In this document: in pieces, positions 1-64,000 of the stretch
How positions within the stretch are numbered: the stretch's first letter is position 1
Layout of the letters: each line of letters opens with the position of its first letter
NCBI GenBank assembly: GCA_947460255.1
Contig: CANHIS010000004.1
Coordinates: 14,609 to 78,608 of the forward strand
Origin: Bacteroidota bacterium
GTDB lineage: Bacteria > Bacteroidota > Bacteroidia > M30B66
DNA length: 64,000 nucleotides
Reading direction: 5' to 3'
The notes under the pieces: generated by a model
The model's database searches: none
What the model was told of the DNA's origin: nothing
Seen by the model: the letters and a program-made list of their open reading frames with translations, nothing else
Program-made: the position numbers and the translations under genes

Positions 1-1
1 C

Positions 2-3000
2 AACAATATTTTATCGGATCCATTCAATGTGAATGTGTTCACTTTCTTAGCAGGAGATTACCGGCCTGCTTTTGATGGGGCAGACTTCTCATTCAACAGC
101 TCATGGGAACTGTTTGATGGCACCAACTGGAACGCAGTGGTACCTTCACCACAATCGTTGGCAAATTTGGGAACACCGCCAACAAGAATCATCATCGACA
201 AGCAGTCCATTGCTGGTGGTGGTAACTCACAATACCGTTACAACGATATCATCATTTTAAGCGGTGGCGATTTGACCTTCAATGACGATGACGTGACACC
301 AATTTCAGAAATCATCAATGCAGGTAGAAAGATCGAAGTGCTTGATGGTGGTCAGTTTGTTTTAAGAGGAGACATGGATCTTCCTGCTACTGGTAACTTG
401 ATCGTAAGATCGGGTGGTGAAATGATCATCAACCAAGCATCGATTGTGAACAACCACCCAATGTGGGAAGGTGTTGAGCTTTTCGAAGGTGGATCAACAG
501 TAACGATTAACGATTGGAATTGGACGGCAGCACCAACAGTTGCGAGTTTGATAAACATTGCAGCTGCAATCACCAACAACGCCAATGGTTACAAATTTGG
601 AAACCTGATAGTTGATGCAACTACAACGGCAAACTGGAACATCATTGGCGGTGGAATTGGAATCATCAACTTGGTAGAGAACGATTTCGACATCAGCAAT
701 GCTTCAGCGTTCTGGATTACTGGTGCTACCAATGCATCTGGAACTAACGGATACATTGTGAATGGAAACCTCACTGTATTTGATGGTAACTTCTCTTTTG
801 GAACAAACTATTCGGCAGCTGCATTCAACCACCAGTTTACTGTTCGTGGAAATTTTGAAATAGGAAGCAACGACGCATTCAAACTTCACCACAATGCTAC
901 AGGAGTTCCAACAGCGCTTAATGGAAACGTTACAGTATTAGGCGACTTCATTGTAGGCTCTACTGTAACTTCCTTTACCAACGATGGTAGTTTACCTACC
1001 ATTACCCGCATTGGCTTAAACATGCGCGGTGGTACATTGGCAGATCCAAACATTTTGGATGTTGCTCCAGTGGCAGTAGCTGTGCCTATAACTATTGGAG
1101 ATGGAACACTTCCAACCTTTGTGAAACTGCGCACCCAGAATTTATCGACCAATTCGGTTGCAAGTTACACTGCCGCAATTACAGTAAGCAACAACGCTTT
1201 GTTAGACTTCGGTTTCAACACCTTAGGAACAACCGCATTGAACATCAACAAAACAACTACTGCTCCATTAGGAACGAACACCTTTGCTTCGAATCAAGGT
1301 TCAACGTTGGTAATCACATCGCCGGATGGTATCCAACAAGCTTCTGGTACCTTGGGGAATGTTCAGTATGTTACCTCTAACAAGACCTTCAACCAGTTAG
1401 CTACATTTTGGTACAAGGGTATCTCTCCAGCGCAAGTAACTGGAGATGGTTTAACAATTAGCGCAAATGGAAAGGTTGTTATTGTTGAATTAGATGCTTT
1501 ATCAACTACGCTTACATTGAGCAACGGGACAGAAATTACAAATGCAATAGGTGCCGACCCTTTAGGTGGAAAATTAGAAATTAGACAAGGAACGCTAGTT
1601 TCAAGTGCAACAGCTCCTGTTTCAAACAATGGTCGTTTAATTATGACTGGCGGTGCTTACCGCATCGCAGAACTTACTACTTGTCCTCAGCTTACAGGGG
1701 CTTATACCTTAACAGCTGGAACGATCAACCTTGATGGTGCAGGCAACCAGATCCTTCGCGGCGCAAGAGATTATGTAAACTTGGCGTTTAGCAACTCTGG
1801 TATTAAAACACTTACATCTGCATTACCAGCGGGCTCTCTGAATGATCTTGTAACCATCCGAGAAGCTGCCGTACTCGATGTTGCAAACAACAACTTCGAT
1901 GGAACATCAGCGCTTGACATGACAGGTACGAGCCGTTTCAGAATGAGCTCTCTCAACACTACGCTTCCACAACTAACTGGTACTTACACCCTCACTGGTG
2001 GTACAGTTGAATTGTACGGAACAGGTGTTGGTCAAACCCATTCGCTCCGCGGATCTGTGACCTACAACAACGTAGAATTGAATTCAACAGCAGCATCAGT
2101 TGCGGCAACACAAGCGAACGTTGTAGCAGGTGCCGGATTCGGTCTTCGTGGTACGATGACAGTTCAAAGTCCGACGTGCTTCCAATTAGGAAGTGGTTTT
2201 ACCATTTCTGATGCAGGAACAAGTTCATTTGTACTTGCTGCTGGATCGACTTTGAAATACGGAGGAACGATTGATGCTTCAGGTGCAACTGGAAACATCC
2301 AAACAGATTCTAGAACCTTCCCAACCACAGCATCTTACGGTTTCATTGGAAGTGTTACGCCACAAACTGCAGGAACAGGTTTACCAGCATCTATGGTGAA
2401 TATGTACCTAGAGAAGTCAACAGCAACCGACCAAGTAACAATCGCTGCAAACACTGCAGTATCAAACCAATTGGTGCTTGGAACTGGTATCTTGAATACA
2501 GGTGCAAACATTCTTTCAGTAACCAATACAGCAACAACAGGAATTACGGGTGCATTTGCTAACTCATTTGTGAGTGGAAGATTGAACCGCAGCTTGCCTT
2601 CATCCCTGGTAACAGGTTCAACGTATGAATTCCCAATTGGTAAAGTTGGAGCAATTACCTATTTGCCAGCTTCTTTGGTAAATCCAACCACTGGTGCTGG
2701 TGCAGTATCGGTAACGATGGAAGCCTTTAATGCTGGTTCGGGCGGAACAGCAGATCCGAACTCTGTTGGAACTTTAAGTGGAACAGAATACTGGTCGCTT
2801 TCGGCATCAGGAAATTTCAACGGTAGTCAGTTTACATTAGGCCGCCCAACTGCAGTGGCTCCATTAACTTCTATTGCAAGAAGCACCACAACCGCAACTG
2901 GCACATACGTATATATCGGTGGTACGCCATCTGGCAACCAAATCCAAAACTCAAACTTCAGTGCAGGCAATACACAATTCTTAGCCTTTGCACTTCCAGT

Positions 3001-6000
3001 AGCAGATCCAACCATCACAACAGTAGTTCCTACTTCACCAACATTTGCTGGTCAGTTGGATAACACTGGATACGTTGGACAAACACTTACAATCACAGGA
3101 ACTGGCTTCACTTCAACAGGAGGCATGTCGGTATCAATCGGTGGATTACCTGCTACAACATTCTCAGTAGTGAATAGCACAACCATCACAGCGGTAGTTG
3201 CACAAAATGCATCAGGCGCAACGGTTGTGGTATCGAACACGATCACTTCAGGTTCGGCAAGTGCGGCATTCAACTTCTTGGGTTGGATTTCGAACGCATC
3301 GACTGATTGGAACCTTAATCCAACTTGGTTGGGCGGACAAGTTCCACCAGCGTCAGTTGCAGTAACCATTGCTCACGCAGTAACTGCAAACGGTGTGGTA
3401 GCAAACAATCCGAACACATTAACGATCCGTTCAGCAAGCTCACTCACTTTCGGTGCAGTAGGAACACTTACTGTGAACACAACATTGACCAACGGTGGGT
3501 CTATCGACATGACCTCAGGCGGTGTGCTCACGATGGCGAATGCTTCAACATTTGCCAATGGTGCAGCAACATTTACAGGTGGTACTGGAACGGTAGTATT
3601 TGCTGGAACGGGAACAGTAACTTCATCGGCTGGTGTACCATTTAACAATGTAACTATCAACGGTGCTGTGAATCCAAGTGCAGGTTCATCGATAGCAGGA
3701 ACACTTCGTATGAACCAAAGCGGATCGATCATCACCAATGCCTTGACTTACGGTGCAGCTTCTACCCTATCTTACAACGGAACAAGTTCACAAACACCAA
3801 ATGCTTTTGAATTCCCAGCAGCAAGTGGTCCGGTGAACTTCACCGCAAACAACTCAGTGAACGTTTTACTACCATTTAGCCGAACGGTGAGTGGAAATGT
3901 GAGAATCCTTTCAGGAAACCTTCAATCGACAGGTGCAGTAACCCTTACCATGAGTGGCGCAGCTGCAACACTTGAAGTAACGGGTAACCTTTTGGGAACT
4001 GACGCAGGTGTAGGCAACGACCTTACCTTGGCAGTTACAGGGAATGTAACGGTGAACGGTTCGAACGTTACAACTTGTAAAGTTTTCAATACCAATGTGA
4101 GCACAGGTGCAACCTTGGCACTTGGCCGCAGCAACTTCGAAGTGCGCTACGGCAGCTTCAACGTATTGGGTACAGGCACTTTGCGCATCGATGCAAACGG
4201 AAACGTTGCTTCGGTGGATGGCAACAGTCGTATTCCGGTTTACGCAGCAACTGCAAACTTGGTATACAACAGCGGTGGCACTTACGGTCGTTTCGTAGAG
4301 TGGACATCAGCCACTGGCCCTGCTGGATATCCTGGAAATGTGATCATCCAAAACGGAACTACATTGAACATCGGAACTCCAGGTGCTGACTTAGGTGTGG
4401 CAAACACATTAAGCCTAGGTCAAACAGGAAGTGCAGGTTCATTGAATATGCAATCAACAGCACAAGGCATCACAGTAAACGGCGACTTGAATATTGGCAG
4501 CAACACAGGAACATCAACACTTACACTTTCTACCGATGGTTTAAGCCCTGCAATTCGTGTAGGTGGCAACTGGACGCGCACCGCGAACGGTGTGTTTGCA
4601 GGAACTGGTGCGAATGGCCGTGGAGTGTTCTTTATCGGAGCAACCAATGCGAGCATCACAGCACCAAGTGCTGAAACTTTCGAATTCATGTTGATGCAGA
4701 AATCGGTTGGTGCTACAGTAACCTTGAATCAGCCTATCACTGTAAATCAAACCCTTGATTTTGCAACAGGTTTGTTGGTGCTTGGTAACCATACTGTAAC
4801 AACCAACAGCATCACAGGAGGTAATACATCTTCTTATGCAGTTACGAATGGTGCAGGATTCCTCCGCAGAAATGTGGACACCTTTGCCGATGTGTTCCCT
4901 GTTGGTCCAACGACAACTACTTATTCACCTGCAAGCCTAACTCAACAAGGCACAGCGGAGCGTTTGGGTGTTCGTGTGAGAACAGCTCCAGCATTTACAG
5001 CATTATTGAACAATAATGCTCAAATGATCAACCTAGAGTGGTTCATCGATGAAACAGGAGGAACAGCAGGTGCAAATAACTTGATCACCAACTTCACATG
5101 GCCAGCTTCCTCTCATGCAGGCTCATTGAACATTGCAGCTTCGCTTTACCATGGTAATTATGGAACAAACTGGCAGATTCGTCCAACCTTGGCAACTACT
5201 GGATCAAACCCTTATACATCGCAATCAACGGCGAACTTCACAGGCAACTTAACTGCACAGAACTTTGTGGTAGGTAACCTTACAGGTATCCTTGGTTGCC
5301 AGTCGACCGCTATAAACGGTGCTTGGAACAACGGTTCAACTTGGACAGATGGATTCGTTCCACCAGCAGGTTCTAACGTATGTATCAACCACAACGTAAC
5401 AGTGAACTTGATTGATCCAAATCCAAATACAGTAGTTGGATTAACCTTTGCAGGTTCAGGTTTATTAACCTTGGATGCTTCTAAAACACTCACTTTCTTA
5501 ACAGGTGGTGCTTTGGCTAACAATACTGGTGGTGCATTAAATCTCGGTGCTGGTACAGTAGTAACCAATGGTGTGATGGGTATTTCAGGCTCAAATCCTG
5601 TTACCATCAACAACTTAACGATCAACGGTAACACAACCATCAGCACAGTTCCAACTGTAACAGGTAATTTCCAAATTAATGCAGGTGGTTCATTAACAGC
5701 GCCACTCACTTATGGTGCTGCATCAACGTTGGTTTACAATACAGGTGCTGCATACGGTGTATCAAACGAATGGACAGGCACTGGCGCTCCAGGCTTGGGA
5801 ATTCCTCAAAATGTAACCATCCAAGGAACAACATTGAACATGCCAGCAGCAAACCGCGGATTGGGTGGAAATATGACCATCACATCAGGAAGCTTGGTAC
5901 TGAATGGTGCAACAGGCGACTTGTTTGTAGGAGGAAATTGGACACGCAGCGTATCTGCAGGATTCACTTCAAACGGAAGAGCAGTATTCTTCAATGGTGC

Positions 6001-9000
6001 AGCCAACCAAACAGTTTCAGTTACTGGTGGAGGCACAGAAAGTTTCTCTTACTTGTTGGTTAACAAATCAGCAGGAAACCTGATCCTCGATAGTGTTGAA
6101 CCTACAAATGTTAACGTAACGGCAAGTGTTGGTAATGTGCTAGATGTAAGTGCTGGCAATACGATCGATTTGAATGGTCGCACAATGTCGATCACAGGAA
6201 CAGGTGGAAACATCAACCTTCCTTCAGGTGTGGCAAGTATCAATGGTGGAGTAGGTTCGGTATTCTCGATCCAAAATGGAACGAAGACCGTAACACCATC
6301 GGGCGGTGCTACTTTGAACTTCGGTTCGAATGTAACAGTTGCCTTGAACAGCGGAATGAACTTCGGTGCAACAACATCTACCATCAATGGAACATTGCAA
6401 ATTGCATTGGGAGGTTTCGTATCGACCAATGCACCGAGCTATGCTACTGGATCAACACTTCGTTACTTTACAGGTTCTGCTTACGGCAGAGGCTTAGAGT
6501 GGAGCACAAATGCTGGCCCGGGTTATCCGCACAACGTATTGGTTGACCAAAATGGAACTGTTACTACAGTGAACTTGGCAGCTGGTTCTGCAACTTGCGA
6601 AATCGCTGGAAACCTCACCTTGAACAATGGTGGAAACGTGAGCATGGGCGCAATGGCAAATCCGTTGATCGTTCGTGGTAATCTTTCGGTAGGTGGCGCT
6701 GCAAGCGGAACCCTCACCCTATCAACAGCGATTGGTGGAGATGTGAAAGTTGCTGGAAATCTCTCTAGAAATGGCGGTGGTACTTTAACACAAAACGGCC
6801 GCGAGGTTGAAATGAACGGTACCACACCACAAACCATTTCGGGCATTGCAACCTTCGATTTCTTGTCGATCAACAATACTGGCTCAACAGTTTTGATCAC
6901 CACCAATTCTCAGATCAACAACCGTTTGAGTTTATTGAATGGTACATTTGAACTTAACGGTTTTGCCTGCACAATGGCAAACACTTCTAAAATTGCCCGT
7001 GAAGCTGGTATTATGACAGCTCCTCCAACAGTCAACTTTGGAGATGTATATGATGTTGAGTACCGTGCGAACCTTACTACAGATGTAGAATTCCTAGGAA
7101 CTTCTGATGTGGTTCGTGACCTTATCGTTACTACAGGAGCTACTGCTACATTGAGTACAAATCGCACCTTCAACCGCGACTTGGTGCTTGCAGGCGGCGA
7201 CTTAAACCTTGGCGGATTTACCTTGGTGGCACGTGGACGTGTTGCGTCTCCTGCTTTCTCGGGAAGCATAACAGTAAGTGGCGGTGGTACACGCACCATT
7301 ACTGGTGTTGCTGGTTCACGTTTCGATATTACAGGTTTGGGAACAAACGTACCAACTGCATACACCAAAACAGTTTCTAGCTTCGGTGGAACGCAACTCG
7401 TATTTGATTCGAATGTTTTGGTTCGTATCGGTGACGGAGCGATCGACTTCGGTGCAGGCAGTCCAACAACTATAAACGGAACACTTCAAGTACTTCTTGG
7501 AGGCTCAGTTGGGCAATTGTTGAACCCATGTTTCTACGGTGTAAATTCGATTCTTCGTTTTGCAAACACTGTAGATTACCAAGTTGGAATCAACGATAAA
7601 ACTTGGGCATCTGGTGCAATTGCTTCAGGCAATCCTGGTATTCCTTGGAATGTTGAAATTAATGACATCGGAACCGATCTTCAATTGCAAAACACCCGTG
7701 CATTAAGAGGCAACCTAACCATCACAAGTGGTACATTTACCCTAACTCCTGCTTACACCGGATCATTCAACATCGGTGGAAACTGGACACGTACTGGAGC
7801 CACTTCGGCATTCGTTCATAACAGCAAGAAAGTAATCTTCGATCGTCAAAACGCTGGCGACCAAACTATCACTGTTGGCGGAACTGTAACTGCAGAAACA
7901 TTCTACGACTTGGAAGTTTCACCAGTAACTGGAAAATTGGCGATGGCTAGTGCTTCGAATATTACTGTGTTGAACAACTTCAACTTCGTAAGTGGTAAGT
8001 TCGACTTGAACAACAATCAACTTTTGGTTGGTACTTCATCGGTAAATGGAACAATCACAGGCGCTACATCAACGAACTATATCGTAACCAATGGAGGTAA
8101 CATTCGCTTCTTCGCGAATACCAACGCAACCACCTACAACTTCCCGATTGGTGATGTCAGCGAATACACTCCATTCAATGTTGTACTCGACAATGGTGCA
8201 CAGGCTGGAGCTTATCTGCAAGCTTCCATGACTCCACTTCCGCATCCAAATGCAGTGGGTACAAATGCTGCAACAAGTTATATCAAGCGTTACTGGAGCA
8301 TCGTTCCTTCGGGATTGGCTGCAAGTCCGGTGTACGATGTAACTTACAAGTATGCTGATCTCGACATTGTAGGTAACGATGCAATTTACCGTCCAGCGAA
8401 ATACAGCACAACCAACGCAACTCCAGGCTGGGCGAGCTCACCAGGTTCTGGTGCTCCTGCCACCGACGGAACTGCAGCTAACCACGATTTGGCGTTGAAC
8501 ACCTTCACTTGGGACAACCTCACCACCTTCTCCGATTTCTCGGCAGCAGGTGATGGAGCTCCACTTCCAATCGAGTTGTTATCGTTCGATGCTGAACCAG
8601 TAGGCAATACAGTATTGGTAAGTTGGACAACAGCTTCAGAAATCAACAACGACTTCTTCACTGTTGAACGTTCGGTTGATGCATCCATTTTCACACCTAT
8701 CGGAACTGTGAATGGTGCAGGAAACTCAAGTTCAACCAGAAGTTACAGCTTTGTAGATGTGCAACCAATGATGGGCGTTTCTTATTACCGTTTGCGTCAA
8801 ACCGACTTTAACGGCGACTTCGAAGTGTTCGATCCTGCTGCAGTGAACTTCGGTTCAGGAATGGTTCAAGGTGCTGCGCTCTTCCCTAACCCAGCGGTTG
8901 AATATGCACATGTGATGATCAATACCGCTTCCAGCGGAAAAGGTTGGGTTCGCGTAACAGATGTAACTGGCCGATTGATCTCGAACTTCCAAATTGTAAT

Positions 9001-9118
9001 GGAAAAAGGCATGACACCATTTACGCTTCAAACCGACAATCTTGCTCCGGGTAAATACTTGGTAACAGTGGAAGCGGCTGATGGTAAAGTGTACAACTTG
9101 CCGTTGATGAAAAACTAA
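2..9118 (+). CDS. Giant (>3000 aa) T9SS type A cargo protein, probable surface adhesin with beta-helix-like repeats and an IPT/TIG-like domain; 5'-truncated by the window
   Basis: Frame is open from position 2 (aac aat att tta ...), so the true start lies upstream of the window. G/T/N/S-rich repeats; C-terminal PLPIELLSF...YYRLRQTD...LFPNP...GKYLV T9SS sorting domain. Confidence 0.85.
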   Translation, partial: NNILSDPFNVNVFTFLAGDYRPAFDGADFSFNSSWELFDGTNWNAVVPSPQSLANLGTPPTRIIIDKQSIAGGGNSQYRYNDIIILSGGDLTFNDDDVTPISEIINAGRKIEVLDGGQFVLRGDMDLPATGNLIVRSGGEMIINQASIVNNHPMWEGVELFEGGSTVTINDWNWTAAPTVASLINIAAAITNNANGYKFGNLIVDATTTANWNIIGGGIGIINLVENDFDISNASAFWITGATNASGTNGYIVNGNLTVFDGNFSFGTNYSAAAFNHQFTVRGNFEIGSNDAFKLHHNATGVPTALNGNVTVLGDFIVGSTVTSFTNDGSLPTITRIGLNMRGGTLADPNILDVAPVAVAVPITIGDGTLPTFVKLRTQNLSTNSVASYTAAITVSNNALLDFGFNTLGTTALNINKTTTAPLGTNTFASNQGSTLVITSPDGIQQASGTLGNVQYVTSNKTFNQLATFWYKGISPAQVTGDGLTISANGKVVIVELDALSTTLTLSNGTEITNAIGADPLGGKLEIRQGTLVSSATAPVSNNGRLIMTGGAYRIAELTTCPQLTGAYTLTAGTINLDGAGNQILRGARDYVNLAFSNSGIKTLTSALPAGSLNDLVTIREAAVLDVANNNFDGTSALDMTGTSRFRMSSLNTTLPQLTGTYTLTGGTVELYGTGVGQTHSLRGSVTYNNVELNSTAASVAATQANVVAGAGFGLRGTMTVQSPTCFQLGSGFTISDAGTSSFVLAAGSTLKYGGTIDASGATGNIQTDSRTFPTTASYGFIGSVTPQTAGTGLPASMVNMYLEKSTATDQVTIAANTAVSNQLVLGTGILNTGANILSVTNTATTGITGAFANSFVSGRLNRSLPSSLVTGSTYEFPIGKVGAITYLPASLVNPTTGAGAVSVTMEAFNAGSGGTADPNSVGTLSGTEYWSLSASGNFNGSQFTLGRPTAVAPLTSIARSTTTATGTYVYIGGTPSGNQIQNSNFSAGNTQFLAFALPVADPTITTVVPTSPTFAGQLDNTGYVGQTLTITGTGFTSTGGMSVSIGGLPATTFSVVNSTTITAVVAQNASGATVVVSNTITSGSASAAFNFLGWISNASTDWNLNPTWLGGQVPPASVAVTIAHAVTANGVVANNPNTLTIRSASSLTFGAVGTLTVNTTLTNGGSIDMTSGGVLTMANASTFANGAATFTGGTGTVVFAGTGTVTSSAGVPFNNVTINGAVNPSAGSSIAGTLRMNQSGSIITNALTYGAASTLSYNGTSSQTPNAFEFPAASGPVNFTANNSVNVLLPFSRTVSGNVRILSGNLQSTGAVTLTMSGAAATLEVTGNLLGTDAGVGNDLTLAVTGNVTVNGSNVTTCKVFNTNVSTGATLALGRSNFEVRYGSFNVLGTGTLRIDANGNVASVDGNSRIPVYAATANLVYNSGGTYGRFVEWTSATGPAGYPGNVIIQNGTTLNIGTPGADLGVANTLSLGQTGSAGSLNMQSTAQGITVNGDLNIGSNTGTSTLTLSTDGLSPAIRVGGNWTRTANGVFAGTGANGRGVFFIGATNASITAPSAETFEFMLMQKSVGATVTLNQPITVNQTLDFATGLLVLGNHTVTTNSITGGNTSSYAVTNGAGFLRRNVDTFADVFPVGPTTTTYSPASLTQQGTAERLGVRVRTAPAFTALLNNNAQMINLEWFIDETGGTAGANNLITNFTWPASSHAGSLNIAASLYHGNYGTNWQIRPTLATTGSNPYTSQSTANFTGNLTAQNFVVGNLTGILGCQSTAINGAWNNGSTWTDGFVPPAGSNVCINHNVTVNLIDPNPNTVVGLTFAGSGLLTLDASKTLTFLTGGALANNTGGALNLGAGTVVTNGVMGISGSNPVTINNLTINGNTTISTVPTVTGNFQINAGGSLTAPLTYGAASTLVYNTGAAYGVSNEWTGTGAPGLGIPQNVTIQGTTLNMPAANRGLGGNMTITSGSLVLNGATGDLFVGGNWTRSVSAGFTSNGRAVFFNGAANQTVSVTGGGTESFSYLLVNKSAGNLILDSVEPTNVNVTASVGNVLDVSAGNTIDLNGRTMSITGTGGNINLPSGVASINGGVGSVFSIQNGTKTVTPSGGATLNFGSNVTVALNSGMNFGATTSTINGTLQIALGGFVSTNAPSYATGSTLRYFTGSAYGRGLEWSTNAGPGYPHNVLVDQNGTVTTVNLAAGSATCEIAGNLTLNNGGNVSMGAMANPLIVRGNLSVGGAASGTLTLSTAIGGDVKVAGNLSRNGGGTLTQNGREVEMNGTTPQTISGIATFDFLSINNTGSTVLITTNSQINNRLSLLNGTFELNGFACTMANTSKIAREAGIMTAPPTVNFGDVYDVEYRANLTTDVEFLGTSDVVRDLIVTTGATATLSTNRTFNRDLVLAGGDLNLGGFTLVARGRVASPAFSGSITVSGGGTRTITGVAGSRFDITGLGTNVPTAYTKTVSSFGGTQLVFDSNVLVRIGDGAIDFGAGSPTTINGTLQVLLGGSVGQLLNPCFYGVNSILRFANTVDYQVGINDKTWASGAIASGNPGIPWNVEINDIGTDLQLQNTRALRGNLTITSGTFTLTPAYTGSFNIGGNWTRTGATSAFVHNSKKVIFDRQNAGDQTITVGGTVTAETFYDLEVSPVTGKLAMASASNITVLNNFNFVSGKFDLNNNQLLVGTSSVNGTITGATSTNYIVTNGGNIRFFANTNATTYNFPIGDVSEYTPFNVVLDNGAQAGAYLQASMTPLPHPNAVGTNAATSYIKRYWSIVPSGLAASPVYDVTYKYADLDIVGNDAIYRPAKYSTTNATPGWASSPGSGAPATDGTAANHDLALNTFTWDNLTTFSDFSAAGDGAPLPIELLSFDAEPVGNTVLVSWTTASEINNDFFTVERSVDASIFTPIGTVNGAGNSSSTRSYSFVDVQPMMGVSYYRLRQTDFNGDFEVFDPAAVNFGSGMVQGAALFPNPAVEYAHVMINTASSGKGWVRVTDVTGRLISNFQIVMEKGMTPFTLQTDNLAPGKYLVTVEAADGKVYNLPLMKN

Positions 9119-9136
9119 TTAAAACGATCCTTTTTG

Positions 9137-9169
9137 AAAGAGCTTCCCGAAACGGAGGCTCTTTTTTTT
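9137..9169 (+). terminator. Rho-independent terminator
   Basis: aaagagcttcc-cgaaac-ggaggctcttt followed by a T-run, just after the giant ORF stop. Confidence 0.85.
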
Positions 9170-9217
9170 GCGGTTGAATTCAAATGAAATGTACTTTTGA
9201 GGAAAATCTTTAACACT

Positions 9218-9928
9218 ATGATGCAAGATCCTATCGACAGCGTATTGGCTCAGGGCAGAGATGCTTCTGAAGTAACACAGTTTATGACCAAAGTATATGG
9301 TTGGATGACCGTTGCATTGGCCATCACAGGCTTGGTTGCACTCTACACAGCCTCTTCAGAAACCTTACTTGAATTGGTTTTCGCAAGTAAGATCACCTTC
9401 TGGGGCTTGATTATCGGAACATTTTTACTTGTAGGTTGGCTAACAGTAGCAATTAAAACTATGTCGCCGACTACAGCAACTGCAATCTTTATTGTGTATT
9501 CTGCATTGAACGGATTGATCTTTTCGTCGATCTTCTTGATTTACACATCATCATCGATTGCTCTAACTTTCTTTATCACTGCAGGTACTTTTGGCGTGAT
9601 GAGCGTGTACGGTTATTTTACCAAGGCCGATTTATCGAAAATCGGATCGATCGCCATTATGGCATTGGTGGGGATTATCTTAGCTTCGATCGTGAACTTC
9701 TTCCTAGAAAGTGAAACCCTTTACTGGATCATCAGCTATGCTGGTGTGGCAATCTTCACTGCTTTGATCGCTTACGACACGCAGAAAATTAAAGACATTG
9801 CGATCTATGGCTTCGATGGTGAAGCAGCTGAAAAGAAAATGTCGATCGTTGGAGCATTAACGCTGTACTTAGATTTCATCAATTTGTTTCTTTTTCTCCT
9901 CCGTTTGTTCGGTGGCCGTAAAGACTAA
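9218..9928 (+). CDS. Bax inhibitor-1/YccA family membrane protein
   Basis: About seven hydrophobic segments; FMTKVYGWM, AYDTQKIK and GALTLYLDFINLFLFLLR motifs. ATG at 9218 preferred over TTG at 9197. Confidence 0.9.
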   Translation: MMQDPIDSVLAQGRDASEVTQFMTKVYGWMTVALAITGLVALYTASSETLLELVFASKITFWGLIIGTFLLVGWLTVAIKTMSPTTATAIFIVYSALNGLIFSSIFLIYTSSSIALTFFITAGTFGVMSVYGYFTKADLSKIGSIAIMALVGIILASIVNFFLESETLYWIISYAGVAIFTALIAYDTQKIKDIAIYGFDGEAAEKKMSIVGALTLYLDFINLFLFLLRLFGGRKD

Positions 9929-9947
9929 TCAACTTTCAAATTCATTC

Positions 9948-9979
9948 AACCCGGTTTCCGAAAGGTTATCGGGTTTTTT
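9948..9979 (+). terminator. Rho-independent terminator
   Basis: aacccggt-ttccgaaaggtt-atcgggtt plus T-run. Confidence 0.7.
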
Positions 9980-10004
9980 GTTCTTCTCGGGAAGGCATTT
10001 CAAT

Positions 10005-10012
10005 TAAATTTG
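10005..10012 (+). promoter_or_regulatory. Bacteroidota sigma-A -7 element (TAAATTTG)
   Basis: Matches TAnnTTTG; followed by an A-rich leader and an ATG at 10043. Confidence 0.55.
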
Positions 10013-10042
10013 TCGCAAATCAACAACCCAAAAAACTGATAC

Positions 10043-10129
10043 ATGAAAAAGTCGTTGCTCATCTGGATGTATATGCTCACGCTTCAGAATTTTCTTCTCC
10101 TAACTTCTGGAGCCGAACCCTTACTATAA
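10043..10129 (+). pseudogene. Orphan signal-peptide ORF (MKKSLLIWMYMLTL...), probable original 5' end of the cyclophilin gene
   Basis: 28-aa ORF with its own promoter box and A-rich initiation region. The first 14 codons joined to [12 protein letters not shown] at 10649 make a complete signal peptide. Confidence 0.5.
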
Positions 10130-10213
10130 CAATGGTAATGCTTCTAGGTATAAATTCAATAAGCAATGCGTTTTTTTTGTTCACTGCTTTTAATGGTTAA
10201 TTTCTCTTTAAAA

Positions 10214-11209
10214 ATGAAAACTTCATTTGTCGCTCTTCTATTGCTTTTATTTAACGCTACTGCATTAAGAGCTCAGTTAAAGGAATTCTCCATCTCCGAG
10301 ATGCCACGGCCTGATGTGCCAATTGTGCAAGCCAATTCAAAATTTCCAGATGATGCTTTATTATTAATTTACACCACCATTGAGAGTTTAGAGTTTCGTA
10401 GTTCTTTGGGGGCAATCGATAAAGTATTTTACAACTCAAATGCAACCCGTTATGAGGTTTTGGTGAAGCCTGTAAAGCAAATGATTTTTGCAGGCAAAGT
10501 CGGATTTATTGAATGCAAAATTGCAACATTTAATCCCGAACCAAAGGATGTATTTTACTACAAGGTTGAGGAGAAGAAAGATTTGCGGCAAGTGGAAAAT
10601 AAGTCCGGAACTTTGCAAATAAATTCAACCCCACCTGTTGACAAATTGGCTACCCAAGCCAATCCAACCGGCAAAAAACCTAAACTGGAGAAGGGCCTTT
10701 ATGCAGAAATCACAACTTCTAAAGGCGTGATCTTCATCAAACTCGAACACGAAAAAACACCACTTACTGTGGCGAATTTTGTAGGATTGGCAGAAGGAAA
10801 AATCGAGAACAAAGCCAAAAATGGCAAACCGTTTTACGATAGTTTGAAGTTCCACCGTGTAATCAAAGACTTTATGATTCAAGGTGGAGATCCTGAAGGG
10901 ACAGGCCGCGGCGGCCCAGGATACCGTTTCAAAGATGAAATTGTACCTGAATTGAAACACGACCGTGCAGGTATTCTTTCGATGGCGAACTCAGGACCTA
11001 AAACAAATGGTTCACAATTTTTCATCACCCACAAAGCAACACCATGGCTTGATGGCAAACACACCGTTTTTGGTTCGGTAATCACTGGCCAAGATGTGGT
11101 GGATGCCATTGCACAAAACGACTACATCTTAAAAGTGAAAATTATCCGCAAAGGCAAAGAAGCCAAGAAGTTCGACGCGGTTAAAATATTCAACGAACTC
11201 AATAAGTAG
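10214..11209 (+). CDS. Cyclophilin-type peptidyl-prolyl isomerase with an extra N-terminal domain
   Basis: [35 protein letters not shown] and [10 protein letters not shown] motifs; signal peptide MKTSFV...LRA-Q from the ATG at 10214. Confidence 0.9.
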
Positions 11210-11228
11210 TACCCAACAAACCACAACC

Positions 11229-13343
11229 ATGAAAATTACACGCATCCTCGCGGGCTTACTCTTCTCCGTTACGGCGGTAGCCCAAACACCGGTACTTACC
11301 CTTAATCAGGTAGGCTCTGGCTTTACGCGCGTTACTACACTCGCCAATGCAGGCGACGACCGCCTCTTTGTTTGCGAAAAAGGAGGTATCATTAAATTCT
11401 TCCGCCCTTATGTTGGGCCTGCTAGTACCACGTTTATGGACATTAACTCGAAGGTCATAAATCCTACTGGCGACTCCGACGAACGCGGCTTATTAGGACT
11501 CACTTTCGATCCAAACTTTGCTACCAACCGCCGTTTCTATGTGAACTACATCAACAATAGCGGAAATACGGTTGTGGCACGTTACACGGCTTCAGAAACT
11601 GATCCAAACGTTGGTGTTGTTGCATCAGAAGAAATCATCCTCACCGTTACACAACCCTTCTCAAACCACAATGGTGGATGTATCCTTTTTGGACCAGATG
11701 GTTACCTGTACATCGGCATGGGTGATGGTGGATCGGGAGGAGATCCTCAAAATTATTCCCAAAATCGTCAAAGCTTGTTGGGTAAAATGCTCCGCATAGA
11801 TGTGAGTGGAAACGGCCCTGGCTGCACCATTCCTGAGAGCAATCCATTCACATTAGCCAACGATCCAAACAACACAACACGTGATGAAATCTGGGCAATT
11901 GGAGTGCGTAACCCTTGGAGATGGAGCTTCGACAGCCAAACTGGCGACATGTGGATTGCAGATGTAGGTCAAAATGAAAAAGAAGAAATTAACTTCCAAC
12001 CGGGCAACAGTGCAGGTGGCGAAAACTACGGATGGAGATGCTACGAAGCTGATTTACCCTACAATACAAATGGCTGCTTAGGACAATCAAACTACGTATT
12101 CCCAATCGTTGGTCTTGCTCACGAACCCGCATGTTCGGTAACTGGTGGATACGTTTATCGCGGAAACCTATATGAAGACGTTTTTGGACGTTACTTCTTC
12201 ACCGACTATTGTGATGGCATCATTCGCAGTACTTTCGCCGATGGACAAGGTGGTTGGACAACCCAATCGCATGGCGCATTCACTCAATTTGCTTACACTA
12301 CTTTCGGCGAAGACGCTTATGGTGAAGTTTACATCGCCCGCCAAAGTGGAATCATTGCACGCTTAACCATTGCCGCTTCAGATCCACGTGCGCCAATTAG
12401 TGTAGATGGTCCAATTGGAATTTGTGAAGGTGGTTCAGCTACGCTTCGCACAGGCTTGAATCCTGATCTCACTTATGTTTGGTACAAAGACAACACAGTT
12501 ATAGCAGGAGCTGACCAAGCCACATATGAAACTACGGAGCCTGGTGTTTACAAGGTGATCACCACATCAGACAACGGTTCTAAAGAGTCGATTGAACTTA
12601 CAATCAACATTCTGCCTGTACCTGCAACCCCAAGTGCAACAATTAGCCAAACCAATATCTGCGAAGATCAAGCATTTGCAATTGCATTGAATGGTACACC
12701 AGCAGGCGGAACTTTCGAAGGCACTGGTGTTGAAGATTCTAACTTCAATCCTTTCAATCTTGGCGCTGGAACTTATCCTGTGTCATATTTTGTTACTGGA
12801 GCAAATGGATGCGAATCAGCGCCATTTGGGTTCAACGTAGTGATCAATCCATTACCAACTGTTAGCCTTTCTGGACTTGATGCTGAGTACTGTCTTGATT
12901 CACCTTTGGCAACTCCAGTTGTTTCGCCTGCAGGTGGAACTTTGAATGGACCGGGTGTAGAAGTGAATGGTTCAACCTTTAATCCGGCATTGGCTGGTGC
13001 TGGGCAACACGTTGTAAGTTACACTTACGCTGATGCGAATGGATGTGCAAATTCAGCAAGTGAATCCATCCTTGTGGATGCTTGTCTATCTGCCGAAAAT
13101 CTCACCTCCAACAACTACAGCATTTCGCCAAATCCTTTCAAGGAAACGTTCCAAATCACATTTAATGATGCAGCAGTAAAGAACATCACAGTGTTCAATG
13201 CGATTGGACAAGCAATCATCACTGAAGCGAATTTCAGTGGCAGCAAATACACTGCTAGCCTCGAAACTCAACCAGCAGGAGTATATTTCCTTGTTGTAGA
13301 GCAGAATGGTAAAACAGGAAGTACGAAATTGATCAAACAATAA
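11229..13343 (+). CDS. PQQ-dependent sugar dehydrogenase (GSDH family) with Ig-like domains and T9SS CTD
   Basis: ERGLLGL, NHNGG...FGPDGYLYIGMGDGG, GVRNPWR and DVGQ motifs; C-terminal SPNPF...GVYFL...KLIKQ. Confidence 0.88.
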   Translation: MKITRILAGLLFSVTAVAQTPVLTLNQVGSGFTRVTTLANAGDDRLFVCEKGGIIKFFRPYVGPASTTFMDINSKVINPTGDSDERGLLGLTFDPNFATNRRFYVNYINNSGNTVVARYTASETDPNVGVVASEEIILTVTQPFSNHNGGCILFGPDGYLYIGMGDGGSGGDPQNYSQNRQSLLGKMLRIDVSGNGPGCTIPESNPFTLANDPNNTTRDEIWAIGVRNPWRWSFDSQTGDMWIADVGQNEKEEINFQPGNSAGGENYGWRCYEADLPYNTNGCLGQSNYVFPIVGLAHEPACSVTGGYVYRGNLYEDVFGRYFFTDYCDGIIRSTFADGQGGWTTQSHGAFTQFAYTTFGEDAYGEVYIARQSGIIARLTIAASDPRAPISVDGPIGICEGGSATLRTGLNPDLTYVWYKDNTVIAGADQATYETTEPGVYKVITTSDNGSKESIELTINILPVPATPSATISQTNICEDQAFAIALNGTPAGGTFEGTGVEDSNFNPFNLGAGTYPVSYFVTGANGCESAPFGFNVVINPLPTVSLSGLDAEYCLDSPLATPVVSPAGGTLNGPGVEVNGSTFNPALAGAGQHVVSYTYADANGCANSASESILVDACLSAENLTSNNYSISPNPFKETFQITFNDAAVKNITVFNAIGQAIITEANFSGSKYTASLETQPAGVYFLVVEQNGKTGSTKLIKQ

Positions 13344-13357
13344 TTTAACCCTTAAAC

Positions 13358-13402
13358 AATTCGGGATTCTGCGTTTTTAATGAACCGGAATCCCGAATTT
13401 TT
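13358..13402 (+). terminator. Hairpin, probable terminator
   Basis: aattcgggattc ... gaatcccgaatt plus a short T-run. Confidence 0.6.
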
Positions 13403-13419
13403 AAAACACCAATCCCCTA

Positions 13420-14286
13420 ATGAAAAAAATTACAAGCTTTTTTGCCCTGTTGCTCGTGAGCGGAATGATCGCTCAAGCACAAATTGAAACTCCACAACCT
13501 AGTCCGATGGCTACTATCAGCCAAAAAGTTGGGTTAAACGAATTTACCGTTGCTTACAGCCGCCCTTCACTTAAAGGACGTAAAGCATTTGGTGATGTAG
13601 TTGCAATGGACAAACTATGGCGTTTCGGAGCCAACATGGCGACCACTTTAAAAAGTACCGATGAGTTTAGCATCCAAGGCAATAAAGTTCCAGCTGGAGA
13701 ATACTCTTTGTTTGCAATTCCTGGTGCAGCAGAATGGACTATCGTGTTGAACAAAACAGCGAAAATGTCGGGAACAAGCAACTACAAAGAAACCGAAGAC
13801 CAATTGCGTTTCAAGGTGAAACCAGAAGCCACACCTTACAAAACAGAAACCTTCACTTTGCAGTTTTCAAACATCAGAGACAACGCAACGACCTTCGAAA
13901 TCCTTTGGGAAAACACCCGTGTTGCTTTCGATTTAAATGTTGAATTCGATGCAAAAGTGATGAAGCAAATCGACGAAACAATGGCAGGACCAAGCGCTGG
14001 TTCATACTACCGTTCGGCGAGCTACTATTTCAATAACAAAAAAGACAACAAAAAAGCATTGGAGTGGGTGAACAAATCGCTCGAAAAAGGTGGCGATAAA
14101 TACTGGATCCTTACTTTGAAAGCTCAGATTCAAGCTGCAAACAACGACTTCAACGGAGCAATCGAAACAGCGAAAAAAGCGATCGAATTGGCTAAAACCG
14201 ACGAAGATGATGCTTATGTAAAATCGAATACTGATCGAATTACTGAATGGACGCCTAAAGCAACTCCAGCTAAAGGGAAAAAATAA
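13420..14286 (+). CDS. DUF2911 family secreted protein with TPR-like C-terminus
   Basis: PQPSP...YSRPS.KGR..FG...WRFGAN pattern; signal peptide. Confidence 0.85.
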   Translation: MKKITSFFALLLVSGMIAQAQIETPQPSPMATISQKVGLNEFTVAYSRPSLKGRKAFGDVVAMDKLWRFGANMATTLKSTDEFSIQGNKVPAGEYSLFAIPGAAEWTIVLNKTAKMSGTSNYKETEDQLRFKVKPEATPYKTETFTLQFSNIRDNATTFEILWENTRVAFDLNVEFDAKVMKQIDETMAGPSAGSYYRSASYYFNNKKDNKKALEWVNKSLEKGGDKYWILTLKAQIQAANNDFNGAIETAKKAIELAKTDEDDAYVKSNTDRITEWTPKATPAKGKK

Positions 14287-14306
14287 TTCCTTCAACCCCA
14301 ATATTG

Positions 14307-14340
14307 AAAATCCTCTGAGCAAACTCAGGGGATTTTTTTT
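14307..14340 (+). terminator. Rho-independent terminator
   Basis: aaaatcctctgag-caaa-ctcaggggattt plus T-run. Confidence 0.85.
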
Positions 14341-14418
14341 GGGCTAATTTCTTCAATTAAACACATTTCGATCATCACTTCGATGCAATCGTTACTTTTG
14401 CGTGTCTACCGAATAACC

Positions 14419-16050
14419 ATGAAAAAGCTCTTCAGTGTAATCGCTGTTTTTGCCATTTTGCAAAACACCACGGCACAATCTTCTCAACGACCAAAACTCG
14501 TAGTTGGCATAGTTGTCGACCAGATGCGCTACGATTACTTACGAAAGTATTGGGATGACTTTGAAAATTCCGGATTCAGAAAACTGGTTCAGCAAGGTTA
14601 TTCGTTTCAGAACGCAGCATACAATTACGTCCCAACCTACACTGGTCCGGGTCATGCGTCGATCTACACTGGAACAACTCCTGCGCGACACGGTATCGTT
14701 TCGAACGATTGGCACAACCGATTCAACGGAAAAGATGTGTATTGTGCAAGCGATTCAACGGTGCAAACTGTTGGTTCATCCACTGTGGAAGTGGGAAAAA
14801 TGTCGCCCCGAAACATGCTCAGCACAACGGTTGGTGATGAACTGAAGATCGCCACCAACAAGCGTTCTAAAGTGATCGGTGTAGCGCTGAAAGACCGTGC
14901 TGCGATTCTTCCCGCAGGGCATATTGCCGATGGCGCATATTGGTTTGATGGCGAATCGGGCAATTTCGTGAGCAGCACCTTCTATATGAAGCAGCTTCCA
15001 GAATGGTTGGTAAAATTCAATGCTGAACAAAAAGCCCAGAAATACCTCGAAAGCACTTGGAATATGTTGCTTCCTGAAGACCGTTACGATGAAAGTTTGG
15101 CAGATCAAAACCCATACGAATCAAGCTTCAAAGGCAAAGATGCGCCGGTGTTTCCATACGATCTGAAAGTGCTCGCACCACTCAACGGGGGTATGAATAT
15201 GATCCGAACCACACCATTCGGCAATAGCCTCACACTCGACATGGCGAAAGCTGCCATCACTGGCGAAAATCTCGGGAAAGACCAATTTACCGATTTGCTG
15301 TGTGTGAGCTTTTCATCTCCCGATTACATCGGACATAAATTCGGTACCGAAGCGCGTGAACTTCAGGATTGCTATTTGCGTCTCGACCGCGATTTAGCCG
15401 AATTGATCCGCTTCGCCGAAGAAACCGCAGGCAAGGGAGAAGTGATCTTTTTCCTCACCGCCGATCATGGTGGAGCAACCGTTCCTGCTTACTTGATGGA
15501 TCTCAGAGCACAAGGCGGATACATGGATTATTCGCCCATGAAAGACTCCGTAAACAACTGGCTAAAAAAGACTTACAAAGCTGAAAATTGGCTACTAACC
15601 ATCACCAACGAGCAATTGTACCTCAACGAAAACTCCATTCAGGCAGCGGGTAACACGGTAGAAGAAATTGAGATTTTCTTGGCGAACAAGTTGATGTATT
15701 ACCCTGGAATTCAGCAAGTTTTAACTGGAACACAACTTCGAAGAGAAGAATTCACCCGCGACATTGGTGCGCTCATCCAACGTGGATATTTCCCGCCTCG
15801 TTCTGGAAATGTGATGCTTGCACTCCAACCCAATTGGATGGAATACAGCCGCACAGGAACCACACACGGCTCTCCTTGGTGCTACGATACACGTGTGCCG
15901 ATGCTTTGGTATGGCTGGAAAATCCAATCTGGCAGCACAACAACAAGTTTTTCAATCGACGATATTGCTCCAAGTTTGAGCATTCTTCTCGATCTTCCTT
16001 TCCCGAATGCTACCACTGGAAAACCAGCCAGTATTCCAATTAAAAACTAA
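14419..16050 (+). CDS. pafA: PafA-type alkaline phosphatase
   Basis: PKLVVGIVVDQMRYDYL, PTYTGPGHA (Thr nucleophile), DYIGHKFG and TADHG motifs; TACTTTTG promoter box at 14393-14400. Confidence 0.88.
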   Translation: MKKLFSVIAVFAILQNTTAQSSQRPKLVVGIVVDQMRYDYLRKYWDDFENSGFRKLVQQGYSFQNAAYNYVPTYTGPGHASIYTGTTPARHGIVSNDWHNRFNGKDVYCASDSTVQTVGSSTVEVGKMSPRNMLSTTVGDELKIATNKRSKVIGVALKDRAAILPAGHIADGAYWFDGESGNFVSSTFYMKQLPEWLVKFNAEQKAQKYLESTWNMLLPEDRYDESLADQNPYESSFKGKDAPVFPYDLKVLAPLNGGMNMIRTTPFGNSLTLDMAKAAITGENLGKDQFTDLLCVSFSSPDYIGHKFGTEARELQDCYLRLDRDLAELIRFAEETAGKGEVIFFLTADHGGATVPAYLMDLRAQGGYMDYSPMKDSVNNWLKKTYKAENWLLTITNEQLYLNENSIQAAGNTVEEIEIFLANKLMYYPGIQQVLTGTQLRREEFTRDIGALIQRGYFPPRSGNVMLALQPNWMEYSRTGTTHGSPWCYDTRVPMLWYGWKIQSGSTTTSFSIDDIAPSLSILLDLPFPNATTGKPASIPIKN

Positions 16051-16052
16051 AC

Positions 16053-17768
16053 ATGGCGCAATTGCACTATCGATTTTCATGGCAACGGGCAAACCGTCAA
16101 ACCATCGACATTACCTTCACCATTCAAAACAACCAAGATGAATCGCTATTGATTCAACTTCCAGCGTGGCGACCAGGTAGATATGAATTAGGGAATTTCG
16201 CAAAGAATTTACGGACGTTCAGCATTGAAAATACCGCTGGTGAAGCCATCCCGTTTCGGAAAATCACCAAAGATTCGTGGCAAGTTGATGCAGGAAAACA
16301 CCAAACCCTGACCGTTCATTATTCATATTACGCAGCCGATCTCAATGCGGGTGCTACTTGGTTAGACGACGAACAACTCTACGTAAATCCGGTAAACTGT
16401 TGCCTCTATTTGCCCAACCGCCGAAACGAACCATGTACAGTTGAGTTGATGATCCCTGCCGATTATCAAATTGCTTGCGATCTTCCACGTGGTAAGCAAA
16501 CCAATATTCTTGAAGCTGATTCGTTTGATCGCCTTGCTGATGCACCTTTCGTGGCTTCAGCCAAATTGCTCCACCACCAATTTGAAGAATCTGGACACCT
16601 GTTCCACCTGTGGTTCATGGGCCGCGTAAATCCACCGTGGGAAAAACTCGAAAACGACTTCAGGCCATTCTGCAAGGCTCAGATTGAAGTGATGGGACCA
16701 CTACCGGGACGTGAATTTCATTTCATCTTCCAGATTTTACCTGTGTTTTACTATCACGGCGTAGAGCACACATATTCAACAGTTTGCGCGCTTGGGCCTG
16801 ATCATCTTGTATTCACAGGAACCTATTACGACAACCTTTTGGGAGTAAGTTCGCATGAGCTCTTCCATGCTTGGAACGTAAAAACGATGCGGCCTGTAGA
16901 AATGCATCCGTACGACTACACCCGCGAGAATTACAGTCGACTTGGCTGGATTTACGAAGGTATCACAACCTACTACGGCGACCAGTTTTTGATTCGTTCG
17001 GGTTCATTTAACGAGAAGCAATATTTCGACACGCTTCACGAAAAAATGCAGCGTCACTTTGCTTCTTATGGACGTCTAAATCAAGCAGTTACCGATGCAA
17101 GTTTCGATACTTGGCTCGATGGGTATGTGCCTGGCATTCCGCACAGAAAAACCTCTATTTACACAGAGGGAAGTTTGATTGCACTCATTCTAGACATGAA
17201 AATCCGCGAGCACAGTAACGATCGCCTTAGTCTCGATCAGTTCATTCGCAACTTGCTCGACAAACATGCCGCCTACACAAAAGCCGATATAATCAAGGAA
17301 TTGCGCGAATTAGGCGTTGCCGATGCGGCCGAATTTTATGCGAACTTCATCGAAAAGCCAGGCAATCTCGAGCCGTTACTTCAATGGGCCTTTGCGCGCG
17401 TGGGCATGAAAATGGAACACCATCAGCACCTTACTGAAGTAGAACATCGTTTTGGTTTCCAGCAAGTGGAAGTTGGCACTGCGTTGAGTTTCGGGTTAAT
17501 CGCTCCGAATTCTCCTGCCGAAAAAGCTGGTTTGCGCATGGGCGACATTTTAGTAGCGGTGGAAGGAATTAAAGCCACCAAAAATCTTACTGCCCAAATT
17601 GGAGAGAAAACCAGCATTAAATTCCATGTGTTCTCCTCCGAAAAACTCAAAGAAATCGAGCTTCAGTCGGGCAGCGAAAAGTACTTCGAATCGCGTCAGC
17701 TAACAATCGATCCACAAGCAAGCGAAACTGCTGTGGCGGCCCGAAAAAGCTGGGCGGTAAATCTTTGA
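16053..17768 (+). CDS. M61 family metallopeptidase with PDZ domain
   Basis: PAWRPGRY, GVEH, HELFHAWNVK and WIYEGITTYY motifs; PDZ-like SPAEKAGLRMGD. Confidence 0.88.
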   Translation: MAQLHYRFSWQRANRQTIDITFTIQNNQDESLLIQLPAWRPGRYELGNFAKNLRTFSIENTAGEAIPFRKITKDSWQVDAGKHQTLTVHYSYYAADLNAGATWLDDEQLYVNPVNCCLYLPNRRNEPCTVELMIPADYQIACDLPRGKQTNILEADSFDRLADAPFVASAKLLHHQFEESGHLFHLWFMGRVNPPWEKLENDFRPFCKAQIEVMGPLPGREFHFIFQILPVFYYHGVEHTYSTVCALGPDHLVFTGTYYDNLLGVSSHELFHAWNVKTMRPVEMHPYDYTRENYSRLGWIYEGITTYYGDQFLIRSGSFNEKQYFDTLHEKMQRHFASYGRLNQAVTDASFDTWLDGYVPGIPHRKTSIYTEGSLIALILDMKIREHSNDRLSLDQFIRNLLDKHAAYTKADIIKELRELGVADAAEFYANFIEKPGNLEPLLQWAFARVGMKMEHHQHLTEVEHRFGFQQVEVGTALSFGLIAPNSPAEKAGLRMGDILVAVEGIKATKNLTAQIGEKTSIKFHVFSSEKLKEIELQSGSEKYFESRQLTIDPQASETAVAARKSWAVNL

Positions 17769-17803
17769 TCCTTCTGTTAACTTTGCACCAACGGAATCAA
17801 CCT

Positions 17804-18808
17804 ATGGAAATTTATCTCGACTCAACAAACCTAGCGGAAATCAACGAAGCCGCCGAATCGATGTTATGCAGCGGTATCAACGCACGCTTGGCATCCATCC
17901 GCGACCTTAGCGAAGATTCTGAACGATTGGCCAACACCATCAGCAGTTTATTTCCATTCACACATGTGGAAGCTTTAGGAGAATTGGCCCATGAAATAAG
18001 TCATGAAGCCCATCGTATGGTGCATGAAGGTTTAGATACCGAGTTGGTGGTATTTCGTTTTCCAGCCACCTTCGAAGGCATTTTAGCCTGTAAAAAACTC
18101 ACCAGCTTGGGCATGCAAGTGCACCTTGAACTGATCGGAAACCTCCAACAAGCATGGATGGCCATGGAAGCCGGAGCCACCTGGATCAGTATTCCAATTG
18201 GCAGTTTGCAAGAGCAAGGTCTCGACCCAATGTCCATGGCGGCCGAGTGTATCAACATGGCAGAAATACATGCTTACCCTACAAAGGTGATGTTGGTTTC
18301 AGTGCAACACAATGAACATATCCGCAGCGCCATTGAAATTGGTGCACACGCCGTTTCTGCACCTTGGAAACTGATCAAATCGGCAGCAGAAAGCAGCTGG
18401 TCGGCAACAGGAGCGCGCAAACTGCTTGATCATTCGCGCATGATGACACTTCGGGTAAAAGACGTACTTCGAAAAACCAATCCAACCATCCGCATCCACC
18501 AAACCATTGTAGAAGCGGTAGTCGAAATGAGCCGCGGTGGCATGGGCGCTGTTGCCATTCTAGAAGCCGATGGTAAGATTGCAGGAGTATTTACAGATGG
18601 CGATTTACGTCGTCAGCTCGAAAGCCGCGGCAAAGATGTTTTGTCGATCCAGCTATCTGAATTGCCTTTGAAACTCCCAGTAACAATCAATTCCAACGCA
18701 TTCCTTTTGGAGGCTGCAAAGATTTTCAAGGATCGAAAAATCGATAATATTCTTGTAACGGAGAACGACCAGTTGTTGGGCATGCTCGACATTCAAGACA
18801 TCAATTAA
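17804..18808 (+). CDS. Transaldolase/FSA-like barrel fused to a CBS pair; catalytic residues degenerate
   Basis: MEIYLDSTNL start and AGATWIS motif of the TalC/FSA family; C-terminal GVFTDGDLRR CBS pair; TAACTTTG promoter box at 17778-17785. Confidence 0.75.
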   Translation: MEIYLDSTNLAEINEAAESMLCSGINARLASIRDLSEDSERLANTISSLFPFTHVEALGELAHEISHEAHRMVHEGLDTELVVFRFPATFEGILACKKLTSLGMQVHLELIGNLQQAWMAMEAGATWISIPIGSLQEQGLDPMSMAAECINMAEIHAYPTKVMLVSVQHNEHIRSAIEIGAHAVSAPWKLIKSAAESSWSATGARKLLDHSRMMTLRVKDVLRKTNPTIRIHQTIVEAVVEMSRGGMGAVAILEADGKIAGVFTDGDLRRQLESRGKDVLSIQLSELPLKLPVTINSNAFLLEAAKIFKDRKIDNILVTENDQLLGMLDIQDIN

Positions 18809-18826
18809 TTTCAAAAGAATTCCAAT

Positions 18827-18865
18827 AAAAAAGGGAGCGCCGTATTGAATCGGCGCTCCCTTTTT
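18827..18865. terminator. Bidirectional terminator
   Basis: aaaaaagggagcgccg-tattgaat-cggcgctcccttttt between convergent genes. Confidence 0.9.
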
Positions 18866-18889
18866 AGTTTTTACAAACCATCAATTTGG

Positions 18890-21800
18890 TTATTTAACAG
18901 CAGGCTTGTATCGCTTTGCGTACTCTGTGAATTCCTCCTTGCTGAGTTCTATATTTCCTTTTCCATCACCGAAATTGATGTAAGCCCATTTCGTTGGAGT
19001 TTGCACTGCAGGATCTAGGGTTTTCAGTGTCACGTTTTCGTCTTTCACGCCTGCTTTGTCCATTTCGGCGATCTTTTCCTTCACGCGTGTAGCTACAGAT
19101 TTCGACTCCTGACGTGCTTTTTCGGTTGCTTCGGCTTTGGCTTTGGCATCAGCATCTGCTTTGGCTTTGTCTTCACCTGCCTTAGCAATCGATTCTAAAC
19201 GAGCCTTTTCGGTGGCATCTGCCTTGGCTTTTGCATCTGCATCTGCTTTGGCTTTATCAGCCGCAGCTTTCGCAATGGCTTCCTGACGGGCTTTTTCCTC
19301 AGCTTCTCGTTTTGCCTTGTCGGCGGCTTCCTTGGCTACGCGATCAGCCTCAACTTTGGCAATGGTTTCTTGTCGGGCTTTTTCGGCTGCGTCGGCCTTG
19401 GCTTTCGCGTCTGCTTCAGCTTTAGCTTTGTCGGCAGCAGCTTTAGCGACTGCTTCTTGACGGGCTTTTTCAACTGACTCAGATTTCGCTTTGGCTTCAG
19501 CCTCGGCTTTTGCTTTTGCTGCCGCTTCGGCTTCCTTCCTTGCTTTTTCGTCGTAAGCCTTGCGTTCAGCCTCTTTGGCATCGGCTTCCATCTTTAAAAC
19601 CCTTGCTTGTTCGGCGGCAGCTTTGTCGATTCGTGCTTGTTCTTCAGCGGCTTTTCTTGCTTTCTCTGCTTCTGCTTTGGCTTTCGCATCTGCTTCAGCT
19701 TTAGCCTTAGCAGCAGCTTCTGCAGCAGCTTTTTCTTCTTCAAGTTTCTTTTGCAGTGCTGCTTCTTCAGCTTCTTTCTTAGCCTTGTCGGCAGCCGCTT
19801 TTTCTGCTATCGCTTTCGCTTCTGCTTCCGCCTTTGCCTTGGCTTCTGCCTCAGCTTTGGCTTTTTCAGCAGCAGCTTTTGCTATGGCTTCCTGACGAGC
19901 CTTTTCTTCAGCATCACGACGGGCTTTTTCTTCGGCTTCCGCCTTTGCTTTTTCAGCAGCAGCTTTAGCAACAGCTTCTAAACGCGCTTTTTCTTCGGCG
20001 TCACGGCGAGCTTTTTCTTCGGCTTCTTTTGCTAAGCGCTCTGCTTCTGCTTTTGCACGGGCCTCAGCAGCAGTTTTGGCTTCGGCTTCCACCTTTGCCC
20101 TTAATTCTGCATCAGCCTTTGCCTTTTCGGCGGCTGCTAGAGCTATTGCTTCCTGACGCGCCTTTTCATCAGCTTCACGTTTTGCCTTATCTGCAGCTTC
20201 TTTGGCGATACGATCAGCTTCTGCTTTGGCGATAGCTTCTTGACGGATTTTTTCTTCAGCATCACGCTTGGCTTTGTCGGCAGCCTCTTTGGCTAAACGA
20301 TCAGCTTCTGCTTTGGCAGCCGCTTCTTTACGTAAGCGTTCATCCTCATCCTTACGGGCTTTATCGGCAGCTTCTTTGGCTAAACGATCGGCTTCAGCTT
20401 TTGCGAGAGCTTCTTGACGGGCTTTTTCTTCGGCATCGCGCTTGGCTTTGTCGGCAGCTTCTTTCTCTGCTTGGGCTTTAGCTAATGCCTCAATACGAGC
20501 CTTTTCTTCGGCATCGCGACGTGCTTTTTCTTCAGCATCTGCCTTTGCTTTCTCTGCAGCAGCTTTGGCGACAGCTTCTTGTCGGGCTTTTTCTTCAGCA
20601 TCGCGACGGGCTTTCTCCTCAGCATCTGCCTTGGCTTTATCAGCGGCAGCTTTGGCGACAGCTTCTTGGCGTGCTTTTTCTTCAGCATCACGTTTGGCCT
20701 TATCCGCGGCTGCTTGGGCTAAACGATCGGCTTCAGCTTTGGCAAGTGCTTCTTGACGAGCCTTTTCGTCTGCTTCTTTTTTCGCTTTATCAGCAGCTTC
20801 TTTTTCCGCTTGAGCTTTTGCAAGCGCTTCTTGGCGAGCTTTTTCTTCTGCTTCACGACGGGCTTTCTCCTCAGCATCAGCCTTGGCTTTTTCAGCGGCA
20901 GCTTTGGCAACAGCCTCTTGTCGAGCTTTCTCTTCGGCTTCGCGTCGCGCCTTTTCTTCAGCATCTGCTTTAGCTTTCTCGGCTGCGGCTTTGGCGACAG
21001 CTTCCTGCCGCGCCTTCTCTTCAGCCTCCATTCGTGCCTTTTCAGCTGCTTCTTTGGCTAAACGATCCGTTTCAGCTTTGGCAAGTGCTTCCTGACGAGC
21101 CTTTTCATCGGCTTCACGTTTTGCTTTGTCGGCAGCTTCCTTTTCTGCCTGGGCCTTTGCAAGTGCTTCTTGACGAGCTTTCTCTTCAGCTTCACGACGG
21201 GCTTTCTCCTCAGCATCGGCCTTGGCTTTATCGGCAGCTACCTTTGCTAAGGATTCTTGGCGAGCCTTTTCATCAGCTTCGCGTTTTGCTTTATCGGCAG
21301 CTTCTTTGGCAATTCTTTCGGCTTCAGCTTTTGCTAATGCTTCTTGACGTGCTTTTTCTTCAGCATCTCGCTTGGCTTTGTCGGCCGCTTCTTGGGCAAT
21401 ACGGTCGGCTTCAGCTTTAGCCAATGCTTCAAGTCTTGCCTTTTCAATAGCTTCAGCTTTTGCTCGTTCAGCCGCATCACGCTCGGCTTGAGCTTTGGCA
21501 AATGCTTCTTGTCGTGCTTTTTCTTCTGCGTCGCGCTTTGCCTTTTCTTGAGCTTCTTTGGCCAATCTTTCAGCCTCGGCTTTTGCAATGGCTTCCTGAC
21601 GCGCCTTTTCTTCTGCGTCTCGCTTGGCTTTGTCGGCCGCTTCTTGCGCCAATCTATCAGCTTCTGCTTTTGCAAGTGCCTCTTTTCGAGCAAGATCTTC
21701 AGCTTCTTTCTTGGCCTTTTCGGCAGCTTCTTTGGCTAAGCGGTCGGCCTCTGCTTTGGCTTGCGCTTCTGCACGTGCTTTTGCATCTGCATCTTTTTTG

Positions 21801-22888
21801 GCTTTCTCTGCCGCTTCTTGCGCTAATCTATCAGCTTCGGCTTTTGCTTGATCCTCTGCACGCGCTTTTGCTTCTGCATCTTTTTTGGCTTTATCTGCCG
21901 CTTCTTGCGCTAATCTATCGGCTTCAGCTTTGGCTTTTGCATCTGCTTTGGCCTTTTCCTCAGCCTCTCTTTTTGCTTTATCTGCCGCTTCTTGTGCTAA
22001 GCGATCAGCCTCTGCTTTGGCTTTTGCATCTGCTTTGGATTTATCTTCAGCCTCCTTTTTGGCTTGCTCAGCCGCCAAACGAGCATCGCGTTCGGCCTTT
22101 TCTTGGGCTAATTTTGCTTCTAATGCTGCTCGGTCTTGTTCTGCTTTTGAAGCCAATGCAGCCTCACGTTCTACCCGCGCTTTTTCTTCTGCAGCTTTAC
22201 GCGCCTCTAACTCGGATTGAGCTTTGGCTGCTGCAAGTGCGTCGGCTTCTGCTTTGGCTTTGGCAATTTCGGCACGCTCTGCTTCAATTTGTGCTTGTCG
22301 AGCTGCTTCTTTGGCTGCTTCTTCGGCTTTACGTGTAGAATCAGCTTTTGCAGCTTGATCAGCTTCTTTGCGATTCGCAGCGCGTTGTTCAGCTTCAACA
22401 GCAGCAACGTATTCTTTCTTTTGTCGGCTTGTTGCTTTTTGAAAATTCTCTGAATAATCAAACGCTTCATTGTCCTGATCGAAGGCAATTTTGTATTTGA
22501 ACTCGAAATTGATGTCGGCAGTTTTCCTGTGAAGATTGATAACCCCTAATTCGTTAAGCTGAGCTACTTCTGTTCCAACTAAATCGGCTGGACAATACGT
22601 GCTAATTTCGATTTTTGTTGGAGCATGGCCTGGTTGTTCGAGGTAAGCTTCACATTGTTTGTTTACTCCAACGCGCATCTGGAATTTACCGGTGGCAACA
22701 TCAAAACGGAGGTACTCATTTTTTCCGCCACAAACTAGTTTGATCACAGCATCAGGACTTAAAGATCCGTCGGCGCCGCGAAGCTCTCCATTGAAAATGA
22801 GAAAATCTTTTCTTTCTGGCTGCGCTAGGGCAACACCTACTATTTGAAGGAAAAATAAATTGAATAGGAATATTCTGATTAGGTTCAT
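18890..22888 (-). CDS. Secreted protein with a very long A/E/K/R-rich helical repeat (TolA-like composition)
   Basis: Signal peptide MNLIRIF...ALA-Q, ~140-aa globular N-terminal region, ~1100 aa of AEEKARQEALAKAEADRLAKEAADKAKRD-type repeats and a short C-terminal domain. Confidence 0.8.
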   Translation of the reverse strand: MNLIRIFLFNLFFLQIVGVALAQPERKDFLIFNGELRGADGSLSPDAVIKLVCGGKNEYLRFDVATGKFQMRVGVNKQCEAYLEQPGHAPTKIEISTYCPADLVGTEVAQLNELGVINLHRKTADINFEFKYKIAFDQDNEAFDYSENFQKATSRQKKEYVAAVEAEQRAANRKEADQAAKADSTRKAEEAAKEAARQAQIEAERAEIAKAKAEADALAAAKAQSELEARKAAEEKARVEREAALASKAEQDRAALEAKLAQEKAERDARLAAEQAKKEAEDKSKADAKAKAEADRLAQEAADKAKREAEEKAKADAKAKAEADRLAQEAADKAKKDAEAKARAEDQAKAEADRLAQEAAEKAKKDADAKARAEAQAKAEADRLAKEAAEKAKKEAEDLARKEALAKAEADRLAQEAADKAKRDAEEKARQEAIAKAEAERLAKEAQEKAKRDAEEKARQEAFAKAQAERDAAERAKAEAIEKARLEALAKAEADRIAQEAADKAKRDAEEKARQEALAKAEAERIAKEAADKAKREADEKARQESLAKVAADKAKADAEEKARREAEEKARQEALAKAQAEKEAADKAKREADEKARQEALAKAETDRLAKEAAEKARMEAEEKARQEAVAKAAAEKAKADAEEKARREAEEKARQEAVAKAAAEKAKADAEEKARREAEEKARQEALAKAQAEKEAADKAKKEADEKARQEALAKAEADRLAQAAADKAKRDAEEKARQEAVAKAAADKAKADAEEKARRDAEEKARQEAVAKAAAEKAKADAEEKARRDAEEKARIEALAKAQAEKEAADKAKRDAEEKARQEALAKAEADRLAKEAADKARKDEDERLRKEAAAKAEADRLAKEAADKAKRDAEEKIRQEAIAKAEADRIAKEAADKAKREADEKARQEAIALAAAEKAKADAELRAKVEAEAKTAAEARAKAEAERLAKEAEEKARRDAEEKARLEAVAKAAAEKAKAEAEEKARRDAEEKARQEAIAKAAAEKAKAEAEAKAKAEAEAKAIAEKAAADKAKKEAEEAALQKKLEEEKAAAEAAAKAKAEADAKAKAEAEKARKAAEEQARIDKAAAEQARVLKMEADAKEAERKAYDEKARKEAEAAAKAKAEAEAKAKSESVEKARQEAVAKAAADKAKAEADAKAKADAAEKARQETIAKVEADRVAKEAADKAKREAEEKARQEAIAKAAADKAKADADAKAKADATEKARLESIAKAGEDKAKADADAKAKAEATEKARQESKSVATRVKEKIAEMDKAGVKDENVTLKTLDPAVQTPTKWAYINFGDGKGNIELSKEEFTEYAKRYKPAVK
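19080..22400 (-). repeat. Degenerate coding tandem repeat (~29-aa and shorter units)
   Basis: Recurrent EEKARQEA and KAEADRLA units in the translation; boundaries approximate. Confidence 0.85.
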
Positions 22889-23073
22889 TGCGGACAATAC
22901 GCTTACAAGCAGTTTTCAGGAATTTCAAGCAAATCTAACAAAACAGGCCGCATTTTCATTACAAGGCGAGGTGAAAGTAACAGAAGATTTGAACAATTTT
23001 TAAAGTGCCTGATGCGCAAAAGCATTCAACCACGAGGTGGATTATGGCCAAATGTTAAAAATGTTCATTTGCA

Positions 23074-24012
23074 TTAAAGCTTTGCCACCAGCATATTGTT
23101 CGCCTTATAACTTGCTGCCATGAGATCTTTCGCAATGAGGTGTTCTATGAATCCTGAGATTGCATCTACAGTGCGCATTTTGGCGAAAGGTCTTGCATAA
23201 ACCATGCTTACTTCTCGCACCGGCATTGGATCGGCGAAGAAGATTACCTTTTCTTTTCGCGCAATGGGTAAAGATTGGTAAAAAAGCTCTGGAATCAAGG
23301 TTAAGCCTCCAAATTCATCCACAAGATTGAGCAACGTTTCGAAAGAGCTGGCTTCTAACTTAAGATTCTTCGGCGTGTTTTGCTTCTTTTTCAGCGAACA
23401 AAGGTTGATGAATTGCTCCCTCAGGCAGTGGCCTTCTTCCAAGAGCCAAACCTGCTGATTTCGAACATCTTCTGGCAATAAATACTTTTTATTCAGTCCA
23501 GAATCTCCGTAAACCATCAGGGCTTCATAATATAAAACTCGCTTATCGATGTTTTCGCCTGGTAGCGGAGTGGCGAGAATGCCAGCATCTATTGCACCTT
23601 CGCGTAACGATCGAATGATATTGCTCGTGGTACGTTCGCTCACATCGAGCTCTAGGTCTGGATATGCTTCCATCAAACCCCGTAAAATCCTTGGAAGTAA
23701 CGAATTGGCAATGGTTGGAATAATTCCAATGCGGATTGTTCCTCCGATCTTTCCATGCATTTCTTTTACACGATCGTTGAGGACTCTTAAATGTGCCAAA
23801 ACATTTCGTGCATCTTCCACAATTTGCTTTCCAGCATCGGTAGTAACGGGAGGATTGCTTTTCCGATCAAAAATAAGTAAGCCCAATTCTTCTTCGAGCT
23901 TTTTTACCATGGCGCTCAAAGTTGCTTGGGTAACAAAGCAAGCATCCGCCGCGCGGGTAAAATTCTTCAAACGATCAACGGCAACAATGTATTCAAGCTG
24001 TTGGATATTCAT
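23074..24012 (-). CDS. oxyR: LysR family hydrogen-peroxide sensor OxyR
   Basis: LysR HTH (NFTRAADACFVTQATLS); LLEEGHCLREQFINLC has both redox cysteines at OxyR C199/C208 spacing. Confidence 0.88.
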   Translation of the reverse strand: MNIQQLEYIVAVDRLKNFTRAADACFVTQATLSAMVKKLEEELGLLIFDRKSNPPVTTDAGKQIVEDARNVLAHLRVLNDRVKEMHGKIGGTIRIGIIPTIANSLLPRILRGLMEAYPDLELDVSERTTSNIIRSLREGAIDAGILATPLPGENIDKRVLYYEALMVYGDSGLNKKYLLPEDVRNQQVWLLEEGHCLREQFINLCSLKKKQNTPKNLKLEASSFETLLNLVDEFGGLTLIPELFYQSLPIARKEKVIFFADPMPVREVSMVYARPFAKMRTVDAISGFIEHLIAKDLMAASYKANNMLVAKL

Positions 24013-24020
24013 AAATTTCG

Positions 24021-24057
24021 ATAGATAATATCAATGTCAAAAATAGAAAAAATCAGT
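24021..24057. promoter_or_regulatory. OxyR operator
   Basis: ATAG-ataatat-CAAT-gtcaaaa-ATAG-aaaaaat-CAGT matches the ATAG-n7-CTAT-n7-ATAG-n7-CTAT spacing and lies directly upstream of oxyR. Confidence 0.75.
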
Positions 24058-24080
24058 TTTCTCTATTTGATTATGCTATT

Positions 24081-24088
24081 TACTTTTG
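24081..24088 (+). promoter_or_regulatory. -7 promoter element (TACTTTTG) divergent from oxyR
   Basis: TAnnTTTG consensus beginning 24 nt past the end of the OxyR operator. Confidence 0.6.
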
Positions 24089-24091
24089 CCG

Positions 24092-24250
24092 GTGTTATTC
24101 GTTTAGCATTTTACTTTTTCGAAGCAACATTCAAGAATTCCCAATTGGCTCAGCATATAGTATCACGGGGCGGATTACCATAAATAGTTAGTATTTCACA
24201 ACCAACCAAAAAACGGAGCTCGCATCCATCACTGCGGCTCCGTTTTAGTT
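24092..24250 (+). ncRNA. Candidate OxyR-activated small RNA (OxyS analogue)
   Basis: Operator, promoter box and terminator enclose ~155 nt with no substantial downstream ORF; inference only. Confidence 0.4.
24208..24250. terminator. Bidirectional terminator (lhgO and candidate sRNA)
   Basis: aaaaaacggagc-t-cgca-tccatcac-tgcg-gctccgttttagtttt. Confidence 0.8.
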
Positions 24251-24268
24251 TTATTAGGGTGTGTTGAA

Positions 24269-25480
24269 CTATTTGGCTTGCAATTTTTCAAGTGCCATTT
24301 TGCTCACCGTTTCGCCGATAGCCAACGATGAAGTAGCAGCTGGAGAAGGCGCGTTGAGTACATTGATTACAAAATCTTTTTCCATGATTTTAAAATCGTC
24401 GAGCAAACCACCAGTGCGGTCGCAGGCTTGAGCACGAACCCCAGCGCCAGCAGGAACGAGATCCTCCTCACGAATTTCGGGCACCAATTTTTGAAGTGCT
24501 TTGGTAAAGGCCGACTTGAAAAACGATCTGTAATACTCACCGATGCCTGTTTTGTAATATTTCACAGCCACTTTTCTGAATCCAGGCCAACTTAGTGATC
24601 CCCAAAGGTCTTTGAAACTTACTTGACTCATTTTGTATCCTTCTCGTTTGAAGGCGAATACAGCATTCGGCCCAGCTTCAACACCACCGCCAATCATGCG
24701 AGTAAAGTGCACGCCAAGGAACGGGAAATTTGGATCTGGAACTGGATAGATGAGGCCTTTTACTAAGTGTCGGCGATCTTCTCGCAATTCGTAATATTCT
24801 CCACGGAATGGTATGATGCGCACGTCGAGGTTTTCCTCTGTAAGCGAGGCAATTCTATCAGAAAACAATCCAGCACAATTGATCACCAGTTTCGAAGAAA
24901 AGGTTTTGCCTTCGGCATCTACTTCGGCTCCGCCGGATGATTTACGAATTCCGGTTACCTTGTGGTTGGTGAATACCTCTCCGCCTTTTTCACGGATGAT
25001 TTTGCACATCACACGAGAAACTTCTGCGTAATCAATGATTCCGGTTTGAGGCACTCTAATGCCTTGAATTCCGGTACAATGTGGTTCGAATTGACGAATT
25101 TCTTCGGCTGTAATTTTCCGAAGGCCCCCTAATCCGTTTTCAACTCCTCGCTGATACAAATTTTCGAGCAGTGGAAGTTCCGCTTCGGTTGTGGCTACAA
25201 TCACCTTTCCACACAAGTCGAATGGAATGTTATTTTCACGGGCAAACTTGAGCATCAACTCATAGCCTCGAATACAATTGAGTGCCTTAAGACTTCCGGG
25301 CTTGTAGTAAATTCCTGAGTGTATTACGCCCGAATTGTTTCCTGTTTGGTGGAGCGCGACTTCGTTTTCCTTTTCTAAAACGAGCACCTTTAAAGTAGCA
25401 TCAGATTCGATGAGATTTAACGCAGTTGCTAATCCTACGATTCCTCCACCTACAATTATACAGTCGTAATGTTTTTCCAT
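24269..25480 (-). CDS. lhgO: L-2-hydroxyglutarate oxidase
   Basis: GGGIVG FAD motif; HQTGNNSGVIHSGIYYKPGSLKA, IYPVPDPNFPFLGVH and NAPSPAATSSL motifs. Confidence 0.92.
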   Translation of the reverse strand: MEKHYDCIIVGGGIVGLATALNLIESDATLKVLVLEKENEVALHQTGNNSGVIHSGIYYKPGSLKALNCIRGYELMLKFARENNIPFDLCGKVIVATTEAELPLLENLYQRGVENGLGGLRKITAEEIRQFEPHCTGIQGIRVPQTGIIDYAEVSRVMCKIIREKGGEVFTNHKVTGIRKSSGGAEVDAEGKTFSSKLVINCAGLFSDRIASLTEENLDVRIIPFRGEYYELREDRRHLVKGLIYPVPDPNFPFLGVHFTRMIGGGVEAGPNAVFAFKREGYKMSQVSFKDLWGSLSWPGFRKVAVKYYKTGIGEYYRSFFKSAFTKALQKLVPEIREEDLVPAGAGVRAQACDRTGGLLDDFKIMEKDFVINVLNAPSPAATSSLAIGETVSKMALEKLQAK

Positions 25481-25587
25481 GAGCGGCAAAAATACAACGC
25501 GAATTGGCTTGATTGCAAGGAAAATGAGTGGATTTTAAATAAAAAAACCAGCCTTGTGAGCCGGTCTTCATTTAAAAGGTTAAACAT

Positions 25588-25749
25588 TTAAGGGTACTGA
25601 TACCTCGCCATGCACCATGTAAGAAGTGCTTCACGCTCAGGCTCTAGTAGCCGCTGGATTGCTTTCATGAGTTCTTTGCGAAAGAGGGCCGCATCAAAAC
25701 TCACATTCTCGAGAATCATTTTGCTGTATTCCAACATCGATGTTGCCAT
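25588..25749 (-). CDS. Small Bacteroidota hypothetical protein
   Basis: MLEYSKMILENVSFDAALFRKELMKA pattern recalled from a small conserved family; ATG at 25749 chosen as start. Confidence 0.65.
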   Translation of the reverse strand: MATSMLEYSKMILENVSFDAALFRKELMKAIQRLLEPEREALLTWCMARYQYP

Positions 25750-25912
25750 GAGAACTGAATTTAAGGGTTCGTTTGGCTTGTTCATGACATGTAAAACGAC
25801 CAAAAGCCAAATTGTTGTAACAACAATCACTTTTAACGTTCATTCACAATTCAATAAAAACCAAAGTACAATTCAGTTCAAAAGCAATGATGATTTAAGT
25901 TGGAAACTCTGT

Positions 25913-26767
25913 TTAAGCAGGCAGGTTGATGACCACATCTTTGTAGAAACGAAATCTAACTTTCTCAGGGATTAACCGAGGATGGATGCGGGTATTCAAA
26001 ACTTCCTTCACTTTCATACGGAGATCTTTTCGAGAGGTTGCATGAATGATAAAAGATTCTCCAATGGCCTTTGCAGAAAGGTCGTTTTCGTTACGTTCCT
26101 TTACCATAAAAACCAAGCGATTATGTGTAGGTTGATCGGCCCATTTATAAATCAGCATCCAATGTAAGGCTGCGCCAATGATCACGAAAACATGAAAAAT
26201 TTCATGTGAGCCTAAAAATCCTGGAATGACTTCTCCTATTCGCAGAAAGTCGATCATCGCGCCCAAGGTGTAGGCAATACCACCATAAATAGCGAAGGAA
26301 ATATTTTTAAATCCATACATCATCCATGCTTTAATCATCGAACTTAAGGCCGACCAACCCATGGCGAAGAACACGCTCAAGATTAACCATTCGGGCAATT
26401 GATCGATTAAAATAACAGTGAGCAACAAACCTGTAATTGCCACCACCCATAAAAACACCAACATGCCCCAGCGCCATCTTCCTCGAAAAAGAATCACATG
26501 AATTGGAGTGGCAGTGCCGGCGATCATGGTAAAAATGGCAGCATAATCGAGCCGACGAAAAACTTGACGGCCTAAACCAGGCTCTAGTGCATGGTAGATG
26601 CCGCTCATCATAAATACGAACACAATGCCAGCCATGAAAATAAGCAGTGAAGCAACGCGGACTTTGTTTCCCCAGCCTTTGCGGATAAGAATGTAGCCAG
26701 TGCACAATGTAACAATACCCGCCAATAGGTGGGTCCAGCTTGAAATGGGTTGGTAAAATCCTAACAT
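25913..26767 (-). CDS. Hemolysin III/PAQR family membrane protein with C-terminal HicB-like domain
   Basis: SWTH, SGIYH, RRLDYAAIFTMIAGT.TP and HEIFHVFV motifs, followed by a ~70-aa soluble tail. Confidence 0.85.
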   Translation of the reverse strand: MLGFYQPISSWTHLLAGIVTLCTGYILIRKGWGNKVRVASLLIFMAGIVFVFMMSGIYHALEPGLGRQVFRRLDYAAIFTMIAGTATPIHVILFRGRWRWGMLVFLWVVAITGLLLTVILIDQLPEWLILSVFFAMGWSALSSMIKAWMMYGFKNISFAIYGGIAYTLGAMIDFLRIGEVIPGFLGSHEIFHVFVIIGAALHWMLIYKWADQPTHNRLVFMVKERNENDLSAKAIGESFIIHATSRKDLRMKVKEVLNTRIHPRLIPEKVRFRFYKDVVINLPA

Positions 26768-26925
26768 GGTGCGTCCTTTTGCTTGATTAACGGGATTATT
26801 GATTGATTTGTTGGTGGAAATCAAAACAAAAACCTACAGCAAAATCGTCTTCCAAGGTGTTGCAACAACACTTACTTAAAACCCGCCACAGCACAGACAA
26901 TTAGAGAAGAAAGTGGGGCAAAAGA

Positions 26926-26981
26926 AAATCCCTGATGCAGGAAAACAATCTAGGCGACAGCCTTTCTTACATCAGGGATTT
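26926..26981 (-). terminator. Long branched hairpin, probable terminator of the ABC-F gene
   Basis: aaatccctgatg ... catcagggattt 12-bp stem with an inner aggc-gaca-gcct hairpin; T-rich tail on the minus strand. Confidence 0.6.
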
Positions 26982-26994
26982 AAAAACAGGTAAT

Positions 26995-28647
<1,653 letters not shown>

Positions 28648-28787
28648 CTAAAAGAGATATTTATTCAGTTGCTTTCAACCTTGATTTTTATTCTCTTTTC
28701 AATTAAAATCCTATAACTTCGGCGTTTGATCATTTTTTATAAAATCGAAGAAGTTTTCGAAAATAACCAAGAAAAGATTTCGCAGCC

Positions 28788-30110
28788 GTGTGGAAAAAAG
28801 TAATTGAGTTATTCGACAGGTTTAGTGTTTGGATGGCAAAGCCAGTAGGCGATCCTATAGCAGATAAAATAAACAGAATCTCAACTGCAATTTTGTTGGT
28901 GAATCTTTTGCTCGCCACTGTTTTCGGGACTGTATCATTTATTTTTGATTATCCTTTGATTGGATGGATCACATTTACTGCTCATCCAGTTTATGCATTC
29001 GGGATTTATATTGCCCGAAAAGGCCATATTGATTTATGCAAAGTGCTTCTGCTCCTTCATGCATATTTAATGATTTTCGCACAAGTGATCATCAACTCAA
29101 ACAGTTCGCATGTTTCGTTGTATTATTTACCTGCAATAACCTGCACAATGCTTTTTTTACAGGGAAACACAAGATTTTTAGGTCGTTTTCTTGCAATTTT
29201 TGGCGCAGGCTTGCTGATGATTTCAGAAGTGGTGGTTTTTCCAGGTATTGGCGCGGAGATCACCGAAAAGGTTCGCTTCATGGACCAAGTAGCCAATGTG
29301 ATTGGAGCCGTTAGCATTACGATGTTTGCGATGTATTTTTTATTGAAATTCAACGATGAAGTGCAACAGAAGCTCAAAATTCAAACTGAAGAATATGAGC
29401 GAATGAATCAACATTTGCTTTCATCCAACAACACCAAAACACGGTTGTTCTCTATTATTAGTCACGACTTAAGAAACCCTTTGATATCCATCAAGAGCTC
29501 TGTTTCGGTAATTCGGGAACCTGAGTTTCCTGAAGAAGAAAAAAGTGCATTGCTCGAAGAGCTCGAGAAACGCGTAGATTATTCGATGAACCTAATGAAC
29601 AACCTACTCATTTGGTCGCGAACACAATTGAATGGCATTCAGTTTCAGCCCGAAATTATCGAATTGAGCGATTTGGCCAGAAGGGTAACAAATCAAATGG
29701 AAGCGATGGCTCAAATCAAAAAAGTGAGCATTCAATTGAACTTCCTCAACGTTCCAGTTTTGGTGAATGTAGATAAAAACATGATCGAAATTGTGCTACG
29801 CAACTTGATCTCAAATGCCATTAAGTTTACGCAAGCGGGCGGTTTTGTGAAAATCCATGGTGCGTTAATCAATGGTAAATTTATCACCACAGTAGCCGAT
29901 TCAGGCGTTGGAATTGATCTTGAATCTTTAGAAAAAATCCGAAATCAGATTTTCTACACCTCGCCAGGCACAGAAAAGGAAAAAGGTTCTGGATTAGGTT
30001 TGATGCTCTCTCGGGAATTTCTAGCATCCCACAACTCCGAACTGATGATCGACTCTTCGCCCGGGGCTGGAACCAGAATCTCCTTCAAGTTGGATGTTGT
30101 AGATCACTGA
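28788..30110 (+). CDS. Membrane sensor histidine kinase (no adjacent response regulator)
   Basis: Multiple N-terminal TM segments; H-box IISHDLRNP, N-box NLISNAIKFT, DSGVG and GSGLGL motifs. Confidence 0.9.
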   Translation: MWKKVIELFDRFSVWMAKPVGDPIADKINRISTAILLVNLLLATVFGTVSFIFDYPLIGWITFTAHPVYAFGIYIARKGHIDLCKVLLLLHAYLMIFAQVIINSNSSHVSLYYLPAITCTMLFLQGNTRFLGRFLAIFGAGLLMISEVVVFPGIGAEITEKVRFMDQVANVIGAVSITMFAMYFLLKFNDEVQQKLKIQTEEYERMNQHLLSSNNTKTRLFSIISHDLRNPLISIKSSVSVIREPEFPEEEKSALLEELEKRVDYSMNLMNNLLIWSRTQLNGIQFQPEIIELSDLARRVTNQMEAMAQIKKVSIQLNFLNVPVLVNVDKNMIEIVLRNLISNAIKFTQAGGFVKIHGALINGKFITTVADSGVGIDLESLEKIRNQIFYTSPGTEKEKGSGLGLMLSREFLASHNSELMIDSSPGAGTRISFKLDVVDH

Positions 30111-30211
30111 TACATCTCATCTTCAGAGATTTTCCACAGCCATCGTGAATAACTTCATAGGGCAGATATGCTCCCATCAGCTATCTTCACACTTCTAATT
30201 TATCCCCGCCC

Positions 30212-31759
30212 ATGAAAAAACATCTCCTCTTGTTGGGGCTTCCCGCCCTACTCTTTTTGCAATCCTGCTCGCAGAAAGACGAAATTGCAGATACCACACA
30301 GCAAATCAGCTCGAAGTCTGCACTGGTAAAGAAAAAAGTAATTACCGAAGCTCCCCAAGGTGAAGCTATTTCGAAACACCAACTAGATCAATATGTAGTT
30401 GGGAAATTGGAAGCTGAGCGCGATTTCCGTTGGACCAACGAAGACCTCAAAACACTTTGGTCGGCTTTACAATATGGTGATCAATCGCTCGCCATCGGTT
30501 ATAAAATTGCCGGAATTGCTGACCTTACGCCTACATTACATGAAATAAACATTCAAAAAGGCGAATGGAAACAAGTGCACGATGAATTGATTTCGTTGAT
30601 TAAAAACGAATACTTCAAATCGACTGGCACTGCACTCAAATGGGAAGAAGTATTGGTGGAAGATGACCAGATTTTGCCAATCATCACCATCAAAATGACG
30701 GATAAAAACGTACTTACCGCTCTGGCTAATCTCGAGAATGTACGTTACCTAGAACCGCTCGATTTTTGGCCTGACCAAATCGATAGATCATCTTCAGGAT
30801 GCGATGGGTCCTCAACAACTGTTAACTCTACCGATTTCACCACTATCACTCCAGGTGCAAAATTACCTTGGAACTTCAACAACATCGGCGTGCCAACTGC
30901 TTGGAATACGGCACAAGGGCAAGGCATCACTATCGGTGTGATTGATGCAGGAATCAGCTCTACACAGTCGTTGTTAGGTTCTCAATTTACCAACGGATTG
31001 TCTTCAGGTAGAACCATTACTACTGATTATACTTTGGGCTCATCAGCTTATACTTCATGCACACATGGCACTTCAATGTCCGGTTTGGCTGCCGGACCAA
31101 GAAACGACCTCAACAATACGACCGGGATTGCCTACAAATCGAATCTGCACTTTATCCGTGCTTGCAACGATGTAGTGCTCGACGGATCATCAGAAAGAAC
31201 TGGTGTGAAGAATGCTTTAGTTAGAATGGGCAACCGCACAGATGTTCGCATTGTGAGCATGAGTATCGGAACGCCATTCTACAGTTCAGTGCTTTATGAT
31301 GGAGTAGTTTACGCGAACAACAAAGGCAAAATGCTTTTCGCGGCGGCTGGTACTTCATTTTCATGGACAAGCTGGTATGGTGTAATTTATCCTGCTGCAC
31401 ACGGCGAATGTATAGCTGTTACTGGAGTTAACGAAAGCAGTTCAACGTGCAATGTTTGCCATGATGGCTCTCAGGTAGACTTTACAGTACCAATGGAAAG
31501 AAATTCAAATTCAGATCGCAATACACTTTCATTGGCTGGAAGCGGAAATAACCCAAGCTATGTAGGTGGAAGTTCTAGTGCAACAGCTATGGCAGCAGGT
31601 GTAGCTGCATTGGTTTGGTCGGCTCGTCCAACTTTAACCAGATCGCAAGTGTACACAGCAATCAGAAATACTTCACAATACTATCCTTCGCTTAACAGCA
31701 GCCGAGGATATGGAAACATCAATGCAGCAGCAGCAGTTTCAGCAGCAATGACTTACTAA
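30212..31759 (+). CDS. S8 subtilisin-like serine protease lipoprotein
   Basis: Lipobox LQSC; catalytic triad motifs VIDAG, HGTSM and GGSSSAT. Confidence 0.88.
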   Translation: MKKHLLLLGLPALLFLQSCSQKDEIADTTQQISSKSALVKKKVITEAPQGEAISKHQLDQYVVGKLEAERDFRWTNEDLKTLWSALQYGDQSLAIGYKIAGIADLTPTLHEINIQKGEWKQVHDELISLIKNEYFKSTGTALKWEEVLVEDDQILPIITIKMTDKNVLTALANLENVRYLEPLDFWPDQIDRSSSGCDGSSTTVNSTDFTTITPGAKLPWNFNNIGVPTAWNTAQGQGITIGVIDAGISSTQSLLGSQFTNGLSSGRTITTDYTLGSSAYTSCTHGTSMSGLAAGPRNDLNNTTGIAYKSNLHFIRACNDVVLDGSSERTGVKNALVRMGNRTDVRIVSMSIGTPFYSSVLYDGVVYANNKGKMLFAAAGTSFSWTSWYGVIYPAAHGECIAVTGVNESSSTCNVCHDGSQVDFTVPMERNSNSDRNTLSLAGSGNNPSYVGGSSSATAMAAGVAALVWSARPTLTRSQVYTAIRNTSQYYPSLNSSRGYGNINAAAAVSAAMTY

Positions 31760-31777
31760 TCTATCTTCTTATAAATG

Positions 31778-31811
31778 AAAAACGCCCGACAAACCATCGG
31801 GCGTTTTTTTT
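31778..31811. terminator. Bidirectional terminator
   Basis: aaaaacgcccga-caaacca-tcgggcgttttt between convergent genes. Confidence 0.9.
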
Positions 31812-32271
31812 ATGATTTATCGGATTCTTCTTCGGCGCGCTTGAGAATATCCCAAGTATGGTCGGCTAACAAACGAACAGTTGCCACGAAACGCTTAAAC
31901 TTCTTGCTCCTGCCCCACTCGCCTGGCGAAACCATCGAAAGAAAATGTTTCTCATCTTCTTTTTCGTACAAATGGTACACATGCCCAACCAATGGATCAA
32001 ATCCCATGTGTGCTTGGTAAATCCACAAAGAAATATCGGTTCTCGATTTGATGTCTTGTGCTTGATTGAACAACAATTGAATCTGCTCCTGAATTTGCTT
32101 CAGCTGCATATCGGTTTGCTGTTCCATCGCCAGCAAAGCATTGCTTTTCACTTTTCCGAGGTCGTCCGGACGAATAACGCCGCTGCTCAACGTGTGTGCA
32201 TACGGCAATAAACCAGGATTCTCCGCAACTTTGTCGGGATCGATCGGATTGATAAACGGTTTTTCTTCCAC
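31810..32271 (-). CDS. DUF2452 family protein
   Basis: NPIDPDKVAENPGLLPYAH...F.P.VGHVYHLY...SP.EW pattern. Confidence 0.8.
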   Translation of the reverse strand: MEEKPFINPIDPDKVAENPGLLPYAHTLSSGVIRPDDLGKVKSNALLAMEQQTDMQLKQIQEQIQLLFNQAQDIKSRTDISLWIYQAHMGFDPLVGHVYHLYEKEDEKHFLSMVSPGEWGRSKKFKRFVATVRLLADHTWDILKRAEEESDKS

Positions 32272-32397
32272 GGATTCTTAAACACGCAAAATTAGGAATT
32301 GTTGACAATCGTTCGATTATATGCCGAACCAGTCCAACGAATTCCGAATTTCGCATCCGCCAACGAGGTGATTTAAAACACCTTGCAACACCTTAGA

Positions 32398-33711
32398 ATG
32401 AAATTCCTCATCAAACTAAAATCTTTTCTATTCACCGAAATCTTCGTGGCAACCATCCTATTGATGCTCCCTGCTATCATCAACGGTTCGCCCTTTTATG
32501 ATTTCGACTCCGGCGATTACATCGATTCAGGCATTCGACTTTCCTCATCACTTTCTCGCCCTTTCTTTTACAGCCTGTTCATCCTAGTAACATCACTTGG
32601 ATTCTCGCTGTGGCTCACGGTTTTCTGCCAATCACTTTTGCTTGCTTGGAGCCTGAAACAACTCCTCGTAAGCCTAGAGTTGAACCGTCCGAAAGCCTTA
32701 ATAATTCTAACACTAGCGCTCACTATTTTCACCCCAATTGGGCGATTAAGTGGACAAATCATGTCGGATGTTTTTACGACCATCTTGTTAATTCTTGGTT
32801 CTGCGTGGCTCATTGGCGGCCCAAAATGGCTCAACCAAAATAAGTTTCTGCTGCCTCTCATTGCATTTAGTTTTTCCACACATCTCGGGCATTTTTTTCT
32901 GCTGATGGTTTTTATTCCTTTCATGGCCTATCGGCATGGAAAATCAGGCATTGTAGAAAACTGGAAAACATTCCTCCGATTGGGGCTGTACCTGTGCGCC
33001 ATCATCCTTGGCAGCCTCGCAATTAACCATGGTAAAGTAAAACGGTTAACACTTAGTCCAGCCGCGGAAGCCTTTCAGATTTCAAAACTCGCTCACACTG
33101 GGGCTTTGCAGGAATACTTAAAGGAGAACTGTGAGCAATCATCTAATTTTTACTGCGCCTATAAAGATTCCATTCCGAACGACTTCAACACGTTTTTGTG
33201 GTCAGAGAAAAGTCCGATGGTGAAAGCTGGAAGCATCCGAAACGGTTGGCAGATCAACGAAAGTACCATCGCACAAATAAAGGTTTCCGATGCTGCCATG
33301 AAGGTTCATTACAAAGGTGTGCAGAATGATTTCATCCAACAATGTAAATCCAACAGTTGGTTGGTGGGCTGGTTTGTAGATTCGGAAAATACTGGAACGG
33401 TTTTGCAACGGCATTTCCCCATGCATCTTTCGTGGGCAAAAAATGCCCACTTCGACAAACTTCAGCTTCACGCTTTACTTGATCCCATCTTCCGCGGAGC
33501 GCTAATTGTAAGCCTTTTGTACATGCTGTTTGCCCTGTTTAAACCTTCGTTTCCACAAGAACGGTTATGGGTTTTGGCATTATTCGCACTTGTCTTCATC
33601 AACCACCTGTCGGTTGCTTTTCTTTCCATCCCCGACAACCGATTGGCAGCGAGGGTTACGGTGGTGTTGGTGATTCCGATTTTGTTGAGGATGATGAGGC
33701 GGATGACCTAG
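32398..33711 (+). CDS. Multi-pass membrane protein (possibly GT-C-like), function unknown
   Basis: Many TM segments; NG.P...DSGDY and MSDVFT motifs. Confidence 0.65.
   Translation: MKFLIKLKSFLFTEIFVATILLMLPAIINGSPFYDFDSGDYIDSGIRLSSSLSRPFFYSLFILVTSLGFSLWLTVFCQSLLLAWSLKQLLVSLELNRPKALIILTLALTIFTPIGRLSGQIMSDVFTTILLILGSAWLIGGPKWLNQNKFLLPLIAFSFSTHLGHFFLLMVFIPFMAYRHGKSGIVENWKTFLRLGLYLCAIILGSLAINHGKVKRLTLSPAAEAFQISKLAHTGALQEYLKENCEQSSNFYCAYKDSIPNDFNTFLWSEKSPMVKAGSIRNGWQINESTIAQIKVSDAAMKVHYKGVQNDFIQQCKSNSWLVGWFVDSENTGTVLQRHFPMHLSWAKNAHFDKLQLHALLDPIFRGALIVSLLYMLFALFKPSFPQERLWVLALFALVFINHLSVAFLSIPDNRLAARVTVVLVIPILLRMMRRMT
33677..33706 (+). repeat. Direct repeat copy 1 (3' end of the membrane protein gene)
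   Basis: cgattttgttgaggatgatgaggcggatga; the last 20 nt are identical to 34207-34226. Confidence 0.9.
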
Positions 33712-33888
33712 AAAACAAATTGAGTATCGATAAATTTATGTTCTAAAATAAAATTTTCTGATTCGTAAATGCCAAGGATTTAATCAAACAAGGTTTATCG
33801 ATACAAAAACCAAACTCATTAAGGAGTACATTCGTAACTGTGGAAGTTTACCATTCAAATTGATTGAATAGTTCAGTATTTTCATGTC

Positions 33889-34113
33889 ATGAAACATTAT
33901 TCAGAAATCATAACGATTGATCCACAAATTAGATTCGGCAAACCTTGCATTCGAGGAATGAGAATCACTGTATTTGATGTTCTTGGTTGGTTGGCTTCAG
34001 GTATGACGACAAAGGAAATCCTAGAAGATTACGCTGAATTAACTGAACAAGATATTATAGCCGTTCTAGCTTATGCGGCCGATAGAGAGCATAAAATCAG
34101 TATTGCTTCGTGA
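33889..34113 (+). CDS. DUF433 family antitoxin
   Basis: IITIDPQIRFGKPCIRGMRITV...GMT..EILEDY.EL..QDI.A.LAYAA. Confidence 0.92.
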   Translation: MKHYSEIITIDPQIRFGKPCIRGMRITVFDVLGWLASGMTTKEILEDYAELTEQDIIAVLAYAADREHKISIAS

Positions 34114-34160
34114 AAATTTTATTTGATCAAAATATTTCATTTCGATCAGTTGACATTTAA
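34110..34160 (+). pseudogene. Truncated DUF5615/PIN-like toxin (MKILFDQNISFRSVDI*)
   Basis: GTGA overlap with the antitoxin stop; typical MKxLxDxNxS start, ends after 16 aa. Confidence 0.75.
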
Positions 34161-34197
34161 TTGTTGCGAATTCGCCATAATTAAAATCTGATAATAT

Positions 34198-34226
34198 CGA
34201 TTTTGCGAGGATGATGAGGCGGATGA
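34198..34226 (+). repeat. Direct repeat copy 2
   Basis: cgattttgcgaggatgatgaggcggatga. Confidence 0.9.
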
Positions 34227-34236
34227 ATCCTACACA

Positions 34237-36363
34237 TCACTGAGGCACACCCTTCATCGCCAAAGCAATCCGCTTGCGCTGAAGATCCACTTCCATCACT
34301 TTCACTTTTACATGTTGATGCAGTTTCACTACCTGCAGCGGGTCCGACACAAACTGATCTGCCAATTGTGAAATGTGCACCAAGCCATCTTGCTTCACAC
34401 CCACATCCACGAAAGCGCCAAATGCCGTGATGTTCGTAATGATGCCCGGAAGCACCATGCCCGGAATGAGGTCATCGGGTTTGCGCACATTGGGATCGAA
34501 CTCTAAGATCGTTGCGTTCTTCCGAGGATCACGCCCCGGTTTTTCCAATTCTGCAAGGATGTCGTTTAAAGTAGGCAGCCCAATTTCTTGACTCACATAT
34601 TTGTTCGGATCGATCAGCGACTTCAGATCTTTGCGACCAATCAAATCTTTCAAGGGAATGCCGGCATCTTTGGCCATTTTCTCCACCAAACCATACCGTT
34701 CGGGGTGCACCGCACTGTTATCGAGCGGATGTTGAGCTTCAGGAATCCTTAGAAATCCAGCACATTGCTCGTAGGTTTTCTTCCCTAAACGGGGAATATT
34801 GAACAGATCATTCCGGCTCGTGAATGCTCCAACTTGGTTGCGCTGTTCCACAATTTTAGCCGCTGTAGCAGTTGATAATCCAGAAACATAAGAAAGCAGG
34901 TGCACCGATGCTGTGTTGAGATTCACACCAACTTGATTCACGCAAGATCGCACCACATCGGCCAATTGGTCGTTCATGAGGTTCGCATCGATATCGTGCT
35001 GGTACTGCCCCACTCCAACTGCCGATGGCTCAATCTTCACCAATTCCGCCAGTGGATCTTGCAAACGTCTTCCGATGCTTACTGCACCACGCACGGTAAT
35101 GTCGTACTGTGGAAATTCTTCCCGCGCCGTTTTGGATGCCGAATAAATCGATGCGCCACTTTCCGACACTACAAATACTTTCACGTGTGCAGGAAGATGC
35201 ATCCTTGTAATTAGGTTTTCGGTTTCTCGTCCACCGGTTCCGTTCCCAATCGCAACGGCATCAATTTTATAGGTCTCAATCAGATGACTCAATTTTGCCA
35301 TCGCCTGCTTGTCTTGTTGTTGCGGCTGGTGCGGGTAGATTGTTTCGTTGTGCAACAGTTTCCCTTGTGCATCCAAGCAAACGAGCTTACAACCGGTTCT
35401 AAATCCTGGATCTATTCCCAGTATGCGTTTCTCTCCCAATGGAGCTGCCATGAGCAGTTGGCGCAAGTTGGCAGCAAAAATCCTTACTGCCGATTGCGCT
35501 GCTTTTTCTTCCAAGGTTTGCAACAACTCATTTTCCAACGATGGCACAATGAGGCGTTTGTAAGCATCACGACTTGCTTTCTTCACTTCTTGAGCGCAAT
35601 CGCCCTGATTTTTCAGGTACATCCGATCGATGTTTTGTAACGACCGTTCTTCATCCGGCTCTACCGAAATCCGCAAGAAACCTTCCTTGTGCCCACGCAT
35701 CACAGCCATAAAGCGGTGCGACGGCATTCTAGAAGCAGGTTCATGATAATCAAAATAATCGCGGTATTTCTGGGCTTCTTCTTCCTTGGTTTTCACGAGT
35801 TTCGATTGGAACTCTGCAAACTTCTCGAAGCGCATCCTGAGTGATTTCCGCAATTCAGGATTTTCGGCAATCCACTCTGCAATAATATCGCGCGCACCTT
35901 GCAATGCAGCTGCTGAATCGGCAACCTCCTTTTTCACAAACGATCCTGCCAGTTTCTGTGGATCCTGATGCCCTTGCGACATCAGCATTTTGGCAAGTGG
36001 CTCCAATCCAAGTTCACGCGCCATCGAAGCACGGGTCTTTTTCTTCGGCCGGTAAGGCAAATAGATGTCTTCCAGATCGGTGAGGTTTTGCGCTCCGCGG
36101 ATAGCTTGCTCCAGCGCACCAGTGAGCAGTTGCCGTTCTTGCATCGACTCCAAGATGGCCGATCGGCGTTCTTCGAGCTTGTCGATCCGAAGTTTTTCAT
36201 CGCGGATGAGTTGAATCTGCTCTTCATCGAGCATCCCAGTTCGTTCTTTCCGATACCGGGCAATGAAAGGAATGGTGTTTCCTTCGTCGAGCATGGCCAA
36301 TACGGCTCCCACTTGGTGACGGGCAATTCCGGAAATCCGGGAAATCGATTCAATTACATCCAT
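34237..36363 (-). CDS. tex: Tex family RNA-binding transcription accessory protein
   Basis: TIPFIARYRKE, GIDPGFRTGCK and GAVSIGRRLQDPLAELVKI motifs, C-terminal S1 domain; ATG at 36363 follows a TATATTTG box. Confidence 0.92.
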   Translation of the reverse strand: MDVIESISRISGIARHQVGAVLAMLDEGNTIPFIARYRKERTGMLDEEQIQLIRDEKLRIDKLEERRSAILESMQERQLLTGALEQAIRGAQNLTDLEDIYLPYRPKKKTRASMARELGLEPLAKMLMSQGHQDPQKLAGSFVKKEVADSAAALQGARDIIAEWIAENPELRKSLRMRFEKFAEFQSKLVKTKEEEAQKYRDYFDYHEPASRMPSHRFMAVMRGHKEGFLRISVEPDEERSLQNIDRMYLKNQGDCAQEVKKASRDAYKRLIVPSLENELLQTLEEKAAQSAVRIFAANLRQLLMAAPLGEKRILGIDPGFRTGCKLVCLDAQGKLLHNETIYPHQPQQQDKQAMAKLSHLIETYKIDAVAIGNGTGGRETENLITRMHLPAHVKVFVVSESGASIYSASKTAREEFPQYDITVRGAVSIGRRLQDPLAELVKIEPSAVGVGQYQHDIDANLMNDQLADVVRSCVNQVGVNLNTASVHLLSYVSGLSTATAAKIVEQRNQVGAFTSRNDLFNIPRLGKKTYEQCAGFLRIPEAQHPLDNSAVHPERYGLVEKMAKDAGIPLKDLIGRKDLKSLIDPNKYVSQEIGLPTLNDILAELEKPGRDPRKNATILEFDPNVRKPDDLIPGMVLPGIITNITAFGAFVDVGVKQDGLVHISQLADQFVSDPLQVVKLHQHVKVKVMEVDLQRKRIALAMKGVPQ

Positions 36364-36406
36364 GGGGCAAATATATTGATGATGGGGAAAGGAACACAGT
36401 GCCTTG

Positions 36407-36455
36407 AGTACTGAGTCTTTAGTCCTTAGTCCTAAGTCTTGAGTCCTAAGTCTCA
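36407..36455 (+). repeat. Heptamer tandem repeat (AGTCYTN-type, 7 units)
   Basis: agtactg agtcttt agtcctt agtccta agtcttg agtccta agtctca. Confidence 0.9.
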
Positions 36456-36500
36456 ATTTGCTGCGAAATCAATCACATCAAATCCCCACCTTGAACACTA

Positions 36501-36525
36501 GCAACCGCGAACTTTAGTCCGAGGA
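36501..36525 (+). repeat. REP/IS200-type hairpin copy 1
   Basis: gcaaccgcgaactttagtccgagga, related to copies at 39654, 39804 and 41731. Confidence 0.65.
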
Positions 36526-36547
36526 GTAGATGAATCGCGAGCATGAA

Positions 36548-36702
36548 TTACCTCTCTCCCTAGCCCTCTCTCCACGGGAGAAAGGGGATTGATCGCGAAT
36601 ATTCTGAGCATTTGATTTTAAGTGTGGTTTTCAGTTTTACCTTGATGTTTAGGTAAAGTACAAATCTGTTCCCTCTCCTGCGGAGAGGGCTAGGGAGTGG
36701 TG
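36548..36702 (+). mobile_element. REPIN/MITE-like element copy 1 with CCTCTCCCTAGCCCTCTCC-type inverted ends
   Basis: 36548-36657 matches 42147-42256 at 103 of 110 nt by hand alignment; the right end ggagagggctagggagtggtg is near-complementary to the left end. Confidence 0.75.
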
Positions 36703-36886
36703 ATTAAGAACTTATAGAACAATGATCCTCTCAGAAACCCTTCAGCACATTCGTTAAGGCAACACAAACGAGAATTGTTTTAACTTTGATTTGAAAATCG
36801 ATCCCAAACGTTAAGTTGGTTTATTTAAGTATAAGTTAAATGATCATTATTTTGCATTGTTCAAACGTAAATTCTAATTAATAAGG

Positions 36887-37984
36887 ATGAAATTAAAAGG
36901 ATATTCTCGAGTTGAAGTAGATGATTTCTCCAAGAGTAACGGCAATTCTTTTTCGTTTTTTCAGAATGATAAAATTTTGAAAACTCTATTTGCTTTTATA
37001 ATTGGTATGATTGCAAATAATGGCATTCAGGCTCAGGTGAATTTAGTGCCGAATGCATCTTTTGAGAATGTTAACTATTTTCCGTGTTTCTTTTGGGGTA
37101 GCAATTCAACTATAGAATTTGCTTCATCTTGGAATGCTACTCAGACATTACAATTTGTTTGTACTCCTGATTTGTTTTGCATCGATACCTGCGAAAATGA
37201 ACAGTATATTCCAGACAATCCCTTTGGCAATCAAATCCCAGAGTCAGGAAATTCCTATGTTGGTCTAGTTCTTTTTGCTAATTTTAGTGATGACGTATTT
37301 GGAATTGAGTCCATTTACACCAAACTAGATTCAATCTTATTACCAGAAAACAATTACGAATTATGTGCATATTTTAGCTTATCTGAAAATTGCTGCCTTA
37401 ATTCACGAAAGCTATCATTTGCTGTAACTCCAGACACTTTAACTGAAAGCTTATTTAATAGTCTGAATCCAAATGATATTTTTTACTTAGAAGGCTTAGA
37501 ACAATGTAATTATTCCGACTGGACTCAAATCTGTACTACGTTTTCTCCAACACAACCTGGTAATATTCTCACATTTAATGTCATCAATAATCAAGCTGCA
37601 TTGCTGTCTGATACTGTGTTGTATGATAATGGGATTTGTGAGCATCCCGCAGAAGTTATCTCAGTGTATTATTACATAGATGATGTTTCTTTAGTGAATA
37701 AAGGTAAGAATACTGGTGTACCGCAAAATGGGAGTAAGAATAGTTTGGCGGTTTATCCTAATCCATCAAATGGTCAATTCCTTATAAAGTTAACAAATGA
37801 AATTGTAGGTTTAAATTTGAGTGTTGTTGATGTTACAGGGAGAAATGTCTTTCAATTTAATTTTCAAGGAACATTGCAAGAAAGATCAATTAATTTATCT
37901 TACCTTTCAAACGGGGTGTATTATTTGAATTGCAGCTCAAACGGTCAATATATTGGCAGCTCGCCTATTGTAATTTTTAAGTAA
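36887..37984 (+). CDS. T9SS type A cargo protein with CBM-like beta-sandwich (QxNLVPNxSFE family)
   Basis: QVNLVPNASFE ... YYYIDDVSL; CTD VYPNPSNG...GVYYL. True start is probably the TTG of LKTLFAFII. Confidence 0.8.
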   Translation: MKLKGYSRVEVDDFSKSNGNSFSFFQNDKILKTLFAFIIGMIANNGIQAQVNLVPNASFENVNYFPCFFWGSNSTIEFASSWNATQTLQFVCTPDLFCIDTCENEQYIPDNPFGNQIPESGNSYVGLVLFANFSDDVFGIESIYTKLDSILLPENNYELCAYFSLSENCCLNSRKLSFAVTPDTLTESLFNSLNPNDIFYLEGLEQCNYSDWTQICTTFSPTQPGNILTFNVINNQAALLSDTVLYDNGICEHPAEVISVYYYIDDVSLVNKGKNTGVPQNGSKNSLAVYPNPSNGQFLIKLTNEIVGLNLSVVDVTGRNVFQFNFQGTLQERSINLSYLSNGVYYLNCSSNGQYIGSSPIVIFK

Positions 37985-39438
37985 TGATGAGATTTTTCAT
38001 GCCAGTTTTGATTGTTTTGAATTGTTTGATGATTAAAGCTCAGTCCATAACTACCTTTAATCGCACTTATTTAGATTCCTCAAATTGGTCAGCAAAAGTT
38101 GGAAATACAATAGAAATTGATAGTGTTTTTTATTGCTTGAGTTCAGGAAATGGATTAGTTTCTAATTCTAATTACATTATGTTCTCAGCAATTAATTCAA
38201 ACGGTGATGTTATAAATCGTAGGTTAGTTGGTCGTCCTTTTAATATTGAGGCTTATTCTGGGCGAATTGCTAAAGACGATAAGAATTTTATTTATGCTGA
38301 TATCGGTCAAAGACTTGTCGGTAATCCTGATAAATTCAATACAAATGTGGTTAAATTAACTTTAAGTTTTGATACAATTTGGAATCTTAAAAATAGTGAC
38401 AGCACTTTTCATAACTACAGTAGATCAATTGCAGTTTATGATTCTTTGGTTTATATTGTAGGTGCAAAACGATTGGATAGTGCAAATTCAATATTGCTAT
38501 CTGGATATATGATTATTGCTGACACTGCTGGTTTTCAGCATGGCTTTACAGAGTATAATTTTGATAATCATTCACAAGAATTATTAAACTTATCAATAGG
38601 AATGAATAATGACTTGTTTTTATGTGGTTCTGGTAAAGATACAATGTCAAACTTTTATGGGCTTTTGGTTAATACGGACCTTTCAGGTAATGTAAATTGG
38701 TTTCGGAGATACTATGAGATGCGCAATATTTTCGACATTCTTCCATTAAGTGATTCTTCATATTTACTAACCGGTGGAGTATTCAATGATGGTGAGTATA
38801 GAGGTATATTAATTAAAATAAATTCAGAAGGAGACGTGATTTGGCAACGTGAATTTCCATTTGGTGATGAATTGAGTTTGTATTCATCCATTCAAGTATT
38901 AGATGAAGGAATAGTAAGTATTGGGTTAACCACACTTAATTCTACAAATGGCAATGATGGATTTATACAAAGAATAAATTATGATGGTAATTTAGTTTGG
39001 CAACGTTACTTTAATGGTTCAGCTTCAGTAACTGATTATTTCACAGATATAATTGAAACTTCAGATGGCGGTATTCTGGCTTGCGGTGCTGCTGGAGATG
39101 CCAATGAGTCCGGAGGCCAAAACCTCTGGCTGGTAAAGCTTGATAACATGGGCTGTCTGGAGCCCGATTGCTGGGTAGGAGTGGAGCAAGCAGATGCCAA
39201 CACACTTGGGGTGGCTGTTTACCCTAACCCAGCCACCGATTGGCTGTATTTAAAGTACGACAGCACCCACAAAATCACCCTCGAAATCTTTAATCTCAGT
39301 GGCCAAAAGGTTCTTCAACACCAGCATATGGCACCCAAAGAAGGTATTGAAATTTCTCATCTTCCAGCAGGACTTTATTTGTTAAGGTTTGTTGATGAGT
39401 TGGGGAATGTAGCGACTGAGAAGTTGGTAGTGGAGTGA
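37984..39438 (+). CDS. T9SS type A cargo protein with beta-propeller-type repeats
   Basis: Signal peptide; repeated xDxxGxxxWxR motifs; WLVKLDNMGC; CTD VYPNPA...GLYLL...KLVVE. Confidence 0.82.
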   Translation: MMRFFMPVLIVLNCLMIKAQSITTFNRTYLDSSNWSAKVGNTIEIDSVFYCLSSGNGLVSNSNYIMFSAINSNGDVINRRLVGRPFNIEAYSGRIAKDDKNFIYADIGQRLVGNPDKFNTNVVKLTLSFDTIWNLKNSDSTFHNYSRSIAVYDSLVYIVGAKRLDSANSILLSGYMIIADTAGFQHGFTEYNFDNHSQELLNLSIGMNNDLFLCGSGKDTMSNFYGLLVNTDLSGNVNWFRRYYEMRNIFDILPLSDSSYLLTGGVFNDGEYRGILIKINSEGDVIWQREFPFGDELSLYSSIQVLDEGIVSIGLTTLNSTNGNDGFIQRINYDGNLVWQRYFNGSASVTDYFTDIIETSDGGILACGAAGDANESGGQNLWLVKLDNMGCLEPDCWVGVEQADANTLGVAVYPNPATDWLYLKYDSTHKITLEIFNLSGQKVLQHQHMAPKEGIEISHLPAGLYLLRFVDELGNVATEKLVVE

Positions 39439-39449
39439 TGCGCTTTGCG

Positions 39450-39631
39450 CGTAAAACGTGTTTAGTCTTTAGTACTTAGTCTTTAGTACTGAGTCTTTAG
39501 TACTGAGTCTTTAGTCTAGAGTACAACGTATTACGTACAAAGTATTTAGTCTGGAGTAGAAAGTGGAAAGTATAAAGTTGAAAGTAGAAAGGGGAAAGGG
39601 GAAAGGAGAAAGGAGAAAGTATAAAGGAAAT
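39450..39631 (+). repeat. In-phase heptamer ladder (~26 units)
   Basis: Unbroken 7-nt register from cgtaaaa/cgtgttt through agtcttt/agtactg, cgtacaa, agtagaa and aggggaa to aggaaat. Confidence 0.9.
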
Positions 39632-39700
39632 ACGATTCCCAATTAGCTTCCTCGCAGCCGCGGACTTTAAACTTTGGAAATAAGGTTAATTTGGAGGGAA
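39632..39700 (+). repeat. Conserved block with REP-type hairpin, copy 2
   Basis: acgattcccaattagcttcctcgcagccgcggacttt...tggaaataaggttaatt. Confidence 0.8.
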
Positions 39701-39704
39701 TGTG

Positions 39705-39850
39705 GGTACAACGTGTTTAGTCTTAAGTACTCAGTCTTTAGTAGAAAGTTGAAAGTAGAAAGGGGAAAGTAGAAAGGAATTGCAAGGCCCAATTGGCACC
39801 CTCGCATCCATGGACATTAGTCTGTGGAAATAAGGTTAATTGGGAGGAAT
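39705..39850 (+). repeat. Second ladder (11 heptamers) plus conserved block with hairpin copy 3
   Basis: ggtacaa cgtgttt agtctta ... aggaatt, then cccaattggcaccctcgcatccatggacattagtctgtggaaataaggttaatt. Confidence 0.8.
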
Positions 39851-40138
39851 ATGGGTGTAATGTGTTGGGTACAACGTATTGATTACAAAGTAAAATGATT
39901 ACAACGTAATACCTAAAGCAATTTGCTTTCAATAAAAATGATTCGATAAAATCTTAATTGCGGGCTAAATGTTTTAATACATGTTGCCTTAAATTAACCG
40001 GCAATATATACGAAACAGTCATTCAGTTGGCGAGAGTATTAGGTATTCCCAACTAAATAAAACACCCTACTATTGGAATAATTTTCATTTACGATATATA
40101 TTCTGTGGAGAAATTGCGTAAATTAGATATCGCAGATT

Positions 40139-40285
40139 ATGAAATTTGCGCCTTTGAAAATATTCGCATCTAATTTAGCTCTCATGCTATCAGCAACTTT
40201 GGCCAATGGCATGTATCTTTGTAAAGTGTTGATGCAAAACAACGCTCAAACACAGTTTGTGTGGAAGTTGCGCATAGAACAATAA
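40139..40285 (+). pseudogene. Remnant of a T9SS C-terminal sorting domain
   Basis: 48-aa ORF ending LANGMYLCKV...FVWKLRIEQ*, 4 nt before the next ATG. Confidence 0.6.
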
Positions 40286-40289
40286 ACCG

Positions 40290-41612
40290 ATGAAAAGATG
40301 GGTATGTATAATGTTAGTCTGCTTGTTTCACAGCAGCAATGCGCAAAATCTGTTGATTAACGGCGATTTTGAAGATGTGCGCTGCTTAGAATTGTTTGAG
40401 AATCCCCAAACTTACGATGCTCTTACTGCTGATAATTGGTTTAATTTAACACGACCCTATTCCACATGCGATGTATTTTCAGTTTGCAATACCATACCTT
40501 ACGCCTTAGAAAATGATTCCATGGTGTATTACACGCAATGGGGCGTTCCAGATAACTTTAAAGGTCATCGCTGGCCTCAGAATGGTGAAACGTACATGGG
40601 TTTTGGCTTTTGCCGAAACATGAATTTCGAAAACCCCAATTATTCGTATGAATATCCATCGGGAACACTAAGTGAGTCTTTAGAAAAAGATTCGCTTTAC
40701 TGTATTGACTTATTTACAGTATCCTTTTTTGGTGATACGGTACCAGCAATTCCAAATTCAGAAAACAAATACATTCATTTGGTTTCTCAATTTTTACAAG
40801 GATTCTTTTTAAATGAATTTCAATTTAGAGGCTCTAGAAAAATATTGGACGTACCCAATTACTTCAATCTATATGCTTCCGATAGTTCATTTTTAGACAG
40901 CAAGGAATGGACGCCCGTTCAAACCCCATATTTAGCAAACGGAGGCGAGCGTTACTTTACATTGGGCTTAACGATTCCCAATTCGGAAATGCAGCCTCAT
41001 GTTCAACTAATCACTAACTTTACGGAGGAAGAAAAACGTATTTGGGAAGAGATTAACTTTTTACCAACAGGTAGTTTTGCTATAGGCGGGTGGGTGTATT
41101 ACTTTGTTGATAATATCTCCATTACCCCAGTGCCTGCATTGAAAGCCAATGCCAATAAATCTGCGGTATTAAAAGGCGCTCCGCTTTGGTTAAGCACCGG
41201 CACTGCAGCCAGCAATTTGCAGTGGTACACTCAGGATGGTCCTGTGGGGCAAGGCGATAGTGTGTTGGTGTTTCCCACCAAAAGCCAGTATTATTACCTC
41301 CAAGGCCAACAATGCCGATACACACAATTCGACAGTGTTTGGGTAGAGGTGGAAGAGGTATTACCGGAACCCATTACCTTGAATGTATACCAGAATTTAA
41401 ACCAAGGCACCGTGCAGTTCGAGTATTTGGGCGATGTGAGGCCAACCTTGCAAGTTGCGGTGTACAACCTCGCTGGTCAACGCGTGCAAAGCTTCCAACT
41501 TACCGAATCATCCAGCGTTACTTTCAACAATCTCGCTGCTGGTATGTATTTAATCGATGCGCGCTTAGAAGGCATTCCGGTTAAAACGGCTAAGGTGGTG
41601 GTGGGGAGGTAG
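40290..41612 (+). CDS. T9SS type A cargo protein, distant paralog of 36887-37984
   Basis: Signal peptide; QNLLINGDFE ... YYFVDNISI; CTD VYNLAGQRV...LAAGMYLI...KVVV. Confidence 0.8.
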   Translation: MKRWVCIMLVCLFHSSNAQNLLINGDFEDVRCLELFENPQTYDALTADNWFNLTRPYSTCDVFSVCNTIPYALENDSMVYYTQWGVPDNFKGHRWPQNGETYMGFGFCRNMNFENPNYSYEYPSGTLSESLEKDSLYCIDLFTVSFFGDTVPAIPNSENKYIHLVSQFLQGFFLNEFQFRGSRKILDVPNYFNLYASDSSFLDSKEWTPVQTPYLANGGERYFTLGLTIPNSEMQPHVQLITNFTEEEKRIWEEINFLPTGSFAIGGWVYYFVDNISITPVPALKANANKSAVLKGAPLWLSTGTAASNLQWYTQDGPVGQGDSVLVFPTKSQYYYLQGQQCRYTQFDSVWVEVEEVLPEPITLNVYQNLNQGTVQFEYLGDVRPTLQVAVYNLAGQRVQSFQLTESSSVTFNNLAAGMYLIDARLEGIPVKTAKVVVGR

Positions 41613-41623
41613 GGTGTTTTTTA

Positions 41624-41756
41624 AGTACAACTTTTACCGTATAACCTATTAAATATAAAGTACAAAGGGAATACAAATTACGTTTCACTAAATACGAATT
41701 ACGCATTACGATTCCCAATTAGCATCTTCTCAGCCGTGGACTTTAGTCCTAGGAAA
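41624..41756 (+). repeat. Degenerate heptamer ladder plus conserved block with hairpin copy 4
   Basis: agtacaa ... acgaatt acgcatt acgattc ccaattagc ... cagccgtggactttagtcctaggaaa. Confidence 0.75.
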
Positions 41757-41829
41757 ATTATAGCATGAGAGATTTTTGGGTATGCCATATTTGCACCTGT
41801 TGTTATAAATGATAAAATCACCTAGCAGC

Positions 41830-41952
41830 TTTTGCGTATGGAAACGACAAAAAGATTATTCGTACGCAAATTCTGCGTATGGAAAACAAAAAAAGAAAAT
41901 CCATACGCATATTTTGCGTACGGAAACGACAAAAGTATTTTCCATACGCAAT
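41830..41952. repeat. Three tandem 41-bp palindromic units
   Basis: TGCGTAYGGAAA...TYCRTACGCA, with tgcgta starting at 41833, 41874 and 41915. Confidence 0.9.
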
Positions 41953-42119
41953 TTGGGTCGAGGGCTTTGATGTATTGGGTTTAAAGTATTACGTAAATGT
42001 ATTGAGTACAAAGTCGAAATGATTTACGAAGTACACCTTAAGAATCTCGATTAGATTCCCCGCAGGCGCATGGTCTCTATTCCATGGATACAAGGTTAAA
42101 ATGAAAAGTTCGCGATATG

Positions 42120-42300
42120 GTTCCCTCTCCTGTGGAGAGGTGCTGTTTACCTCTCTCCCTAACCCTCTCTCCGCATGAGAGAGGGGATTGATCGCGAATA
42201 CTCTGAGCATCTGATTTTAAGTGTGGTTTTCAGTTTTACCTTGATGTTTAGGTAAACCTCTCCCTGGCCCTCTCCTCTGGAGAGGGCTAGGGAGAGGTGC
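42120..42300 (+). mobile_element. REPIN/MITE-like element copy 2, preceded by an extra partial right end
   Basis: 42147-42256 is a direct repeat of 36548-36657; ends ggagagggctagggagaggtg; 42120-42142 resembles 36668-36690. Confidence 0.75.
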
Positions 42301-42388
42301 TGTTCTATCCCTTGCGAAACAGATTGATGATGTAGAAATGAAAGCTCGAGAAACAATTCCCGATATTTGACCCAAAGATCTATTTCCT

Positions 42389-43654
42389 ATGCGTCATTTG
42401 TTGCTCTTCGTATATATGTTTCCGCTGTGCTTGTTAGCTGGGGAAACCACTCTTCAGTACAACGACCACGTGTATCGACCAACCATTAAAACCGTGATGC
42501 TGCAATTGAAAGGTGTTGAAGGCTCACCAGCAGCATTGGAACTAAACTCTGGAGATCAATTTCATTTGCAGTTCGACGATCTAGATGTTACGCAGCGACA
42601 ATTGTACTACAGTTTCGAGCATTGCAATGCCGATTGGACGCCTTCTGGAATCATGCCCACACGTGCCATCCAAGGTTTACAACAAGATTTAGTGCAGGAT
42701 TTCCGATATTCCTTCAACACCTTCCAACAATACCTCCATTTTGATCTTTTCTTCCCGAACGACAACATGAAGTTCCTCCTCACGGGGAATTACCTCCTGA
42801 AAGTGTATGAAGACAACGACCAAAACAACCTGCTTCTTACCCGACGGTTGATGGTGTACAGCAAAAAAGCGAAATTAAGTCCGCGGGTGAAACGCCCTGC
42901 ACTCATGGAATTGCGCGACACACACCAAGAGATTGATGTACTGGCGGATATTTCTCAGATGCAGGTGATCAACGCAGCGTCATCAATGCAACTGGTTATT
43001 CTGCAAAATCAACGGTGGGACAATGCTCTACGGCTGAAGCCATTTGGAATCAATCAAGCACAATTGAATTATGATTACGACGACGGATCGAATTGTTTCC
43101 CTGGTCTGAATGAGTTCCGCTGGGCGGATATTCGCAGTTTGAGGATGAATTCGGACCGTGTGCGGCGTATCAATCGCGACTCTACACCCATTCAAGTTTT
43201 GATGCTCAATGATCCATTGCGGACTTTTTCCGAATATCAATTGTTGCCAGAATCAAATGGAAGGTTTTTTATCAGAAACATGGAAGGCTCTGAACCAGAG
43301 CTAGATGGAGACTACGCATGGGTCGAATTTCGACTTCCCTATGAAACTCCTTTCAAGGATCGTAACCTTTATTTAATCGGATCGTTCAGCGATTGGCAAT
43401 TAAAAGACGAGTTTAAGTTGCAGTTCAAACACGCTTCTAAGTATTATGCAGCAAGGATCTTACTCAAGCAAGGAATATATAACTACTTGTACGCTTTAGG
43501 GGATCCTAAAACGGGTTCTGCCGACTGCAAACTGATGGAAGGAAGCCATTTTATGGCAGAGAACGATTATACAGTTCTCATGTACCACAGGGCTTACACA
43601 AACGATTTCGATGAATTGATAGGCTACCAAAGGTTAAATACTGCCGGTAACTAA
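42389..43654 (+). CDS. DUF5103 protein (T9SS plug family)
   Basis: FDDL...Y..EHCNADW.PS, YSFNT...Y.H, QN.RWDN, NEFR..D, LKQG.YNYLY and EN.Y.VL.Y motifs. Confidence 0.82.
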   Translation: MRHLLLFVYMFPLCLLAGETTLQYNDHVYRPTIKTVMLQLKGVEGSPAALELNSGDQFHLQFDDLDVTQRQLYYSFEHCNADWTPSGIMPTRAIQGLQQDLVQDFRYSFNTFQQYLHFDLFFPNDNMKFLLTGNYLLKVYEDNDQNNLLLTRRLMVYSKKAKLSPRVKRPALMELRDTHQEIDVLADISQMQVINAASSMQLVILQNQRWDNALRLKPFGINQAQLNYDYDDGSNCFPGLNEFRWADIRSLRMNSDRVRRINRDSTPIQVLMLNDPLRTFSEYQLLPESNGRFFIRNMEGSEPELDGDYAWVEFRLPYETPFKDRNLYLIGSFSDWQLKDEFKLQFKHASKYYAARILLKQGIYNYLYALGDPKTGSADCKLMEGSHFMAENDYTVLMYHRAYTNDFDELIGYQRLNTAGN

Positions 43655-43828
43655 AAAACTTCAATACATATGTAAACTATATGTAAGAAAAAGCGCATAT
43701 TTGCGAAATCAAACGCAGAAATTACACAACCCTACACCAAAACCCTAGAGCATCAAGGGTTACAGAAGACCCCGATTTGTTTTGAATGATGTTTTGTACC
43801 TAACATTGCATCAACAAAACACAACGCC

Positions 43829-44215
43829 ATGATCACACAAGTTACCTCAGGAATTAAAGTAAGCATCGAAACTAAGTTTCAAGAATTGTATTCTGATCCT
43901 TCTAAGATGTATTATCTGTTCACTTACAAGATCAGAATTGAAAACACTTCTGATTATGATGTGCAGTTGCTTCGCAGATACTGGAACATTTTCGATTCTG
44001 TATCAGAAAATCGTGAAGTAGAAGGTGCAGGCGTTGTTGGTCAGCAGCCAGTTCTTCGTCCACGTGAAGTGTACGAATACGAATCAGCTTGCAACTTGAA
44101 ATCAGAATTGGGCAAAATGTCTGGCTCTTACACTTTCGAGCGTTTGGTTGATGGCGAGAAATTCAGTGTAGCCATTCCGGAATTCCGTATGGTAGTTCCT
44201 TACCGCCTCAACTAA
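43829..44215 (+). CDS. apaG: ApaG protein
   Basis: YKIRIEN...VQLLRRYW...EVEGAGVVGQQP...YESAC...GKMSGSY. Confidence 0.92.
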   Translation: MITQVTSGIKVSIETKFQELYSDPSKMYYLFTYKIRIENTSDYDVQLLRRYWNIFDSVSENREVEGAGVVGQQPVLRPREVYEYESACNLKSELGKMSGSYTFERLVDGEKFSVAIPEFRMVVPYRLN

Positions 44216-45531
44216 TCAACTGTTGAGGGAAGATCGGCAATTCGCTGTAGTGGTACTTCTTTCAAGAACCGCAAGCCCCACGAACAATCGAGACACTTCC
44301 CAGGTTCGCAATAGGTTTTTAACAACCTGATTAAAGCTTGCGAATCGCCAGCATGACGCGCACGAACACCATTGAGCTCCCACAAACGGGCAATGGCATG
44401 TTTCTCAGGAGGTAAAATCTCCAACCAATTCAACACCCGTTGCCGAAGCTCTTGGTTCCCTCTGTAACGGGCATAGATAAACAGAAACGGAATCACAGAA
44501 TTAATCATTACCGACAAACGGGCATCACGGCCCAAACCCTTCGACGAGTGAGGCGACTGTGCATCGATCTGATAATGGGTCAACCAATAGCCTTTCGGAT
44601 TTACTTCCAAACTTTTGTCGAAGGCTTTCAAGTCAAACACTTCAGAAATCATCTGCTTTAGGTCGGGCGCTGTTGTCATCAAATGGGCAAACTGCACAAT
44701 CCGTATCGCCGGAAAATTTACCGGTCGCATCCTCAAGTGCTTCCACACATGAGCTGGCATGCTTCGAAGTCCATACTGGTGCTTCAAAAACACATATTCT
44801 TCATACAATTTTCGTGGGTAGTCGTCTTCGGTATTTTGATCGATCAAGCCACTTTGTCCTAAAAACAAGGCTTCCAATTGAAAGGTACTTTGACGATGCT
44901 TTTGAACAATCTTCAGGGGCAACAACCGCGCGAGCTGTTCGAATGGTTCAGCATTTACTTTAAAACCGAAGCTGCGTGCGAGTACCAGATAGAATGCTTC
45001 CTCCCAGTTGTTTGCTGTGAATTGGAGCACTTCGGAAATTGTTCCTGATTTTTCTTCGAGCCGTTCGGCCAACAAACGGCTCAACCAAGCACTGTAAAAG
45101 GGCTCGGCAGGTTTTTCCCATGCTCCACAAGCAATAGATTGATGGTGTAGATCGAGCACCTTCCAACGTTCGAGCATTTCTGCACCAATTAATGGAGCGA
45201 TTACCAAAACAGGCAATTCGTTACCTGAAGCATCTAAAATGCGCTGATCGTCTTCGAAAACCACATGTAAAATCACGTTCGAGTAGGCTGCATCGGTGTG
45301 GTGCGTGTGCCGATACCAGTCGGAAGCTTTGCGGTGTACTTCTACATTACCGGCCCAAAGTGTACCATCGATACGCAAACGGGCATCTAAAAAATCGGGG
45401 CCCGAATCTCGGTTGTGATGCCCTACAAAGATGATCTCCAGACACTCCCGTCCAGCCAACCGCAATTCATTGCTTCCGAACAAACGGAATTTCCAAATAA
45501 ACTGAAGAAGGCTTTCGGGGAGCATTTGCAC
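44212..45531 (-). CDS. DUF2851 family protein
   Basis: GPDF..A...W.GNVE.H..SDW..H.H..D..Y..VILHVV, FGFKVN and LRMRP.NFP motifs. Confidence 0.85.
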   Translation of the reverse strand: MQMLPESLLQFIWKFRLFGSNELRLAGRECLEIIFVGHHNRDSGPDFLDARLRIDGTLWAGNVEVHRKASDWYRHTHHTDAAYSNVILHVVFEDDQRILDASGNELPVLVIAPLIGAEMLERWKVLDLHHQSIACGAWEKPAEPFYSAWLSRLLAERLEEKSGTISEVLQFTANNWEEAFYLVLARSFGFKVNAEPFEQLARLLPLKIVQKHRQSTFQLEALFLGQSGLIDQNTEDDYPRKLYEEYVFLKHQYGLRSMPAHVWKHLRMRPVNFPAIRIVQFAHLMTTAPDLKQMISEVFDLKAFDKSLEVNPKGYWLTHYQIDAQSPHSSKGLGRDARLSVMINSVIPFLFIYARYRGNQELRQRVLNWLEILPPEKHAIARLWELNGVRARHAGDSQALIRLLKTYCEPGKCLDCSWGLRFLKEVPLQRIADLPSTVD

Positions 45532-45658
45532 TGGATCTGTAGGACGAAATTATCCTACAAACCAGACTCGTGCTTTTGCACCCAAAGCAAAAACTTTGCA
45601 TCCAGCGCAATAAAATTTGCACCACACGCAATGGCAATCCCCTCAAAATGGTGTATGG

Positions 45659-46477
45659 TTACAGTCCGTGCTGAGTAAGCAGAACGGCCATCTCTTCTTG
45701 CATCAAACGTGCTTCATCAGCTGCTTTGGAGGCGAAATCTTTCCCCGGAGACGCATACAAAATGCTGCGCGATGCATTTACCAACATGCCGCAGTCTGCA
45801 TTCATAGCTGCAAGTGATACCGATTTCAAATCTCCGCCTTGCGCGCCAACACCTGGAATCAAAAAGAAATACTCGGGTGCACGTTCGCGCAAAGCCTTCA
45901 AAGCTTCCACACGTGTTGCTCCAACCACAAACATCAATTGTTCGGATGTGCCCCATGTTTTAGCGGTATCAACAACCTGTTCGTAAAGCTTTTTGCCGTT
46001 GGATAAAGTCAACTGTTCAAAATCGTCGGCTCCTGGATTACTCGTTAAAGCCAACAAGATTGTCCACTTTCCTTCGGTTTTCATGAATGGCTTCACAGAA
46101 TCTGAACCCATGTAAGGCGCAACAGTAACAGAGTCGAAATTGAAATCGTTAAAATATGCTGCAGCGTAACGTTCAGAGGTATTTCCAATGTCGCCACGTT
46201 TCGCATCTGCAATCGTAAAATGCGTTGATGGAATGAGGTCCATTGTTTTCCGCAAAGCCTTCATACCACGCTCGCCCATCGCTTCGAAGAAGGCAAAATT
46301 GGGTTTATAAGCAACACAAAAAGGCAATGTAGCTTCGATGATCGCCTTGTTAAATTCAAAGATCGGATCTTCCGTTTCAAGCAGATGTGCTGGAATCTTC
46401 GCCGGATCAGTATCCAATCCCACGCATAAGAAACTGCGTTTTTGTTTGATTTGACTAACCAATTCAGCGCGTGTCAT
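45659..46477 (-). CDS. pyrF: Orotidine-5'-phosphate decarboxylase
   Basis: [16 protein letters not shown] and [10 protein letters not shown] motifs. Confidence 0.95.
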
Positions 46478-47562
46478 GCCATTTCCCCTTCCTTCATTCT
46501 CTCAGCGTTTTCAGCTACTTGGAGCGCTTTAATCATGTCTTCAATATCTCCATCCATAAAGGTTGGTAAGTTGTAAACCGACATTCCGATACGATGATCT
46601 GTAACCCGACTTTGCGCGTAATTGTATGTTCTGATTTTTGCTGAACGGTCGCCGGTTGAAACCATCGTTTTACGTTTACTGGCAATAGCATCCATGTGTT
46701 TGGTGTATTCCATTTCGTAAAGTTTGGTACGGAGCATTACCATCGCACGTTCTCGGTTACCGAGCTGACTTCTTTCGACCTGACAAACCACCACAATTCC
46801 AGTAGGCTTGTGGGTGAGTTGTACCTTCGTTTCTACCTTGTTTACGTTCTGACCACCGGCTCCACCTGAACGAGAAGTTTGCATTTCGATATCGGCAGGA
46901 TTCAAGACCACATCTACTTCATCGGCTTCTGGAAGTACGACAACTGTTGCTGCTGAAGTGTGCACACGGCCTTGGGTTTCGGTAAGTGGAACTCGTTGCA
47001 CGCGATGCACGCCCGATTCATACTTCAGAATGCCGTAAACACCCTCTCCACTCACTTCCATCACAATTTTACTAAAACCGCCCATGGTACCTTCGGTTTC
47101 GTCTACTACTTCTACCTTCCAACCTTTGTTTTCGCAATAGCGTTGGTACATTCGTGCAATATCACCAGCAAAAATTGCCGCTTCATCCCCACCTGTTCCT
47201 GAACGCACTTCAAGCACCGCATTCTTATCGTCTTCTGGGTCTTTCGGAATTAACAAAATTCGAATTTCCTCTTCGAGGGATGCTTGACGGCCTTCCGCTT
47301 CGTTAAGTTCATCCTGCGCCATTTCACGAAATGCGGCATCGCTTTCCGATTTCAAAATTTCCCGCGCTTCGCGGATATTGAGCAGCGTAGTTCTGTATTG
47401 AGTATGTGCTTCAACTACCGATTGAAGATCTTTGTATTCCTTGTTGAGCTTCCTGAAACGGTTCATGTCGCTGATCACGGATGGATCGGAAAGCAACTTT
47501 TCCACTTCATCAAAGCGGGCGCGGATAGCTTCTAGGCGACTGAGTAAACTGTTATCTTCCAT
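46474..47562 (-). CDS. prfA: Peptide chain release factor 1
   Basis: [12 protein letters not shown] (PxT motif), GGQ and IRTYN. Confidence 0.95.
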
Positions 47563-47571
47563 GGCGCGAAA

Positions 47572-48750
47572 TTAGGCATTCGATTGATAGAGAAATTCAC
47601 CCGCTGGGGAAGAAATTCGCAATTCTTTAGGCCCCTCCTCTACTCGACCAACAACCTGAGCATCAATGTTGAAGCTTTTCGAAATGCGGATAATATCCTC
47701 GGCGATGCTTTCAGGCACGTAAAATTCCAATCGATGCCCCATGTTAAACACCTTATACATGTCTTGCCAAGCCGTACCTGAACAATCTTGAATGATGGAG
47801 AAAAGCGGCGGCACAGGAAAAAGATTGTCTTTGATAATGGTGTAGTCGCCAGCGAAGTGCAAAATTTTCGTTTGGCCTCCACCACTACAGTGTATCATTC
47901 CGTGGACTTCACTTCTAAATTGATTCAAGATTTCTAGTACAACTGGTGCATAGGTTCTTGTTGGTGAAAGCACAAGTTGACCATAAGTGATGCCCAATTC
48001 AGGTACCACATCGGTGAGTTTATACTTGCCCGAATACACCAAATTTGCAGGAACAAGTGGATCGAAACTTTCTGGATATTGCGAAGCGAGACTATTTTCA
48101 AAAACATCGTGACGGGCAGATGTTAACCCGTTGCTACCCATTCCACCATTGTAACGGTCTTCATAGGTTGCTTGTCCGGTGGATGAAAGTCCCACGATAA
48201 CATCACCAGGGCGAATGTTGGCATTGTCGATCACATCATCACGGCGAATGCGAGCCACCACAGTAGAATCAACAATGATGGTGCGCACTAGATCGCCCAC
48301 ATCGGCGGTTTCTCCACCAGTGAGCGTCATTGAAATCCCCATTTCATTAAACCAATAGCAAAGTTCTTGGTTGCTGCGGATGATTTCCGAAATCACTTCA
48401 CCAGGAATGAGGTTTTTGTTTCTTCCGATGGTGGAGGAAACGAGGATATTTCCGGTAACGCCTGAACAAAGTAGATCGTCGGTATTCATCACCAATGCAT
48501 CTTGAGCGATGCCTTTCCATACGGAGAGGTCGCCTGTTTCTTTCCAATACAGATAAGCAAGCGATGATTTTGTTCCTGCACCATCGGCGTGCATTACAAG
48601 CGCATATTGTTCATCGCCAGTTAAGGTGTCGGGAACGATCTTGCAGAATGCTTTAGGAAAAAGCCCTTTTGATGTGTGTTGGATGGCAGCATGAACGTCT
48701 TCTTTATCGGACGACACGCCTCTGAGGCCGTAACGGTTGTTGGATGACAT
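47572..48750 (-). CDS. purM: AIR synthase (Bacteroidota PurM type)
   Basis: RGVSSDKEDVH, MHADGAGTK, GGETADVGD and FNMGHR motifs. Confidence 0.88.
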   Translation of the reverse strand: MSSNNRYGLRGVSSDKEDVHAAIQHTSKGLFPKAFCKIVPDTLTGDEQYALVMHADGAGTKSSLAYLYWKETGDLSVWKGIAQDALVMNTDDLLCSGVTGNILVSSTIGRNKNLIPGEVISEIIRSNQELCYWFNEMGISMTLTGGETADVGDLVRTIIVDSTVVARIRRDDVIDNANIRPGDVIVGLSSTGQATYEDRYNGGMGSNGLTSARHDVFENSLASQYPESFDPLVPANLVYSGKYKLTDVVPELGITYGQLVLSPTRTYAPVVLEILNQFRSEVHGMIHCSGGGQTKILHFAGDYTIIKDNLFPVPPLFSIIQDCSGTAWQDMYKVFNMGHRLEFYVPESIAEDIIRISKSFNIDAQVVGRVEEGPKELRISSPAGEFLYQSNA

Positions 48751-48761
48751 GGTACAAAATA

Positions 48762-48793
48762 ACAACATCCCGCTTTTATGGGCGGGATGTTGT
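48762..48793 (-). terminator. Hairpin/terminator after the OmpA-family gene
   Basis: acaacatcccgc-ttttatgg-gcgggatgttgt. Confidence 0.7.
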
Positions 48794-48814
48794 GAATACT
48801 TAGTGAAAAAATTA

Positions 48815-50932
48815 TCAGTTTTTAGGCTTCTTCTCTGGTGTTGGCGCCGGTGTTGGGGTTGGCACTGGTGTTGGAGTTGGCGCAGGAGGAGCGTTTTCGA
48901 TCTTGATGTTTTCGCGTTGTTGCTCTTGAACGTCTGTTTCGATTACTTCATCTTCATCAACCGTTTCAATTTTCGGAGCTACAAACTCTGGTGATCCTTC
49001 TTTAGGAACGAAGGCGAAGCTTGTAATTTTGAATTCTGTACGGCGATTACGCTGATGCTCTTCTTCGGTGCATGTAACTCCATCTTTACATTTATTCAAA
49101 AGTTTGGTTTCACCCATACCTTTTGCACCCAAACGGGCTGGATCAATTTTTTGTTCGATCAAGTAGTTCACCACAGATTGTGCACGGCGCTGAGAAAGCT
49201 CGATGTTTGACTTTGCAGAACCACGGCTATCGGTGTGTGACATCAATTCGATAGTGATTTGTGGATTGTCGCGAAGTGTGGTAATTAGTCCGTTCAAAGA
49301 GTCTTTCGATTCTGGACGTAATTCAGCAGAATTTAAACCATAAAGAATTTCTGGAAGACGAACAGGCTTGTCTTTTGGAACTGGTTTGATAAAGAAATCT
49401 TTTTTGTGATCAGAACCAGATGTTTCACCTTTAGTCGTTTCAGAACCTTTGTCGCCGAAGTAGTTTTCAGCAGTTACTGAAATCTGGTAAGTGTTGTCTT
49501 CCTTGAACTTGGTGTTATCGTAGTAGTAAGATCCCATTTTATCGGTCGTGGTTTCAAAGGTCATTCCTTCTTGGTCAACCATTACCACTTTAGCACCAAC
49601 AACTGGAGCTTTGCTTTCGAAATCGTAAACAATACCGCCAAGGGTAAACAACACTGGAGGAACTGTGAATTCGTAAATATCGGCTCCACCTTTTCCGCCT
49701 TCGCGGCAAGATGAGAAGTAGCCTCTTTCTTGTTTGCCACGGAAAACGATACCGAAATCATCGGCTGCAGAGTTGAGTGGGTGTTTCAAGTTTGAAACGC
49801 CAGTCCATTTTCCACCTTTGAGTTTTGCTTCGAACATGTCGAGACCACCCATACCAACAAGGCCGTTTGAGGCAAAGTAAAGCGTTGAGTCGTCGCGAAG
49901 TGTAGGATAAAGCTCATCGCCAGCTGTATTAATTTGAGGTCCCAAGTTTACCGGTGCACCCCATTTTTTCCCTTTTTTATCCAACTTGGCCATCCAAATA
50001 TCGCGGCCACCAAGACCACCGGTCATGTCGGATGCAAAGTACAAAGTCATTTCATCATCAGAAATCCAAGGGTGTCCAACTGTGAAAGTATCTTCAGCGA
50101 AAGGAACTAGAATTGGTTCATCCCAGTTGTTTCCTTTTTTCTTTGTGGTGTAGATTTGACAACCTTTGATTTTGTTCTTATCGTATTCGCAACGGGTGTA
50201 GAACATGGTTGTGTATTTCTCGTTGAGTGATGCAGAACCATCATTGAACTTAGAATTCAATGGCTCTTTGAAACCCATCGGAGTAGACCATTTACCGTTT
50301 TTATCGACTTTGGCTTCGTAAAGATCCGAGAATGCTTCACCTGTCCAACCATCTTGACCATTACCGATTGCACCTTCGCGGCTAGAAGTGAAAATCACTT
50401 CATTGAAATTCTTGCGGCTGAAGATTGGAGAAAAGTCATCGTATTTAGAGTTAAGCGGCTGCACATTGCTTACTTGGTGTTTGGTAGGAGCGCCTTTCCA
50501 GTTTACAGCCAACTTGCAAGATTCAACACCAACCGATCCACGAGCATCATCTGGCTTAAGCTTTACGTATTTCTCGTATTCAGCGAGTGCTTCATCATAC
50601 TTACCATTGGTACGCATCATTTCTGCCAAATACAAAGTAGCCTCAGGATTTTGGTATTTGGCTTTGATAGCCTTTGCGAACCAAACTTCTGCCTTTTTAG
50701 GGTCGTTGGTCATCATAAAGCAGAGTGCCTGCTTGTAGGTGAGTTCTGCCTTTAAGGCTTTACCTTTTACTCCTTCTAATGCCTTCTTGTAGGCATTGAG
50801 AGCTTCGTAATACTCTTTGTTATAAAATAACCGGTCGGCTGCGACAACCTTTTTATTCTGAGCAGACAATATTCCGGATGTTGTTATAAGAAGTAAACAA
50901 CCGATTAAAAAACGTTTTACGGTCTGAAGCAT
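48815..50932 (-). CDS. OmpA-family protein with TPR, PD40 propeller and carboxypeptidase-regulatory-like domains (PorE-like)
   Basis: TPR N-terminus; LYFASD...GG.DIW PD40 repeats; SHTDSRG...LSQRRA...NRRTEF OmpA_C; PT-rich tail. Confidence 0.85.
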   Translation of the reverse strand: MLQTVKRFLIGCLLLITTSGILSAQNKKVVAADRLFYNKEYYEALNAYKKALEGVKGKALKAELTYKQALCFMMTNDPKKAEVWFAKAIKAKYQNPEATLYLAEMMRTNGKYDEALAEYEKYVKLKPDDARGSVGVESCKLAVNWKGAPTKHQVSNVQPLNSKYDDFSPIFSRKNFNEVIFTSSREGAIGNGQDGWTGEAFSDLYEAKVDKNGKWSTPMGFKEPLNSKFNDGSASLNEKYTTMFYTRCEYDKNKIKGCQIYTTKKKGNNWDEPILVPFAEDTFTVGHPWISDDEMTLYFASDMTGGLGGRDIWMAKLDKKGKKWGAPVNLGPQINTAGDELYPTLRDDSTLYFASNGLVGMGGLDMFEAKLKGGKWTGVSNLKHPLNSAADDFGIVFRGKQERGYFSSCREGGKGGADIYEFTVPPVLFTLGGIVYDFESKAPVVGAKVVMVDQEGMTFETTTDKMGSYYYDNTKFKEDNTYQISVTAENYFGDKGSETTKGETSGSDHKKDFFIKPVPKDKPVRLPEILYGLNSAELRPESKDSLNGLITTLRDNPQITIELMSHTDSRGSAKSNIELSQRRAQSVVNYLIEQKIDPARLGAKGMGETKLLNKCKDGVTCTEEEHQRNRRTEFKITSFAFVPKEGSPEFVAPKIETVDEDEVIETDVQEQQRENIKIENAPPAPTPTPVPTPTPAPTPEKKPKN

Positions 50933-51030
50933 GTGTGTATAGTTAGTTTCAAATACGGTGGGCTAAATTAAAAAAAACTATTTGCTACGAAAAGGTTAAT
51001 TTGTTTTGTTTAGAGAAAGTTTAAAATAGC

Positions 51031-51067
51031 AAAACAGCAGGCCGAAAACGATTCAACCTGCTGTTTT
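51031..51067 (-). terminator. Terminator downstream of glnA
   Basis: aaaacagcagg ... cctgctgtttt. Confidence 0.75.
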
Positions 51068-51110
51068 ACAGTAATTTGCAATACGATGTTGTTACATGTA
51101 TTGGTTAAAT

Positions 51111-53306
51111 TTAGTTGATAAAGAGCATTTCACGGTACTTTGGAAGGCTCCACATTTCGTCATCTACGAGCAATTCAAGTTTGTCTGCATGGTAACGTAT
51201 CGTTTCAAAAAATGGCTGCACTTTGTAGCAATAAGCAACGGCAAGTTTCTTGGCATCCGAAATCTTGTTGGCCGTTTTCCTGGCTTCGATCATTTCATCG
51301 ATCGAATTCTTGATAATCGTAACGTGCTCAGATATTTCCTGAATAATTTCCAATTGAGCTCCAGCAGCTTTATTGAAAGCTTTAGAATCAAAAATCGCTT
51401 TTAAACCTTGTACATTGTTAATGAGCTGATTCTGGTATTTCAACGCTGTTGGAATGATGTGATTCGCAGCGATGTCGCCAATTACACGCGATTCAATTTG
51501 GATCTTCTTGGTATAGGTTTCCAACTGAATTTCGTGGCGAGCTTCTACTTCACGGTGACTCATCACATTGTTTTTCTCGAAAAGATCCAAGGTTTGTTTC
51601 GACACAAATGCATCGAGTGCCTCAGGTGTTTTTGCGAAATTGCTCAATCCGCGTTTTGCGGCTTCTTTCACCCACTCATCACCATATCCATTGCCTTCGA
51701 ATCGGATATTTTTAGACTCTGAAATGTAACGGCGAAGTACTTGGAAGATCGCTTCTTCTTTGTCGAGTTTTTTCTTTGAAATTAAGCCATCAACCTCAAT
51801 CTTGAACTCCTTCAACTGCTGAGCCACCATAGTATTTACAACGATCATAGCTGATGAACAATTTGCCGAAGAACCAACTGCACGGAACTCAAATTTATTC
51901 CCAGTAAATGCAAAAGGAGACGTACGGTTACGGTCGGTATTGTCGAGAAGAATTTGTGGAATCTTACCAATACCTAGCTTCAGCTCTGTTTTCTCGTCAG
52001 GCGTCATTTTACCTGTGGTTTTCACTTTTTTCTCGAGTTCATCCAATACGTTAGTTAATTGTGTCCCAATAAACGCTGAGATAATTGCTGGAGGTGCTTC
52101 GTTAGCGCCCAAACGGTGATCGTTGCCCGCAGATGCAATCGCTGCACGCATCAAATCAGCATGCGTATGAAGTGCTTTAAGCGTGTTGATAAAGAAGGTA
52201 AGGAACTGAAGATTCGTTTTAGGTGTTTTGCCAGGACTCAACAAGTTCTTCCCAGTGTTTGTCGCCAACGACCAGTTGTTGTGCTTTCCTGATCCATTGA
52301 TGCCCGCAAATGGCTTCTCGTGCAACAATACACGAAAACGGTGACGGCGAGCCACTTTGTGCATGATGTCCATCAACAATTGGTTGTGATCAACAGCCAA
52401 GTTAGCTTCTTCGAAAATTGGCGCACACTCGAATTGGTTTGGAGCCACTTCATTGTGACGGGTACGAATTGGAATGCCCAAACGAAGACTTTCAGATTCG
52501 AAATCGCGCATGTAAGCAGTTACACGATCAGGAATAGAACCGAAATAATGGTCTTCTAACTGTTGTCCCTTAGCAGGGGAATGTCCGAGCAAGGTGCGAC
52601 CTGTAAGTGACAAGTCAGGACGAGCATGGTAGAGCGCCTCATCGATCAAGAAGTATTCTTGTTCCCATCCAAGCGTAGCGGTAACCTTGGTAACATTCTT
52701 GTCGAAGTACTGACACACATCAACTGCAGCATGATCAAGTGCGTGCAATGCCTTTAGAAGTGGAGTTTTAAAGTCGAGTGCTTCGCCAGTGTATGAAACG
52801 AAAATTGTAGGAATGCAAAGCGTATTGCTAATAATGAATGCTGGAGAAGATGGATCCCAAGCGGTGTAACCACGTGCTTCGAAGGTGTTTCTGATCCCTC
52901 CGTTTGGAAACGAAGATGCATCAGGTTCTTGTTGGATAAGATTTGATCCACTGAAAACTTCGATCGCACGACCATCTGGAAGTGGCTCGAAGAATGAATC
53001 GTGTTTCTCGGCAGTTGCACCATTGAGTGGCTGGAACCAGTGTGTGAAGTGGGTAACACCTTGGTTCATTGCCCAAGCCTTCATCGAAGAAGAAACCTGA
53101 TCAGCAATGTCGCGCTCGATACGTGATCCATGCTCAATGGCATCTTTCACTTTTTCATAAGCCTCCTTGCTGAGGTATTCGCGCATGGCTGTTTCGCCAA
53201 ACACACCTTTACCGAAATAATCTGAGATTTTTTCCGGTTGAGCAGCATTCATAATTGGTTCGCGGTTGATGAGCGACTCCAATGCTTTAAATCGAATAGT
53301 CGACAT
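51111..53306 (-). CDS. glnA: Glutamine synthetase type III
   Basis: THWFQPL, EPDASSFPNGG, HEKPFAGINGSGKHNNWS and RNRTSPFAFTGNKFEFRAVGS motifs. Confidence 0.95.
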   Translation of the reverse strand: MSTIRFKALESLINREPIMNAAQPEKISDYFGKGVFGETAMREYLSKEAYEKVKDAIEHGSRIERDIADQVSSSMKAWAMNQGVTHFTHWFQPLNGATAEKHDSFFEPLPDGRAIEVFSGSNLIQQEPDASSFPNGGIRNTFEARGYTAWDPSSPAFIISNTLCIPTIFVSYTGEALDFKTPLLKALHALDHAAVDVCQYFDKNVTKVTATLGWEQEYFLIDEALYHARPDLSLTGRTLLGHSPAKGQQLEDHYFGSIPDRVTAYMRDFESESLRLGIPIRTRHNEVAPNQFECAPIFEEANLAVDHNQLLMDIMHKVARRHRFRVLLHEKPFAGINGSGKHNNWSLATNTGKNLLSPGKTPKTNLQFLTFFINTLKALHTHADLMRAAIASAGNDHRLGANEAPPAIISAFIGTQLTNVLDELEKKVKTTGKMTPDEKTELKLGIGKIPQILLDNTDRNRTSPFAFTGNKFEFRAVGSSANCSSAMIVVNTMVAQQLKEFKIEVDGLISKKKLDKEEAIFQVLRRYISESKNIRFEGNGYGDEWVKEAAKRGLSNFAKTPEALDAFVSKQTLDLFEKNNVMSHREVEARHEIQLETYTKKIQIESRVIGDIAANHIIPTALKYQNQLINNVQGLKAIFDSKAFNKAAGAQLEIIQEISEHVTIIKNSIDEMIEARKTANKISDAKKLAVAYCYKVQPFFETIRYHADKLELLVDDEMWSLPKYREMLFIN

Positions 53307-53350
53307 GGATCTGATATTTTTCAGTTTTTCGGCTGCAAAGGTAAATTTTC

Positions 53351-53398
53351 GAGGGGGTGATCTCCAAATTTTTATGCTTTTTCTTTCAACACCCCCTC
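53351..53398. promoter_or_regulatory. Inverted repeat upstream of the glnA promoter, putative regulator site
   Basis: gagggggtg-N30-caccccctc, next to the minus-strand TACCTTTG box at 53336-53343. Confidence 0.45.
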
Positions 53399-53574
53399 AA
53401 TTTTTGCCAACATCTGAAATATTTTCAGTTTTTCTTAATTTGAAAGCACCAAAAATCATATTTCCGAGGATCGAATTATCAAATCCGCAAGAGATTTTCA
53501 AATTTCCGTCATGGATGCAAATAAAAATGCCCCATCCATTTCGAATGAGGCATTAAAAACTTGTAATACTCTGC

Positions 53575-54018
53575 TTATTGTAAATGAAAAACGATTGGTA
53601 GCGTATAATTTACGTTCACATATACTCCACCTTGAGAGCCTGGTTTCCATTTGCCATTCGTGAGCTTGATTACGCGAATGGCTTCTCTGTTCAACTCTTC
53701 TCCTCCCGGCACTCCGCGTATTACTCTAATATCTTCTAATGCACCAGTGCTTGAAACTATGAAGCCTAAATACACTTTTCCCTGAATTTCATTGTCGATC
53801 GCATTTTGGGGATATACCATTGTTTTTGAAATAAAATTCATCAATGCAGCTTGTCCACCTTCGTATTCAGGCATCACTTCAGCAATTGTTTGAACAGTCT
53901 TGGGCTTGTCTACAGGCTCTATCACAGGAGGAGGAAGCTCCATCAAGTCAGGATCCACTTGTGCTGACAAGGAAAATGAAGAGGCAAAGAAAAAAAGCAG
54001 TACTTGGAATATTTTCAT
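53575..54018 (-). CDS. TonB C-terminal domain protein
   Basis: Signal peptide, PPP linker, MPEYEGG...YP..A....IQGKV...W.PG.Q.G..V.V...LPI.F. Confidence 0.88.
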   Translation of the reverse strand: MKIFQVLLFFFASSFSLSAQVDPDLMELPPPVIEPVDKPKTVQTIAEVMPEYEGGQAALMNFISKTMVYPQNAIDNEIQGKVYLGFIVSSTGALEDIRVIRGVPGGEELNREAIRVIKLTNGKWKPGSQGGVYVNVNYTLPIVFHLQ

Positions 54019-54026
54019 GGTTGAGA

Positions 54027-54470
54027 TTATCGAAGGAGAAATTTAATAGGCAAACTCAAATTAACACTCACAGGCTTACCATTTTGTCTTCCTGGCTTCC
54101 ACTTTCCTTTTGTGAGTTTCAGTACACGAATGGCTTCTGCATTTAAATCAGATCCTCCAGGTACACTTTTCAAGACTTTTATGTCGGAAAGACTTCCATC
54201 CGAACGAACCACATAAGAAAGATAAATAGTGCCTTGGATTTGATTTTCCGAAGCATTTGGCGGATAAACCATGTTTTTCGAGATAAAACTTAGTAAGGCT
54301 TCATTTCCTCCTTCAAATTCAGGCATTTGCTCAACAACGGTAAATACAGGTTCTGGCTCTGGCATTTTTTGCTCCACAGGAGGAATTGGAGGCGATTGAT
54401 CAAGTTCCTCCTGTGCTGACAATGAAAGTGAAGCGGCAATGCAAAAAGGAAATAGAAGAAGTTTTTTCAT
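54027..54470 (-). CDS. TonB C-terminal domain protein
   Basis: VEQMPEFEGG...YP...WKPGRQNGKPVSV. Confidence 0.88.
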   Translation of the reverse strand: MKKLLLFPFCIAASLSLSAQEELDQSPPIPPVEQKMPEPEPVFTVVEQMPEFEGGNEALLSFISKNMVYPPNASENQIQGTIYLSYVVRSDGSLSDIKVLKSVPGGSDLNAEAIRVLKLTKGKWKPGRQNGKPVSVNLSLPIKFLLR

Positions 54471-54494
54471 CGTTGAAGAAAAGAGATAAAATAA

Positions 54495-54950
54495 TTATTG
54501 AAGCTTAAATCTTATCGGAATATTCATCCGAACATTAACAGGTTTTCCATTTTGCATGCCCGGCTTCCATTTGCCATTAGTCAATTTGACCACGCGCAAA
54601 GCCTCTTTGTCGAGGTCAGGAGCTCCGATTACTCCGCGAAGTAATTTGATATTGTTAATTGTACCGTCTTTTAATACCAAATACTGAACATATACTGTTC
54701 CTTCGATATTTGCTTCAGCAGCAGTTTCTGGATAACGGATGTTCTTTGCAATAAAACTTCTCAAACCTACCTCTCCACCTTCAAATTCGGGCATCTGTTC
54801 CGGATCAATCAAAATTACATCCTCAACGGTTTCAATTGGAGGAGGAGGCAAAAGAGGATCAATCATTCGCTGTGTATAACTGCTAATCGAGATAAGTTGC
54901 ATACAAGCAAAGGACAAGAGGTATTTCATGCGAATCATTTTGAATATCAA
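54495..54950 (-). CDS. TonB C-terminal domain protein
   Basis: EQMPEFEGG...IRYP...WKPGMQNGKPVNV; likely start is the ATG at 54929. Confidence 0.88.
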   Translation of the reverse strand: MIFKMIRMKYLLSFACMQLISISSYTQRMIDPLLPPPPIETVEDVILIDPEQMPEFEGGEVGLRSFIAKNIRYPETAAEANIEGTVYVQYLVLKDGTINNIKLLRGVIGAPDLDKEALRVVKLTNGKWKPGMQNGKPVNVRMNIPIRFKLQ

Positions 54951-54955
54951 CTCAT

Positions 54956-55516
54956 TTAGTCTTTCAATACGAACCTTACGGGCAGAGTATAGTACACATC
55001 AACCTTTTTACCGTTTTGCTCACCAGGAGTCCAGTCGCCTGCGGTAAGTTTTACTACATCCAAAGCAGCTATTTTCATCGATGGGTGCATTGATCTAAGC
55101 ACTTCAAAATTGGTGAGTTGCCCATCGGCTCTCACGACAAATTTTACATATGTATTTCCCTGAACATTTGCTTCGATCGCTTCTTTGGGATAAACCAAGT
55201 GGTCCTGTATGAACTTCTTCAATGCTTCTGTACCGCCTTTGAATTCGGGCATCTTTTCTACAATGGTGAACACAGGATCCGAAGGCGCTTCCTCTACGGC
55301 CTCCATGGCCTCCACTGGCGCCGCAATACTTGGATGGTCAGGCGTGCCTTCTGGTGAATTCTCCACTTCAATTACTTGGAACTGAAGAGGCTTTTCGGTT
55401 GATGATTTGGTTGCAGACTTATCCGTTTTATTCACTTGCGAAATCGATTGATTTGCAGATAAGAGAAGAAGAGTAATGAGCATTAGACCTAAATTCATAT
55501 GCATATTTTTCCACAA
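54956..55516 (-). CDS. TonB C-terminal domain protein
   Basis: VEKMPEFKGG...YP...WTPGEQNGKKV.V.YTLPVRF. Confidence 0.88.
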   Translation of the reverse strand: MWKNMHMNLGLMLITLLLLSANQSISQVNKTDKSATKSSTEKPLQFQVIEVENSPEGTPDHPSIAAPVEAMEAVEEAPSDPVFTIVEKMPEFKGGTEALKKFIQDHLVYPKEAIEANVQGNTYVKFVVRADGQLTNFEVLRSMHPSMKIAALDVVKLTAGDWTPGEQNGKKVDVYYTLPVRFVLKD

Positions 55517-55647
55517 AGAAACATGAATCGAGAATACATTGATTTCTTATATCTAAGAAAAAGAACAATTCCAAATCAACTGCATATTATTTCGATTACT
55601 TGGGCAACACTTTTCTCTATCTTTGCACTCCATTTTTAACAAATTTT

Positions 55648-57597
55648 ATGATTAACATCACTTTGCCAGATGGTTCAGTTCGCCAGTACGAAAGCGGCGT
55701 TACTGCTATCGATATCGCCAAGAGTATCAGCGAAGGTCTGGCCCGCAATGTTTTGTCGGCCGAAGTTAACGGAGAAGTGATCGACGCAACCCGCTCGATT
55801 ACTTCAGATGCCACGCTGAAACTACTCACATGGAACGACGAACAGGGCAAAAAAACGATGTGGCACAGTTCGGCCCACTTGATGGCTGAAGCTTTAGAAG
55901 AACTTTATCCAGGAATCAAATTCGGGATTGGTCCTGCCATCGAAAACGGTTTCTACTATGATGTTGACCTCAACGGTGGAAGTATTTCTTCTGAAGATTT
56001 CCCAACTATCGAGGCAAAAATGAAGGAGCTTGCGAAAAGAAAAAGTGCATTTGTTCGCACCGAAGTTTCGAAAGCAGATGCCATCGCATATTTCACCGAA
56101 AAGGGAGATGAATACAAGTTGGATTTGTTGAAGGATCTTCAAGATGGAACCATCACATTCTATCAGCAAGGAAATTTCACAGACCTCTGTCGTGGACCAC
56201 ATATTCCAGACACTGAGCGCATCAAAGCCATAAAGCTTATGAATGTTGCAGGTGCTTATTGGAAAGGCGACGAAAAAAACAAGCAGCTCACCCGCATCTA
56301 CGGAATCACTTTTACGAAGCCAACCGAATTGGATGAATATCTTCATCTCCTCGAAGAGGCTAAAAAGCGCGATCACCGTAAACTTGGGAAAGAGTTGGAG
56401 TTGTTCATCTTCTCAGAGAAAGTTGGACAAGGTTTACCACTATGGCTACCAAAAGGTACTGCTTTGCGTGAGCGCTTGGTTGATTATCTAAAGCGTGCAC
56501 AAGCAGCAACTGGCTATGTTCAGGTAATTACGCCACACATCGCGCACAAAGATTTATATGTAACCTCTGGTCACTACGATAAATATGGTGCAGATTCATT
56601 TCAGCCAATTCGTACGCCTCAAGAAGGTGAGGAATTCTTTTTGAAGCCAATGAATTGCCCGCACCACTGCGAAATTTATAAGGCAAAACCGCACTCTTAC
56701 AAAGATCTGCCAGTTCGTTTGGCTGAATTTGGTACAGTATATAGATATGAGCAAAGTGGCGAATTGCATGGTTTGACCCGTGTACGAGGCTTTACGCAAG
56801 ATGACGCGCATATTTTCTGTCGTCAAGACCAAGTGAAGGAAGAGTTTGTGAAAGTGATTGATTTGGTGTTGATGATTTTCAAGGCCTTGGATTTCAAGGA
56901 TTACACTGCACAGATTTCACTTCGCGATCCTGAAAACAAAGCAAAATACATTGGAAGCGATGAGAATTGGGACAAAGCTGAACGTTCGATCATTGAGGCC
57001 GCAGAAGAGCGTGGCTTGAATACCGTAGTTGAACTTGGTGAAGCTGCTTTTTACGGCCCGAAACTCGACTTTATGGTGAAAGATGCTATTGGCAGAAAAT
57101 GGCAACTCGGAACTATCCAAGTAGATTACAATTTACCTGAGCGTTTTGAACTTGAGTACACCGGTGCCGACAATGCAAAACACCGTCCTGTGATGATCCA
57201 CCGAGCACCATTTGGCTCTTTGGAACGCTTTGTGGCTGTATTGATTGAGCATTGTGCCGGTATTTTCCCGTTGTGGCTTGCCCCTGAACAGGCAGTAATA
57301 TTGCCGATTTCAGACAAGTTCAACGACTATGCAAAAAAAGTTTCGAATCTTCTCAAAAATTCCGATATTCGCGCCGCCGTTGACGAAAGGGCTGAAAGGG
57401 CCGGTAAAAAAATTCGTGATGCGGAACTCAGTAGAGTGCCGTATATGCTAGTGGTAGGAGAGAAAGAGGAACAGGCTGGTACTGTTGCTGTCCGTAAACA
57501 CGGAGAAGGAGATCTCGGAACCATGAGTATTGAAGAATTTGCCGACAAGATCAATTCTGAAGTCAATAGTTTGATAAACATTAGTGAACTAAACTGA
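55648..57597 (+). CDS. thrS: Threonine--tRNA ligase
   Basis: TGS domain; [15 protein letters not shown] and AFYGPKLD motifs; TATCTTTG box at 55618-55625. Confidence 0.97.
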
Positions 57598-57613
57598 AAG
57601 GAGGAACCAAGCC

Positions 57614-58180
57614 ATAGCTTTACCACCACGCCAACCCAGGCCGTACAACCGAGGCCCTCAGAAAAAAGAGGATTTACATCGGATTAACGAGAAAATCATC
57701 GGCTTAAGCCAAGTGAGACTCGTTGGGGATGAACTTGAACCAGGAATTTTTTCATTTGACGAGGCATTGAAAATTGCCCGTGATCTTGAATTAGATTTGG
57801 TTGAGATTGTACCTAACGCTGAACCGCCGGTTTGCCGCGTCATCGATTACAAGAAGTTTCTTTACGAGCACAAGAAGAAACAGAAAGAGATGAAAGCGAA
57901 AGCCACCAAAATTGTGGTAAAAGAAGTGCGTTTTGGTCCCAATACAGATGAGCATGACTTCAATTTTAAACTTAACCATGCGAAGAAATTTTTGCAGGAA
58001 GGTTCGAAAGTGAAGGCATTCGTATTCTTTAAAGGTCGTTCGATTCTTTTCAAAGACAAGGGTGAGATCTTGTTGTTGAAATTTGCGGCAGAGCTTGAAG
58101 AATATGGAAAGCCCGAAAATCTTCCAGAATTGGAAGGAAAACGGATGATCATGTTCCTTTCGCCGAAGAAAAAGAAATAA
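57614..58180 (+). CDS. infC: Translation initiation factor IF-3 with non-canonical ATA start
   Basis: In-frame extension IALPPRQ...HRINEKI upstream of the track ORF; AAGGAGGA ends 8 nt before the ATA at 57614. Confidence 0.92.
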
Positions 58181-58205
58181 TCAACCCAAATAAATAACAG
58201 GTACA

Positions 58206-58406
58206 ATGCCCAAGATGAAAACCAATTCCAGTGCAAAGAAGCGTTTCAGGCTTACTGCAACTGGGAAAATCAAACGGAAGCATGCCTACAAGCGTCACAT
58301 TTTGACAAAGAAATCAAACGACCAGAAGCGCCGTCTCGGCAAAACTGGCTTGGTTTCTAAAGCAGATGAGGGTCTTGTAAAGAGAATGCTCGTAATCGGA
58401 AAGTAA
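58206..58406 (+). CDS. rpmI: 50S ribosomal protein L35
   Basis: [14 protein letters not shown]...HILTKK. Confidence 0.97.
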
Positions 58407-58480
58407 AATCATTGTTTAACCAGGAGGCCAGTTCCAAGATCTTTTAACGAAGACACTGTTCACCAAAAAACCAAAAACTC

Positions 58481-58825
58481 ATGCCACGTTCAGTCAACCA
58501 CGTTGCCTCACGCGCAAGGAGAAAAAAAATCCTCAATCAGACCAAGGGCTACTGGGGTGCCCGCAAGAACGTTTTCACAATTGCGAAAAACATTCTTGAG
58601 AAAGGTCTTACCTATGCATACCGCGATCGACGCACCAAAAAGCGTAACTTCCGCGCACTCTGGATTCAACGTATCAATGCTGGTGCTCGTGAGCACGGCT
58701 TGTCGTACAGCCAGTTGATGGGTAAAATCCATGCGAAAAACATTCAGATCAACCGTAAAGTTCTAGCCGATTTGGCCATGAACAATCCAACTGCCTTCAA
58801 GGCAATCATTGATGCGGTAAAATAA
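58481..58825 (+). CDS. rplT: 50S ribosomal protein L20
   Basis: YAYRDRR.KKR.FR.LWI.RINA and NRKVLADLA motifs. Confidence 0.97.
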
Positions 58826-58844
58826 ATCTGATCAAATTCTTTTT

Positions 58845-58873
58845 AAAAGCACTCTGTTTCAGGGTGCTTTTTT
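58845..58873 (+). terminator. Terminator of the thrS-infC-rpmI-rplT operon
   Basis: aaaagcactctg-ttt-cagggtgctttttt. Confidence 0.85.
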
Positions 58874-58885
58874 TATTTTCCCCCA

Positions 58886-60220
58886 ATGCAATTTCCCGCT
58901 GGTTATCTCGAACATCTGCAACACGCTCCGGGCTTCGATCCGCAGTCGTTTACGAAGGCACACCTTGAAACGGTGCCGGTTTCGGTGCGTCAACATCCCG
59001 CGAAGCGAGCCCTGAAAACTGACCAGCTGGAACAAGTAAAATGGTGCAGCGATGGGTTTTATTTGCCTCAACGTCCCGATTTTACACTCGATCCCCTTTT
59101 TCATGCTGGTGCATATTATGTGCAGGAAGCCAGCTCGATGAGCATTCAAAAAGTGCTAAACGACCATTTTGGAAACCAAAGAAACCTGCGCATTCTAGAC
59201 CTTTGCGCCGCTCCTGGTGGAAAAAGCACACTGCTCGCATCATGGCTTCAGGGCCAAGGATTGTTGGTCGCCAATGAAGTGATCAAAACCCGGGCTTCGA
59301 TCTTAAAAGAAAATCTCGACCGTTGGGGTTACGCCAATGTGGTGGTGAGTAACAATGACCCTCGACAATTTGGTAAACTAGAGGGATTTTTCGATGTGAT
59401 CATTGTGGACGCTCCTTGCTCAGGATCGGGCATGTTCCGAAAAGATCCAGCAGCGATTAAGCATTGGTCGGAGGATGCCGTAACTCATTGCGCAGCTCGC
59501 CAAGAACGCATCTTGGAAGACGTTTGGCCAGCCCTAAAATCGGGAGGTCTTCTCCTCTACTCCACCTGCAGTTATTCGGAAAGCGAAGACGAACAAATTA
59601 GCCGTTGGATAAAAGAGGAACTCCAAGCCGACATACTTAAATCGAAATCTTTAGAAGAGATTCCTGAAATTACAGTCACCACTGGAGGTTATAGATTTTA
59701 TCCTGATAAGACAAAAGGCGAAGGGTATTATTTATCCATTCTACGTAAAACTGGAGCATGCGAAGAATTCGATGAAAGGCAAAAAATGAAGAATGTGCCA
59801 ATTCCAGAATCGTTGGGCATTTTACTAGAAGTTCCAGAGGATTATCTGCTTTTTGAGACACATTTAGGACAGGTTTTATTCCCCAAAAACTCAACTGAGG
59901 GATTATCGTCGATTTTAAAGCATCTACATGTGCTGAAAGCTGGCGTTCTTGCTGGAGAGTTGAAAGGCAAATCGTTTGTTCCAGACCACGAACTGGCCAT
60001 GAGTTTAATTGTGGACGCCGGTGTGCCACGTTTGGCATTGAGCAAAGAAGAAGCCTTGAGATTCCTAAAAAAAGAGGCACTTCCCAACCGTTTTGGCAGT
60101 CAAGGTTGGCATCTGATGCAATATGAAGGCTTAAGTTTAGGCTGGGGCAATGTGCTTCCCAATCGAATCAACAATGGATTACCTAAAAGTTGGAGAATCT
60201 TGAAAGATTTGGGCTTTTGA
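58886..60220 (+). CDS. RsmF/NOP2-family rRNA m5C methyltransferase
   Basis: YYVQEASS, DLCAAPGGKST, DAPCSGSG and YSTCS motifs. Confidence 0.9.
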   Translation: MQFPAGYLEHLQHAPGFDPQSFTKAHLETVPVSVRQHPAKRALKTDQLEQVKWCSDGFYLPQRPDFTLDPLFHAGAYYVQEASSMSIQKVLNDHFGNQRNLRILDLCAAPGGKSTLLASWLQGQGLLVANEVIKTRASILKENLDRWGYANVVVSNNDPRQFGKLEGFFDVIIVDAPCSGSGMFRKDPAAIKHWSEDAVTHCAARQERILEDVWPALKSGGLLLYSTCSYSESEDEQISRWIKEELQADILKSKSLEEIPEITVTTGGYRFYPDKTKGEGYYLSILRKTGACEEFDERQKMKNVPIPESLGILLEVPEDYLLFETHLGQVLFPKNSTEGLSSILKHLHVLKAGVLAGELKGKSFVPDHELAMSLIVDAGVPRLALSKEEALRFLKKEALPNRFGSQGWHLMQYEGLSLGWGNVLPNRINNGLPKSWRILKDLGF

Positions 60221-60362
60221 CCGCCTCTTTTTGTATTGGAAATACACAACCAACTAGGCTTTAAACATTCTACAGGAATTATAATTATCCAGAAGTGACT
60301 TTTTGAAAATAATTGTATTACTTTTATTTTATTCTAAACAATAGAATTAAGCTACAGTCTAT

Positions 60363-63300
60363 ATGCATAGAAAACTACTAATTCTAATAGTTGCATTGCT
60401 CCCACTCTATGCATTGGCGCAAATGCCTAAGATTTACACAAAAGCTGGAAGTGGCCTTAACGACGAGCCATTAGACGTCCTGAGAATATCTACAGGAAAA
60501 ATTTATACCACAGGGTACTACAGTCAGTTAGCATTTTTTGGAACTCAAACTGTATCGCTTTCAGGTATCGACGATGCATACATTGCATGCCAAAGCACAA
60601 ACGGCAACTACGATTGGGTACTGTCGGTTGGTGGAGTTTCATCAGACCGCGGGATTGCGCTCGCTCAAGACAATGCCAACAATATATATGCAACAGGTTA
60701 CTACCGTGGAACGGTTACATTGGGCTCAACCACAATTACTTCCATAGCTGGAAGTCAGGATGTTTTCGTTGCCAAAATCAGTTCTACTGGAAATGTAATT
60801 TGGTTGAAATCATTCGGAGGAACAGGTATTGAGACCGTGAGTGGAATTGCGGTAAAAGACAATTTCGGCATCTCTCTGATTGGGCAGTTTAATGGCACCA
60901 CAACTTGGGAAGCAACCAATTTGATCAGCACCGAATTTCTCAGTTCTGGAAACCAAGGCACAGACATTTTCGTTGCCAAACTCGATTTAGATGGAAATTA
61001 TCAAGCCATTACCCAAATCGCATCCCCCGACAACGATATTTCTGCTGAGATAGCTATCAGCGACGCGGGTAAAAAATATTTCGCCGTAAATGGAACCGGC
61101 ACTTTACAGATTGGAGCTCAAAATGTAAATATGGGCAATTCAGGCTATGGAGCATTGATTTGCTTAGACACCGACGAATCATTCGAATTTGTAAAGAAAT
61201 TTCAAGCACCATTTATTGAATTAAGATCCTTAGACATTCGCGGAAATGACTTGGCAGTTGGTGGAAATTTCAACAACACCATGAATACCGACATCCCCGG
61301 TTTTACAGGCATTTCGGGTGGATACACTTACAACATTTTTGGAGTTCGCCTCAATTTAGAAGGTGGATATATTACACACTTTAACGAAAGTTCAGCCAGT
61401 GAAATCAGTTTGAATGACCTGTGCTTCAACCAATCGCAAAAACTTTGGGTAGCAGGAAGTTTCGATTGTACTTTCAGCAGCCTTTCCGACGATCTTGGCG
61501 ACGGTCTTTTTAATAATGTTGGAAACAACGATGGTTTTGTGGCCTTGTATGCCATGGGAAATTCGAACAATCGGCGATATGCCCAGCAAGTGGGAAGCGC
61601 AGAAGACGATAACCTCAATGCAATTTCTGCACGAAATTCCGAATACCCAGTGCTTGCAGGATCCTTTGAAGACTGGTTCTACCTGCCCCTTCCAACAGGA
61701 TCTTACAATTCAGGGCCTGCATCCGTGCTTACACCGATGGAGCAATTGGATATCTGCAATTCTCCTATTTACAACGAATACTTAATGGATTTCCCGATCG
61801 GGAGCCGCGATATTTTTGTTACTACAATCATTGATACACTTGCTCCTGTTTTCGACATTTATGAAAGAACAGAATGCAACACAACGATCATCGAACCGGA
61901 GTTCAACTTCCCAACTGATACATTGGTAATTTGCAATCCTACTTCTGTTGCCAACTTCAATCTCCATACTTTACTCGATGTTGCATTGTATTCTTCTTCC
62001 GTGAGTCCATCAAGCATGGCGTCTACCTCTGGATGGTACGTTGCAACATTCGAAACCGCTAACGACTGCCGCACCTTTACCGATTCGTTGTATGTTTTGT
62101 TAGGAGGATCAGCTTACGATCCAACCATTTCAGCACCAGGAACTGGACTGATCTATCCGGTGTATAATCCACCCAATGATTGCCCATTGAACTTACAACT
62201 TCCTTTAAGTGGTTCTCTTGTTGCCACTGGAAACGTAATTAATTCGGGCGATAACGCTGTTTGGTCTGATGAAACAGGCACATTGGCTACAAACACAAAC
62301 AACTTAACCATCACTGAGGCAGGCATATACACTTACACAATAACCAATGCCCAAGGGTGCGAGTACAGTACCTGCATAAATATTTTCGATTATGCCCTGA
62401 CTGATAACGGAGTTGGAGTTTCAACACCTGAAAATGTAGACTTAGATCCTACCTTTGATTTAACCGCGCAAGGTTTGGTAAATGACACTTTATTTACCTG
62501 TTCAAACAACCCTATTGTTCTTACTTTTCAACCCTTTGGGGCAACAGGCGCACAAATGAATTATCCTATTCCAGCTTATGCGAATTGGGAGATTACTGGT
62601 CCGTTTGTGGTGTATCCGCTCAACGTAGGCGGGAGTTTGGTTCCAACCTATTCTTTCATGGAACATGAGATGATTTTCAGGGTTACACAAACTGGTCCTG
62701 TGCACATCAGAATTGAGTTTTATGCACCTCCTGGAAACACCGACGTGCTCACAGTTATCGAGTACGATATCTATGTTATTCAAAATGCAAGTAGCCAGCC
62801 TCAGCTTATTGTAAACTGGATCACTAGTACCGAAGGACTTTGTCCGGGAGATACCATCACCATTGGTTGGGAAGTTTTTCCTGCGAATTTCCCATTTACC
62901 TCAGCCATTTTGTTTGGAACGCCAATCGCTTCAACACCAGATTCCTATTCGTTTAATGCACCAGCGTCGATCGGGATTGCGATGAACTACACCGATACGA
63001 TCACAGGCTGTTCGGTAAATGCACAGAGAATCAAACAAATTAGCTACAAAGAAGCTCCTAATATCCTCACCAATCCTGAAGATGGTAGGAAGTGCCCAGA
63101 AGACTCAATCCAACTCATTTCCGATCCAGGACTGTCGATCACTTGGATTGGCCCGGGAGGTGAAACCATTCCTGATGAATTTGAGGTTGATGTAGTTACA
63201 CCTGGAAATTATTATTACAATTTGATCGATCTCGACGGTTGCGCATTGCTATCGGAAACTGTGGAGATTCGAAACATTCAAGCAGTAATTTATGATTCAA

Positions 63301-64000
63301 TCATTACCAGCAACATTTGCGGCGGATTGGATGCATTGATTCGGTTAGCGCCCGACACCAACCTTATTTATACTTGGTTAGCACCTTTGTCAGGGTCAGA
63401 TACCTTGAAATATATTGATCAACCGGGCACATATTCGGTTCGCGTGGAATTGTGCTCGAATATCGACACCCTCACATTTACAGTTCGAGAAGGCTTAGAT
63501 TCTGCCCTACTTCGAATTGTGGGAGAGCCAACTCTTTTGTGTGAAGGAGGAAGCGTACAATTGACTGCTAACTCAGCAGCCGACACCATCATTTGGTCGC
63601 CGGGCAACATTACAGGGCCGTTTTATACAGTAACTGAAGCTTCAAATATTGTAGTAACGCTCAGCGATACTGTGGGTTGCGTGCTAAGAGATTCGCTGCA
63701 GTTTAATTTGAATCTTAATCCACCGCTGCCCGACACTTTGTTTCCTGGTCAGGTGTGCCCAGGAATTCCTTTGGTACTTTCCACCAATGTTAATTTTCCA
63801 TTTGTGTGGCACGAAATGCCCGATACCAATTTCCTTGGTATAGCTCAAACATGGCCTTATGTTTTACCAGCTGATGGGCAGATTATTGGTGGTTATGCCA
63901 TCGATACAGCTACGGGTTGCAGAAGTGCTTGGTTTGAGCAGGCGCTGGACCTTCTCACGGCAGTGAACATATCGCCCATCATAGATGAAAAAGTCTTTTG
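60363..64000 (+). CDS. Large secreted protein with SBBP-type beta-propeller and Ig-like repeats; 3'-truncated by the window and absent from the ORF track
   Basis: ATG at 60363, MHRKLLILIVALLPLYALA-Q; IYATGYYRG and DVFVAKISSTGNVIW repeats; the same frame still reads as coding at the window end (AVNISPIIDEKVF). Confidence 0.82.
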   Translation, partial: MHRKLLILIVALLPLYALAQMPKIYTKAGSGLNDEPLDVLRISTGKIYTTGYYSQLAFFGTQTVSLSGIDDAYIACQSTNGNYDWVLSVGGVSSDRGIALAQDNANNIYATGYYRGTVTLGSTTITSIAGSQDVFVAKISSTGNVIWLKSFGGTGIETVSGIAVKDNFGISLIGQFNGTTTWEATNLISTEFLSSGNQGTDIFVAKLDLDGNYQAITQIASPDNDISAEIAISDAGKKYFAVNGTGTLQIGAQNVNMGNSGYGALICLDTDESFEFVKKFQAPFIELRSLDIRGNDLAVGGNFNNTMNTDIPGFTGISGGYTYNIFGVRLNLEGGYITHFNESSASEISLNDLCFNQSQKLWVAGSFDCTFSSLSDDLGDGLFNNVGNNDGFVALYAMGNSNNRRYAQQVGSAEDDNLNAISARNSEYPVLAGSFEDWFYLPLPTGSYNSGPASVLTPMEQLDICNSPIYNEYLMDFPIGSRDIFVTTIIDTLAPVFDIYERTECNTTIIEPEFNFPTDTLVICNPTSVANFNLHTLLDVALYSSSVSPSSMASTSGWYVATFETANDCRTFTDSLYVLLGGSAYDPTISAPGTGLIYPVYNPPNDCPLNLQLPLSGSLVATGNVINSGDNAVWSDETGTLATNTNNLTITEAGIYTYTITNAQGCEYSTCINIFDYALTDNGVGVSTPENVDLDPTFDLTAQGLVNDTLFTCSNNPIVLTFQPFGATGAQMNYPIPAYANWEITGPFVVYPLNVGGSLVPTYSFMEHEMIFRVTQTGPVHIRIEFYAPPGNTDVLTVIEYDIYVIQNASSQPQLIVNWITSTEGLCPGDTITIGWEVFPANFPFTSAILFGTPIASTPDSYSFNAPASIGIAMNYTDTITGCSVNAQRIKQISYKEAPNILTNPEDGRKCPEDSIQLISDPGLSITWIGPGGETIPDEFEVDVVTPGNYYYNLIDLDGCALLSETVEIRNIQAVIYDSIITSNICGGLDALIRLAPDTNLIYTWLAPLSGSDTLKYIDQPGTYSVRVELCSNIDTLTFTVREGLDSALLRIVGEPTLLCEGGSVQLTANSAADTIIWSPGNITGPFYTVTEASNIVVTLSDTVGCVLRDSLQFNLNLNPPLPDTLFPGQVCPGIPLVLSTNVNFPFVWHEMPDTNFLGIAQTWPYVLPADGQIIGGYAIDTATGCRSAWFEQALDLLTAVNISPIIDEKVF

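Follow-up and report, generated by a model that had tools for sequence, protein, structure and literature searches.

Between tex and the T9SS plug gene, a divergent pair, the genome studied here carries three co-oriented T9SS cargo genes interspersed with composite repeats, each a ladder of 7-nt units followed by a hairpin (Table 1). Is this an integron-like system that captures or shuffles surface-protein genes, as a preliminary description of the locus had suggested? The window is a stretch of 64,000 nucleotides from a Bacteroidota bacterium (G000, a 246-contig draft with 41.5% GC overall). It was compared with the rest of that genome and with relatives that include G001 (the closest), G005 (another close one), G007, G008, G010, G013, and G027 (distant). 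Because the draft is in 246 contigs, repeats may be under-assembled. Gene calls are a crude longest-ORF set, and the CTD gene set comes from a genome-specific profile built in the same analysis. Mobility and recombination are deduced from sequence.

The answer is probably no. The tex/plug region is best explained as a lineage-specific hot spot of three unrelated genome-wide repeat families with an accessory cargo segment and no capture system. REP hairpins, AGT-phased heptamer ladders, and MITE-like elements of approximately 155 bp would have piled up there.

Genes and repeats between tex and the plug gene

The three cargo genes all score above the TIGR04183 cut-off (T9SS type A sorting domain; 23 bits) and the plug gene matches NF052315, so that the gene order first described holds. 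The true start of tex is the ATG at 36363 and not the longest-ORF start at 36456; from this ATG the N-terminus aligns with relatives from residue 1. The cargo genes had been called AT-rich, which applies to ctd1 and the 5′ two-thirds of ctd2 (29–35% GC) but not to the 3′ part of ctd2 (48% GC). ctd2 is a mosaic: a unique, AT-rich 5′ part (31% GC) changes to 48% GC from about 38945–39000. The ctd1 stop overlaps the ctd2 start with no module in between, and the spacers ahead of ctd1 and ctd3 are long (430 and 850 bp). The small ORF before ctd3 had been taken for a CTD fragment. Its weak blastp matches (E 0.76–10) fall for the most part at the very C-terminal end of CTD proteins; neither Pfam nor the genome-specific CTD profile gave a match; the assignment is suggestive but unproven.

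Table 1. Coordinates of genes and repeats at the tex/plug locus (positions in the window).
Feature	Position	Strand	Remarks
tex	34237-36363	-	Pfam Tex_YqgF, Tex_N, HHH, S1; left flank of the proposed hot spot
26-nt sequence, repeated at 42317-42342	36368-36393	+	81% identical pair; brackets the whole pile of repeats and genes
Module 1	36407-36525	+	heptad ladder 36407-36455, decayed REP hairpin 36501-36524
MITE-like copy A	36545-36702	+	~155 bp, ~25-30-nt terminal inverted repeats; left boundary of G000-specific segment
ctd1, T9SS cargo, 365 aa	36887-37984	+	Por_Secre_tail 8.1e-13; TIGR04183 37.1 bits
ctd2, T9SS cargo, 484 aa	37984-39438	+	TIGR04183 49.8 bits
Module 2	39461-39705	+	ladder 39464-39630, CCCAATTAGC 39638-39647, decayed REP 39653-39677, tail GGAAATAAGGTTAAT
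Module 3	39706-39855	+	tandem duplicate of the 3′ 150 bp of module 2; REP 39803-39827
Decayed ladder remnant	39856-39915	+	from repeat scan (39870-39910); missed in the preliminary description
48-codon ORF	40139-40286	+	possible CTD remnant; weak blastp matches to CTD C-termini
ctd3, T9SS cargo, 440 aa	40290-41612	+	TIGR04183 29.7 bits; Pfam match under its cut-off
Module 4	41624-41775	+	decayed ladder, CCCAATTAGC 41714-41723, decayed REP 41729-41753
Three 41-bp tandem units	41830-41954	+	each an inverted repeat TTGCGTATGGA...TCCATACGCAA; separate dispersed family
Module 5	41965-42115	+	decayed ladder, CTCGATTAGA, decayed REP 42061-42087, tail AAGGTTAA; missed in the preliminary description
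Partial MITE end (42120-42140) and MITE-like copy B (42144-42300)	42120-42300	+	right boundary of G000-specific segment
T9SS plug gene	42389-43654	+	NF052315 365 bits, cut-off 100; right flank of the proposed hot spot

The composite modules reported at 36407–36525, 39450–39700, 39705–39850, and 41624–41756 are present, as are the three copies of CCCAATTRGC (at 39638, 39788, and 41714). Modules do follow gene blocks, but the spacing of about 12 nt claimed after each stop is not general: the ladder proper starts 25 nt past the ctd2 stop, and ctd1 has no module behind it. The ladder of module 1 lies in the divergent promoter region, and this module is common to G000 and G001. The ladder of module 2 passes from one type (AGTCTTT/AGTACTG) to a second (AGTAGAA/AGGGGAA). 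Modules 2 and 3 are a 150-bp tandem duplicate (73% identical). The duplicate is also present in a paralogous array on contig C110 (88% identical); these back-to-back modules are not the empty slot they had been taken for. Four of the five window hairpins are decayed. Only the hairpin of module 3 (39801–39833; −5.3 kcal/mol, z −4.0) beats shuffled sequences, and the others (−1.4 to −3.4 kcal/mol) lie inside the shuffle range or nearly so. Two copies beside the Y1 transposase described below fold at −6.1 and −10.3 kcal/mol.

A 110-nt direct repeat spanning the array had been noted and exists (36548–36657 and 42147–42256, 94% identical). It is, however, part of the MITE-like element, whose two window copies are 88% identical over 155 nt and which has at least 10 further copies, on contigs C5, C7, C12, C17, C38, C48, C49, and C61. 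No recombinase or transposase domain was found among the 37 ORFs scanned in the window, in agreement with the first reading. The count of terminator-like sites in the region is not above that in shuffles.

Dispersed REP hairpins and heptamer ladders

By sequence, the window hairpin belongs to a genome-wide REP family with a 5′ G[C/T]AG foot (here GCAG). The core GGACTnnAGTC, with CC..GG arms and the GCAG foot, gives 116 strand-hits, or approximately 58 sites, and GCAGCCNNGGACTNNAGTCCNNGG with at most one mismatch gives 59 matches, compared with 0 for a reversed control. An nhmmer profile of the hairpin yields 117 hits at E ≤ 1; at E ≤ 0.01, 72 of 80 hits are intergenic. The genome has three Y1_Tnp genes. 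One of these, an IS200-type Y1 transposase on contig C18 (48461–48829), has this GCAG-footed hairpin on both sides, in inverted pairs, as in a REPtron. The enzyme has HUH (NHIHLL) and YIENQ motifs, and its nearest solved structures are ISDra2 and IS608 TnpA. Its score is above the cut-off for the IS200 model (62.4 bits against 55) and below that for the REP-associated transposase model NF047646 (31.7 bits against 80). The gene is single-copy; the second-best genomic match reaches 25% identity. The link proposed earlier between the hairpin and a trans-acting HUH enzyme (TnpA or RAYT) thus appears sound, and the hairpin-flanked Y1 gene that was to be looked for exists. By analogy with RAYT/REP systems, the C18 enzyme would disperse the REPs in trans, on single-stranded DNA. 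The hairpins also surround the orthologues of G005 (79%) and G013 (37%). REP copies number 56–68 in G001, G005, and G013, and 0–1 in 27 other relatives. A close orthologue of the transposase was not found in G001 (93% complete, 68 REPs).

Arrays of at least four AGTNNNN heptads occur 42 times in the genome and 0–1 times in each of three shuffles. Among the 64 trinucleotides, AGT (20 arrays) and its complement ACT (17) are the top fixed phases; the next has 8. The stop codon of a co-oriented ORF is overlapped by 13 arrays, in 10 of which it is formed by a T and the AG that opens the ladder. Another 10 lie 4–68 nt past a stop, which brings 23 of the 42 within 70 nt; 19, including that of module 1, have no co-oriented host stop within this distance. 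The stop falls in the first heptad in 12 of the 13 overlapping ladders, compared with about one third expected from frame (a rough estimate). Neutral slippage does not explain this precision, and ladders whose start coincides with a stop codon are in themselves a curiosity. The ladders may represent a class of long simple sequence repeats that begin at, or a few bases from, the stop of a co-oriented gene.

Ladders and REPs are associated. A REP is also present in 13 of 29 ladder intergenic regions, compared with 44 of 3701 overall (odds ratio 95). Of the 19 ladders that have a REP no more than 200 nt away, 16 have it downstream and on their own strand. A ladder followed by a REP is a composite that recurs throughout the genome. 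The enrichment at cargo-gene 3′ ends that had been proposed as a check was found in a weak form. Among the 29 intergenic regions with a ladder, 11 adjoin a CTD gene 3′ end, as do 208 of all 3701 regions (odds ratio 10.8, p 2e-7); among those with a REP, the figure is 10 of 44 (odds ratio 5.1). CTD genes make up 7 of the 23 ladder hosts. Their background share is 6.1% across the whole gene set (p 3e-4) and about 11–12% when the comparison is restricted to genes followed by a spacer of 100 nt or more (p 0.015); DNA paralogy is detectable for a single pair within the seven. This enrichment is real and only partly explained, part of it being paralogy with C110. The other 16 of the 23 hosts are non-cargo genes, including lepA, xth, a thiolase, an ABC transporter, and response regulators.

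Could ladder and REP form a selected 3′-end module, for stop back-up, ribosome release, protection of the mRNA 3′ end, or termination, favored behind T9SS cargo genes where the sorting signal has to be the exact C-terminus? The cargo enrichment, the consistent order from ladder to REP on one strand, and the ladder type at this locus, with stop codons in all three frames, are consistent with such a role. So are excerpts of published work, in which REPs are mostly downstream of genes and able to supply TAG stops (PMC3733652) and TAACTGA heptamers overlap stop codons (PMC4679880). The proximity of ladders to stops in G000 recurs in G027: of its 33 ladders, 10 lie directly at the stop (−10 to +8 nt) of an open frame that is 200 codons or longer. 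The heptads there (AGTCTCA, AGTTGCG), however, are not stop-rich. The 19 ladders with no nearby host stop and the shuffle-level number of terminator-like sites also argue against selection. At the thiolase locus, outgroups have TAA and a spacer of approximately 22 nt, whereas G000 and G001 have TAG with a ladder exactly at the stop; a similar gain is seen at lepA. As ladders are gained or lost at the same gene between close relatives, they are dispensable, and we consider a selected module unlikely.

Variation among relatives and paralogy with contig C110

The distance between tex and plug is 68–175 bp in G007, G008, G010, and G013. The spacer of 662 bp in G001 holds module 1 and three MITE copies but no cargo genes, and the interval in G005 holds other cargo genes, one of them ctd2-like (48% amino-acid identity) at the same place. 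Alignment with G001 defines a segment specific to G000 of approximately 5.4 kb (36702–42119), with its edges in MITE copies. The 26-nt sequence occurs once in outgroups, and its plug-side copy in G001 and G005 is 96% identical to 36368–36393. The content of the locus does vary among relatives, a weak form of what had been anticipated; the junctions are in MITE copies and not in the modules. Ordinary recombination between flanking MITEs, or insertion into a MITE cluster, would best account for the presence or absence of the cargo segment.

In an integron-like system, each module would be a structured single-strand site closing a cassette, served in trans by HUH, DUF559, or RecA. Co-oriented genes with modules after the blocks, the candidate hairpin-associated Y1/HUH enzyme, cargo genes enriched near modules, and content that varies among G000, G001, and G005 all fit. 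The modules, however, stand behind all classes of genes throughout the genome, most of the window hairpins are decayed, and the variable segment is bounded by MITEs. The ORFs scanned in the window include no integrase, the ctd1/ctd2 junction lacks a module, and the supposed empty slot is a duplicate. The spacers before ctd1 and ctd3 are unlike compact promoterless cassettes, and both DUF559 matches sit within large ORFs on other contigs. This proposal is largely refuted, and we give it very little credence. The locus looks cassette-like because ladders and REPs sit just behind genes genome-wide, not because of a dedicated capture machine.

Contig C110 carries a paralogous array, two genes of which match ctd2 in its 3′ part at 84% DNA identity, and the GC jump in ctd2 coincides with the start of this similarity. 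For the junction of ctd1 and ctd2, too, there is a match on C110 (72%). We suggest that the local unit of approximately 150 bp was multiplied by tandem duplication and also copied segmentally along with the CTD-coding 3′ end, the conserved part of a cargo family, giving the second array on C110. A related possibility is that this conserved 3′ end, CTD part and module together, is a homology anchor for recombination among paralogous arrays. Variable AT-rich 5′ parts would then be swapped or converted, a family-level shuffling without site-specific machinery. The mosaic ctd2, its junction with ctd1, and the ctd2-like gene of G005 point in this direction. However, ctd3 has no DNA paralogue elsewhere in the G000 genome, the seven CTD hosts include a single paralogous pair, and the identical pattern results if genes are duplicated and their central domains then diverge. 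We hold the anchor to be possible but doubtful, and prefer the hot spot of unrelated repeats.

Comparison with known repeat systems

With integron cassette arrays (attC and IntI), the locus shares co-oriented genes, structured repeats between them, and variable content among relatives. It differs in having no integrase or attI and not one repeat per gene, in its decayed hairpins, in repeats that also follow housekeeping genes, and in junctions that lie in another repeat family. The element of approximately 155 bp resembles MITEs in being non-coding, in its terminal inverted repeats, and in its tandem or nested clusters at more than 10 loci; unlike for MITEs, neither a target-site duplication nor a cognate transposase was identified in this genome analysis.

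The hairpins resemble REP/REPIN and RAYT systems (REPtrons) as described in parts of PMC3733652 and PMC6006769. The shared features are short extragenic palindromes whose 5′ G[T/C]AG foot is unpaired, their dispersal in tens of copies, frequently as inverted doublets, one single-copy Y1/HUH gene between its own hairpins, patchy occurrence among relatives, and several enzyme/hairpin pairs per genome. The enzyme here is IS200-type by sequence (Y...Q motif), and the host is a Flavobacteriales-like MAG. The relevant part of PMC3733652 lists GTAG repeats for Proteobacteria, Cyanobacteria, Chloroflexi, and the PVC group, not Bacteroidetes; a Bacteroidetes-dominated subclass, 2.6, is flanked by atypical structures according to a section of PMC6006769. 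The REP here also stands regularly behind a heptamer ladder.

The ladders are closest to cyanobacterial STRR and TAACTGA repeats, the latter known from Beggiatoaceae, cyanobacteria, and five Bacteroidetes (MacGregor 2015, PMC4679880, in excerpt). According to the same excerpts, these too are intergenic tandem 7-nt units in mixed assemblages with three-frame stops; in some cases the array runs over the stop codon of the gene before it, spacers in relatives are shorter and repeat-free, and contigs break inside arrays. Passages of PMC4679880 and PMC4692102 cite Mrazek 2007 for an over-representation of 7-nt repeats that is put down to polymerase slippage. The units here are different (AGTCTTT, AGTACTG, AGTCCTT, AGTAGAA), with an invariant AGT phase. 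They are mostly on the stop of the upstream gene, whereas those of the Beggiatoaceae genome are placed, in the excerpted text, just before start codons. A further difference is their close linkage to a REP family.

Repeats and genes between tex and the plug gene

The preliminary description took the stretch between tex and the T9SS plug gene for an integron-like array, in which repeat modules part three T9SS cargo genes with a C-terminal sorting domain (CTD), here ctd1, ctd2, and ctd3. The repeats it listed (ladder, CCCAATTRGC, palindrome, and tail) are present in the window, and we count five modules and one ladder remnant. The modules consist of a period-7 ladder, then a CCGYGGACTTTAGTCC-like palindrome, and then a GGAAATAAGGTTAAT tail. 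CCCAATTRGC stands after the ladder and before the palindrome in three of them (39638, 39788, and 41714). Arrays with periods of 7, 14, and 21 were detected in the window. The reported CTD fragment matches neither Pfam nor our home-built CTD profile and gave weak blastp hints only.

Genes and repeat modules of the tex-plug interval (window positions)
Feature	Position	Strand or orientation	Description
tex	34237-36363	minus	Pfam Tex domains
module 1	36407-36525		
ctd1	36887-37984	co-oriented with ctd2, ctd3	T9SS type A sorting domain
ctd2	37984-39438	co-oriented with ctd1, ctd3	T9SS type A sorting domain
module 2	39461-39705		150-bp tandem duplicate with module 3
module 3	39706-39855		150-bp tandem duplicate with module 2
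ladder remnant	39856-39915		
ctd3	40290-41612	co-oriented with ctd1, ctd2	T9SS type A sorting domain
module 4	41624-41775		
module 5	41965-42115		
T9SS plug gene	42389-43654		NF052315 match, 365 bits

A Pfam scan of 37 ORFs of the window found no recombinase, integrase, or transposase domain, which upholds the earlier statement that there is no local recombinase. An integron cassette array, which calls for an adjacent tyrosine recombinase (IntI) together with attI and a promoter for the cassettes, fails at this point and again at the attC-like site that should close each cassette: ctd1 and ctd2 overlap and have no module between them. A scan of the whole window against Rfam at gathering thresholds returned zero families. 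The number of promoter and terminator sites in 36300-42450 was not above that in shuffles, in a scan that did not include Bacteroidota-type promoters. DUF559 has two matches, both within large ORFs on contigs other than that of the window.

The locus was compared at species level, with one genome per relative. In G007, G008, G010, and G013, tex and plug are divergent and 68-175 bp apart (tblastn boundaries). In the closest relative, G001 (identity 95% for plug and 99% for tex), the spacer is 662 bp long and holds module 1, three ~155-bp elements with inverted ends, and the right flank, without cargo genes. In G005 (plug 94%), three other genes (1509, 563, and 481 aa) lie upstream of plug, and behind these stand a decayed ladder, hairpin repeats of other kinds, and copies of the ~155-bp element; the 481-aa product is 48% identical to ctd2. 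A protein query did not find tex in G005 (genome 98% complete), and none lies within 7 kb of DNA upstream of plug in G006.

When G001 was aligned to the window, the segment specific to the source genome (G000) was 36702-42119, with copies of a MITE-like element at both limits. Content between tex and plug therefore varies among relatives, as had been proposed, but the junctions lie in the MITE-like copies and not in the modules, which speaks against an integron cassette array. The “110-bp direct repeat” described as spanning the array proved to be two copies of this genome-wide ~155-bp element. The window copies are 88% identical over 155 nt, and others lie on at least 10 other contigs. The element is non-coding, has inverted ends of 25-31 nt, and gave 29 nhmmer matches on 11 contigs.

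A second array of CTD genes, with the same modules behind them, is present on contig C110. Two C110 genes match the last ~500 nt of ctd2 (84% identity); modules 2-3 match at 88%, and the stretch from module 4 through module 5 at 75%. The GC content of ctd2 rises from ~31% to 48% near 39000, where the similarity to C110 starts. Part of the cassette-like look thus stems from segmental duplication of the unit that the CTD end forms with the modules.

Further repeats were observed in the window. Next to tex, 26 nt of the original spacer are directly duplicated (36368-36393 and 42317-42342), and the two copies bracket all of the DNA inserted between tex and plug. This stretch, beside tex and again beside plug, is repeated in G000, G001, and G005 and single in outgroups, and it may mark the founding insertion or duplication event. 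At 41830-41954 there are 41-bp tandem units, each an inverted repeat (TTGCGTATGGA...TCCATACGCAA). The unit recurs in the source genome at C110:5266-5616, C64:17384-17580, C4:1233-1280, and C17:7817-7860, as a further dispersed repeat family travelling with modules; G005 has an analogous array of another hairpin in its place. Farther away, an ORF of 1335 aa (18890-22897, minus strand) without a Pfam family contains long in-frame tandem repeats at 19110-22023 (periods 87, 252, 261, and 339 nt). At 53575-55516 (minus strand), four small genes stand in tandem, each with a TonB C-terminal domain.

The REP hairpin family and its putative transposase

The source genome is a draft metagenome-derived assembly of 4.13 Mb (246 contigs, 41.5% GC). 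Its hairpin has the consensus CGCAG-CCnnGGACT-TT/TC-AGTCCnnGG. The core GGACTnnAGTC occurs at ~58 sites, with conserved CC..GG arms and a 5' GCAG foot. The unpaired foot, GCAG here and often GTAG in G013, fits the GT[AG]G-type foot of REPs. A 24-nt hairpin pattern with at most one mismatch gave 59 matches, compared with 0 for the reversed control, and an nhmmer profile gave 117 at E≤1. At E≤0.01, 72 of 80 matches are intergenic and spread over many contigs. Many copies form pairs on opposite strands; examples among several loci are those on C2, C18, C21, and C54.

There are three Y1_Tnp genes in this genome. One of them (C18:48461-48829) is single-copy, encodes 123 aa with the motifs NHIHLL and YIENQ, and has an inverted pair of the GCAG-foot hairpin on either side. 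Published accounts of REP/RAYT systems (PMC3733652, PMC6006769) describe this layout, the REPtron. The earlier guess of a trans-acting HUH activity was well placed, as this Y1 gene is flanked by the hairpin family of the window. Its orthologue in G005 (79%) and a relative in G013 (37%) sit amid the same hairpins. Among 30 relatives, the family has 68 copies in G001, 63 in G005, and 56 in G013, and 0-1 in the remaining 27. A close orthologue of the enzyme was not found in G001 (genome 93% complete), though the hairpins are present there.

The C18 enzyme passes the IS200/IS605 model NF033573 (62.4 bits, cut-off 55) and fails the model of REP-associated tyrosine transposases, NF047646 (31.7 bits, cut-off 80). 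The solved structures nearest to it are those of ISDra2 and IS608 TnpA. Judged from its sequence and setting, the enzyme appears to be RAYT-like in its working and of IS200 type by sequence. In this Flavobacteriales-like genome, the C18 locus stands as a clear REPtron, and an IS200-type enzyme in this position bears on the origin of REP systems from insertion sequences.

The hairpins adjoining the C18 transposase have folding energies of -6.1 and -10.3 kcal/mol. In the window, module 3 has -5.3 kcal/mol (z -4.0). The other four of the five hairpins are decayed (-1.4 to -3.4 kcal/mol) and fold barely or not better than shuffles. This does not agree with the idea that they serve as structured sites of the modules, nor with the attC-like sites of an integron cassette array.

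The two other Y1 genes of the source genome are flanked by palindromes of their own, unlike the C18 hairpin. The gene at C6:15856-16500 has GGCCTAAAGGCC-type palindromes downstream, and that at C24:29101-29600 is followed by a CACGCAGTGACGG...CCGTCACTGCGTG hairpin. Together with C18, this would bring the REPtron-like systems of the genome to three.

Heptamer ladders, stop codons, and cargo genes

AGTNNNN arrays of at least four units number 42 in the source genome, compared with 0-1 in each of three shuffles. Their units include AGTCTTT, AGTACTG, AGTCCTT, AGTCTTG, and AGTAGAA. When all 64 trinucleotides were scored for a fixed phase in arrays of at least five units, AGT gave 20, its complement ACT 17, and the next best 8. 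None of the 42 arrays lies within an ORF-gene of our home-made and crude set (3455 longest-ORF genes, 91.6% of the genome in all).

A co-oriented gene was taken as the ladder host if the ladder starts no more than 25 nt upstream or 70 nt downstream of the point where its stop codon ends. This gave 23 hosts in the crude gene set, including lepA, exodeoxyribonuclease III, thiolase, an ABC transporter, two response regulators, and an MFS transporter. Thirteen ladders overlap the host stop codon, and in 10 of these TAG is formed by a T and the first AG of the ladder. Nothing is conserved as a target motif 5' of the ladders except the T that completes TAG or TGA.

Two orthologous genes were compared among genomes. 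In four outgroups, thiolase ends in ...TTT TAA, followed by a ~22-nt spacer. In G000 and G001 it has a TAG stop with the ladder beginning at that codon, and in G005 a REP is at the corresponding place. For lepA, an AGTCTTG-type ladder is on the stop codon in G000 and G005, an AGTAGAA/AGTTGAA-type ladder stands 4-6 nt past TGA in G008 and G007, and the ladder is absent in four other genomes. These comparisons date ladder gains at the two genes. Downstream of lepA we also observed a GC-rich conserved element of ~90 nt (…GGGCTTTCCACTGCAATCCCTGGCGC…), at positions ~660-750 of locus L011 (G000 C27:23700-25200). It has many short matches in 8 of 10 genus genomes searched, occurs also upstream of the C24 transposase, and could be another repeat or a structured RNA.

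AGT-phased ladders are found in 20 of the 31 genomes of the class sample, some of which are without the GCAG-foot REP. The distant G027 has 33 ladders, of which 10 adjoin the stop codon that ends an open frame of 200 codons or more (-10 to +8 nt); stop codons are not abundant in its heptads. Other units in the class, from G022, G024, G027, G016, and G029, are AGTCGGA, AGTCCCA/AGTTACA, AGTCTCA/AGTTGCG, AGTGAAA/AGTTGAA, and AGTATTA. Opposite-strand ladders, convergent or facing, were seen in the source genome at C48:25925-26000, C39:8138-8199, C49:12938-13033, C143:842-1057, and C20:30451-30633. Convergent ladders sometimes lie one behind each of two convergent genes, and the pairs form long imperfect inverted repeats.

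Ladder followed by REP recurs across the genome. A REP is also present in 13 of 29 ladder-bearing intergenic regions, compared with 44 of 3701 overall (odds ratio 95), and where a REP lies within 200 nt of the ladder (n = 19), it is downstream on the same strand in 16. As a unit the module thus holds up, but its range is the whole genome and not this locus. The order on one strand is reproducible: stop codon, heptamer ladder, REP.

The CTD profile built in this analysis identifies 211 genes (6.1% of the gene set); a Pfam CTD search gave 235 candidates, with 150 among the matches listed. The following p-values are only indicative because kin are not independent: the 3' end of a CTD gene faces 11 of 29 ladder regions (odds ratio 10.8, p = 2e-7) and 10 of 44 REP regions (odds ratio 5.1, p = 1e-4), compared with 208 of 3701 overall, and CTD genes make up 7 of the 23 hosts, compared with 6.1% of all genes (p = 3e-4) or ~11-12% of genes followed by a spacer of 100 nt or more (p = 0.015). 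Among the seven CTD hosts there is one pair of DNA paralogues, ctd2 and a C110 gene (88%). The enrichment at cargo 3' ends, which the preliminary description had proposed as a test, is real and of moderate size; most hosts (16 of 23) are genes other than cargo genes. With 72 of 80 REPs in scattered intergenic regions, an integron cassette array also fails on site specificity.

Readings of the array and known repeat families

The best-supported reading is that of a repeat pile-up which holds an accessory segment of cargo genes. The REPs would have been dispersed in trans by the Y1 enzyme, as its family suggests; the ladders obey a rule seen throughout the genome, that they start at stop codons; and the segment may have been gained or lost through MITE copies. 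Integron-like capture of secreted-protein genes would have been a new type of machine. The evidence does not support such capture or shuffling, which fails on integrase, site per gene, intact hairpins, specificity, and junctions. For annotation, caution is advised: small repeats piling up behind genes in variable regions can mimic repeat-partitioned gene arrays.

We consider it improbable that the ladders are a distinct mobile or templated class landing precisely on stop codons rather than products of passive slippage. If they were, TAA could, for example, be swapped for TAG plus a ladder with the protein C-terminus kept intact, and the ladder would be the preferred landing pad or co-travelling partner of Y1-mobilised hairpins. 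The AGT register in 20 of 31 genomes, taken with the rotated cyanobacterial and Beggiatoaceae heptamers, would suggest one shared machinery or binding protein. The cargo enrichment would then reflect either selection guarding the exact C-terminal sorting signal or reshuffling of a surface-protein family. The three-part order and the dated gains make the nature and spread of heptamer repeats open to test in a lineage of which many relatives have been sequenced.

The repeats of the pile-up we favor were compared with known families. Like MITEs, the ~155-bp element is small and non-coding, with terminal inverted repeats and several dispersed copies. Like REP/RAYT systems, the hairpins are dispersed and extragenic, with a 5' foot and inverted doublets, and a single-copy Y1 gene lies between its own hairpins; unlike the curated RAYT family, the C18 enzyme is below the NF047646 cut-off and is IS200-type by sequence. 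The units of the cyanobacterial STRR heptamers are CCCCAGT, TTGGTCA, and CAACAGT. Heptamer repeats are described as over-represented in bacteria (PMC4679880, PMC4692102), and one of these reports describes TAACTGA arrays in Beggiatoaceae, cyanobacteria, and five Bacteroidetes, some overlapping stop codons (PMC4679880). The literature searched yielded no account of AGT-phased ladders linked to REPs; a published one may still exist. The AGT phase alone appears common to some published units after rotation or reverse complementing: the TAACTGA and GGGGA[CT]T heptamers would then read AGTTATC and AGTCCCC. Like the STRR and TAACTGA families, the ladders consist of 7-nt units repeated in tandem, in intergenic arrays far more numerous than chance would give; their unit sequences, however, differ from the three STRR units and from TAACTGA.
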